A stretch of DNA of 62,420 bases, filler included, from Nemertoderma westbladi (Eukaryota > Animalia > Xenacoelomorpha): the NCBI GenBank assembly GCA_032718475.1. It is 4 parts of 4 records of this genome, joined end to end, with 100 filler letters (N's around TTAATTAATTAA, not from the genome) between each part and the next. Parts side by side here need not be neighbours in the genome. Positions count along the whole stretch, not along the records: positions 49,752 to 58,787 come from JAUCBJ010001827.1; 3 more parts are not named here. One strand, 5' to 3'. A model generated the notes under the pieces. The model was not told the origin of the DNA. It made no database searches and saw nothing but the letters and a program-made list of their open reading frames with translations. The translations under genes and the position numbers were made by a program. Below, in pieces: positions 1-62,420 of the stretch (positions within the stretch are counted from its first letter, which is position 1; each line of letters begins with the position of its first letter).

Positions 1-139
1 CAGATAATACCAAAACAGTGGGGTCCCCAATGCGACAGGTTGAACTGACCACCATGGCAGAAGTTAAAGAGCACCGAATGCTTACAAGAAAGACTGGCGA
101 GGTCTGATTAATGATACAGGAGCATTAGATAAAACTGAG

Positions 140-315
140 TAAATCACCAACCACATCATCCGTTGCCACTTGTCATGTTCTGGTAGAGGTGGTTTTGAAT
201 TTCCGATTGTGTGCTATTCCCCACTAGTGTTGCCCCAGTAGAAGAAATAGAAAAGTTCTACCAGAATCTACAAGCAGCTACTAATGGAGTGGATTATCAT
301 TCATTTTTATCTTTC
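140..315 (+). mobile_element. Degenerate RTE-clade LINE endonuclease fragment
   Basis: Reads IVCYSPTSVAPVEEIEKFYQNLQAATNGVDYHSF, typical of an APE endonuclease; a related copy lies at ~1600-1960. Confidence 0.55.
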
Positions 316-319
316 CTAC

Positions 320-870
320 TTCTACTATAATCGGCCTGCTGCATTGAAACTGTACATTGAGATGCTATGCGAGTAACAAAAATATTATGAAACCACCATG
401 CAATCCACAATAGGCATGGCAAGCCAAATGTAGAGTCCAGAATTCTATGCCGGCTTCTCAACAAAGTTAAACTGCCACATCTCCATATTGTGTATTGTCC
501 TGACTTTCGTGAGATTATCTGCATCTTCAAGGCCAGTGTCCTTTAGGAAGCTTCTCATGAAAGTCATGGGCTGTCCACCATGCTTAATTTCTCCATGGGG
601 CTGCCAAAGCGCAAGATTGTGTGCACAGGCTGGTACTCACAGTGAAAACAATGTCCTACAAAGCGGAGGCAGCAGCTTTGTTCTAGTGTCAAGCTTGGGG
701 AAACCAATGAGACACTTTCAATGTTATATAGTGTCTGGTTGGAGATGTGTGCAGTGCATTGCACTTGACACAGTAAACCAGACGTATCATTCTTGTGAAT
801 GTGCCATCCAGAGATCTGGAGTCCTCAGCAGTCCAGCATGGACTCACCTTGTCATGTTGGGGAACCGTCT
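320..870 (-). mobile_element. RTE LINE 3' fragment (3'-UTR type B)
   Basis: Reverse complement matches the RTE ORF end at 61000-61400 (AHISNQTLYNI...SLTLEQ); its 3' UTR matches 32000-32110. Confidence 0.8.
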
Positions 871-899
871 GTGAGGGTGTTAAACTGAGGTGAGTCTAG

Positions 900-1500
900 T
901 AACTAGCCTAAAATTCACCAATGGCCTGGTTGGACGGGGTGGAACATGAGAGTAGCCTCCAACTCCAGAATTCCTCTCCCCTTCTCAATCTGGCCTCCAT
1001 GGTGACACATTTTTTGCCAGAAAGGTCATCAGGAAAGGGACTCACAGAATTGTTTGCCATTCTCTCTCCAGTAGGGGGTGAGACAGGCAGCCAATCAGGA
1101 GATAATTGATGCCTGCGAGGCCAGTTGTGTACAGTAATTCCACTGGCATCTCTAGTGGCCGGACCTCTGCATTATTAATGTAATCCATAGTCGGCGTTGG
1201 GGTGCTTTTTTGCTGAGTCAGCTCTCGGGGCAAATACCACACCATGGTTTGCCATTCCACAGGGTGCGTGTCACTCAAACTGGACATCAGAACACTCTAC
1301 TGCTGACCAGCCATTGGTATATCACCAACTGTCTGGTCAGGCCATATACCCCTGCAGCCAAGTATATTGGTCCTTAATCCAGGACCAGAGGCGTTCCTAT
1401 CCCAGAATGAAGGGGGTCCTAGTTACAGGACCAGACTAAGAGGGTCTATGCAGCCACATGTGGCACCTCCTTTATTTTGCATGGAGCTGGCAAGTTTTCT
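900..1500 (-). mobile_element. Probable retroelement 5' region (RTE-like)
   Basis: GC-richer block; the minus strand carries GGAATGGCAAACCA...GTATTTGCC, which resembles RTE/BovB-type leader sequences. Recognised by eye only. Confidence 0.3.
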
Positions 1501-1599
1501 TGATCAATGACCTAATTGATCAATTGATTGATCAAATTAATTGATTGATTGATTGATCAAATCAGTTTTCTTGATCAATGACCAATACCTGACCTGACT

Positions 1600-1960
1600 A
1601 ACCACATCATTGCTATTCACCTAAGTGCCCCAGTAAAGGTGGTGGAAAATTTCTACCAGAATCTACAAGCAGCTACTAATTGAGTGGATTGGCATTCATT
1701 CTTATCTTACCTGAGTGACTAATGCAAGTCTACATCGGTCCTCAACATCGCCATGGGTATACAGCGATAGTGTTAACCGAAATTCAATCCATTTTCAGGT
1801 TTTAATATCTGGAATAATGGTTTGTAGACTAAAATGAAATGGACTGGGACACAGTTCAAGAAGAGCCTTGGAAAGTAGTGGACTCATACTATACCCAATA
1901 GTCTTAAGTCCAAGATAGTCCATATTCTGCTCTCCGCTAGCAGACGACACTATCTGACTT
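1600..1960 (+). mobile_element. Degenerate RTE endonuclease fragment
   Basis: Shares ttctaccagaatctacaagcagctactaat with 256-286; disrupted by stops and indels. Confidence 0.5.
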
Positions 1961-2280
1961 TTAGTAAAAAAAATAGGTTTACTTGTAATTTTTCTTATAT
2001 TCTTATCAAAAGAGTTCTAAATTAACAGTCCTTGTACTGCAAATGAATGCGATTGGTCATATACTTTGAGACGAATTAGTGGTAGTCAATTGAATAACTA
2101 TGAGGTCCAACAATAAATATATTATTTAATAAATATTCAAAATTAACAATAAATAATAAATATTATTATTAAAATATATTCAAAAATTTAATCACAGATA
2201 TTTTTGTGCAATTTTGGAAGATTAGTTTTGAAAACAGCAAAATACCGCAAATTAAACAATCAACATAGCTTACAAATCAC

Positions 2281-3586
2281 CTAGCCAACGCGACATCTAA
2301 AAGCAAACACAGCCACCAAAGAGAAAATGAAAGGCAACCCCAACAAACTGAGAAGCGAAGAAGCTGCTTGCATTCCAAAGTAGTCGTTGAGAAAGCCACC
2401 AAAAATTGGGCCAATAATTATTCCAATTGAATGAGATATTCGTAACATTTGTTGGATAAGAGATCTTGTGTCAACATTGTCTGGATAGCCACAAACGTTC
2501 ACAGCCAGTCGCGCTTGCGTTTCTACTGCAGGGGTCATGAAAAATCCTGTACCAAATCCAAATAGTGCAAATCCAGTGATAGAGACGGTAAGATTATGAG
2601 GTAAACCTAGAAGTTCTGTGGGTCCTATTAGTTGCATTGCTGATGCTACTACCATTATACCGAATACGGTTGGTAAGATAGTCTTCAATTTCTTCATCAT
2701 TAAACTTATTAATATACCTGTGAAGGAATTGACACTAGGAAATATCATATAAATACGACCAATATTGTACTGGTTCACATTGTATGTGTGATAAATGAAG
2801 GCAGCATAGTTTGTAACTGTAAATGATGCAAGTATTGCCCAATACATGTGCGAAATAAATATAAGCGTTATTGCTGGATTCTTCAGAAGTCGAAGGTAAG
2901 TAGGTCTGACTTCTTGAGATTCACATCTGTCATGAATGTATGCTGGTGACTCTATCCAGCAGTAAAAGACGATAACCATAAACATTAAACCTGATATTAT
3001 AAATGGAAATTCAAAACCCAAAGCAGCAAAAACTGTGGATCCAAAAACCGCTGCTACCAAGTTTCCCAGCCCGCCACTAATAATTGCCACACTGGCTAAT
3101 AAAGTTCTTTGTGTCGGCCATAATTCCATCAATAGACCAAATGAATACATATAACTGATGTTGAGTCCAACAGCTTCGATGATACGAAGTGAAAAACAAG
3201 CAAATATATATAATCCATTTCTATTATTAGGAATATATTCCACAAACCCAAATGCTAACTGGGAAACAGCCCCAATAATACCGAATAGGCCCAAAGAGAT
3301 ATGAGTTCCCCAGTTGTTGATAGAATGAGGACAAGTGATGTATATTACAAGTCTTACAGCAGCAAACATAGACAGTAATGCACCAATCAAAGTCTTTGAC
3401 CAATCTCGTTCTTCAACAACAATTGGGAAGAAGGTCTCTAATAGATTATGACACCAACCTGGTGTCATTTGATACACCAACAACATGGCGACTAACAGGT
3501 AGTCTCCAGCCTTTTTGATGGCCAGTATTATTTGCAATATTTTTATTCATTGAACTTGAAGTTATGGGAGCCGCTTCGTCTGTCAT
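2281..3586 (-). pseudogene. MFS transporter (SLC18B1-like), copy 1, with 5' frameshift
   Basis: Multi-TM MFS protein. The ATG at 3586 (MTDEAAPITSS) aligns with the copy-2 start. A 2-nt deletion near 3501 (ggagactacc vs ggagactttacc) shifts the frame; the rest (418-codon ORF) is open. Confidence 0.75.
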
Positions 3587-6518
3587 CTCTTCTATGTTCA
3601 ATTCAATCCAGTTTAAGAATAGGCAAGATTAACAAAACAAAAATGTTATGGGCACCTCACCTAACACATTGATTCAGTTATAGATAAGGATGGATGTACA
3701 TATAATATATGGATAGACATATATGGCAGTATAAAGTGCGTGGTAGATACTGTAGATAGCAGTGGTAAGTAAGTGCCACAGTGGTAAGTGAATTATTTTC
3801 ATATGTAGCCTTCAAATTGCCAACAAACCGTCCAACATTCAGACCGAGAGACAGATAACGATATAAACAGCGGTTCCATTAAGATAGAAGCTCGCTTACT
3901 TGCTTTTGCTTAAACTTTCTTTGATGCTCACCCTATAGTCGTTTTGTAATTGAAAATACCGTAAACATAATATTTAATTACTACTCGTACCTCGTTTAAA
4001 TGTGGTTGTTGTGCAAGGACATCAGTTGGCTTGAGACTAACAAGCTTTGGAAAACTGATATGTTATGATAACTTGTAGATTTTTTGTTAGAACAAGCTGA
4101 CATGCAGTTGTGGGTACCAGTAGTGCCCATTTCTTGCCAGTAAAATAGATAAGTTCAATTAATCAATTATATTAATCATTTAAAATGACATTTACAGTTC
4201 TAGTAAGTAACATGGTTAAAAATGCACATATAGCATATTTTACAAATTGTTATTGCAAGCTCATAATGAGGCACAGTGTCTGTTCCTATCTTTTTGCAAT
4301 CTGATTGCTGTTGACTGCAGTCCTATCCAAGAAGTAACTAATACAAAGTGTTCGAAAGGTGTTGATGATTGCTATAAGGTCTGTATGAAGTCGATTTGTA
4401 ATGATCTCGCTTACTATAGGAGTGACTATGATTTATGGTTTTAGAACTGTCAGACAGTATTTTTCAATAGAATTTGCTTGATCAAGACGTGTAAGGAGAA
4501 TCAAGGTTCTACAATGGTGACTTAGGACATTGCATTTTAGAATGAACCGTCTTTATAGAATAAATAAATATAAAATAAATTTCAATTCAGCTATCAATTT
4601 GTTAATAAACTATCTACTAAGTACTCTTAAGCAAAGTAGATCTTATACTTAATAATAACGTTATTTACCATAAAATGTATACAGTAGTATTATCATATTA
4701 TGTGATCTCATATTTATTAATAATATGAGATCACTCATATTGAATGTTGTTCACAATGTTGTTTTACATAAAATATATACAATACAGTAGTATTACCATA
4801 TTATTATGGGATCTCATATTTATTAATAATGTTGTTTTCCATATGGTCTATCTTATGGTTTGGAATCAGTAATGAGATAAATCAAAGGGTTCAATTACAA
4901 TATAGCATTTGGTAGAGAACAGGAACAGCCATATGCCATGAATAATTTTAAAGATACAATTTATTCCATAAACTTATTGGTACAAAAGGATAATAATTGT
5001 ACAAATGATATATTTCTTCTAACATAGTTCCTTCTACATTCTATACCTTTTACATTATATAGTATACAGCAAAGTAATAAAAATAAATAAACTAGCTTTG
5101 TTATTAACAAAATAATAAGAAGTAATTCACTACCTGATCTATTATTCAAAAATGCCCACATCACAGGTACTTTCCGCCATTAGTATCTTTGACAACATTA
5201 TTCTCGAATATATCTGGATTGGATCCGACCGTTTCCTCCTCGCAACTGTTGGAGTTTGCTAGCTCCTCCTTCTCAGTATGGCTTACCCAGTATGAAAGGA
5301 TTACAACTCTCCATGACACTTATAACTCCTATAGAATAATATGCAACGAAGGTGCGGTGACCATTCTACTAGAATCACTAGAAAGGCCAATGTGTCATTT
5401 TTGACACAAATCCGACTTTGACCGTGCCCCACACATGTAATCGTGAGGGTCTACATTTTCCGAAGTCTTACTACTTTATAAAGTTCTATAAGCTCATGGA
5501 GTTAAATTTTTTTACACCAATCCCTTCTATGAAAATTTTAAGAAGTTACTAGAAAGGCCAGATTTGTTTCCGGTTTGAATCAGGTTTGATTCCAGAAGGA
5601 CAAATTATGTCCAATTAAATTGCACAAATAAATACAAACTTTCACGCAATACCATTTTATACTCTAACTATTTTACAACTAAATGTTTTACATTTCATTT
5701 GATATTTCATTATTTGGATGACTCTAATATTTTCAATATTTTATAATAAAGGGAAGTAGCACGACACCCCAGAGTGCCGAATATTGAACTAAGAGGTGGA
5801 GTTACTGGTAGTCTATCAAATGCGAACGTGCTTCGGCAGTCAGGGGGCATGAATAGAATATATGACTATCTTTCTGTGGTGAACCACATGAGCAGTCTGT
5901 GTTCTCTCGGTATTCTTGACCAGCGACCAATCTCCATCAGCAATCTGTGTGAGCTTAGTCTTGTCCTTGTGTAAGCCACCCGAATGGCCCATAAACTGAA
6001 AGTAGAACTGGACGTTGGAGCCCAGTTGACTAATGAGTATGTGCATGTGACAATGCATCAATTCAAAATGAACCACACCTGTCACACTTGCTTACCTGTC
6101 CAATGTCTGAAAGCCTTCAATATAACTACACATCTCTAGATTTTTCGAGCTCTGTTAAAATGTTTCAGGATAAGGATTTAAAGAACCTATGCAGTTATAT
6201 TTCAGATATTGTGAGGCTATTCGAGTGAAATATTAATAGTATTTTATTCTTAGTATACATTGCTTATATTAATTGTTTTGAATATATTTTGAATTTAATA
6301 ATAGGCTGGACGGACCAATCAACCGTTCCACTACTACTACTTGATTTCGAAATTAAATATTCATATATATTAGGACTTTGGAATAGACTATGCTTTGCCA
6401 TGTCCTTTCAAACTTACTTATTTAAAACTGATTTGTCAGGTGTCTGCAACATATCTGTTTTGTCAATTATGTATATTTTATGCTGGGCGCTATCCGTGCA
6501 CTGAAAAGAACATAGGAG

Positions 6519-7833
6519 ATGACAGACGAAGCAACTCCCATAACTTCAAGTTTAACGATTAAAAGTCAGGAAAATATATCTGGCCATCGAAAGGGCTGGA
6601 GACTTTACCTGTTAGTCGCCATGTTGTTGGTGTATCAAATCATACCAGGTTGGTGTCATAATCTATTAGAGACCTTCTTCCCAATTGTTGTTGAAGAACG
6701 ATATTGGTCAAAGACTTTGATTGGTGCATTACTGTCTATGTTTGCTGCTGTTAGACTTATAATATACATCACTTGTCCTCATTCTATAAACAACTGGGGA
6801 ACTCGTATTTCTTTGGGCCTATTCGGTATTATTGGGGCTGTTTCCCAGTTAGCATTTGGGTTTGTAGAATATATTCCTAATCATAAAAATGGATCATATA
6901 TATTTGCTTGTTTTACACTGCGTATCATCGAAGCTGTTGGACTAAACATCAGTTATATGTATTCATTTGGTCTATTGATGGAATTGTGGCCGACACAAAG
7001 AACTTTATTAGCCAGTGTGGCAATTATTGTTGCCGGAATGGTAAACATGGTTGCGCCTGTTTTTGGTTCTACCGTTTTTGCTGATTTGGGTTTTAAATTC
7101 CCATTTATAATATCGGGTTTAATGTTCCTTGTTATTGTCTTTTACTGCTGGATAGAGTCACCAGCATACATTCGTGACAGATGTGAATCTCAAGAAGCCA
7201 GACCAACTTATCTTGGGGTTCTGAAGAATCCAGCAATAACGCTTATATTTATTTCGCATACGTATTGGGCAATACTTGCATCATTTACAGTTACAAACTA
7301 TGCTGCCTTCATTTATCACACATACAATGTGAACCAGTATAATATGATATTTATATGATATTTATATGATATTTCCTAGTCTTCAATCCTCCATAGGTTT
7401 AATAATAAGTTTATTGATGAAGAAATTGAAGACTATCTTACCAACCGTATTTGGTATAATGGTAGTAGCATTAGCAATGCAACTAATAGGACCCACAGAA
7501 CTTCTAGGTTTACCTCATGATCTTACCGTCTCTATCACCGGATGTGTACTCTTTGGATTTGGTACAGGATTATACCTGACCCCTGCACTGGAAACGCAAA
7601 CGCAACTGGCTGTGAATGTTTGTGGCTACCCAGACAATGTCGATACAAGATCTCTTCTCCAACAAATGTTGCGAATGTCGCATTCAATTGGAATAATTAT
7701 AGGTACCATTTTTGGTGGCTTTCTCAACGACTACTTTGGATTGCAAGCAGCTTCTTCACTTCTCAGTTTGTTGGGGTTGCCTTTCATTTTCTCTTTGGTG
7801 GCTGTGTTTGCTTTTAGATGTCGCATTGGCTAG
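6519..7833 (+). pseudogene. MFS transporter (SLC18B1-like), copy 2, with internal frameshift
   Basis: Highly similar to copy 1. Split into 279-aa and 155-aa ORFs by an 11-bp ATATGATATTT triplication at ~7342-7374 (net +7 nt vs copy 1). Confidence 0.8.
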
Positions 7834-8586
7834 GTGAATTGTAAGCTATGTTAATTGGTGGTATTTGGCTATTTGAATACTAATATTATTTATCATTTCT
7901 ATTTAGATATTTCTAAAAAAATTATATTTAATATTCTGGCATTTAAGTATGCAGAGACAAAACTAACACAACAATTAACACAGGATTAAACTCTATGGGA
8001 AAAATTAAATGTCTGGCAATTTCTTTGCAAAGGCATTCCAGCGACGCTACTAAACCAGATTATAACGCAGTTCCTGGTACCTTTCATATTTAATAATGTT
8101 TTACATTGTCTTTGTTTCCTGTATGTTAAATTAAATAAAATTATGCTTATTCACCATCACCATTATATTATGTATTATGTTTTATATTATGTTTCAGCAG
8201 TGTATATTGGACAATAATAATGGCTCAACGTGAGCATATGTTGTGGTATAATTGAATTGTTCTTCCATTTAATTAGTGCCACTGGAAAGAAAAAAAAGAA
8301 AGAACAAGGCAACATTTTTTTTTGAAGTGTCTGATACTGTGTTGAGTACAGTGTACTGAGGCAACTGGAAGAATTTTGCATTGATCAGTGATCGTACTAT
8401 TCAGGATTGTAAGAGTTTTTTTAATTTACAGTTACTAGGGTTACCATAATATTGAATAATCTAGAGGATTATTTATTTTACTGTCACATTCAGTGGAATG
8501 AGTCCAACCTCTTTTGACAGTAATAGTAGAAGCGCTTTCCAGTGATGGATTCGATATAAAACAACACAAAGGCAAAATTGCGAAAC

Positions 8587-8841
8587 CTAGACCCGCCAAG
8601 AGCGCCGTCCTCTGTGGAGACACAGGGAGCTAGACCAGAGAAGGGCGATTCGAAGGCGCCGTCTCACACCAACCTGGACACTTGCGAATCCCCTCTCGTT
8701 CATGCTTTCACGTTTAGCCACCAAGACCACGGCAATGTGGTGTATCAAGATCTGGGCCTCTTGGCACCAGACACCATCGGTTGTTCCTACGAGGGGGGAG
8801 AAAGTCATCCCCTTTTCCTCACATACTGTATACAGCGACAC
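8587..8841 (-). mobile_element. CRE-clade retrotransposon 3' fragment
   Basis: TFSPLVGTTDG...VRRRLRIALL...LCL resembles the C-terminus of the element at 17.2-17.5 kb (TFTPLIFSEYGG...IRRELSFALL...MCLRG). Confidence 0.6.
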
Positions 8842-8985
8842 CGTTCATCCAGTAGAGATTCGGTGGTGGTGTTTTCTAACCAAAACAATTAACTATTAAT
8901 TATTTCACGTCTGGTCAATTTGCGCTGAGGATCACTATTTTCATTTGCGCTCAATGTGCGCCACTATCCGATTATGTGATATAAT

Positions 8986-9357
8986 ACTACTGTACTACTA
9001 CAAGGATCGGTATGCTGCATTGCAGCTGCATTGTTAAGATTGCTGTGCCGGCTTGCGGACAAAATTGCGCCACCACAACTCCCTATCACTCATGACATTT
9101 GCTAGATCATCCGCATCTTCAAGGCCAGTGTCCTTTAAGATGCATCTCAAGAAAGTCATGGGCTGTCCACCATGCTTATTCACTCCAAGAGGCTGCCAAA
9201 GCTCAAGATTATGCACTGGCTGGTCCTCACGGCGAATACAAGCAAGCAAACAGTCGGCCGAAGCTGGAGGCGACCTGAAGGCTCCTTTTTGATAGCTGCT
9301 ACCCGAGGGTAGGGGTGGGCGCTACTCCTATCCCGGCGAAAACAATGTCCTGCAAAT
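8986..9357 (-). mobile_element. RTE LINE 3' fragment (type A, (TAG)n tail) with nested SINE piece
   Basis: Matches 61200-61470; interrupted at ~9241-9345 by a foreign segment flanked by cggcgaa(t/a)acaa. Confidence 0.8.
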
Positions 9358-11049
9358 GTATTAGGATAGTATTATGATGATTTATGATTATTATTCATTA
9401 TGACATTATTTATATGATGTATTAGGCCTAGGAACAGGCCAGAATATGTAGTGAATAGAAATTATGGTCTCTAAAAAAAACTCATTGGGCAAGTGACTTA
9501 TTCTGTAAGTCGAATATTGGGCAAGTGAACTATTGGTAAAGCGACCTACTTTCGGTTAAAAATGAAATATATTGGACAAGTGACCTAAAATATATTTGTT
9601 TTAATGGGTAAGTGACATATTGGGGAAGTGTCCTATGGGGCAAGTGACTGCATCCTTATAATATTACGCTACAATGTTTAATGTCAAAATTGTTAAAATA
9701 GATAAATTGACCATTATTGGGGGAGTATATAACGTTTCCCAGTTGATGAGCCACGTTACCCTACAACAAGTACCTTACAACCTTTACATCTTTATTATGT
9801 GGCACAAGTACCAGTATTTGTCGGTCCCCCGTGCGGGATGGTAGAGATATTCTATGACATTTTCCGGCCAACGGAAACTAGGAAACTGAATGATTGGGTG
9901 TTTCAAATGTTTACTTTAAATTTCAAAGTCGCAAACATGCAATTATTACATACGCAAACAAGTAATTATTAATTGTTATCCTATATATAGGATAATCTGA
10001 CACTAGGCCACGTATTAAACTAGTATGTACAGTACGTTACCTATAAACTAAGTATTCTTAGCAAATCCATATTATAATAATTTATTAATATAACAAAAAA
10101 CAATACAAAAAACAATTTTTTTGTACAAAACGCATACATTAATATATTCCATAACTAAGTGGAGCGGGCTGTGAATCCTGGCTGTAAGATAATTTCTAAA
10201 TTAAAATTAATTCATGGTAATGATTTTACAAGTAAGTAAAAGTTTCCTATTCAATCTAAATGTTGAATTGAAGTGTTAAATCATGGGAAAGATGACGGAC
10301 AGACGGCATGGAAGTTAATTTCAGCATGCGTGTTGTTATTCATCTACAGTAAGTCTATAGTAGCTATATGCTATTTTTGCTTTGCTTTTTTTAGCAAGCT
10401 ATACTGCAGAACTGTAATTGTGTGTGAAGCAAAATTCGCTGCCATAGGAACAAAATTCGCAGTCATAGGAACAAAGCTCGCTATAGATTTGCGAGACAGG
10501 CAGACTAATTAAATTTAATAGGTACAAAATTCGCAAAAATAGGAATAAAGTTCGCTGTGAATTGGAACAAAATTCGCATTTTCACATTTTAGGAACAAAG
10601 TTCGCGCTCCCTATAGACAACCCTACGCAGCATGGTCTATCGCTACGCTAAAGGCAATTGGCTGTTGGTAAAATTATATTAATAATATTAAATCTAATTC
10701 GATTAATTTGTCAATTTATATAAGGAAAGGTCTGCCTGCAGCTGCTAAGAGGTAGTATCAACACTTTAAGCTTAAAGCAGTGAACGTAAATGTAGAGAAC
10801 TTCCACGCTGTTCTCACTAAATTACCAGATTGTATTTTCACCCAGAATGCCTATTCTATTGCTGTTACCATAGAGGGTTGCGCGTGTCTATACCCAAAAA
10901 TTAATACACTATTGTGGATACTGTATTACTCTATTCGTCCCATTAATCAAACGCAATAACATGGGTACGCAAGTACGCTACTCCAGACGCAATTTTATCC
11001 AAAATGCCATGCGATTGTATTTTTAACTGGATCCTTCTTCGAATAGGTA

Positions 11050-11292
11050 AAAATATAGATATAGATATTATATAGATAATGGTCGAGCGAAAGAAAGGTA
11101 CAGTACGAATATAAAATAATTGATTACCTAGAGAAGTCCACAGCGGTTCAATAACACCGTTCTCATTCTTGAGTTCTCTCTTCTAGTTCCGCACGAATAA
11201 CTTCCCCAGTGTCATGCCGATAAGCTGCTACTAGAGCCCAATGATTGAATGCAGTGGGCCCCCTGGATATCGCTCATCCGATGTATCAACCG
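11050..11292 (-). pseudogene. Partial duplicate of exon 1 and splice donor of the LRAT/PPPDE-like gene
   Basis: Aligns with 21322-21552, with several indels. Confidence 0.8.
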
Positions 11293-11412
11293 AGGGGTGC
11301 CGAGATAATTTGTAAATCTTCAGATTTACTTACTGTAAGAAAATCGTGTCTGACTGTCTGTTTGTCACACGAAAGGCTCCGAAAGGCTCCGAAACTATCC
11401 GGTCAACTGGTT

Positions 11413-11458
11413 AGCGCTACTGTTGAGGCCTGATAAGCTGAAACGTACGTATAGCGCT
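11413..11458 (+). ncRNA. Type I hammerhead ribozyme-like motif (core variant CUGUUGA)
   Basis: AGCGCTA-CTGTTGA-GGCCTGATAAGCT-GAAAC-GTAC-GTA-TAGCGCT: stem I, core, stem II and a palindromic minimal stem III. Confidence 0.65.
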
Positions 11459-11758
11459 GGTTCAACCCCCAGTGACGCGCTTTCTCATTTTCTCCATTTC
11501 TAAACAAAAAACAATAATATTACATCTTTAATTACAGTTGCATAACAGCTCAACTCCAATTAATTTATTAATATCACAACCTGACAGCATTACTCGAGCT
11601 GAATATTTATTTATTTGTATTTCCTCCTGTTTCAATCTCACATACTTGAGGCCGGTAGGTCCGCTGTTAGAGATAGGATATGTAACTTAAGACTGCCTGT
11701 TCAAATGAAGTGGATTAGGTGTGAGGGTGAATGTCAGGGGCAAGTGGCTGAACTGGTT

Positions 11759-11810
11759 AGCGCTACTGATGAGGCCTGATAGGCTGAACCTGAAACGTAC
11801 GTATAGCGCT
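11759..11810 (+). ncRNA. Type I hammerhead ribozyme-like motif (intact CUGAUGA, 6-nt insertion before GAAA)
   Basis: AGCGCTA-CTGATGA-GGCCT gat AGGCT-[GAACCT]-GAAAC-GTAC-GTA-TAGCGCT. Confidence 0.7.
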
Positions 11811-11867
11811 GGTTCAACCCCGGCGACACACGTTCTCATTTTTTCCATTTCTGAACAAATTTAATAC

Positions 11868-12162
11868 ATGTTTACTAGAAACACAGTAACTACACAATCT
11901 GGCATCTACTTGGTTTTAATTGGTGAATAATTAGGCTGTACTATGTTTGTTGATCCCAAAACCCAGTAAATGTTTACTAGAAACCCAGTAACTACACAAT
12001 CTGGCATCTACTTGGTTTTGATGTGGTGAATAATTAGGCTGTCCATGTTTGTTGATCCCAAAACCTAGTAAATGTTTACTAGAAACCCAGTAACTAACTA
12101 CACAATCTGGCATCTACTTGGTTTTGATGTGGTGAATAATTAGGCTTTACCATGTTTGTTGA
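11868..12162. repeat. ~102-bp tandem repeat, ~3 copies
   Basis: atgtttactagaaac...ctacacaatctggcatctacttgg starts at 11868, 11970 and 12072. Confidence 0.85.
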
Positions 12163-12229
12163 AGATACTGGGTTTTGAAAGTTAATAAAGTGACAGTGAA
12201 ATAGTCAATCTTAAATTTGAATGGGAGAA

Positions 12230-12472
12230 TCTTTTAAACTCGTTAAGCCAAGGAATGCCTGTTTGTGATCTTCCACAGTAAACCCTTCCACTCTGTTCCC
12301 CAAGTTGCCTTGGTTCCCATTTATCGACCACTGAAGGATGAAAGCCGGGGTTGGGCTAGGCTACAGCATTTAAAGCACTGTGCCCAAACAGTGCTGCCCC
12401 ATCTATGGATCGACACAGGGCACACTAATTGGAAACCTAGGAATGTCACCACTAGACCAAGCTGCTGCTTCT
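12230..12472 (-). mobile_element. tRNA-derived SINE remnant (Nin-like domain)
   Basis: Minus strand has an A-box-like TGGTCTAGTGG, a degenerate B-box, and ctttcatccttcagtggtcgataaatg, which resembles the Nin domain. Confidence 0.55.
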
Positions 12473-13805
12473 TAAATCAATCTCAATCTTAAATTTGAAA
12501 CCGAGTACGTTGAAGTTGATGTGTTTTGTAATGGTATTCCGTGAAATGTAATATAAATGACATAGTTACTGGGTTCTGGAACAGTGATTTCTTCATCATG
12601 GGACTTGAAATTTTCACAGATGAACTCAACTCCCTCGAAAACCCCACAGGTCAAATAAAAAAAATTTCGGTTAACCCTATTAAACCCGGGGGGGGGTCAA
12701 TATGACCCCCTCCCCCCGTGGTTTTTTTGTTATAACTCTGAAACAAACGCAGTTGGGAATCTGAAATGGGAATTGGGAATCTATTGTCTTCCTAATAGTA
12801 AAAACGGTTTTCAAAAGTATTGGGAAGTTTTCGAGTTATAGCACCATTTTTAACCCTACTTTTGGCACTTTTTTTTGAGGCGTTTTTTGAAAATTACATT
12901 TCATTAAATATGATTTGTAACATCTCTATTTTTTATTTACACCGGCTTTTTGGTGTTTGCAATTAGATGGAATTCATCTAAATAAATTTAGAAATATCAA
13001 ACTTGTTTTTTTCGGCGGGTGCCAATTTTGGTGTCAGCACCAAATTTTGAAATATGTAAAATTTGTAAATTGGTTATCTGAACCTGTTTTTTGCGCAATA
13101 GGGGTTTTTTGGGGCTTTATTTCATATGCGACCAATTTACGCTGGAGATCACTTTTTTCAATTGCTACCAATGTGCGCCACTGTCTGTAAATATCACACA
13201 GTAACCTGTAACTAAACCGGTACATAATATCTGAGTAACTCGACATGATAAAACACCGATTGTAATTTAAAATAAATAGTATAATTTATTTATTATTCCA
13301 ATCATAATTTTATCCTATATAGCTATACATTAATTAATTATGTAATTAAAATTAATATAGTGATACTGAAACTGATATAAATATATTAGGCACTTAATAA
13401 TAATATTTATTTCAGTAGCACAGAATACAAAAATATATATCTAATTGGAGTAAGTCGTGCATGCTTTCTACCATATCTGGAAAATAATTGTTTAATTAAT
13501 CGAGACAAAGCCTGTTCTATAAAGGTAAAGAGTGACAATCGTGGAGAAACTAGTTTTTATCAGAGGTATTCCGATTTTTATTGTTAAGTTGCTATTTCTT
13601 CAAATCAGGCATAGATAAAAACAAATTTAACTTAACATATATTCATAACTCATTGCATCAATAAGTGGCCACATTACAGATTGCATTTCTATAACACTTC
13701 TAGAACATTATTGTAACTCATTTATATGTGGATATTGCTAACAACCTGTTAGCTCTTCCATCTAAGTGTTCTGGATAAAAAGAAAGCGATTAAAAATAGT
13801 AGCGT

Positions 13806-14613
13806 CAGGGCCGTCTTTAGGGGAGGGGGGGGGGGGGGGGGGTGTTGGCTGGACGAAGGGGCCAAGGCCCCAGGTCCCCCACCACGGGGGGTCCCCGACC
13901 ACGATGCCACAACTACTGTATAGGGATCGACCGAACTATAGAGGAGGCGAACCGGAACCGAACTGAAACCGAACTTGGCAATTTTGAATTTTGCTATTTA
14001 TTTTTCCCAAAATATATCAGAAACAAAAAGTTAATGTGAGAACCTTAAATATTTTTGTAGCTTATGATATTATATTTTTTTCACTTTCGATTCTTGCATT
14101 TTTTGATCAGATGTTTTTATACTGATATAAACAGGAACATATTCTTCAAATTTATAATTTCCACGTCTAAAATAGGGATGCGAGTTTTCCTGAAATATGT
14201 TTTTCAAGGAAATTTCCGGAATATATATTTCATCTGTAGTTACGACCACAAGACAACGAACCACCTAAACTACTCTACTTTACTCTACTTGTGTTTTACA
14301 ATAATATGTTTTCAGAATGTGCTAAGTAAAATAATTAATAAAATAGGAAATTTCCGGAAAATGTATAGGAAATTTCCAAACATTTCCTGACTCACATCCC
14401 AAGTAATATATTTACAACTACATTCAGGTTTCTTTGAAAGGTATTTGCAATAAATAGGTTGAAAAGTTAGGGTAATGAAAACGAGAAAAAATGTGTCTTT
14501 CAGTATAGTAGTCGTTGATAAGTGCTCGCCGCCGTGCAAACCCCATACAGTAGAACCCAGGCCCCCCACCACTGACCCGCCCAAGGCCACCCACCACTCT
14601 AAATCCGGCCCTG
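13806..14613. mobile_element. hAT-like MITE
   Basis: Termini CAGGGCCG...CGGCCCTG; perfect 8-bp TSD AGTAGCGT at 13798-13805 and 14614-14621. Confidence 0.85.
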
Positions 14614-15679
14614 AGTAGCGTGATTAAAACTTATTTTTTATCACGCTTGTATATGCATGCGCGTAAAAATATTGCAATTTATAAACAAAAAATATAACTT
14701 TTAAGAAAAAAAGTTTATTTACTTAGTTTTAAAAACACAAGTTGCTATACAATGATAAAACTTGATGTTTTTTCAGTATGTATAGACTTATTAGATATGA
14801 CAACTGCTGGCTTAGACGACGACTGCTTTACCTTTTTTTTTTCTATTTGTGTAATTAAACTACACAATCCCAAATTTATCACTGGAAATAATATAATGTA
14901 ATAATCACATAGCAATGGTACTATTACTTGGCGTTACTCAAATATATAGAATTGTATATAATCTATAATATATACATTTGGCTTATCAGCCAAATCCCGG
15001 CGAAACACATGCAAAAATGTAATCAAATAAATTTTCACAGAATTTAAACAAGGGGCACTTCGTGTCACTGCTTAAATAAAATGATAACTACTTACGGTTG
15101 AACAGATAGGAACATGTTGTTTCTCTGTTGCCAATTAATTTTACTTGCTTGATATTGGTCTGTCAAAAATATATTTCATTCAACCCAAAATTATATTCAA
15201 GAGACCGGATCATGCTGAACGTGGTTGTTTATTATGCGTTCCTATTACTTTAATGAATTGTATAATAGGCCTATATAATATCTAGCATTCACGGCTCCCT
15301 CTGGAAAAAACAACTCTTTACCATGATATCTTACAAATCATTTCCTGTAATAATGAAAATAAAAATTAATAATGAAAATTACTGACAAGATCTATGTTTA
15401 TTTAGACCTTTATTTGGTAACTGAAGTTAATGCATTGCATATTATGCGAAATATAAACCCGATTACCAATAACAATTTCTTACAATATATACACAAAAAT
15501 AAAAATAAAATATATATGTATAGATAGAATATAGTATATGATGCCTACTGCAGCAGCGTAAACTATACAAATAATATAATAATAATATTCATGAGGAAAA
15601 AAACTATTTCATATATAATATCTGAAAGTCCATATAAGAAATCAAATGCAATGGCTACCATGCCCTTCTTTATTATCAT

Positions 15680-16351
15680 AACCAATCAGAATTACTCGCT
15701 GTCCCCCTCCAAAGCCTCAGCTAGCCAATCACAACCAATCAGAATTACTCGCTGTCCCCCTCCAAAGCCTCAGCTAGCCAATCACAACCAATCAGATTTA
15801 CTCGCTGTCCCCCTCCAAAGCCTCAGCTAGCCAATCACAACCAATCAGAATTACTCGCTGTCCCCCTCCAAAGCCTCAGCTAGCCAATCACAACCAATCA
15901 GAATTACTCGCTGTCCCCCTCCAAAGCCTCAGCTAGCCAATCACAACCAATCAGAATTACTCGCTGTCCCCCTCCAAAGCCTCAGCTAGCCAATCACAAC
16001 CAATCAGAATTACTCGCTGTCCCCCTCCAAAGCCTCAGCTAGCCAATCACAACCAATCAGATTTACTCGCTGTCCCCCTCCAAAGCCTCAGCTAGCCAAT
16101 CACAACCAATCAGAATTACTCGCTGTCCCCCTCCAAAGCCTCAGCTAGCCAATCACAACCAATCAGAATTACTCGCTGTCCCCCTCCAAAGCCTCAGCTA
16201 GCCAATCACAACCAATCAGAATTACTCGCTGTCCCCCTCCAAAGCCTCAGCTAGCCAATCACAACCAATCAGAATTACTCGCTGTCCCCCTCCAAAGCCT
16301 CAGCTAGCCAATCACAACCAATCAGATTTACTCGCTGTCCCCCTCCAAAGC
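15680..16351. repeat. 53-bp minisatellite, ~12.7 copies
   Basis: Unit aaccaatcagaattactcgctgtccccctccaaagcctcagctagccaatcac, nearly invariant. Confidence 0.97.
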
Positions 16352-16433
16352 AAATTATTTCTACAGTACCCCGGCCAAAACGTGATCAATATTGGCTGGC
16401 CTGACCAGTCCGACCACGACACGGACTTGTTGA

Positions 16434-16894
16434 TTACGTTCTGTCTTTGTTCTTGTTCTTACGTTTGCGAAGTTCGCCTGCACGCTTCTCATCGAAATAT
16501 GTCAATCCCAGTGCTCCAAGTACTGATGTAAGCAGCCCAGCAAGGCCAAAAGTTACACCGCCAATTATTAAAATACCAGAGAGGCCTGCGGTAGCTGGCA
16601 AAAGTGCCATACCAATGCCGGCTGCCACATAAGGAGAAACACCAACAGCAAGGGCACCAGGTACCTTCACAGCATGCATACTTGCGTTTTTAACAGTAGA
16701 GATACTCGCCGCTTCTACACTGGCCGCGATCCCCAGACAGGCAGCTACTTCCATGACCCACTCCTGACAATTTCTGCCAATTACTTTATATTTCTTCCCG
16801 TTGACCTCGTTGTTCTCCACGGCATCTTTGAACTGCTCAATAGTAACGGCCTTCGTAGCAATGAACTTCGCCCCGTGGGGGATTTTGTCTTTAC
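16434..16894 (-). CDS. Exon 2 of permuted papain-like (LRAT/PPPDE-type) protein
   Basis: Acceptor tcttactag| at 16895; phase matches exon 1. Encodes YKVIGRNCQEWV, then hydrophobic helices and a basic tail. Confidence 0.7.
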
Positions 16895-17181
16895 CTAGTA
16901 AGAGTATTAGTATGAAGAATATTGCATTTATATAAAATTTGTAAAATTATTAATAATTAATTAATGTTGATCTTTTTTTTAGTTATGTAAGTTCAGATAG
17001 TTTTAATATCAATATATATATATTATATGAAAACAAACATTGTCCCACCACCAGCTGACGTAGCCTAGGTAACAAGTATAAACAATAACAATATAGGCCT
17101 ACATAAAAATACCAGTATATTACTAAAATTAGGCCTAATAGAGTCGTGATGCGCAGTTCAAAACCTGGACATGCAGACAGG

Positions 17182-20100
17182 TTTTTTTATATTTAGTCGC
17201 CTATGGGTACGGCGATGTGTCGGTGTCCGAGTTGGACATCTGTATCGGAGTCTCGCAGCATACCGGTCGATTCCGTGCAGAACGCGCACCCCGCAGACAC
17301 ATTAAACCCGCGCGGAGGAGTGCGAAACTCAATTCACGGCGGATCCAACGAATACACTCGGAGTACGGTGCCTCACGCTTCGGAGTACGGTGCCTCACGC
17401 TTCTCGGAGAGTAACATCCCGAGTCGCTTCACGAACTGAGACGTGGTTGGCGAGAAGCCACCATACTCCGAGAATATGAGCGGCGTAAATGTCGCCAACT
17501 CAATTTCACGAATCCGCTCGTCATAAAGATTACGCTTGCGGGCCTCGTGATGGAGGTGGGCGTCGGCGAGAGGCATTGCAGCATTCGTGGGGGCTAGGGG
17601 GTTGAAGATGGAGACATCCAGGAATATCTTCTGATACCTGGAACCCCAGAAACCACAGACGGACACATCGAGGCGGGCTTGGTCGTCGGTGGAAGTGGAA
17701 TGTCGGATGAACTTCTCACCGGTGACTGGCTGCAAATGAGGTTCGACCGCGACGTTATGCGCTACTTCGGTTAGTGTAGTGGCGAAGAAATCGCGGACTT
17801 CATTGTGGCGAATAGACGGATAGCCGCCTGTAGGACACGACATAGCGTGATTTACTGAAAATCGTGTCCCACAGGCGCACCGGGCCGGAAGAAGTCTCGG
17901 TTGCCAACCATAGCGCATGCATAGAGCGTCGCGGAACTCCTGCTTACCTAGGTGAGTGTTTTGGATCGTCACCGGGCGAGAGTTTAGCCAGGACGAAGCG
18001 CCCTTCTCGGATGTCAGCTCCCGTAGGTGTTGTTGGTCCCGATTGAGTCCTGAATGAACCTCCTCGACCTTCTTCTTCAGGTTGGCAGTTTCCTGGATCC
18101 TTATAAGGTTAGTAGCCTCTTTTTGCAGTTCTGCTCTTTCGTTTATGTTACCCCCCTTATTAAATGGCGCACATAATAATCTAGAATTACTATATTGCAA
18201 CTCTAGGTCGGACGGAAGCGGGATCGCTAAACCTCCAAGGCGCACCGGGAGCGAACAGAGATCCCGTTCCGCAGGAGTGATGGCAGGCTGCCCCGCTAAC
18301 GACGCAAGACACTTCTCGACGACAGCCTCGAGATCTCCGAACCGATCCGTAGACTGCGGAATAACGCGCAATATGTATCGCCAACGCGCCGACAACCCAA
18401 TCGCGAGGCCCGCGTATACGCAGTGCGGGTCAATGGCGGCGATTCCTTCGAGACGCTCCACCTGTCGGATAAACTTGGTAACCTTGGCGTCGACGAACTC
18501 CTGTCGGAACTCTTCAGTGCCGACGGCGCCGCCGAGAAATCGGCACCCACGGACCTCGATCGTAAAGCAGGGTTCCGAGAATAGGGACTCTGCTTCTCCG
18601 AGAAACTCTGGCTTTACGAGGAGGACACATTTCGTCGGAAAGTACCCGTATAAAGGACCCCGCGCAGTTACTACGTCCCACCATTTCCGGAGCTCAGACA
18701 GCGTTCCGGCCGCATTCCCGTCGTCCGCATACCACTTCTGGTTCACGCTGGACGCTTCCTCCAGCTCATCTAACAGCGGGATCATCCCAACGGCGTAGCT
18801 CGGCATGGCGAGAGGGTCGCCCTGGGTAAAACCCTCGGACGAGTATATAAACTCGCCCCCGATAAACAGTTTAGTTGGCTGGGCGTAGCAGTTGGAAACC
18901 GCAGTCTTAAGGGAAGGACAAACGATGCCGATATTGTGTGTCGCAGCGGGATCGATGAGCGGGATGGTTTCTGTAGGAGGAGGGCGGGGAGAATCATTAA
19001 CGCCGTTAGAGCAGCATCCTCGAGTCCAACGTCGCCACTGAACATGTTGAGGAGCCGTGACATCTCGGAAACGACCTCGCGACCGGCCGCGCCTGGGGGA
19101 AGAAGAAACAAATTCGATCGCCAATGGACTATCACATTGTACACTCGATGTAATGTGTCTAAGAAAGCTGGGGCAGGTATTGGTTGTCCGAACCAAGATA
19201 TCGTTGGTGACCTTGTTGCCAACATTGAAGAAGGCCTTTGACGAACTACTGGACAAACCCGGGGAAGGTCAGGAATGGATTTAGGGTTAATGGGACCAAT
19301 GAAATTCTCACATCTCCCCACCAACAGCGGACCACAAATAGTGCAGTGACGCCCTTCCTTTGCGCATACACACCTAGTGCAACGCCCCCCAGATGCGCTG
19401 CAGCTACAACAATGGTTGCCACCCGACAGACTGGTGACAGGGGCATCCGACAGACTTGTGGCGGTGACAGGGACACCTGACAGACCGGTGACAGGGACAT
19501 CCGACAGACTGGTGACAGGGACATCCGACCGACTGGTAGCAGTGACAGGGTGAAGGATACCCGACCGACCGGTGACAGGGACATCCGATAGACTGGTGGC
19601 GGTGACAGGGAGAAGGACACCCGACAGACCGGTAACAGGGACACCCGAAAAACTGGTGACAGGGACACCCGACAGACCGATGACAGGGACACCCGACAGA
19701 CCGGTGACAGGGACACCCGACAGATTGGTGGCGGTGACAGGGACACCCGACAGATTGGTGGCAGTGACAGGGACACCCGACAAACTTGTGGAGGGACACC
19801 CAACAGATTGGTGGCAGTGATACCCGACAAACTTGTGACAGGGACACCCAACAAACTTGTGACAGGGACATCTGACAGACTAGTGGCGGTGGCAAGGACA
19901 CCCGACAGACTGGTGACAGGGACACACGACAGACTGGTGACAGGGACACCCGACAAACTGGTGACAGGGACATCCGACAGACTGGTGGCGGTGGCAGGGA
20001 AACCCGACATGCTGGTGGCAGCGACACCTGGAAGACTAGTGGCGGGAACACCGGACGGACAGGTGACAGGGACACCTGAAGAGAGGGACACCCGCTAGAC

Positions 20101-20700
20101 TAGCGACAGGGACACCCGACATGCTGGTGGCGGGGACACACGACAGACTGGTCACAGGGACATTAGACAGGCTGGTCACTGGGACGTCCGACAGACTGGA
20201 CACAGGGACCTCACCAGAAAGCGGTGAACTGAATCGAGGTGAAGGCGGACTACCTAGAGGACTATGGAATGTAAGGGAATCTTCCAATATCGTCTCATCT
20301 GCATCAACTAGAGTGACGTCACCAAAGTTGGATGTACATTCCACGGGTTGAGACAGCGACATTCGTGATACGTCGTCGACATTGTCCGGTAGGGACGACA
20401 TAAGTGGTTGGGAAAACGAGCTTCTGTTCGGATTCCAGGGATTGTCGCATCTTCCTTCCTCCAGTAAGGCGCAGCTGTCACATGGCCGCCCTCGACACTG
20501 ACACCTACACCTCGAGGTCGTGCTGCAACGGCCGCCAGCTCGCATCGAATACTGACATTGGCAGCACCGTTTCGGCATAGCGACCTAGTCGCCCGTTATT
20601 GTATTCGTATCCAGAAATAACTCGCGAATAACCGGCGAAAGCTGCCGACTTCCGAGATAGAATAAGGCGCCAATCAGTCTGGATGTCAAGCCAGTATAGT
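17182..20700 (-). mobile_element. CRE-clade non-LTR retrotransposon, degenerate
   Basis: ORF start at 20578 with Cys-rich motifs and VHWRSNLFLLPPG. RT motifs QGDPLAM and WYADD, zinc knuckle CACG...HAMSC, RHN, REL endonuclease (RLD...DVS), and an A-rich tail at ~17182. Frameshifts in the repeat region, an apparent internal deletion near 18955, and a 22-bp duplication at 17359-17402. The 5' limit is approximate. Confidence 0.85.
19420..20210. repeat. 24/30-bp coding minisatellite within the CRE element
   Basis: gacagggacacccgacagactggt variants; encodes (T/S)SLSGVPV repeats on the minus strand. Confidence 0.9.
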
Positions 20701-21399
20701 ATGCTCACTACCTATTCTTAAGTACCTGCTGTTTTTAAGTCATTTAAGTCAATAAAATCTTTATAAGATCTTTACAATCTTTACACCGCCAAAATAATAA
20801 ACCTATAAAATTATTATTAATTAAATTAGCACCAGCGAAACAAGACAGAGTGAGAATTAATCTGATACAAAATTAATAGTAATCACCTAAATTATTATTT
20901 TGAGTAAAAAAAACCAAGAGAGTAAAACACAAGTGGGGCATTACGTTTACTATACTCAGTCTTCGAATAATTGAATTAATTGAATTTATATAAAAACAAC
21001 AAAGTAAACAAGACCACAGAATCTGCTGGGTACTTTGTGGGTGGGTGGGCCGCCGCTATAGCATAGCTAGTGTTGCCTTGGCCCACTCACATATAAGGAG
21101 GAATATTTGGCAGGGAAAAAATTTATAAGTGCGGGAATATCTTAAAAACTTAAATCGGTTGGGTGAACTTTGGGAACACTGGAGTGGCATCAGAGTGGTG
21201 TTGAGGCAATGTAAGGTAGATCATACAGTTAATAAATAGATAGGCAATGGTTAGACTTTGGAATATACTGTATAGAACTATATTACTACTGTAATTCGTT
21301 TACATATATATTATAAAGGCTAAAATATAGATATAGATATTATATAGATAATGGTCGAGCGAAATAAAGGTACAGTACGAATATAAAATAATTGATTAC

Positions 21400-21706
21400 C
21401 TAGAGAAGTCCACAGCGGTTCATTAACACTATTCTCATTCATGACTAGTTCCGCACGAATGACTTCCCCAGTGTCATGCCGATAAGCTATTAGAGCCCAA
21501 TGTTTGAATACAGCGGGCCCCCCTAGATATCGCTCATCAGATGTATCAGCCGGTTTCTTTTTTGTTGAACTGTGATAACTTTTAATGGAAGCATCTAACA
21601 CCTTTCCCACAATGTAAAACGACGTCAATTTGCAGACGTTGTCTGGCATTTTCCGACATTCTCCTTGACATAATTTTTTCGAATTCTTTCCTACCTGGTT
21701 ACCCAT
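21400..21706 (-). CDS. Exon 1 of permuted papain-like (LRAT/PPPDE-type) protein
   Basis: ATG start MGNQVG...FKHWALIAY...IRAEL; donor G|gtaatc at 21399; 307 nt (phase 1). The spliced CDS is 255 aa. Confidence 0.7.
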
Positions 21707-22355
21707 GTAAAGTGTCGTCTTTTCACACTACAATTTTTTACGTCTCAGTAATTCTCTTAGTTTAATATTATTTATCCCTCTTCGGGTATAATACTGTATA
21801 ATAAATGACAAACCTTTATGAAAGATTCTGAAGGCAAAGTCTGTTAAATATTATTTACTACCATTGTGTATTTATTTGAACAATATGATTAGAAATCTAA
21901 TTATAGGTAATGACAAATAGTTAAGGGATGTTTTACAGGAATCATTAACCAGCGCAGCAAGGCAGCATCAATTTAAAACATATAATCTTTCGTTTCCATT
22001 ACAAAGCTCAGGTATTGTATGGGGAGGGGGGGAGGGGGTGCAGAGATAATATAATAACTATTTACCAGATAGGGGGTAACTGGACGTAAATTCATCCCTC
22101 TTATTAAGGGGAAATTCGATGCAAATAACAGCTTATTACACTCAAAAATAAAACTGTAACCTTATCTATTGTGTTTAGATTATTGTTTTGGTTAAAATAA
22201 TGTGCTCCTTTCCTTAAATTGAGAATTTAACATTGAGGTAGGATATTTATTCGCCAAGATGGGATTTGCGACCAGTCCCCCCCCCCCCCCCCCCCCCCCC
22301 CGTCGGGCGGGGGGGGGGGGGGGTGGGGCGTGCGACCAGTCCCCCCCTATTTACG

Positions 22356-22980
22356 TACTTGTGTGTAAAGTATCACTTTACAGTGTGATGATCCGAGTGG
22401 CTTGTTACACGAACGAACGTTAGAGAGTGAGTGAAAATAAAGCCACGTGGATCAGAACACTGTAAAGTACTTTGCAACAAGTATCAGAACACTGTAAAGT
22501 ACTTTGCAACAAGTATGTATGTAGTTTTATTCCAAAATTCTAACATTACGAAATGATTGTATGTATACATTATAAGTGATAGAAACGGCACAAATTAAAT
22601 TAGTTTCTCTATAAATAAATGTAAAATGATATTAATTATGTTATAAATTAGATAGCTTATATTTATGGTGGCATTTGGAGCCATGTTATATTAATATAGC
22701 TAGGTTATTAATAGCTATACCCCGCTTAACGGTAGGTAATGCAGTAGGCCTATCTGGCTGTCAAGCAAATTTCCACCTATTGCTTATGTGGTAACCAATG
22801 ACGGCGTTAAGTAATGTCCACTAAGGGGACAATACTTAACTGATAACACCAAATACAATACTAAATATGTACAGGCCAATGCAATCCTGTAATGTCCTCT
22901 AACGTTGTAAAGTGCTAAATAACAACTCGCTGTTAATACTAACGGCGTTGAGTAATATTACTATTTTGGAATAATAACTA
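22356..22980. repeat. Inverted-repeat-rich element
   Basis: 22356-22403 is inverted with 22440-22483; ttattccaaaat (~22527) is inverted with attttggaataa (~22963). Confidence 0.4.
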
Positions 22981-23242
22981 TTTACATACTTGTTGAGATT
23001 AGTTATAAAATAAATTATTATAAAAGTGTAAATTATAAAAATAAATAAATGTATTAAATACGATTTGATTGATTAATTATTGATATAGGAATTTGCGTGT
23101 CCAATAGGTAGATGCACTTTATGAATTTACAGTTGTTATGTTACTAAGAAAAATTTATAATTATAGTAAATCAAAATTGTTACCAATTGGCTTAATGGAG
23201 AAAAGGAACAAGACCTGAGCATGAGCAATGGATGATCGGTAT

Positions 23243-23342
23243 NNNNNNNNNNNNNNNNNNNNNNNNNNNNNNNNNNNNNNNNNNNNTTAATTAATTAANN
23301 NNNNNNNNNNNNNNNNNNNNNNNNNNNNNNNNNNNNNNNNNN
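23243..23342. other. Assembly gap with TTAATTAATTAA linker
   Basis: 100-bp N-run with a central all-frame stop linker. Confidence 0.95.
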
Positions 23343-23349
23343 TGTTTGA

Positions 23350-23645
23350 GAACGTGAGTAACTGACTGATATTTGGCAAATTTAGTAACTGACTGATAAT
23401 ATTTGACAACTTGAATAAGTGACTGATAATATTTAACAACTTCAGTAACTAACTGATATTTGACAACTTTAGTAACTGACTAATATTTGACAACTTTAGT
23501 AACTGACTGATAATATTTGAGAACTTGAGTAACCGACTGATATTTGATAAATTTAGTAACAGAATGATATTTGACAACTTTTGTAACTGACTGATAATAT
23601 TTGACAACTTTCGCAACTAACTGATAATTATATGTGACAACTTTA
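23350..23645. repeat. 27/30-bp degenerate tandem repeat
   Basis: agtaactgactga(taa)tatttgacaactt units. Confidence 0.85.
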
Positions 23646-25254
23646 CTTCTAAGTACGTAGAAATATAGATACATATATACTAAAAACGGTCTCGGATGAC
23701 TAAAGGGATACCATCATACCGCACACATTACATTTCAATATGAGAGACCACTAAAAGGTTGCCACCATCTTGCACTCCAATTTATGTGAGTAATCACCTC
23801 ATGAAATCCACTTAAATCACACACATTTCCAACTTTTTCTTTAACATCTGTCACCTAACACACACATCAACATTGTAGTAACGTAACCCCAAAGAAAAAC
23901 TTCTGTCTACATGCCTTAAAGCACAAATGTCGCTTCTCTGAAATTGCATCTATTGCATATACTGTTAAGTTCCGGCCAGTCCAGTCCAACCGCTTGTGAG
24001 CCGCGACCATTAGCGGCGTAAAAGCTTTTGCGGCAAAAATATATCTTTTGTGCAATTCGCGAAACTACCCTAAACGCAGCAATCTCTCAAGGTTGTTAAG
24101 AACATATAAAACTATAAAATACACTATATAAACTATAAACTGTGTTTGGTTTTGGTATACTGTACGACTCTGAATTGCCACAAATGCCTTGAACAGCTCA
24201 GGAACAGTGCCCTTGTTTCTTTGTCTTGGTAGCCCCCCTGTTATATCCAAACGACCAATCAGCGCAATTTTCACTTTCCTACCCCGTAGAGTTCCATTAC
24301 ACAGAAAACTGGATCCATGGGTTACGGGTAACTAACTGACAACGATTACTGGCTCCTGATTGGAGTTTTGACCAAAATTCGGAGAATTCTATGACTCACC
24401 CTTTTGTTGATATTTCAGTGCAATACATACCTCAGGCAGTCTGATGGTGCTAACCCAGAAGAGAGCAGAACAGTGGCATATATTATCGAGCACTGTAAAA
24501 GTTACCTAAGCACTGACCTATAACCATTAATCTACTCACTGCACTGACCACTCTACACTAACTGATGTCTGCTGATTAATTGCACTGCATTATTGCCGTC
24601 ACCGCCGGCATTTTTACTGCTTTGTACTGTTGTTCATTGTTTATTTGGTAATATTATTTCTTAATGTTTATATTTGGAGAACACGTATACGTAATCGATA
24701 ATCTCAAATAACTTTCTTATTATTAAGAGGTAAGCAGAAGGGAAGTTCGAGTAACTATTACGGTTCAAATTCAAGTGGTTTGTGTGATATATTTATGCTA
24801 TTTCATAATAATACCAACGTAAGTGAGCTGAAATTCTCCTTATACATGAGCAAAATTGGTACTAGTCAGCAAATCAGTGTATTCCGTATTATTGTCAGTG
24901 GAGTGAGTGCGAGTACATAATACTACTGTACATCCCTAAAGGATGTAAATAACAGTGGCTCGATTAAATAATCCGTTGTAATTGCCGTAAGTCATAACTC
25001 TGTATAGTATTTAAAGCGCAGCATCTGAAAGGAACTGTTGATATTACCCTGAAAGTGAACATAGTTTTTGGAGATTATATAGTAGAAATCAATCGAATAA
25101 TACAAATAAACCTACTTTTTATGCCGATAGAATTCAGTCTCCCACACACGGTGGGTCATACGCCGCGCAAGATTTCTACTGTTCTATTAATAGTTTTACA
25201 ATAGAGCTGGCAAGATTAGGCGTAAATTAGCAGGTTAAACTGTTAAAGGTCTAA

Positions 25255-25330
25255 AAGCGCGAACAAGCGGAATGGTTAGAGTGCCAGGTCACCTCAACCT
25301 GGAGTTCACCAGTGCGATCCCAACAGGACG
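25255..25330 (+). mobile_element. Decayed tRNA-like SINE head
   Basis: A-box-like AGCGGAATGGTTAGAG and B-box-like GTGCGATCCC at tRNA spacing; no intact cloverleaf. Confidence 0.35.
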
Positions 25331-25697
25331 TCAATGCTGACTCTCTAAGCTGTGTCCAATGAAAAAAATTCTAATGGGCTCCATAATAATGGGAATTAGT
25401 CTAGCAATTACAACATACCAGTGATGGCAATAGGGAAGCCGAACTTACAATGTGTCAGCCTGAAAAAACATTACATTTTATTACATAACAATAACATAGC
25501 ATAATTAATTATTCTTATATCTTTGTTTTATAATATATTTATATACCGGTAATTATAATTGCAATTTTAACTGTCACCAATAACTATAATATTATTCAAT
25601 ATGGCCTGTCGTCAAAACTTGATTAGCACAATGTAATCCTACAATAATTACATAAAATAGAAACCAATTTCAGTCATGTAAGATGTAATAATTAATC

Positions 25698-26171
25698 CTA
25701 TTTATTGAGGTATTTGGCGTGATGATCTACATGATCAGCCATAAAAGACGCAATAAAGAAGTAGCTATGATCATATCCCTCCTGTGAGCGACTGGTAAGA
25801 GCAATTTTATCATTAGATTTACACGAATCAACAAGTTTTTCAGGCAATAACTGACCCTGACTCAGGAAATTATCATCAGACCCCTGATCGCTAAGGATGT
25901 TTATCAGAGGTCCCTCGTACGTCTTGGCCAGCTCTGTCGCGTCGTACTGCTTCCAAGTAGTCGTGTCCGGACCCAGATAACCTCCGAAAGCTTTCTTACC
26001 CCAGTCGCAATTGCTAGGGTTACATATTGGGGAGAAGGCCGAAGCTGATTGGTAGAGAGCCGGGTTGCGTAGAGCCAACACCAGGGCGCCGTGACCCCCC
26101 ATACTATGACCAGTGATTGATTTCCGATCGGGAATTGCGTTAAAGTTGGATTCTATTAGTGAAGGTAATTC
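25698..26171 (-). CDS. ESD: S-formylglutathione hydrolase / esterase D, exon 2
   Basis: Acceptor tttttacag|GAA; GHSMGGHG nucleophile elbow, DQGSDDNF and YDHSYFFI motifs. Confidence 0.95.
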
Positions 26172-26270
26172 CTGTAAAAATAATAAATAATCTGATGGTA
26201 ATATAAAAGTAATTACTAAAACTAAAATAAATTTTCCCACTAAATATACCGCTATTTATACAGATATATA

Positions 26271-26666
26271 CCGGTGTAGCAGAGAATTTCCACCCCCTGG
26301 TTAAAATTCCCTAGTGTATTTTCACCCCCCGGTTAGAATTCACTAGGGTATTTTAAGCGGGGATGAAACTACTCTGGGTGATTTTTTAGTGAAATTTAAA
26401 GCTTAAAGTTAAGCGAACAGTCGACCACAGATACAGTACACGCTGAAGATTTGTTTATAGTACAGTACTGCAGAAGATACAAAAAATACACCGGAAGAGA
26501 ATACACTAGGGAAATTTAACCGGGGATTGATTTTCACAAAGTGAAAATTTATAAATGCTGGGGGTAGTTTATATACATACACCCCGGAGTGAGAATACAC
26601 TAGGTACTGTAATTTTAACCGGGGGAATGATTTTGTATGGGGAGTGAAAATTCTCTGTTACACCGG
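26271..26666. mobile_element. TA-flanked MITE in the ESD intron (copies at 28115-28510 and 29959-30354)
   Basis: TIR CCGGTGTA(G/A)CAGAGAATTT; TA on both sides (Tc1/mariner-like). Confidence 0.8.
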
Positions 26667-27100
26667 TAAGCGTCAGGCAGGCGGTACTTAACTACAGCCT
26701 ACGCCCAACACTGCTATTAATATACAACTTTATAAATTGGATATTTAATTTTCATGCAGGATACAGACATATGTTGGGGCCTCCACCCTAATGAAAACTA
26801 TCATCGGGGTGTCATCAGATCATATAACCCCAAAACTAGAGCCTAATCTAAGAAATTCATCTGAAATTCGCCCTGTGATTTACCTTACTGTACTGATTTA
26901 AAGTAAAGGGTAAAGTCAGAATTAAGCAAAGGGCCTAGCCTACGTCTACATTCAGACATTACCGGTAGGCCTATCTTAGATAATTTTAGATAAACGAAAT
27001 TCAATTAAACGAATTAATCGAATAAGGCAGTAAGGTGTTGGTCTACTATTGTACTGTACAGTCTCCCAAACTCAGAAGGGAAAAAGAGGTCAACACTAAC

Positions 27101-27481
27101 TGAAGTTATATATGAATCCATCTTGTAATTCTCTGCCCATGGGGACTGAGTTGCGTTTAGGTAGAATCCGGCTCCGGAGCCGAAATCGTACGATTCGTCC
27201 TCTCCGGGAATTCCCAGACCTCTAGGACTGGTATCCGGGGCAACCACAATTAACCCATGTCGGGACGCAGCGCTGTGGTAGTTGCCCTTAGTAACCACAT
27301 TTTGCTCTGTGCACGTGAGACCAGACAAGTAGTATAGGACAGGACATTTCTGGGAGACTGCCTTCGGAGGTAGGTAGACACCGAATGTCATCTTACACCC
27401 CAACACCGCGCTGTCGTGGGAAAACGTTTTCTGTAAACCACCAAACGCTTTGTTGGATGTATTCTGAATTATGTTAGCCAT
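27101..27481 (-). CDS. ESD: Esterase D, exon 1 (proximal copy)
   Basis: LSGLTC, PDTSPRG and GAGFY motifs; phase-0 donor TCA|gttagt. The spliced product is 284 aa. Confidence 0.93.
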
Positions 27482-28944
27482 GATCGATGAAGATAATAAT
27501 TATTATATAGTACAGTCTGACAGTTCAGTAGTAGCAGAGTAGGCCTATATACCGGTACAGTACCGTGTAATCTGGTAATACTGCTGACCTGACAGCCGGA
27601 CTACAGTACAGCAGTACTAAATACTGAAATACTGTAGGTACCAGGGACTACTTTTACTGTTAGACATTACTCATTTAGCATAAGTTACAAACTGAAACTA
27701 ATACTATTTTTGCAGACGACACAAACTGTCAGACAAACTGTCAAAGTTACAAACTGACATAAACAAACCTAATTATGGAGTTAAATGACCAATTACTAAC
27801 AGTACTACAATAGAATACATATTTATAAACTGGACTGACTACATGGTTCAATATTAACCGACTCTCTCTCTCAATATAAAAAAAAACACTTTAATTTCGC
27901 ATAACGAACAAACCTCTAAATTTGAACCCCAATGTGGCCTTTATCAGTATATAAAAACAATACACAAATTGAACAACGCAAAGTTTATAAAAATTTTACG
28001 CATCATGTTTAATTCCTGTAAAAATAATAAATAATCTGATGGTAATATAAAAGTAATTACTAAAACTAAAATAAATTTTCCCACTAAATATACCGCTATT
28101 TATACAGATATATACCGGTGTAGCAGAGAATTTCCACCCCCTGGTTAAAATTCCCTAGTGTATTTTCACCCCCCGGTTAGAATTCACTAGGGTATTTTAA
28201 GCGGGGATGAAACTACTCTGGGTGATTTTTTAGTGAAATTTAAAGCTTAAAGTTAAGCGAACAGTCGACCACAGATACAGTACACGCTGAAGATTTGTTT
28301 ATAGTACAGTACTGCAGAAGATACAAAAAATACACCGGAAGAGAATACACTAGGGAAATTTAACCGGGGATTGATTTTCACAAAGTGAAAATTTATAAAT
28401 GCTGGGGGTAGTTTATATACATACACCCCGGAGTGAGAATACACTAGGTACTGTAATTTTAACCGGGGGAATGATTTTGTATGGGGAGTGAAAATTCTCT
28501 GTTACACCGGTAAGCGTCAGGCAGGCGGTACTTAACTACAGCCTACGCCCAACACTGCTATTAATATACAACTTTATAAATTGGATATTTAATTTTCATG
28601 CAGGATACAGACATATGTTGGGGCCTCCACCCTAATGAAAACTATCATCGGGGTGTCATCAGATCATATAACCCCAAAACTAGAGCCTAATCTAAGAAAT
28701 TCATCTGAAATTCGCCCTGTGATTTACCTTACTGTACTGATTTAAAGTAAAGGGTAAAGTCAGAATTAAGCAAAGGGCCTAGCCTACGTCTACATTCAGA
28801 CATTACCGGTAGGCCTATCTTAGATAATTTTAGATAAACGAAATTCAATTAAACGAATTAATCGAATAAGGCAGTAAGGTGTTGGTCTACTATTGTACTG
28901 TACAGTCTCCCAAACTCAGAAGGGAAAAAGAGGTCAACACTAAC

Positions 28945-29325
28945 TGAAGTTATATATGAATCCATCTTGTAATTCTCTGCCCATGGGGACTGAGTTGCGT
29001 TTAGGTAGAATCCGGCTCCGGAGCCGAAATCGTACGATTCGTCCTCTCCGGGAATTCCCAGACCTCTAGGACTGGTATCCGGGGCAACCACAATTAACCC
29101 ATGTCGGGACGCAGCGCTGTGGTAGTTGCCCTTAGTAACCACATTTTGCTCTGTGCACGTGAGACCAGACAAGTAGTATAGGACAGGACATTTCTGGGAG
29201 ACTGCCTTCGGAGGTAGGTAGACACCGAATGTCATCTTACACCCCAACACCGCGCTGTCGTGGGAAAACGTTTTCTGTAAACCACCAAACGCTTTGTTGG
29301 ATGTATTCTGAATTATGTTAGCCAT
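28945..29325 (-). CDS. ESD: Esterase D exon 1 duplicate (copy 2)
   Basis: Identical translation, offset +1844. Confidence 0.75.
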
Positions 29326-30788
29326 GATCGATGAAGATAATAATTATTATATAGTACAGTCTGACAGTTCAGTAGTAGCAGAGTAGGCCTATATACCGGT
29401 ACAGTACCGTGTAATCTGGTAATACTGCTGACCTGACAGCCGGACTACAGTACAGCAGTACTAAATACTGAAATACTGTAGGTACCAGGGACTACTTTTA
29501 CTGTTAGACATTACTCATTTAGCATAAGTTACAAACTGAAACTAATACTATTTTTGCAGACGACACAAACTGTCAGACAAACTGTCAAAGTTACAAACTG
29601 ACATAAACAAACCTAATTATGGAGTTAAATGACCAATTACTAACAGTACTACAATAGAATACATATTTATAAACTGGACTGACTACATGGTTCAATATTA
29701 ACCGACTCTCTCTCTCAATATAAAAAAAAACACTTTAATTTCGCATAACGAACAAACCTCTAAATTTGAACCCCAATGTGGCCTTTATCAGTATATAAAA
29801 ACAATACACAAATTGAACAACGCAAAGTTTATAAAAATTTTACGCATCATGTTTAATTCCTGTAAAAATAATAAATAATCTGATGGTAATATAAAAGTAA
29901 TTACTAAAACTAAAATAAATTTTCCCACTAAATATACCGCTATTTATACAGATATATACCGGTGTAGCAGAGAATTTCCACCCCCTGGTTAAAATTCCCT
30001 AGTGTATTTTCACCCCCCGGTTAGAATTCACTAGGGTATTTTAAGCGGGGATGAAACTACTCTGGGTGATTTTTTAGTGAAATTTAAAGCTTAAAGTTAA
30101 GCGAACAGTCGACCACAGATACAGTACACGCTGAAGATTTGTTTATAGTACAGTACTGCAGAAGATACAAAAAATACACCGGAAGAGAATACACTAGGGA
30201 AATTTAACCGGGGATTGATTTTCACAAAGTGAAAATTTATAAATGCTGGGGGTAGTTTATATACATACACCCCGGAGTGAGAATACACTAGGTACTGTAA
30301 TTTTAACCGGGGGAATGATTTTGTATGGGGAGTGAAAATTCTCTGTTACACCGGTAAGCGTCAGGCAGGCGGTACTTAACTACAGCCTACGCCCAACACT
30401 GCTATTAATATACAACTTTATAAATTGGATATTTAATTTTCATGCAGGATACAGACATATGTTGGGGCCTCCACCCTAATGAAAACTATCATCGGGGTGT
30501 CATCAGATCATATAACCCCAAAACTAGAGCCTAATCTAAGAAATTCATCTGAAATTCGCCCTGTGATTTACCTTACTGTACTGATTTAAAGTAAAGGGTA
30601 AAGTCAGAATTAAGCAAAGGGCCTAGCCTACGTCTACATTCAGACATTACCGGTAGGCCTATCTTAGATAATTTTAGATAAACGAAATTCAATTAAACGA
30701 ATTAATCGAATAAGGCAGTAAGGTGTTGGTCTACTATTGTACTGTACAGTCTCCCAAACTCAGAAGGGAAAAAGAGGTCAACACTAAC

Positions 30789-31169
30789 TGAAGTTATATA
30801 TGAATCCATCTTGTAATTCTCTGCCCATGGGGACTGAGTTGCGTTTAGGTAGAATCCGGCTCCGGAGCCGAAATCGTACGATTCGTCCTCTCCGGGAATT
30901 CCCAGACCTCTAGGACTGGTATCCGGGGCAACCACAATTAACCCATGTCGGGACGCAGCGCTGTGGTAGTTGCCCTTAGTAACCACATTTTGCTCTGTGC
31001 ACGTGAGACCAGACAAGTAGTATAGGACAGGACATTTCTGGGAGACTGCCTTCGGAGGTAGGTAGACCCCGAATGTCATCTTACACCCCAACACCGCGCT
31101 GTCGTGGGAAAACGTTTTCTGTAAACCACCAAACGCTTTGTTGGATGTATTCTGAATTATGTTAGCCAT
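30789..31169 (-). CDS. ESD: Esterase D exon 1 duplicate (copy 3)
   Basis: Identical translation, offset +3688; one synonymous difference seen near 31067. Confidence 0.75.
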
Positions 31170-31863
31170 GATCGATGAAGATAATAATTATTATATAGTA
31201 CAGTCTGACAGTTCAGTAGTAGCAGAGTAGGCCTATATACCGGTACAGTACCGTGTAATCTGGTAATACTGCTGACCTGACAGCCGGACTACAGTACAGC
31301 AGTACTAAATACTGAAATACTGTAGGTACCAGGGACTACTTTTACTGTTAGACATTACTCATTTAGCATAAGTTACAAACTGAAACTAATACTATTTTTG
31401 CAGACGACACAAACTGTCAGACAAACTGTCAAAGTTACAAACTGACATAAACAAACCTAATTATGGAGTTAAATGACCAATTACTAACAGTACTACAATA
31501 GAATACATATCTATAAACTGGACTGACTACATGGTTCAATATTAACCGACGCTCTCTCTCAATATAAAAAAAAACACTTTAATTTCGCATAACGAACAAA
31601 CCTCTAAATTTGAACCCCAATGTGGCCTTTATCAGTATATAAAAACAATACACAAATTGAACAACGCAAAGTTTATAAAAATTTTACGCATCATGTTAGG
31701 CGAACATTTGCGCTCAAAACAACACTATGAAGAAATACCACCACACCAAAAATACTTATATCGTAAATTTATGGTAAGTATAATAATATGATGAATCGAT
31801 GGGGTGTATCCATATAGCGGACTGGTATCCCATCATATACCATATTGTACTTAACTCAATTTT

Positions 31864-32120
31864 AATAAGCATGGTGGACAGCCCATGACTTTCTGGAGAC
31901 GCCTCCTAAAGGACACTGGCCTTGAAAGCGAAAGTTATGGGGGATAGATAGGGAGTTGTGGCCTGCAACTTTGTTGATAAGCCGGCAAAGCATTCTTAAT
32001 GCACGCTGCATGGGGCTTGCCAATTGTGGATTGCATGGTGGTGACAAAATATTTTTGTTAAGCCAGCAGAATCTCAATGTGCAGCTTGAATGCAGAAGGC
32101 CGATTATAGATGGATAGATG
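31864..32120 (+). mobile_element. RTE LINE 3' fragment (type B UTR)
   Basis: Starts aataagcatggtggacagcccatgactttc like the other RTE copies; its UTR matches the reverse complement of 320-430. Confidence 0.8.
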
Positions 32121-32510
32121 AATCCGAATATATGTACTACACAGTACTACTGTAGTCTGAGCAGCCTCCCAACTCGTTTAGGACATGGATTCCCCTCAAT
32201 AAAGGATATGAGTAGGCCTTATATAAATTTCCTCCAAAACTGCTATCGCTGCTGAATACCCTTTGCTGTGAAACGGAAACGTATCCTTGGATATTTCAAT
32301 TTATCAGTGCGTTTTGAATAACTAAAATTAATTGTCCCTCTTTCAACTCCGTTACTAAAGCATAAACGTAGGTCTGGTTTACTATGAACGAACAATCTAA
32401 GCAGATGTTTATTGATCGGGGTCCGTTGAATAATTCTACTCAAATACAGTATTATGCATTTATTTTAGAAGCCTTAGTTTGAATGTAACTACAGTATGTA
32501 ACCATTGCAT

Positions 32511-33263
32511 TGTAGGGCGAGCCATGAAGTGAGCGAAGCCTTGGTATACATTATGGATATCATTAACGATTTGTCTGTCGTCGTCCACTTTGTAATCGCT
32601 ATTACTGTAACTCGGTCATTCCTTGATGGAATTAAACCAAACTAGGTACGTAGCAAAACAAACGTAGTCCGTCAAAAGTTTAGAAAGAATCTGAAGTTTG
32701 GTAAAAAATGACACCGTCTGTCAGTCTGTACCGGTAGTTTAAAACGACAAAAACGATTAGCTGAAATCCGAAATAAGTCGGCCATTCATTGCTAAAATTA
32801 AACCAAACTTGGTATAAATGTTGTTCAATAAAAGTTCAGAATGAATCTGAAGGTTAAATGGGTTAAATTTCATTATTGATTGATCGACTTATTTCGGTTT
32901 TTATCAAAAGTCTGAAACTACCAATACTGACAGACAGAATATCTGAAATTTGACCAAACTTCAGAATCTTTCTAAACCTTTGACAGACAAAATGTTTTCC
33001 ATGTTTGGTTTAATTTCATCAATGATTGACTGACTTATTTCGGTTTTTTATCAATTCTGAAACTACCGGTACCGACTGACAGACTATCCTATTTTTGACC
33101 AAACTTCCGAATCATTCTAAACTTTTGACGGACTACATACCTACCAAGTTTGGTTTAATGGCAGTTATTATCGGTCAAAAATTTACGACGATGACGACAG
33201 ACAACTCGTTAATGGTTACCTACCCATATGCTAAGGCTTCACTCACTTCGCGGCTCGCCCCAC
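32511..33263. mobile_element. Non-autonomous foldback element (DINE-1/Helentron-like family)
   Basis: Inverted termini tgt(a/g)gggcgagcc..gaagtgag.gaagcctt and internal inverted arms; related to 43297-43685. Confidence 0.7.
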
Positions 33264-33482
33264 AAATAAATAACTACTATACTAAATGAATGCAATTAAA
33301 TTTTCCGGCTATTCCTTTTTTAGATAATGTTCACGTAAAGTGCAGCAGGTAACAACATCGCTTTTATTGTTTTGATTAGAAAAATCCGCTCCTGTAACCT
33401 GCTCCTTTCCCTTAATTAGCAACATTATCGTTTATTGTTTAAGTTAGAAAAAGACGCCTCTGTAACGTGTAACCTGTAAAGG

Positions 33483-33680
33483 CGGGGCTAGATCAGTTGG
33501 TTGTAGGGCTGTCAGGATCCACTCAAACCTCTAAGTCCCTACGGGGTCGATAAAATTATTACCAAAATTTAGCATAGGAGTAGCAACCACCCCCCCCCCC
33601 CCCCCCCCCCCCCCCACCTTCGGATATTAGCGAACAACTTCGGCTCTCCTCCGGCTTCGGATCACTGTTTGCTAGATTTT
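33483..33680 (+). mobile_element. SINE remnant (Nin-like domain plus 3' tail)
   Basis: ccctacggggtcgataaaatta; the tail taggagtagc...gcttcgg...ctgtttgct is shared with the insert at 9241-9335 (minus). Confidence 0.45.
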
Positions 33681-34559
33681 GCTTTTAACCTGCTCCTTAA
33701 TTATTGTTTTCCAGGAGCGTCTCTAGTTGTGTGTAATTGCCTCTAAAGTCAACAACCGGTTTGTCTCAATCTAATCTGCACACCGATTATGGTCTCCTAT
33801 AGTCCTTCCATTGATAACCAACGCTTGCAGCATATTCTCCAGAGTGAGTGATGACACTGGAGCATATTTTTTTTACATCGGCTATGTCATTTACTCGATA
33901 TGTAAGATACCCGAGTTTTCTGTGCATGGACGCAATTATGTAAAACGATATAGTAATGACACCAATTACAATCTTATTCTTAAGTATAACAATATTGGTG
34001 ATATGCAACAGTAAACCTATGTAAGAAGCAATGTAAGAAAAGTAAATATTTTAAAAGCAAATTTAATTTTTTAACGAAAATTTTGTTTGAAAAATAAGAG
34101 GCTAAGACTAAGACTACAGGTATAAAACAATGTAACAACGGGCATCTAAGACAGGTAACAATAATATAATATCGTAGCTAAGTGTCATAAGGCCCTAAGT
34201 CAAAAATTGCTATTGTTCAGGATAGCCTATAAAATATTGCAGTAAAATATTGCCCAATAGGATTATTGGATTGCATTTTATCACGTAATAATCAACACTT
34301 CCTATTGGTTAAATAAAGTGTTTAAAACGTCACCAGCTGATAGAGCATGTATGACACTTAAGCTACGTTGCATAAAGTGAAATATATATGTAAATGATAT
34401 AATAATTATAAATACAATAGTTATTATTTATCTACAAAATAAAGTTATGATTCAAAAAAATAATTATTCCTTCACATTCATTCGTAATAACAACAAACTC
34501 AAATAATACGTCAACGATAAATATTGTATATCAGGGCCCCTAGATAGTATATATGGTCC

Positions 34560-37500
34560 CTAGGCAAGTTTCATAGCTAACTCATTGCACTTTGACAAAA
34601 GTGTAGACGAATTGTCCTTTAGGAAGTCCATAAGATGGCAACGCATCTCAGAAATATCAGGTTGATTGTCACAGGATGGAACATTAATAAGATCGTTAAA
34701 CAATTTCTTCCACAACGGAATCTTCCACCACCTCTTAAACGATCCCTTAACGCGGTATTCCCCTTTCTTCCCAGTCACCGATAGATACTCCCCGAATAGC
34801 ATTAGATAGACGGTGGAAGCCACACCGTAGGTGTCCGCTTGATAAGTCCACGGACGCCCCTCCAACATCTCCGGACACTCGGAGGAGCTGGTGTTGGATC
34901 GAGTAACGAACGTTGTACCTGGATCGAATAAACTCATGTCGATAGCTCGCCCGAAATCGATGAGTTGGATCGAGGACGGACGATAGGTTGGCTCCCCTAG
35001 ACGCTTCACTGATTCCGATATGCTATACAGAATTAGTAAATTATCCGGTTTAATATCAGCGTGGATAATATCAATTTTATGCAGCTGCTCTACAATTGTG
35101 AGTAGATCGAGAGTAATGAGAGCTACAAGCACCTCCGGTAAGCCATTACGTTTCTCTTTCTGGTATAGATTGACAACGTCGAGGACAGTTCCGGATGCCT
35201 CAACGTTGGAGACAATGCAACTCGACTTCTCGAAGAAGTAAACTGTTCGAAGTTGAATTATACAGGGGGTCAAATCGAGCGAACATTCCTGTAGTCTGCG
35301 ATGGACCTCGAGAATGATGTAGAACTCCCACGGTTTACTCGGGGACTCGAGCTTGAGGGCGACGTCTCTGATGTCGTTGATTATGAAGCCGCGAGCGTCC
35401 TCCCCCGCGGATACGAGACGCGCTCGGTAGATCCTGGCGAATCCGCCGACCCCCAAGGACCCCGTGACGGTGTAGACCTCCCGCCCGCTCCCGGAGCCCA
35501 CCGCGAAGTCGTGCCCGACACGGATTCGCGGACAGGCCGCGTCGGAGACGAACCGTCGCTCCGTGAACCGCACCAACTGGGCGCGCACCATCGCGTGGTC
35601 CGTGTCCAGGTTACGTAGCAACGCGGTGCACACGTCGCGACTGAAGGGGTCCCCCTGGAAGACCACCCCGCGGGTTCGAGTCATCTCCACCGGCAACTCT
35701 AACTCCGAATCGTCGCACATCGCGTGGATCCCGTACGCAGCGGAACGACGCTCCACCAACCCCGAAACCGCGCCACTCGAAACACTAAACGTGGTACCGA
35801 AACCGGCTACTCTTGTAACAGCAGGAAACCCAGCATCATTTACGGGTTCAACATGCGCCACAGCCACCCCCACGACTTCATCAGCGGAATCTTTCTGCAC
35901 TGCATCGCCAGCAGACAAACATCTCGTCCGTAACTGCCCGGTATCACCGCGCCGCGGCTCCTCTGTTTTATTAAACTGCGCGGCGGCCCCATAACTATTG
36001 GCGTTGCTATGACCCGTACTATGGGCGTTACTAGCCCAACCGTAACTATGTGCGTTAGTGGAAGCGTACTTACTGGATCCGCTACTAGCCGAGCTGTAAC
36101 ACTCCTTCGAGAGCTCCATAATAGTACTGAGAACCAGTTCATCGTTCTCTCTCTCCTCTTCCCTCGCCGGTTCCTCGCATTTCTCTTTCCTCAGCAGGTC
36201 GTCGACGTTGGGGCGAATCGAACTCGCGGGAAACGAAGGCAACTCTTGGATACTCGGGTTCATAGGCGTTGATATCATTCGCGCGCGCGCGTCGAAACCC
36301 ACGGACCCATCAATCGGCGCGAAGGTGGTATCCAACCAATCCGAGGAACGAACATTACTGGGAGGTTTATCTGAGGTCTGAATGGGATCCTGGAATATGG
36401 CGAAGGGCACTGAAGGGGGCACCACTGGGTGCTCCAAGATCGATTCATCTTCCTCCTGGTACCGCGGGTTCCACTCGATTGTGAGGGAATTCTCAAATCC
36501 GGCCATAACGTTCCGCAAGGCCGCCGCTGTGTGGATAGTGGGACTGGATATCCCGGACTGCTCCTGGTGGGGACTGGACGCCTCCGCCTGCTCCTGGAGA
36601 TGGGCTTTACTGAGCACCCGGACCAAGGCAACGTCCGAGTCGCGCGGTGTCGGACACTCGTCGGATTCAGTCAATGTCGGACCTTCGTCGGATTGCCGGA
36701 CAACTCCACCAAATGTCGGACACTCAACAAACTCAGATGATTCTTGCGTTGTTTTGGACCTAGAATTATCAGGTGATCGGTATATAGCGAATGCCGGTGC
36801 GAGAACTTTTGAATGTTGGGAATTATTACCGATTTCCGCAATACTGGACGATGGATTGCTGCAATTTATACCAGCGGGTTTATTTTCTGTGTTTATACCA
36901 GCGGGTTTATTTTCCGTGTTTATACCAGTGGGTTTATTTTCCGTGTTTATACCAGCGGGTTTATTTTCCGGGTTTATACCAGCGGGTTTATTTTCCGTGT
37001 TTATACCAGCGAGTTTATTTTCCGTGTTTATACCAGCGGGTTTATTTTCCGTGTTTATACCAGCGGGTTTGTTTTCCGTGTTTATACCAGCGGGTGTGTT
37101 TTCCGTGTTTATACCAGCGGGTTTGTTTTCCGTGTTTATACCAGCGGGTTTATTTTCCGTGTTTATACCAGCGGGTTTATTTTCGAGATTCATTATAGAA
37201 GATCGACTTATTGAGGAGGGTGGTGAGTCAGTTAACGGAGGAGTAGATAATGGCCTGCCGTCATTTACATCGGGTTCATTGCTACAAAGCCCAGTGTTAG
37301 AAGTCACGGGAGGCGGCTTCCGGAACAAATGCGTGTACGTCGGCTCATCGTAGGCCAAGGTTTGTGCGATCCGATCACGCCTACACCGACCTTGGAGGTC
37401 CCCATCCATCCGTCTACGATCAGCTTCGCTCTCTTTCCGAGCGTTCTCTATTGCATTACGTTCCTCCTCAATCTGCCGGAACACTCGCTGTAAATCCTCC

Positions 37501-38834
37501 TGCTGCACCCGCAACTCTTCCTTCTCACGCCGCACCTCTTCCTTCTGCCTGTCGATCTCCGCTTGTTCCCGCTGTCTGTCGACTGTCTCCGCTAGCTGCC
37601 GCTCCACCTGCAGTGAGTGGCATTGCCGCAGAGCCCGCAATTCTTCCAAGCTGAACTCGCGAATTCCACCATAGACAAGAGTCTTGCTGTAATACGGCAC
37701 GTAGGTGATACCATCGCGAACTTCGTTCCAAAACTCCTTGTTGCCGAGACATAGCGGCTTGGTGGAAGGAACTACAGGAACGTCTTGCAACGCCTGTTGA
37801 CAACCAACATTAATACCAGAGTCTGCGGCGGCGCGGTCCTGGGATGACGCTGCCTCAATGTCCCTTTCGTCTAAATGTACATTAAATGCCGGTGGGTGGA
37901 CGCTGGCTTCTACTGGAGCCGAGGGGACTTTAGCGGCAGTCCATTTCCCAGGATCTCTCTTGTTTTCCTTGCCTGCAGGACAATCTTGTCGTTGTAAGGC
38001 AGTGGGTTGATCGGGTCGAGTCGTTCCTCCATCCACCGCGGTACTAAGATGAACAACCGTGTTGGAACTCCCACTATTAGACATCTGTTTACACGATTGT
38101 GCTACAACGCCCGCTGCCACGGATAATGACGCCCTCTCCACAGGCGCCTTATTTTTACTTACCACTTTCAGAGAAGCAAGAGTAGATCTATCTGACGAAG
38201 TTGCCAAGTTATCCAGGAATCCTCCTTTCTGCAGTTGCTCTGCTGTTTGTTGCGCTACATGACGCTGCAACGAGGACACCCTGGAAGCTAAACTGTCAAC
38301 GGGCACCGCCTTCATTTTAATACCTAATTCGAGAACTCCAATCGCTTTTTTAAAATTGTGTTCGTGGAGGTAACAGTCCGACCATAACTCATATAATATG
38401 CTGACTCTTGTCCCGACACCGGCATTGTACAATTCTTTGAGAGTTGTAAACACGGCCACTCGCGAGGGCATCCTTGTAATGTACTTCACCCAAACGTCGA
38501 TGTAGCGTTCATCTTGTTTGTATCTATCATTGTTAGCGAATTGGGCAGTACATTTCTCTAGTAACTCCTGAATGTGACTCTTTGCCCCAGCCGAAGGGTA
38601 ATGCTCTTCCGTCCACTTGATGTAGTCCAGCCAGTTCACCAGCGGGTCCTCGGCCTCTGTAGTGCGAATTAACATCTCGAAATGTTGTCGTTCCTTATCG
38701 GCGGCATCTGTATCATTTGAGGATAGAGACGCTCTTAGTACGCTGATATCACGCCCGTTTGTCAGCGGTTGTACATTCTCCTTACACGTTTCCCAAACGT
38801 AATTAGAATCATCGTCATCACCAGCTTCAGCCAT
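34560..38834 (-). CDS. BUB1: Mitotic checkpoint protein Mad3/Bub1 (MadBub), single exon
   Basis: N-terminal WETCKENVQPL KEN box and TPR, second KEN, GLEBS (EFSLEELRA), CD1 (SSPTIHT), LxxIxE KARD (LSTIME), and kinase motifs GVGGFA, VALK, HADIKPDN, DFG. Confidence 0.95.
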   Translation of the reverse strand: MAEAGDDDDSNYVWETCKENVQPLTNGRDISVLRASLSSNDTDAADKERQHFEMLIRTTEAEDPLVNWLDYIKWTEEHYPSAGAKSHIQELLEKCTAQFANNDRYKQDERYIDVWVKYITRMPSRVAVFTTLKELYNAGVGTRVSILYELWSDCYLHEHNFKKAIGVLELGIKMKAVPVDSLASRVSSLQRHVAQQTAEQLQKGGFLDNLATSSDRSTLASLKVVSKNKAPVERASLSVAAGVVAQSCKQMSNSGSSNTVVHLSTAVDGGTTRPDQPTALQRQDCPAGKENKRDPGKWTAAKVPSAPVEASVHPPAFNVHLDERDIEAASSQDRAAADSGINVGCQQALQDVPVVPSTKPLCLGNKEFWNEVRDGITYVPYYSKTLVYGGIREFSLEELRALRQCHSLQVERQLAETVDRQREQAEIDRQKEEVRREKEELRVQQEDLQRVFRQIEEERNAIENARKESEADRRRMDGDLQGRCRRDRIAQTLAYDEPTYTHLFRKPPPVTSNTGLCSNEPDVNDGRPLSTPPLTDSPPSSISRSSIMNLENKPAGINTENKPAGINTENKPAGINTENTPAGINTENKPAGINTENKPAGINTENKLAGINTENKPAGINPENKPAGINTENKPTGINTENKPAGINTENKPAGINCSNPSSSIAEIGNNSQHSKVLAPAFAIYRSPDNSRSKTTQESSEFVECPTFGGVVRQSDEGPTLTESDECPTPRDSDVALVRVLSKAHLQEQAEASSPHQEQSGISSPTIHTAAALRNVMAGFENSLTIEWNPRYQEEDESILEHPVVPPSVPFAIFQDPIQTSDKPPSNVRSSDWLDTTFAPIDGSVGFDARARMISTPMNPSIQELPSFPASSIRPNVDDLLRKEKCEEPAREEERENDELVLSTIMELSKECYSSASSGSSKYASTNAHSYGWASNAHSTGHSNANSYGAAAQFNKTEEPRRGDTGQLRTRCLSAGDAVQKDSADEVVGVAVAHVEPVNDAGFPAVTRVAGFGTTFSVSSGAVSGLVERRSAAYGIHAMCDDSELELPVEMTRTRGVVFQGDPFSRDVCTALLRNLDTDHAMVRAQLVRFTERRFVSDAACPRIRVGHDFAVGSGSGREVYTVTGSLGVGGFARIYRARLVSAGEDARGFIINDIRDVALKLESPSKPWEFYIILEVHRRLQECSLDLTPCIIQLRTVYFFEKSSCIVSNVEASGTVLDVVNLYQKEKRNGLPEVLVALITLDLLTIVEQLHKIDIIHADIKPDNLLILYSISESVKRLGEPTYRPSSIQLIDFGRAIDMSLFDPGTTFVTRSNTSSSECPEMLEGRPWTYQADTYGVASTVYLMLFGEYLSVTGKKGEYRVKGSFKRWWKIPLWKKLFNDLINVPSCDNQPDISEMRCHLMDFLKDNSSTLLSKCNELAMKLA
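36861..37184 (-). repeat. 12 x 27-bp coding minisatellite (ENKPAGINT)
   Basis: 324 bp, in frame within MadBub. Confidence 0.97.
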
Positions 38835-39292
38835 TTCTGCATTATTATGCTGTTAGATTATTAAACTTCAATTTATAAAATATCAATATCAACAATAAAC
38901 TAATAATATTACTAGGGCAGTAGGGGGCCTAAATTATAAACAAGGCCTATCATAATAGTCGAGGGTGACAGACCGAACGTTTGATTTCAGGAGTTAACTG
39001 ATGAATGCTTCCTTTCTGCCTTTATTTACAGAAAGAAACAGTTTGGTGAGTACAAAATAAAGACACAATGAAATAATCTGAATAATCTTGTAACATGTAT
39101 TTCGTTAATTGTTTTGCAGTTTTGCAGTTTTGGTTCCGTTCCCCCAACACGGGGAATTTTCGGTTTGGGGGACACTGAAACGCTAAAAAACGCATGTGTC
39201 TGAAAAACCTGTCTGATGTCTGGTGGGAAAACACATTTTTTCTCATATTCATTTCTACATTGTCTATAGCTATCAGCCTATATGACAGTATG

Positions 39293-39570
39293 AAAAGACT
39301 CTGATATTTTTCTCAAATTTCCCGGTTTCCTCGGGAAAATACCGAGAACAAATACGGGAAATTTTTTTCACAATCTTTAGCCTATTCAAAATTTGTTTCG
39401 AATATTCATTACCACAACTACCAGTAGGCCTACTGCCTGACTGCACCGTACCGCTATGTGCAATGATGTGCTATGCGCTATGCATGAAAGGACTCTGATA
39501 TTTTTCTCAAATTTCCCGATTCCCGGTCTCCTAGGCCTAGGGGAAATAGCGGGAAAAAAGACGGGAAAAA
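39293..39570. repeat. Imperfect direct repeat upstream of BUB1
   Basis: gactctgatattttt(t)ctcaaatttcccg...cgggaaa at ~39297 and ~39491. Confidence 0.6.
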
Positions 39571-39969
39571 TTTTGCCAAAAATTGTAAAGATTTTAGATA
39601 AACATGGTTTTCTCAATCAATATTTCAGTATTTTTATTATACATAACATATTAATCAGTTAATTATACCCAGTAATCTGAGTATAATAATAGAAATACCG
39701 GTACGACTGTACGAGTATTACAGTATTAAACAATACAAAGCATGCAAATTAATTTCACCATTTTTTGAGGGAATATTCCATTCTCCTGTCAGCATGTTCT
39801 CATTGACAGATTGACTCTGTGTTAAACAGGATTAACGTGATTTGTTAGGCCTACTGCTGTACTCGAGTGTACTGCTTAGTAGCAACTTTCTCCAACCTGC
39901 CAACCACATTACTTGTTTTATAGGCCTACAAAATGGAATAATGTTAACTGAAAAAGCCACAATCTAAAC

Positions 39970-42900
39970 CATGGACTTCTAGAATATTATTTATACGGTA
40001 CCTACCAGCCTACAACCTACTGATCTATAAATTATATATTCAGATATTAATTATATACAACACTAACAAACAACAAACATAGTCAGAAAAAACGGCCAAA
40101 ATGGTGGACTAAAGAATTATCAATCACTATCAAAAGGAAAAGAAAACTATGGGATAGCTATAAAAGAAATCCGTCTACCTCTAACTATAATGTGTATAAA
40201 ACTTCCCGTAACCAATGTAGCCTTATGACTAGAAACACCCAATACGAATTTGAAAAAAGTGTAGCTAAGTGTGCAGCAACAAAACCTAAAGAATTTTGGA
40301 AGTATATCCAATCAAAACGAAAAGTAAAACCTGCAGTTTACGACCTAATGGACCCTTCTGGTAAGCTAGTAACTGACAACAAGGAAAAGGCCAACACACT
40401 AAACAAACACTATTCATCAGTCTCTACCGTTGAAGATTTGACAAATATCCCCCACGTCCAACACCCTCTACCATTCCACCAACCTATCACAACGGTTGAC
40501 TTCCAGGAATCAGACATCTCTGTGGCTATTACGAAGATGAACGGATCAGGCGCACCTGGTCCCGACGAGGTCTACCCAGCTGTGCTGAAAGAACTCTCTT
40601 CTGAAATATGTTTACCCTTGAAACATATTTTTCAGAAGTCAATGGATACAGCAACGGTACCGCAGCAATGGAAGTTAGCCAATATTACGCCAATATTTAA
40701 AAGTGGAAAAAAGAATGCCTCTGAAAATTACAGACGGATAAGTCTCACTTCTGTTGTCGCCAAGCTGATGGAAAGAATTGTGGTCGATAACATGTGGATT
40801 CACCTTAAAGAAAATGTTTTAATTGTCCACCAACAGTACGGATTCCAGCACGGTAAATCGTGTACCCTTCAACTTTTGGATGTTATCTATACGTGGTCAC
40901 AAGCACTAGACCAAAGACAATGTATAGATATCGCATACATGGACTTCAGCAAGGCATTTGACTGTGTTCCACATCGACGCTTGCTGCACAAACTAGAGAC
41001 TCTTGGAATAGCTGGAAACCTATTGGGTTGGATTGAGAATTTCCTAAGTGATCGGTACCAACGAGTTGTGGTACAGGGCGAACATTCTGATTGGCTGCCA
41101 GTGCGAAGTGGAGTGCCACAAGGAAGTGTGGGTGCCGTTTTGTATTTCCTTGGATTTGTAAATGATATACCAAGTCTGGTGCAATTTCTCATTTTCCTAT
41201 TCGCAGACGACACCAAGGATAGCTGTATTTTTACTCCTGACCCTACACTTTCCATCGGACCCCTTCAGACTGATCTCGATATTCTTCACACATGGAGCAT
41301 CACCTGGCAACTGTTATTCAACCACGACAAATGTAAAATCATGCACGTTGGCAATAATAACCCCTGCTTACCATACACTCTTGGCGGGAAGCCGCTAAAA
41401 ACTACAGATTCCGAGAAAGACCTAGGCGTTACATTCCAGAACAATTTGTCATTCAGCCGACATATATCAAATATAACAAAGAAAGCGAACCGAACTTTGG
41501 GGCTAATATACAGATCATTTAACCATCTAGACTCAGACATCTTTATTGCACTCTTTAAATCTTTGGTCCGTCCAGTTCTAGAATATGCGTCCACAGTATG
41601 GTCTCCACACAATATATGTGACATTAGACTAATCGAATCTGTGCAACGACGTGCAACAAGACTAGTAAAGGATTTGCGAGATAAGCCTTATCCTACGAGA
41701 CTACGCGAATTGGGACTACCTACACTGGAATACAGACGGCATCGCGCAGACCTCGTGCAAATTTACCGTTACCTGAGTGGAATGGAATCGGTCGACTTCA
41801 GAAACATGCTCACACTCGCAGAAACTAACCTCCGTGGCCATTCGCTTAAACTAAACAAACCGCGCGCACGTCTCCTCCAACGCAATGCAACATTCCATTT
41901 CCGTGTCATTGACCCCTGGAACGCCTTATCCGAATCTGTAGTAACCGCCCCCTCACTTAACGCATTCAAATCGAGACTCAATAACCACTACAAAAACTTA
42001 CCGCTCAAATTTACCCCCTCCTGGTGGTCCGAATAACGAGACTTAGAGTCAATGACCCCCCCCCCCCCTCTCCACAAACTCACATTAGTTATATTTAATT
42101 GTTTTCTTTTTATAGTCGCACATCAATATTTATTTTTATCGCATTTTATCTTATTTTACTTATCTACTTATTTTTCACTTGATCTACTTATTTTTATGTA
42201 ACTTACAGTATAATCTCTTACCAATCGTTCGTATTTTTAAATAGACCCAAATGGTGCAACTGTTATTTCTTAAATAATCCAATTCATATGCAATATTTTA
42301 TTTTAATTAAATCCATCAGTTCTACATACCAAACGGTTTCTATACAACGATTTTATCGAATATTTTAATTTTATTTTATATTTTATTTTAACCCTTAAAG
42401 CTTAAACTGTGTACTTATTTTCTCATCGTGTAGTGTTAGCTAATCCATGTAAATTTAAGTGTTCAAATGTCTTGATCTATTTTACATACCGTACTGTTTT
42501 TATAGCTATGGATTATCTGATATTTTAAATTAATTTTATATTTTATTTTAACCCTTAAACTATCGATATTAGCCCTAACCGATATACTTGTATCCGATTT
42601 TATCGACTGATATGTAACTTTCTGTGTATACTCGTGATACTATATAGACTGTCATTTTATTGAATTTGTTTAGTAATTCTAATGTATATTTGTAATTTTT
42701 AGTGTATGTATCTGACTTTATCGACTGTTATGTAATTTGCTGTGTATACTCGTGATTTTATAGACGTCACTTCAACCCTTTAGCAAGCAAGACATTTTAT
42801 TAGTAACCATTTTTATAAGAACACTATTTTAATTTAACTGCGTCCTTTTATGTTTCAATTGTTTTATATATGTTTTTGTCATTGTTTCGTAAACATGGTC

Positions 42901-43071
42901 GGTATTGGTCGCAATACTTAATTACTTACCGGTACTGTTATAATTACTTTCAGTTGGACTTTCTTTTGGTGTGTACGGGTTCCATAAGCATTAGCTTTCT
43001 TATACCCAAACTATTAAACATTAAACATTAAACATATTATTAGGTATAAATTAATATTCTAGAAGACCATG
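39970..43071. mobile_element. Small TIR element hosting the CR1 insertion
   Basis: catggacttctagaatattatttatac (39970-39996) is inverted with 43044-43071; flanks tctaaac / tctaaat. Confidence 0.6.
40060..43035 (+). mobile_element. CR1-clade LINE, 5'-truncated; RT ORF to 42036
   Basis: APGPD, DFSKAFD, SGVPQGSV, FADD, EKDLGV, RPVLEYASTVWSP and LRGHSLKL motifs; long 3' UTR ending in (TTAAACA)n. Confidence 0.92.
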
Positions 43072-43296
43072 TCTAAATAAACGTGTCAGCCAGTAGGCCT
43101 CATGCATTTGCATACGATCATCCGAATACGCAGTACGGTAGATCATGTGTTTTAAATGAATCGATCGCTAATACTGGAAAAGGCTGATAGGGCCAGTTAA
43201 ATACCGGTCAGCCGGTAGCGGAGCGGTACTGGTACAGTTCTACTGTAGCAGTGTAGGCCTACTGACAGACTGTACTGTCTGACTGTAGGCCTGAAA

Positions 43297-43685
43297 TGTG
43301 GGGCGAGCCACGAAGTGAGCGAAGCCTTAGCATATGGGTGCCATTGCCATTAGCCAGTTGTCTGTCATCGTCTGTCGTCGTCGTAAATTTTTGAACGCTA
43401 ATACAGTAATAACTCGGTTAGGCTATTCATTGACTGCTTGATGAAATTAAACGAAACTTGGTAAGTATGTTATGTAGTCCGTCAAAAGATTAGAAAGAAT
43501 ATGAAGTTTGGTCAAAAGCGAACGAACGCAACGAGGCAAAATATGAGGACGAGTATTGTGTTGAAGACTTCTGACTAACGGCAGACAATTCGTTACTGCG
43601 TTAATCTGTTAATGGTGCCCTTCGCATATGCAGATATGCTAAAGGCGTTGCTCACTTCGTGCTGCGCGAAGGCCCCACGAACGTG
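43297..43685 (+). mobile_element. Short DINE-1/Helentron-like element
   Basis: Same terminus as 32511-33263; right end cttcgtgctgcgcgaaggccccacgaacgtg is shared with ~48220-48250. Confidence 0.6.
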
Positions 43686-45223
43686 TATTATATGTGGCAG
43701 CGCCTGCAGTGTGGGGTAGGCAGGTAGGTGATAAAATTCACAACGACTGAACGAGCAAACATAAACAACGAGGTACCGGTATAAATTTTCCGTAGAGGTG
43801 TATACAGGTTAGGCTGTAGGCTGTAGGCTGATAGGTGATAGGCTCTATAAAGGCGTGAAGTAGGTGTCGTGGTCCTGTCTGCCTGTTGTCGTATGTGGTA
43901 TGGCTGTATACGGTTAGGCTGATAGGCCTAGGGTCGTAGGCGTAGGACTGTAGGGTAGGGCAGTAGGTTAAGTGCCATACAGCCATAGGACATGCATGCA
44001 GTAAGCTGGTAAGTACAGAAGTATGCTAGTCTAGTATGCTACCTTACCTCTGTACCTACTACAGTACTACCGTACGTACTACCGCGCTACCGGACCAGAC
44101 ATGCAGAGAAGCTTATGTGTAGTTATGCATGTTATGGTAGCTTGAAATCCTGTGAACATTTTGTTTATCCAAATACGTAGCTGGGCAACAATGCATTACA
44201 TCTTTTATCATACTATTAATTAAGTACAGTCTGACAGTAGTTATATTCATTCATCTGTTCATTAAGGGAGGGGGGTAACTCCCCCTGGTGTTTTTTTGAA
44301 TTTGTGGGGCGAGACACGTAGTCGGCGAGCCTTGGCATACGGTTCATATAGCCTAGCTGTATAGGGCAAATGGGGCATGTCTGTCCGCCTATATGGATTA
44401 TTGACAAAAAGCGCGCCACACGGGTTCTGGTAAAACGAAAAGCGCACCAGCCATGACATTCAATGCGCGCCAACCAGCCAACCATTCACCAACTGACCAA
44501 GAAATTTTGCAATTATTAGGGTACGGTACTGCCTGAAAGTATTATATTGTAATAATTTATGAGTTTGTACTGCAGCAGAAGACCTACTGACAGCAGTACA
44601 GTATTAAAATATTAAAAGGCGAGCGTAGCGAGCAAATAAATTTTGCAGAAATATTAAGATTAATACAGTATTAGCAGATCAGTCAGATAGTAGGTCATAG
44701 GTCAACCAACTGTTTTTAAAAACAGATGTCATTAAATTGCGAGCGTAGCTAGCAAGAAAATTTTAACATTTATATTAGGCCAACCAACTGTTTTTAAATA
44801 CAGACAGACAGATGTCATTAAATGGTTATCGTTCATATGCGTACCTCTGGCAAAAGAAGCAGGTTACAGTGGTGGTGTTTTCTAACCAAAACAATAAACT
44901 AATCTCCACTCGCCATTACTTAATTAACGGAAAGGAGCAGGTTACAGTGGTGGGCTTTTCTAACCAAAACAATAAACAATATCTCAATAACATAGGGTAT
45001 TTCATACTTATAGTCTTATTTTTGCAATACGAAAATACCAGAGGTACGCATATGAACTATAACTCATTAAATTGCGAGTGTAGCGAGCAAGAAAATTTTA
45101 ACATTTATAGTAGGCCAACCAACTGTTTTTAAATATAGAATATGATTATGGATTAAATTGACAGCGTAGCGAGCATGAGAATGTGGTTTTATATGGGTTT
45201 GAACAATTGAAACAACTCACAGA

Positions 45224-46132
45224 CCAGGTTGGAATTCATGCTGCAAAACTCGGACGCGTACCTGCGCGAATGACCGCAAACCAGATGCGCGTTGCGCGTT
45301 TGGGTGAGACAGGTGCGCGTTCGGGTGTGAGACAGGTGCACGTTGCGCCTCAGCGCGCAGCTCTGCCTCTGATGCGCACCACAAATTAATTGAAATCACG
45401 AAAATACACAAAAAAATTTCGCTCGCTTCGCTCGCATTAGTTTCTCATTTACAATTCTTCAAACAGTCAAATCACTTCACCATAATACTGTAATACCGGC
45501 AACCGGAGCTGAATTTGTCTATTTATTTTAACTACAGTACTCTATTGTTGTATTGTTATTAGGTCTATGCTATGCCGATGTTACGTTAGTAAACAGGTAA
45601 AGTCAGAAAGTAACAATGTATTATAAGTATGACTTAATTATAAGCCAACTGTATGTTTAAGCCTAATTGTTAGGTAGGCCTATACAAAGTATTATTGGCA
45701 GACTGGTACCTATTTCAATATTCGTTTTTTTGAAATTACCGGTACATGTTTTGTTTGTAATCTAAAATAATATTTTCTGTTATAAAAGCAGTGAGCCCGA
45801 TGGGCCACCATAGTAGTGGATTAAAAAAATATTTTTTAATATTAACAATTTTGATGTTGCAAAAATTACATTTATTATGTAAGCCTAGATTCAACGTACA
45901 GACAGACAGACGTAAAGATAAGCTTAAAACGCTCAAACTTGTAAAATAGGAATGTAAAATTGTTCTTATGAACTCTGAACTGTGCGATTTTTTGAGATAT
46001 GCATGACATGAGCTGCGCGATTTTGTTTGGATTATGACATATGATGAGGTGCGCGACGAGCCAATTTCAGGTGCGCGGTGATTTCAAAACAACAAAGCGT
46101 ACCTGCGCGCTCATGCATGAATTCCAACCTGG
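45224..46132. mobile_element. MITE with 8-bp TSD (hAT-like)
   Basis: TIR CCAGGTTGGAATTCATGC; TSD CTCACAGA at 45216-45223 and 46133-46140. Confidence 0.85.
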
Positions 46133-46365
46133 CTCACAGACTCATGCAGGTTAATAAACAGATACAGTAGCCTAATAGGGAAATAGAAATAATGGATATG
46201 AGTAGGAAATAATTACAAACGCGAGCGAAGCGAGCGAAAATGTTTAACTCTTTTTAAACATACTGATATAATTTCAAGCTGTCAAGTAGAGTGGATTGGA
46301 TATGTTGCCACTGCATTGCTACTTGCTACTGTTACATGACATACATCTGTCCATATGCAGATATG

Positions 46366-46520
46366 CGCGCCAGATCCTCAATGCGCGCCACACGACCCTG
46401 TTGCTACGCGCCAGGATCCTAAATGTGCGCCACACGACGCTGTTGCTCCGCGCCAGGATCCTCAATGCGCGCCACACGACCCTGTTGCTCCGCGCCAGGA
46501 TCCGTAATGCGCGCCACACA
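46366..46520. repeat. 42-bp tandem repeat, ~3.6 copies
   Basis: gcgccaggatcctcaatgcgcgccacacgaccctgttgctcc. Confidence 0.9.
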
Positions 46521-49394
46521 TGTTGAGCAAAACTCTACATAAATTCCAACCTGGTCTGTCCGTCTGTCTGGTAAATCTTTGAACGCGAATTTCTCGGCAT
46601 CACTGATTCGAAATTGAACCAAACTTAGTAGGTAAGTAGTAGAGGGAAAGTTTAGAAAATTTGTAAAGTTTGGTGAAAAATCATGCAGTCTGACGTCAGC
46701 TACGACAGATTGTGATTTTAGAAAATGTTAAATTTCTCGGGAACGCCTCATTTTCCAGAACTGAAATTATGGTTGCTTGTAGAGAATCATAAAGTCTATC
46801 TTCTACGAAATTGAAAAGTTAAGACATTTAATTGGGGATCGGCTAGAGACTCCGAAGTAATGACATAGGCCTACCGGTACGGTACTGCTGTACTGTACAA
46901 GTACGAAATTGCAGAATAATAATTTATAATAATAATAATATAATAATAATGGCTTATTAACGTGCCCCCTTCTAACATTAGTCATGCAGAGGGCACCGTA
47001 ATCAAATGTATAGTTCTGCACATTATTTAAATACAAATACTACTTAATTATTACAAACTTATATTTACAACACACATTAAAAATACAAGGGATTTAAAAT
47101 TATTACATCAAGTTATCGCAAAATAATTTACGATTATTTAAAAAACAAACAGTACTTTGATACAGTAATTTGATACCACCTAGCGGATTAATATATAATT
47201 GTATATCGATCATATACATTTAATAGCATGGGGTATAGGGTCCGAGCCACGTAGTTGGTGGAGCCTTTGCGAACTGACGCTATCTCTTAGGGGGTAGGTA
47301 AATTATGGCAAATAGTTCATTCAATAATGGTACTGTATGTCATCATCGTCGCTACGATTTTGACTTATTACTTATAACTTCGTCGGATTTAAAGCTTTCG
47401 ATCTAAAATTAGTAGGCATCATTAAGACCACAAGTTTTGTTTTTTAGGGACTTCCAGACACAATCAAATCCTCAGTCTCTCGCTAGAGGGCTACATGTCT
47501 AGATATTAAATATCCTCACATTTTCTTTGCTTTAAACCCGTTCTAGCTGAAACTTGGCATATTTGTACTAGACCATTAACTGTGTCATTCAAAGGAGGCT
47601 CATCTGTCTGCAGTTCACTAGTCTGCCGCTAGAGGGCAAAATATCTCAAAGTGCAATCACTGAACTAGAACGTGAATGTGCTAGAACACGTCCAGTGTAC
47701 GTGTTTGCCGGACTAGGAATCAGTCCGACCAGTTCTACCTCACCGCTATTCCAGCAAGGTGTAATTCTATAGGACATGCAATACAGTAGTGTTAGGCCCT
47801 AGAGTAATAAGACAGCTTGCTTATTGTTTATCTCGCAAAATGATTGCCTGAGTATTTAATGGAGATTCTTTAGAATAAATATAGCTAAATAATTTTGTTG
47901 TGACATCGACATGGTAAATTAATATTTCAGTATCAATACTAAAACGTCATAATGTAAGTTATAACATTTCTTATAAATTTGGTCGCCTCCACGCCTAAAA
48001 TATATTACTTTAAAACACAAATTTTCTGTTAATACCTGCCTGTGAACAATCCTCTGTGTACCTTTGGGTTGGGGTGCAGATTAAGGGGGGGGGGGGGGGG
48101 GGGGGGTGGAAAGCGAGCAACTTTCCCCTCTTATGATTTATTTGTGGTGTGGTTAATTTCTTAAATAGAGATTTTGTGTTAGAATTGCTCAATTTTAATT
48201 TGTATCTCATAACTGAGCCTCGTGCTGCGCGAAGGCCCCACGAACGTGTTTATATCTCCAATATGGTTGAAACATGCCCAGAAAACTATATACCATCGAA
48301 AAGAGAATGAACTAAAGTAAATATAAATCTGAAAAAAAACGTAAGATTTAAAATATTTCGCTCAAAGGACTACTACTCCGATATTTCCCATTTTCATTTT
48401 TCGATACCACATTTTTTGGAACCAGCATGTTAAATTTCATCATATTCTACGGCCACTTTTTTTATTTGTGATAATTAGAAATTTTGTAAAAAAAAATAAT
48501 AATTTAAAAAAATCCACGATTTTTTATGTTTTTTTCTTACAAAAATGCAAAAATATTCTGAAATAAAAAAAGTGGCCGAAGAATATTAAAAGCTTATTAA
48601 ATTTCCTTTCATGAAAATCAAAAATCACCAAAAAAGAAATGCTGAAATGGCTTAATGGTTAAGAAATGGCGGAGGAGTTAGTGTTTTTTGTGTGAAAAAA
48701 TGTAATTCCGAGATAGCCTTTGATGTTTGAACCTTCCTGCGCAAAAACTGTCTGTTATACTGTATGTGATAAATATATAATGTCTGTCACTGTCATACTG
48801 TATCTAGCAACACGAAAGCACAAACCATGCTAAGATTTTATGGGTTTTCCTGGTCGCTGATTTCATTTCTGAGGTCAGTTTTCACTTTTAATGAAATCTA
48901 GTCTGTCGTTCGGTCTTTCTGACTATCCGACAATCTGTCCATCAAATTTATGGAAAGGGCAGATCTTCTAGCTATAGGTTTAGCTCTAGGGGTTTTCTGG
49001 GTCGCAGAATCCATTTCGAGTGTCAGTTTTAACATTTGATGACTTCCAAATTCTCTGTTTGGGGCTGTCGGTTATATTTTGACTGACAGACATGCGTACA
49101 GACAGGAACGACGACGCAAAAGTTATAATACTGATATCAGGAATGATGTCACGAAAGAATAAAACCCATATTGCAAATTTTTTAGACAGATAGTATGAAT
49201 TCCATTGTTTTGGAGACATACTGTACTTACGGACAGACCGACAGTTTAAACGGACCTAGATAGCCATATATCGAGAAGTAAGACGATTTGCTGAACGAAC
49301 GGTTTTCATATTTGGAATCCTGATTAAATTCTGCAAAGAAAATGAAAATTTTAACAACCTTGGGGGTTATACCCCCCCCCCCCCCCACCCCTTA

Positions 49395-49578
49395 ACAACT
49401 AAACCCGAAAAAACTAAAACTAATTAGGCCTAATAACTAAACTAATACGAACTTAAACCTAATCCCGAACTAAACTAATAACTAAACCAGAACGAAACTG
49501 AAACTAATTAATAACTAAACTAAAACGAACTTAAAAAAACTAATCCCGAACTAAATAATTAACAACTAAACTAAAACG
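49395..49578. repeat. Low-complexity AACTAA-rich repeat
   Basis: Degenerate aactaa/cgaac units. Confidence 0.7.
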
Positions 49579-49651
49579 TTCATACAAAGCTGGAACTTCT
49601 GAGCTGTCAGCTACAGTCCCATTATATTCTTACTCTACATCAATAATCTAC

Positions 49652-49751
49652 NNNNNNNNNNNNNNNNNNNNNNNNNNNNNNNNNNNNNNNNNNNNTTAAT
49701 TAATTAANNNNNNNNNNNNNNNNNNNNNNNNNNNNNNNNNNNNNNNNNNNN
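49652..49751. other. Assembly gap with linker
   Basis: N-run with TTAATTAATTAA. Confidence 0.95.
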
Positions 49752-50170
49752 ACAGCAGTCGAAGAGTAACCAGGGTGAGTTGGCGATCGAATCGATATAA
49801 TAGGATAGTGTGGGGCTAGCCACACGCTGAGAGGTTTGGGTACGCGCGAAGATGAATATGCTATGGTTGGTTGATGCAACGACACGAACCAATACGCGCG
49901 GGAGGTAACAGCTGTAGGAGTAAGGAGGGCATCGTGAGGTTAGGCTACGCGTAGGTGATAGGCAGCGATTGGTTGAAGGCAACAAGGCGAATCAATATTG
50001 ATGGTGACAGATGGTCATTAAACACCTCGATTTAGGGTAGAAATTTGGCATTTTTTAATTGCCTCCGAGATGTGGCCCGTAGCCCAGGCTAGGGAGGAGA
50101 TAGCCGAGGGCTATGCTTCTCCTACTACTATCCTAACCTTTGTTCATCAGTTAGTTTAACTGCTGTTTAA

Positions 50171-51114
50171 CCGGGTCCGACGAATTTGTACAAAAAAGTA
50201 CAAAAAAATACAAAATAGTAGGCCTACAATATAGTACAAAAGAATACAAGGGAGAGTACTGTACACCCCAGTGCAAAGATAGTACAAAATACAGAAATAG
50301 TACAAAAGAATACAAACGAGTGAGAAACGCTTGCAAAACGTGTATCCAAGTGTAGTTCAAATCGTTTAGAGGGGCGCACATGACTGCATGATGTGCAAAA
50401 TAAAACAAAGCATTGTCTGATTGTGGTGCGAGCCATGCATTGAGCGGGGGATGATCTAGCTGTCTAGCAGTCAGAGAGTAGGCCCCTATTACAATACAAT
50501 CATATGAGTTTTAATGCAGCCTTTTGTGTTCAAAAAACACAATAAACGGTCCCAAGCCCGCAAAATTGCAGAGGGATAACTCAATAAAGTTGCAGATAGA
50601 GGCGTACATACAGACATACATATGTCAGTATGTAGCCTACATAATGTACAGTAGCATACAGTCTATCCTTCAGTATATGGGCTACTTTAAGACTATGACC
50701 TAAATTTTGAGTCTCAGTAGGAGTTTTAACTACCCACTGCATAGTATTGCATTATATTGTATTATACGAACTGTAGCCTATTTCTACTTGTGCGCCAGTC
50801 AAAATCTACATGAATCAAAGTTTTGTCGATCATTTCATACTGACCACAGAACCAAGGCCGCTAGTCTGCTAGTGATTGATACTGTAGCGGCGCATATTTC
50901 GGTCCCGTTGCATTTGCTTACAATTAATTATATTTATATACAAGTGTTGTGTAGTGTAGACTACACTAGTATACACGTTTTGTATGCGTTTCTCACTCGT
51001 TTGTACTCTTTTGTACTATTTTTGCACTCATTTGTACTATTTTTGCACTTTATTGTACTCTTTTGTACTATATTGTACTATTTTGTACTTTTTTGTACAG
51101 ATGCGTCGGACCGG
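50171..51114. mobile_element. Foldback MITE with long TIRs of GTACAAAA subrepeats
   Basis: ccgggtccgacgaatttgtacaaaa... is inverted with ...ttttgtacagatgcgtcggaccgg over ~170 bp; inserted in a cctaacctttgttc..cagttagtttaac repeat. Confidence 0.75.
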
Positions 51115-52134
51115 TCCTAACCTTTCCTTTTGTTCCTCAGATAGTTTAACCACTGTCCTAACATTTGTTCTTCCTCAGTTAGTTTAACTGCTGCTGTCCT
51201 AACTTTTGTTCATTTGTTAGTTTAACCGCTGCCCTAACCTTTGTTCCTCAGTTGTTCCTTTTCTCAGTAGTTTAACCATTATTTCATAACCTGCTTGCAT
51301 TAAGAATATGTGCCGCCCAGTGAAAAATGCTTAAAAGAGGCTATGCTACACTGTAATGCAATAATGTCAATGTCCAACCAAACAATGCGTTGAGTGTTAT
51401 CGGACCAGCCTCCGAAAAATGTTAGGCTAACGGCACCTCGCTCTGTCGCATCAGTTTTTGTAGTGGTCTAGTTCCAGGCTACCAGAATCCTTTAGGCCTA
51501 GTGCATGATATAGAATCAGCACATCCTGACATCTGTGCAACTCCTGAACTCACGCGAGCATTTTACAGATGGTGGTCTAATTTATATGGTCATGTACCGC
51601 GAAACCGTGTATTATTTACAGATGTAGGCTAAATTTCGGGTCTTGTACCGTGCCGTGTACAGGGCCCACGTGGTGGGCCTACACAGCTACTGCTATTTTG
51701 CCTAATACAGGTCCCAGAGGTAAATCCTTAACCCATGGGCTGTTACCTCTCTGACTGACAGCGCAACAGCCCTCTCTCTACTGGTCAGCTATTGTAGGCC
51801 TGTACGACTGCGCTGTACTACCAGACCACAGACTACGGCATACGGCTCAGTGTCGGCGTTGTCCAACCGAATGGAGGCATCAGACACTGGACAATGAACC
51901 GGCCGGTTTAGTAAGCTGGTAACAACGAGTTCAATCTCATCTCCTATTGGCTGGCTGATTGGCTCAGATAAATAGTTTATTAGGCTTGTGATTATATGGA
52001 ATACCCTACAGTTACTTGGAAAATGCAATTCTAACTGTATATTAACACAAAATGTAACAATGCCGCATGCCATACTGTATTTAACACTTAACCGAAAGTA
52101 CCATGACTTTGAATTAATACTTTATAACGTGTGC

Positions 52135-52690
52135 CCATCAGCCCATATGAAGAATACCATGTTTTAATAATTTTTCTTTCTATTTTTTCAATTTTTGGAA
52201 TTTTATATGTGAAGAATTATTCCTTATTGAGTGCTTTATAGCGCTTGTTTCTGTCTTATAACCTGTACAGATACTAATTCGTTTATTGTTTTGGTTAGAT
52301 TCAGCATTCAGACATTCTGTAACCTGGGTTTTTAATGAAAACCTGTTATTCTTCACAGGAGCCCTTAAAATTACTAGAATCACTATTTCCTGATTGGTTT
52401 GGCCCATGTGAAGAATACCAGACTTTCTGCCGTTATATTTCACTTTGCAGTTACCCGCATGTGAAAAATACCAGTTTTTTTTTTACAAAAAAACTCAGGT
52501 TACAGAAGCGCTGAATTTAACCAAAACAATAAACGAATTAGTAGGCTCTATACGTACAGGTTATAAGACAGAAATAAGCGCTATAAAACACTTAAAAAAG
52601 ATAAATAAAATAAAATAAAAAATCTTCATAAAATTCCAATAAAAAGTCGACCGAAAAGTGAAATCCTGGTATTCTTCACATGGGCGATTG
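52135..52690. repeat. Palindromic MITE-like element
   Basis: Repeated gcccatgtgaagaatacc in both orientations; 52225-52330 is inverted with 52495-52590. Confidence 0.55.
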
Positions 52691-53429
52691 GTTTTAAACC
52701 GGGTACCTAGCAACTTCATCAGCTGGTTTCAAAATGCCATATTAATTAGCAGCGGCCATTAAAAATACTAGAGCATCTATTTCAGGAGCCCTTAAAACAA
52801 CTCTATTATTAACACTATTAAACACTATTATTAAATTTATAGATGTTATTAGGATGCAGTAAACCCTACAGTACTCAAACACCGGTCTACCGGTACATTC
52901 ATTTGTATAACGCTAATATTGGAGTTGGCTGTCAATTTATTAATACAGAACCTACCTACAGTACAGCCCTACTGCTAGTTCGCTTTCATTGTATTAAAAC
53001 GATGCCTACTTGTCCGTACTTGTATAGCCTACAGTTGTTATATATTGTAGGCCTAGGCCTATTGTGAATTGTAAATGAAAGTGCCTTTTTTTACCTTTCT
53101 CTGCAACTCTCCACTACAACTGCTTCATTGTTGTTTGTATACAAACAACAATGGCGATCTGCTTAGGGAATTGTTTTTGGACCGTCTCCCATTAAATTGA
53201 TTACACAATTTAAATTAATTAATATCCGTGCAGTAGTAGAACTAAACTAAAATTAGTTTTGTGCATCGTGTTAAGGATGGTAGGGAAATATTAGCTTAAT
53301 AGTTTTTTCGGTTTTTTGTAATTACGATCTAATTACACACCTCATCTCATTTCGCTGCGAATTTTGATTGCGTTTTTTGACCTGTGCTAGTGTGCATAGT
53401 AGTGTGCTCTGTGCTAAATTGAAAAACAT

Positions 53430-54830
53430 GTACCTTCCGTATGATCTATTAAAGCTCATCTATCCCATCATAGTAGACATGTACCGAACAACAAGAGTCC
53501 CACAAGAAATGAAAACAAATAAGTTGGTGCCAGTTCCCAAGAAGGGCAACCTAACACTCTATGGTTCTTTTCGGGGAATCTCATTGATCTCGATTGCTGC
53601 AAAGCTATACAATAGGATTCTATTAAATCGCATCAGGGATCCCATTGAGAGACTGCTCCGTGGAAATCAGAATGGGTTCCGTAAAGGTCGTGGGACCATG
53701 GAGCCCATTTTGGCACTTAGAAGGATAATTGAAGAATTATCAAAAAAGAAAGACAGGCATCTGGCTGTTATCTTTGTTGACTTCTTCAAGGCCTTTGATT
53801 CAGTCTCTCGGTCACGTATGTTCAGCATACTTTCATTATATGGGATTCCTGATGAAATTATTGCAGCAATCAGATCAGTATACGATGGTTCGACAACATT
53901 TGTGTCTACTGTTGACGGTGACACAGAACCATTTGAAGTGTTATGGGGCGTCCTCCAAGGAGACACACTTGCACCATTCTTGTTCATTATTGTGGTTGAC
54001 TATGTTCTACGCATGTCCTTAGATCATCATAATGATGATGGGGTGATGATAACTCCACCTACTGGCTCCAGAAGGCGAGGAAATCCTGCCAAGTACCTAA
54101 CTGATCTAGACTTTGCTGATGACTTAGGAGTACTCTCAGAATCATTAGAGGGAGCCCAACAGCTCCTCAGCTCATTAGAACATGCTGCTTCTAGTGTTGG
54201 TCTTTTTATTAACTCCAGAAAGACAAAAATTCTGACAGTTAACTTTGAAAGTCCTCAGCAAGTCTCTGATCGGATGAGCATAAGCTCAAAGGATGGTATG
54301 CTTGAGCATGTGGACGACTTCTGTTACCTGGGATCATGGATCCGGAAGTCAGGTGAGGACCTTCGAATACGTAAGGGAAAGGCATAATCGGAAACTTAAG
54401 GTCCGCTTATTTAGAGCAGCAGTAGTTCCAGTACTCCTCTACGGGAGTCCATGCTGGGCTCTAACTGCTGAGGACACCAAATCTCTGGATGGCACATTCA
54501 CAAGAATGCTACACCGGGTTCAAGTACAATGCACACATCTCCAACCAGACACTATATAACATTGGAGGTGTCTCATTGGTTCCCCCAAGCTTGACACTAG
54601 AACAAAATCGCCTCCGCTTTGCAGGACATTGCTTTCGCCGTGAGGACCAGCCAGTGCATAATCTTGTACTTTGGCAGCCTCATGGAGTGAATAAGCATGG
54701 TGGACAGCCCATGACTTTCTTGAGACGCATCTTAAAGGACACTGGCCTTAAAGATGCGGATGATCTAGCAAATGTCATGGGTGATAGGGAGTTGTGGCGG
54801 TGCAATTTTGTTGACAAGCCGGCACAGCAT
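53430..54830 (+). mobile_element. RTE-clade LINE RT fragment
   Basis: FRGISL, QNGFRKGR, FVDFFKAFDSV, GVLQGDTLAP and LDFADD motifs; 47-bp deletion at 54385 and 8-bp deletion near 54522 relative to the 60.7-61.5 kb copy. Confidence 0.92.
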
Positions 54831-55361
54831 GGATCACCTTGTTATGCCGTGTTATAGTACTGCACAGTATGTCAATTAGTCAATTAGTGTCATTCCCAGT
54901 CATGCCTAGTTATGGAGTGCTGTAACGGATGTGTCGTTCACGTTGTATTCCAGCCCTATTCCCAAGACCATGCTGTGCAATGCTATTTGTGCTACTCCAT
55001 CCGTTTAATTATTCAATTTCGATTGCTCATATTACAACAAGACAACAAAAAGATCCATCACACCACCCGACCCCACCCCCCCCCCCCCCCCCCCCCCTGC
55101 CCTCCCCCTTCATAATCAACAATCATGTCACATACGTGTTAGTTCCGGTCACCAGTTGTGTTTCATACTTTTTATTTTCAAATTTGTTGACTTTCAAATT
55201 AGTCACAATTTAATTGAGTGTAGTGTATCGTAAGTAAGACTTAATAGATTTTATATAATTCCAACTTTATTCAAATTTGCTTATTTTATAGGCGGCATTT
55301 GTTATTTGCAAATTGCTAATGTTTAAATTTTTCTATGAACTAGTCTCATTGTCATAGCAAG

Positions 55362-56061
55362 ATGGCTTCGGCTTATGATTCAGATTCAGACGCTTGTGAA
55401 GATATGTCGGTATATCGTTGGCAAGCGCAACCTCAACGCCGTCAGCGTATACAACATCATCCAGAAGAAGATAACATTGTCGATAGACGTGATTTCCTTT
55501 CCCTCAATGACGAGTCCCAAACTATTGATGTTTGTAAACGAGTCCATATCCCAGTAGAGAAATACCCAGGATACAATTTTGTTGGCAATTTTGTTGACCC
55601 ATGACTTTCTTGAGACGCATCTTAAAGGACACTGGCCTTGAAGATGCGGATGATCTAGCAAATGTCATGGGTGATAGGGAGTTGTGGCGGTGCGATTTTG
55701 TCGATAAGCCGGCACAGCATTCTTAAAAATGCAGCTGCAATGCAGCATGCCGATCCTAGTAGTAGTAGTTGTTGGCAAGATCCTCGGCTCCAAAGGCAAT
55801 ACTCTGAGGGAGTTGAGCAAAGAGACCCATTGCGGATTGTATCTACTGGGCCAAGGGACTGTCCGAGATAAACAGGAGGAGTCGCGTAGAAGGCTGTCAG
55901 GGGACCTGTGCTTCGACCATCTCAACTACCCCCTACATATACTCGTGAAAACAACCGCCAGACCAACTGAAGCTTACGCCAATTTATCTGCAGCGTTAAT
56001 AGAATTGTCCAAATTGCTGGTACCGGGTAATAATGATACGGATACAGCACATCAACTTCCA
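55362..56061 (+). pseudogene. STAR-family KH-domain exon interrupted by an RTE insertion
   Basis: Removing 55589-55778 gives KRVHIPVEKYPGYNFVGKILGSKGNTLRELSKETHCGLYLLGQGTVRDK...HLNYPLHILV (Sam68/Quaking-type KH). It ends at a phase-0 donor CCA|gtaagt. Confidence 0.85.
55589..55778 (+). mobile_element. 5'-truncated RTE insertion, 190 bp including one TSD copy
   Basis: Matches 61290-61460; (TAG)n tail; TSD TTGTTGGCAA at 55579-55588 and 55769-55778. Confidence 0.92.
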
Positions 56062-56425
56062 GTAAGTATAAATATATATTCATAATGCACTTTTTCAGCG
56101 TTATGACCCTTGACCCGAGTGTATTTATGTACCGAGCGAGCTAAGCGAGGGAGGTTTAAATAGATCTAAAATAAATCTAAATGCACTTTGTTTTTGGAAC
56201 ACCGATATGATGACATATTGCAACGTTATTACATTATAATAATTTTATGAAAAGGGAATTATTCACTATTCAGCCTTAAAAATAAAATAAAATCGGTACG
56301 TACATAAACACAATCGGGGTCATAAGAAGGAAATATGTGCTAATATTTAATTCAGTGATGCAATAGCGCATCTGTAACATTTGCATTAAATTCAAATATG
56401 TAATGCAGTTATTTTATTCATTCAG

Positions 56426-58787
56426 AAAATTAATAGATCCCAGAAGAAATACGATGGTGGACCTCCTGGAAATATTACAAAGGAGCGCAATTTCACTAAT
56501 AAGCTCATCAAACAAGGAGCCATGTACATGGGAAATAGGGATGAGTTTGGATTTGTTTTGCGAACGCTACCCGAAATGAAAGTTTATGTATTTTACTTTA
56601 GTTGGGAACGAGTGGACATAGAATTTGAACTATGGTCATTGTTTGAAAACCTAATTGAATATCAGAATTCCGATTGCACTAATTCTGTTAAATGCATCTT
56701 GTTTGATAATGAGTCATGCAATATTAATCATTCAGATTGTGGTATTATTCAGCTTTATGTGAATGGCAAATTGGTTTGCGCTGATGTACTAAAAGATATT
56801 TGTCAGTTTGATAATATGTGCACAGCGTTTGCTGTTGAATATGATAATTTCAAGAAAAAACCGACCAAAAAGGTATATTTCGAAGCGCCTTGTCCACTGA
56901 GAGGGCAACAATGTTCGGGCAAATGTATATCTTGGCTTTGTGCCAAATGTATGTGTCAACTGGAATATGGGTTTGACAATTATTTGTACTGCAGTTGTGG
57001 AGGTGGGAAAGTCGAACATTTCAGCTTTAGATGTAGCTTATCTACACATGGTCGAAAATATTGTTTTTTCGACAAGAAGGATATTCCTGCCATTGTAGAC
57101 AACCTGAAGTCTTTTAATGGTCTTACGATTTTAATCCTAGGGGAAACAGGTGTTGGAAAGTCTACCTTTATTAATGGATTTGCAAACTACCTGGAATATG
57201 ATACTCTTGGAGAAGCTAAGCGAGGTGATAATCTCCTAAGCCCCATTAAATCGAGTTTTACCATAACAGATGACAACTTTGAACAGATAACAATAAATAC
57301 AGGAAGTGATGATAATGAGAATCACGTTGTTGGTCAGTCTGCCACTCAAGGAACCAAAGCCCATGTCTTCAATTACAAAGGATCTACTAACGTTCGTTTA
57401 ATTGACACTCCGGGTATCGGTGATACACGAGGCATTGAGCAGGATAAAGAAAACTTCCAGAACATTCTGGCCTATATTTCATATTTTGAAGAAATTCATG
57501 GAATTTGCATTCTGCTTAAACCTAACAGTTCTCGAATAACAACAATGTTTGAGTTCTGCATTAAAGAGCTTCTAACACATCTTCACAAGGATGCTGCTAA
57601 AAATATATTTTTTGGTTTCACAAACGCTCGAAGCACAAACTACAGACCTGGCGATACGTTTCCTGCCCTTAAGCAACTTCTTGATGAAAATCAGCAAGTT
57701 CAAATCAATCTGTTCAAGGAAAATGTGTTTTGTGTTGATAATGAATCTTTCAGGTATTTGGCAGCCATTAGAAATGGCATTAAATTTAACGAGGCAGATG
57801 AGAAGAATTATGAAGCAAGTTGGGATAGATCCAGGACTGAAACAAACCGTATGATGAGTTACATATCTGATCTAAAATCTCATAAGGTTAAGGATACTCT
57901 TACTATTAATGATGTCAGGAGACGGATTCTAGACCTAACCAAACCACTTGCTGAGATCGCGAAGGTAATTGATACGACTATTAGCAACCTTGAAGATCAG
58001 AAAATTGAAATAGCAAATTCTGAGCAATCGGCTTCTGTGATTTTATCGAAAATTAACATACTAGTTCCAACTCTGGAACGAAAAAACTTATCTTACCCAA
58101 GAACAGTGTGTACCAGTTTATCGTGTTCAGAAGTCCACAATATCAAAGGTCAGGAATTAAAAAAGTTTACAGTTCACTGCCATAAGCACTGTCAACTAAC
58201 TGGAGTTCAAGCTGACACAATTAACAACCCAGATCTGAAGGGCTGTGCGGCTATGAGAGCCAGCGGGGGCCAGACGTGTGAGGTGTGTCAGTGCAATTGG
58301 AATGTCCATATGCATGTTACTTATGAAATGGAGTCAGTCATGGCTGGAGCTGAAGATCTTAGTGCAAAATTGAGTTACCAGGGAATCACTCATCGTATTG
58401 CGCTGAAAGAAAGGGCTGTTGCTGATTACGAACGTGTTATTGATGAGCTAGAACACGAGAAAGAGCAGATAATTAAAGCATCCGTACAGTTTGGGATCTT
58501 TGTGAAGATAAATTGTGTTATTCCGTATAACGATGCTATGAGTGCATACCTCAGTCTTATGATAAAGGTAGAGAGAGAAAAGGCTAATCAGAGTCAAGAT
58601 TTTTCAGCTGTTGACAAACTCACAATACTTAAGCAAAGATATGAAAATGAAGTTGAACTTATCAAGAAAGCAACATCTAACGATTATTGTATATTTCCAG
58701 ATTTTTCTTTAGAAGATCAGGATTTAGTATTGAAGAAGCTTTTTAAACTGAAGCACTTTGGTAGAAATATGGAAAATATATTAGTGC
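56426..58787 (+). CDS. Cys-rich domain + AIG1/septin-like P-loop GTPase + Cys/His domain + coiled coil; 3' end lost in gap
   Basis: Acceptor ttcattcag| at 56425, open in phase 0 through the ATG at 56522; G1 GETGVGKS, G3 DTPG, G4-like FTNAR. Confidence 0.85.
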
Positions 58788-58887
58788 NNNNNNNNNNNNN
58801 NNNNNNNNNNNNNNNNNNNNNNNNNNNNNNNTTAATTAATTAANNNNNNNNNNNNNNNNNNNNNNNNNNNNNNNNNNNNNNNNNNNN
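58788..58887. other. Assembly gap with linker
   Basis: N-run with TTAATTAATTAA; supplies the artificial stop of the GTPase ORF. Confidence 0.95.
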
Positions 58888-59305
58888 CCTATGTCATTAC
58901 TTCGGAGTCTCTAGCGGATCCCCAATTAAATGTCTTAACTTTTCAATTTCGTAAAAGATAGACTTCATGATTCTCTACAAGCAACCAAAATTTCAGCTCA
59001 GGAAAATGAGGCGTTCCCGAGAAATTTAACATTTTCTAAAAACCACATAATCTGTCGTAGCTGACGTCAGACTGCATGATTTTTCACCAAACTTTACAAA
59101 CTTTCTAAACTTTCTCTCTACTACTTACCTACTAAGTTTGGTTCAATTCCGAACCAGCGATGCCGAGAAATTCGCGTTCAAACATTTACCAGACTGACAG
59201 ACGGACGGACGGACAGACAGACAGACGGACAGACAGACGGACATGCCCCATTTGCCCTATATGAACCGTATGCCAAGGCTCGCCGACTACGTGTCTCGCC
59301 CCACA
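58888..59305 (-). mobile_element. DINE-1/Helentron-like element, uninterrupted left arm
   Basis: (GACA/GACG)n microsatellite; terminus gtctcgccccaca; homologous to the split copy at 44302/46555. Confidence 0.7.
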
Positions 59306-59599
59306 GATAAAAATCCTTCCCTATTCAATATCATAGGCAAATTCGATCCTGCGTGTCGAATATGACATATTTATACACTATTTGATTTTTAATCAATAAA
59401 TAATCATACATATTTATATTAAACACTCGAATAAAATACAAACTTTGTGCGAATGGGACACGGCGAATCTACCCATATTAATTTTTTACCTCTCTAAATA
59501 ATTAATTATGCAATAGAAAAGGATTGCAATAGAAAAGGATTGCAATAGAAAATTACCGCTAGAAGAACCAAAATAATTCGATAAATTTCGCCCGAACGA

Positions 59600-59822
59600 A
59601 CACAAAATACACATTCACGCAAGCAAACGTGTAAAATTAGCCTCGAGATAGCGATAGTTTACATGCTCAGAATGAGAGCTTTTGATCGATGTATCATTTG
59701 CTCAGATTTGTGCTCGTGTGTCGGGGCGTATAGCTTGGACAGACTCACAGACAGACAATGCATTATATATATAGATAGATAGACTATAAAGCCAGTGGCC
59801 CTTCGGGCCACAGCTCTCTAGT
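59600..59822. mobile_element. Helitron-like non-autonomous end
   Basis: GC hairpin gtggcccttcgggccac followed by CTAG-T; homologous to 61520-61757. Confidence 0.55.
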
Positions 59823-59939
59823 TCACCAGCCTATACTGTATGACTGCAAGGGTGTCCATCCTCGTAAACACAACCTATAGTTTATTTAGTACTGCAGTAG
59901 GTACTTTTAGATCGCGGCCAATAATCAACTCTAAATAAT

Positions 59940-60365
59940 TTAAATGGGAGAAAGGTTTACTTTCAGACAATTCGTCCCCTAGCGGCAGATTGGAGAACTG
60001 CAGACTGGTCAACGTCCTTCCCAAAGACGCAGTTTGTGGTGTAGTAGACCTCTGCAAGTATTCGCAAAAAAGCATTATAAACAACAAAATGGGAGAAGGT
60101 TTCCACTTTCAGACATTTCGCCCTCTAGTGGCAGACTGAGGAGTTGCAGATTGGTCCGAGTTCTCCACAAACACGCAGTCTATGGTGTAGTAGACCTCTG
60201 CCAAGTATCAGCCTAAAAGCATTTTTAATAACGAAATGGGATAAGGTTTTAAGGTTTTCACTTTCCGACATTTGGCCCCCTAGCGGTAGACTGGAGAAAT
60301 GCAGATTGATCAGTGTTCTCCCAAACACACAGTCTATGGTCAGGAACATATCTGCAAAGTATCAT
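59940..60365. repeat. ~140-bp degenerate tandem repeat, 3 copies
   Basis: aaatggga.aaggttt...ctttc.gaca...ccc.tag.gg.aga...gcaga.tg units. Confidence 0.75.
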
Positions 60366-60616
60366 TTAGCAGATTGAGACTGATCGTGCAACCGCTGTTA
60401 TAGAGTTTCCTGCTGGTTGACCACTAATTTAGCTGAAAATGGTTATGGAATAGCCCAATTTGACCACAAATACGCATTCACGCATAAATGATACATAAAA
60501 TTAGCCTGGATGTAACGACGTTTCGCGTCCTTGTGCTTGGGGCAGTCTGCATCACGTAGGTGCGCATCAAAAAGTAGCATAATAGTCGAGACCCAACATG
60601 TAGAGTGACAGAATGG

Positions 60617-61470
60617 AGGGAGCCCAACGGCTCCTCAGCTCATTAGAACATGAGTCATGAGAAAGGTTCGACATAGAAAGTCCACAAAGTTAACATAGAA
60701 CATGAGAACAACGCTTCTAGTGTTGTTCTTTTTATTAACTCCAGAAAGACCAAAATGTTGACAGTTAACTTTGAAAGTCCTCAGCAAGTCTCTGATCGGA
60801 TGAGCATAAGCTCAAAAGATGGTATGATTGAGCTTGTGGATGACTTCTGTTACCTGGGATCATGGATCTGGAAGTCAGGTGAGGACCTTCGAATACGTAA
60901 GGGAAAGGCATGGGCAGCCTTGAATAGGCTTTCCAGGATTTGGAAGTCACCGAGAATTAATCGGAAACTTAAGGTCCGATTATTTAGAGCAGCAGTAGTT
61001 CCAGTACTCCTCTATGGGAGTCCTTGCTGGGCTCTAACTGCTGAGGACACCAAATCTCTGGATGGCACATTCACAAGAATGCTACACCGGGTTCATTGTG
61101 TCAAGTACAATGCACACATCTCCAACCAGACACTATATAACATTGGAGGTGTCTCATTGGTTCCCCCAAGCTTGACACTAGAACAAAATCGCCTCCGCTT
61201 TGCAGGACATTGCTTTCGCCGTGAGGACCAGCCAGTGCATAATCTTGTACTTTGGCAGCCTCATGGAGTGAATAAGCATGGTGGACAGCCCATGACTTTC
61301 TTGAGACGCATCTTAAAGGACACTGGCCTTGAAGATGCGGATTATCTAGCAAATGTCATGGGTGATAGGGAGTTGTGGCGGTGCAATTTTGTCGATAAGC
61401 CGGCACAGCATTCTTAAAAATGCAGCTGCAATGCAGCATGCCGATCCTAGTAGTAGTAGTAGTAGTACTG
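60617..61470 (+). mobile_element. RTE LINE 3' fragment (type A) with (TAG)n tail
   Basis: Near-identical to 54150-54830; YLGS, KVRLFRAAVVPVLLYG and RLRFAGH motifs. Confidence 0.92.
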
Positions 61471-61519
61471 TAGTAGTGACAGAATGAACTGCTAGGCCTA
61501 CTGCACTACCGGTACCGAA

Positions 61520-61757
61520 TTCACAAAATGTGCACTCACGCAAACAAACGCGTAAAATAAGACTCGAGATAGCTACAGTGCACGTGCTCGTGACGAGAGC
61601 TTTCGTTCGATGTATCGCGAGCTCAGATTGGTGCTTGTGTATACAGTAGAAACGTATACAATACTGTAGCTTGGACAGACAGACAAACAAACAAACACAT
61701 GATATTTATATATATAGACTAGAAAGCCTGTTGCCCTTTGGGCCACAGCTTTCTAGT
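61520..61757. mobile_element. Helitron-like non-autonomous end
   Basis: Ends with actagaaagc-hairpin-gctttctagt. Confidence 0.55.
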
Positions 61758-62420
61758 GCACGTGCAGATGATATATGAATGTGTGGGAGATTGGAGAACT
61801 GCATACGGAGTAGACACTATCATTAAAAAACACTGCCCCCTTATTAACCCTATTACCACTGGGGAGGGGGGGGGGGGGGGGGGGTGGGGGGGGGGGGGCG
61901 AATGGGCTCCGTCCTAGTTTTTAATTGCTGTATCTATGCAACCACATTATGTACCAGCCCAATTTTTTACGAGAATTAGTCAAATTTAATGGTGCATCTT
62001 TTGCAAAAAACGGCGTTGCAATTAGTTTTCAAGTTATCGATGTGGGTGCCACCTTAAAATTTGGTCCCCACCTAGAAATTTTTTTGAAATTTTCAAATTT
62101 CCCAAGGTCATTTGTGAGTTAGTAATTCTTTATGTTGGGCTTTTTGATTGATTCTGATTTGTATGGAGCACTCTACTACTCTATATCAGTATGTAAGGGA
62201 AGTGGTACGTCATTTTTGGTGCACTAAAATTAGGGCGTGGCACTTCAAATTTTCAAAATTGCAATGTAAAACCTTTTGTGGACATAACAAGTCATTTTAC
62301 GCAATGCGCTAAATACTCTAAAAAGGCTTAGAATTGTTCAGCTACGCGTCTGTCAGAAAATACAGAACTGAGATGACGAAATCTGCCAGCTGTTTCTTTT
62401 TGTGTGGAAGTTTCTTTGTT

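Follow-up and report, generated by a model that had tools for sequence, protein, structure and literature searches.

The window, a 62,420-nucleotide stretch of animal-type DNA from Nemertoderma westbladi, consists of four pieces with N linkers between them. One piece (49752-58787) carries on its plus strand a STAR-type KH exon, interrupted by a retroposon, and downstream of it a long GTPase exon. The features of this locus are as follows.

55130-55229, plus strand: candidate non-coding first exon, 5' end undefined, suggested by the GTAAGT at 55230; no ATG ahead of this donor.
55230-55357, plus strand: candidate 5'UTR intron, suggested by 25% GC, a consensus donor and pyrimidine-rich AG acceptors at 55291, 55357 or 55361.
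55362-55588, plus strand: 5' piece of the KH exon, with an ATG in strong context, an acidic leader, a Sam68-type linker half and the first KH strand; no QUA1.
55579-55588, plus strand: left target-site duplication, 10 bp, TTGTTGGCAA.
55589-55778, plus strand: RTE retroposon insert, 190 bp, 5'-truncated and including the right duplication, recognised by its similarity to other copies in the window.
55769-55778, plus strand: right target-site duplication, 10 bp, a perfect copy of TTGTTGGCAA, counted inside the insert.
55779-56061, plus strand: 3' piece of the KH exon, with the GSKG loop, variable loop, helix 3 and first QUA2 residues, ending at a donor.
56062-56425, plus strand: predicted phase-0 intron, 364 bp, donor CCA/GTAAGT, acceptor TTCATTCAG.
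56426-56473, plus strand: disordered linker of 16 residues at the start of the GTPase exon (pLDDT below 50 for residues 1-16).
56474-56809, plus strand: helix and thioredoxin-fold domain (DUF7656; PF24676, 33.7 bits, cut-off 27).
56891-57049, plus strand: Cys/His cluster, predicted to bind zinc, intact, 7 of its Cys and 1 His being shared by at least 96% of homologs.
57110-57895, plus strand: GIMAP/Toc34/septin-like G domain, by structural and sequence match.
57887-58786, plus strand: long helical stalk, from the secondary structure of the model, truncated by the gap at 58788.
58109-58315, plus strand: second Cys/His cluster inserted in the stalk, with conserved Cys/His, intact.

The open frame after the acceptor spans 787 codons (755 if counted from 56522, its first in-frame ATG) and runs into the N gap at 58788 without a stop. 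The stop-free entry into this frame agrees with the earlier note, which had given the ORF as 773 codons; that length does not hold, and the frame ends at the gap. Homologs extend a median of 53 residues beyond the gap-cut end (quartiles 41-76, among the homologs listed), and a C-terminal tail was not found in the rest of the window past the gap. The three N gaps (23243-23342, 49652-49751 and 58788-58887) each comprise 100 bases, composed of N44, a 12-base AT linker and N44. They join separate pieces, so that neighbourhood across them is not proven.

A Pfam scan and structure prediction, both proposed in the earlier note, placed the KH above the PF22675 cut-off and DUF7656 above the PF24676 cut-off, and returned a confident fold for the GTPase exon (pLDDT 87.6, pTM 0.74). 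The model of DUF7656 matches thioredoxins with Z up to 9.9 and stonustoxin (alpha/beta, PDB 4WVM) with Z 8.5, where it aligns to residues 366-502 of 4wvm_B. A scan for CxxC found none in this thioredoxin fold. Unlike stonustoxin, the protein encoded here has no part of the pore-forming domain; stonustoxin itself is not known to have a GTPase and carries a C-terminal PRYSPRY.

The G domain retains intact G1 (57140), G3 (DTPG, 57404) and G4 (TNAR, 57620) motifs. Its best fold matches are Toc33 (Z 16.1), GIMAP4 (Z 15.1) and septin-7 (Z 12.0), with an rmsd of about 3 A for those at Z 15-16, and Foldseek aligned it to GIMAP7 with E=2.5e-8. An arginine after strand 4 (Arg370), a feature shared with these GTPases, is conserved in 100 of 108 homologs and occupies what we take to be the site of the dimer arginine finger of GIMAP/Toc34/septin GTPases. 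Unlike GIMAP, Toc33/34 and septin proteins, to which it is 14-19% identical, the protein has additional thioredoxin and zinc modules. The domain scored 18.8 bits with AIG1 (PF04548; Pfam cut-off 27) and 22.6 bits with septin (PF00735; cut-off 26.2). The description of an AIG1/septin-like GTPase is thus right as to a GIMAP/Toc34-like fold; membership of either Pfam family is not supported, and the protein belongs instead to the family described below. With the GTPase as a single query, a sequence search of the PDB returned no matches, and the Atlas returned only G-domain/DUF8206 clusters.

Homologs of the GTPase number 1,635, and we examined the architecture of the best 120, which come from fungi, rotifers, cnidarians, a tardigrade, a centipede, a sea urchin and a cyanobacterium, among others. 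The usual order is MACPF_SNTX (PF24674), a helical part, DUF7656 (PF24676), the G domain and DUF8206 (PF26633), the last found on nearly all of these 120. The MACPF region is matched in 86 of them, and the family profile matches stonustoxin with E=3e-45 over the first 410-415 residues. In the other 34, some of which are fragments, the MACPF match is absent, indicating that heads vary in the family; several of the 34 start near the thioredoxin domain. The cyanobacterial relatives consist of GTPase and stalk only, behind a small helical head. This family, spread widely among eukaryotes, unites a MACPF of stonustoxin type with a thioredoxin fold, predicted zinc clusters, a GTPase resembling GIMAP/Toc34 and a stalk.

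The N. westbladi exon has DUF7656, the Cys/His clusters, the G1/G3/G4 motifs and the stalk in the family order. It retains 130 of 139 highly conserved family columns and is 35-55% identical to the longer homologs over most of its length, with the same thioredoxin fold, paired Cys/His clusters, G motifs and stalk. Unlike the 86 homologs with a MACPF match, it lacks their head of about 370 residues (MACPF plus helical part), and a search of six frames and with the profile found no MACPF sequence in the window. The GTPase is a head-less member of the family, with a KH exon where the pore-forming and helical head normally sits. A literature search over mainly open-access papers listed nothing on this family, on DUF7656 or on a GTPase in proteins of stonustoxin type. 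AIG-type effectors of bacterial conflict systems are mentioned by Kaur et al. 2020 (PMC7159879), in passages that do not name the MACPF_SNTX-DUF7656-G-DUF8206 family.

The KH exon is most similar to the KHDRBS branch of STAR proteins (T-STAR E=9e-21, Sam68 1e-18, GLD-1 5e-14, QKI 5e-13, SF1 2e-3). The T-STAR value is that of the 3' piece, which also scores 32.2 bits with PF22675 (cut-off 30), and the 5' piece alone matches the STAR profile with E=1e-5. This profile, built from the best 150 of 749 KH matches, spans residues 28-168 of the exon with E=2e-49 and one extra residue. The match starts at profile position 43 of 283 and no other segment of the window matches, so QUA1 is absent. QUA2 is incomplete: the exon ends within it, and the window holds no continuation or later STAR exon. 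The intact GxxG loop reported by the earlier note is present as GSKG. Its STAR-type KH is indeed STAR, and specifically KHDRBS/Sam68-like, without QUA1 and without most of QUA2.

Like KHDRBS/Sam68/T-STAR proteins (PDB 5ELR, 5EMO), the exon encodes a GxxG KH with a long variable loop and the second half of the QUA1-KH linker. It shares with them the RNA contacts N71, K75 and R104 and the dimer-helix residues Y141 and L148; G74, G78 and G81 of T-STAR are retained as well. P79, I97 (a backbone contact), D125, A138, M144, G145 and D158 are changed, and the near-invariant residues lost include P79 (to S), D158 (to G), D125 (to Y) and a variable-loop S (to T). Unlike these proteins, the product would have no STAR tail, and a GTPase exon comes next. 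T-STAR and Sam68 need only the KH, and not QUA2, to bind (A/U)AA RNA, and their dimer is formed by helix 3 and the second half of the linker (PMC4735526). The N. westbladi exon retains just this RNA-binding and dimer module (KH, second linker half and helix 3). By analogy, and with key residues partly retained, its KH is predicted to bind (A/U)AA RNA and to dimerise.

Among the best 150 of 749 matches, none exceeds 49% identity to the KH. In a tree of the query and 70 of these 150, the KH sits on a terminal branch of 1.58 and falls in no supported group. It agrees with the STAR matches in 26 of 34 columns that are at least 90% conserved, versus 14 of 36 columns conserved at 70-90% (Fisher p=0.002). 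Its score of 0.76 for conserved columns is barely above the lowest among the STAR matches (0.74; median 0.97); this, together with the lost near-invariant residues, fits relaxed selection. When neutral substitution was simulated, 82 of 3,000 copies were still stop-free at 49% identity and 404 of 3,000 at 70%. The column bias and the rarity of stop-free survival indicate that the KH diverged under coding constraint, though relaxed; this signal may instead be the legacy of a divergent parent gene. The KH piece as an Atlas query returned KH clusters only, under 0.8.

The KH exon is split by the 190-bp insert, and the perfect 10-bp duplications confirm the reading of a retroposon bounded by target-site duplications. 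The inserted sequence comes from the 3' end of an RTE element and is young, as 175 nt of it align to the copy at 61289-61463 with 98.3% identity; identity to the copy at 54708-54830 is 96.7%. It shows the 5' truncation, short tandem 3' tail (a TAG repeat), target-site duplication and RT-bearing relatives (53368-54387 in the Pfam scan) of an RTE non-LTR retroposon. RTE as the clade is the earlier note's label, which is probably correct, since it agrees with the tails of RTE elements. At its 5' junction the insert starts with 9 bases (55589-55597) that match a stretch inside the element's 3' region and not what lies upstream of the truncation point, suggestive of a switch there by microhomology. 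The window contains at least six copies of the retroposon family (439-845, 8985-9236, 31864-32024, 53368-54830, 55589-55778 and 60616-61467). They are 75-98% identical to the insert, and the family has therefore been active both over a long time and recently.

Excision of the insert in silico restores a stop-free frame of 510 nt from ATG 55362 to 56061, as had been claimed. Left unstressed was that the assembled sequence encounters a stop at codon 82, after 81 codons. No splice pair with a donor of at least 4 of 6 consensus bases takes out the insert without loss of KH sequence. The early stop and the lack of a clean splice pair predict a null allele, and the copy on this haplotype was likely knocked out recently by the young RTE insert.

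The consensus donor and the same-phase acceptor named in the earlier note are both present. The last exon base is 56061, the intron starts at 56062 in phase 0, and the strong acceptor TTCATTCAG ends at 56425 in phase with the donor. Joined without the insert, the KH and GTPase frames give 957 codons without a stop. GTAAGT occurs 30 times in the window on both strands, and 54900-56600 contains only two GT[AG]AG sites, 55230 and 56062, one on either side of the KH exon. The chance of the donor is 0.014 (in the 57 nt from the KH end to the next stop), that of a strong acceptor 0.044 (in the 84-nt lead-in) and that of the phase 1/3. The joint chance, about 2e-4, is post hoc and presumes that the signals were not inherited from parent genes. 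The predicted intron (56062-56425) contains no MACPF or STAR homology; a 9-bp inverted pair within it (56101 and 56317) may bound a small mobile element.

STAR homology reaches the donor and ends there. Among 76 motif-bearing STAR matches, the next residue after the donor position is E in 73, and V occupies the donor position in just one. GTPase-family homology begins about 18 residues past the acceptor. The junction is thus a domain border on both sides, on the GTPase side according to the model, and lies in the disordered linker, 16 residues long, that leads to the first folded helix. Ahead of the first in-frame GTPase ATG (56522) stands another ATG (56454), out of frame and in strong context, which argues against a stand-alone GTPase start. 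GC3 differs between the KH and GTPase exons (0.42 vs 0.33); this difference indicates separate origins of the two exons and that the fusion may be recent. Judged from these sequence signals, the KH and GTPase exons are probably spliced together.

We searched for the same architecture elsewhere. A KH was present in none of the best 120 of 1,635 GTPase homologs and at none of six metagenome loci, and a GTPase in none of the best 150 of 749 KH matches, the longest of which has 595 aa. A close fusion ortholog should rank at the top of such lists. A KH word search of proteins of 171-2000 aa yielded no match among 158 candidates; this search is weak, as it missed canonical STAR proteins too. Searches with the N-terminal region in short proteins (30 candidates) and with the KH in viral contigs (40 candidates) likewise returned no match. 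The KH-GTPase homologs that the earlier note proposed as a check were therefore not encountered in these lists and loci. Its statement that STAR proteins are not normally fused to GTPases, with no described example, agrees with the 120 GTPase and 150 KH matches listed, and the literature search, within the same scope as above, produced no described KH-GTPase fusion. The domain order of STAR KH followed by a GIMAP-like GTPase is absent from the homolog lists and the literature searched.

With its signals, phase, open frames and domain borders, the locus is best read as a chimeric KH-GTPase gene, of which the assembled allele is predicted to be null. Both frames are free of stops and frameshifts except for the one insert. 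From the sequence we consider it rather likely that the two exons formed one lineage-restricted, exon-shuffled gene whose fusion protein was selected. A recent rearrangement could instead have joined the exons, perhaps with splicing, into a protein that was never selected, and the insert would then have been tolerated because the protein had no selected role. We regard this as not very likely. It would fit the lack of a fusion ortholog among the 120 GTPase and 150 KH matches listed or at the six loci, the young insert within the KH and the differing GC3 of the exons, and both the splice signals and the KH divergence could come from the parent genes. Against it, the frames are intact save for one insert that shares 98% identity with another copy, the exons meet at a domain border, and no closer KH parent is found among the best 150 of 749 matches.

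It seems unlikely that the two are independent neighbours. In that case the KH would be a decayed copy in its own right, and the GTPase would either use a start of its own or be spliced, past the KH, from the 55230 donor or a different upstream exon. The intactness of the GTPase versus the broken KH of the assembly would suit such an arrangement, as would the 34 of 120 homologs without a MACPF match, several of which start near the thioredoxin domain. It is opposed by the strong-context out-of-frame ATG at 56454 ahead of the first in-frame ATG, by the absence of a MACPF exon from the window and by the few simulated copies (82 of 3,000) left stop-free by neutral decay to 49% identity. Moreover, the KH copy breaks off at its 3' end, at precisely a consensus donor, whereas truncation of processed pseudogenes is mostly 5'. 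A mis-join of two loci within the 364-bp spacer is very unlikely. The 9-kb piece is flanked by N gaps and the inverted pair gives the spacer a repeat-like element suggestive of a mobile element, but within the window the spacer is single-copy, and a mis-join is not expected to keep phase and domain borders.

For the favoured selected fusion, we propose that a KHDRBS duplicate became positioned 5' of a MACPF-thioredoxin-zinc-GTPase family member that had lost its own 5' part, and that an intron joined the two. Since the KH region is intron-free, the duplicate was possibly a retrocopy. An insert-free allele would encode a protein of about 1,000 residues. Its KH may bind short A/U-rich single-stranded RNA and dimerise via helix 3, as in T-STAR. 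The KH dimer could then place two G domains side by side, so that they pair GTP-dependently in the manner of GIMAP/Toc34, with the stalk as a scaffold. Both dimerisation steps are drawn from analogy with T-STAR and with GIMAP/Toc34. The product would be an RNA-targeted, non-lytic oligomerising GTPase.

Such a product most plausibly has a role in cell-autonomous defence, as its relatives have a perforin-like head and GIMAPs are linked to defence; a role as an immune sensor is speculative. We consider it very unlikely, if worth stating, that the insert-free allele encodes the RNA-sensing subunit of a so far undescribed innate immune system, in which a KH of Sam68 origin, grafted onto the GTPase-stalk core, would detect A/U-rich foreign RNA, and the protein would pair GTP-dependently with MACPF-bearing paralogs and so license a perforin-like pore. 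This design, with a GIMAP-like GTPase as its base, would resemble the integrated sensors of plant NLR pairs.

The locus exposes a wide eukaryotic family in which a stonustoxin-like pore domain is combined with a septin/GIMAP-like GTPase and heads are swapped. If expressed, the insert-free allele would be a natural experiment on the GTPase-stalk core without its pore, and on the steering of a GTPase by RNA. If the insert is polymorphic, it provides a ready-made knockout allele. Their value is limited by the single locus and its broken allele.

The other pieces of the window encode further genes. BUB1 (34560-38852, minus strand) is a single open frame of 1,430 codons with an in-frame 27-bp tandem repeat of about 12 copies (36865-37184). 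Three tandem 1,844-bp copies that are 99.8-99.9% identical (26166-31697, minus strand) each carry the first coding exon of an esterase D-like gene, so named from reading the translation, and a later exon of this gene (25698-26255) is single-copy. Two intron-free MFS transporter genes form an inverted pair that is 90% identical (2218-3605, minus strand, and 6502-7887, plus strand), and the plus-strand copy appears as a frame of 280 codons, against 421 in the other. On the minus strand, 17373-20584 is occupied by retroelement-like frames that contain an RT-type YADD motif, go unrecognised by Pfam and are preceded by a 24-bp tandem repeat.
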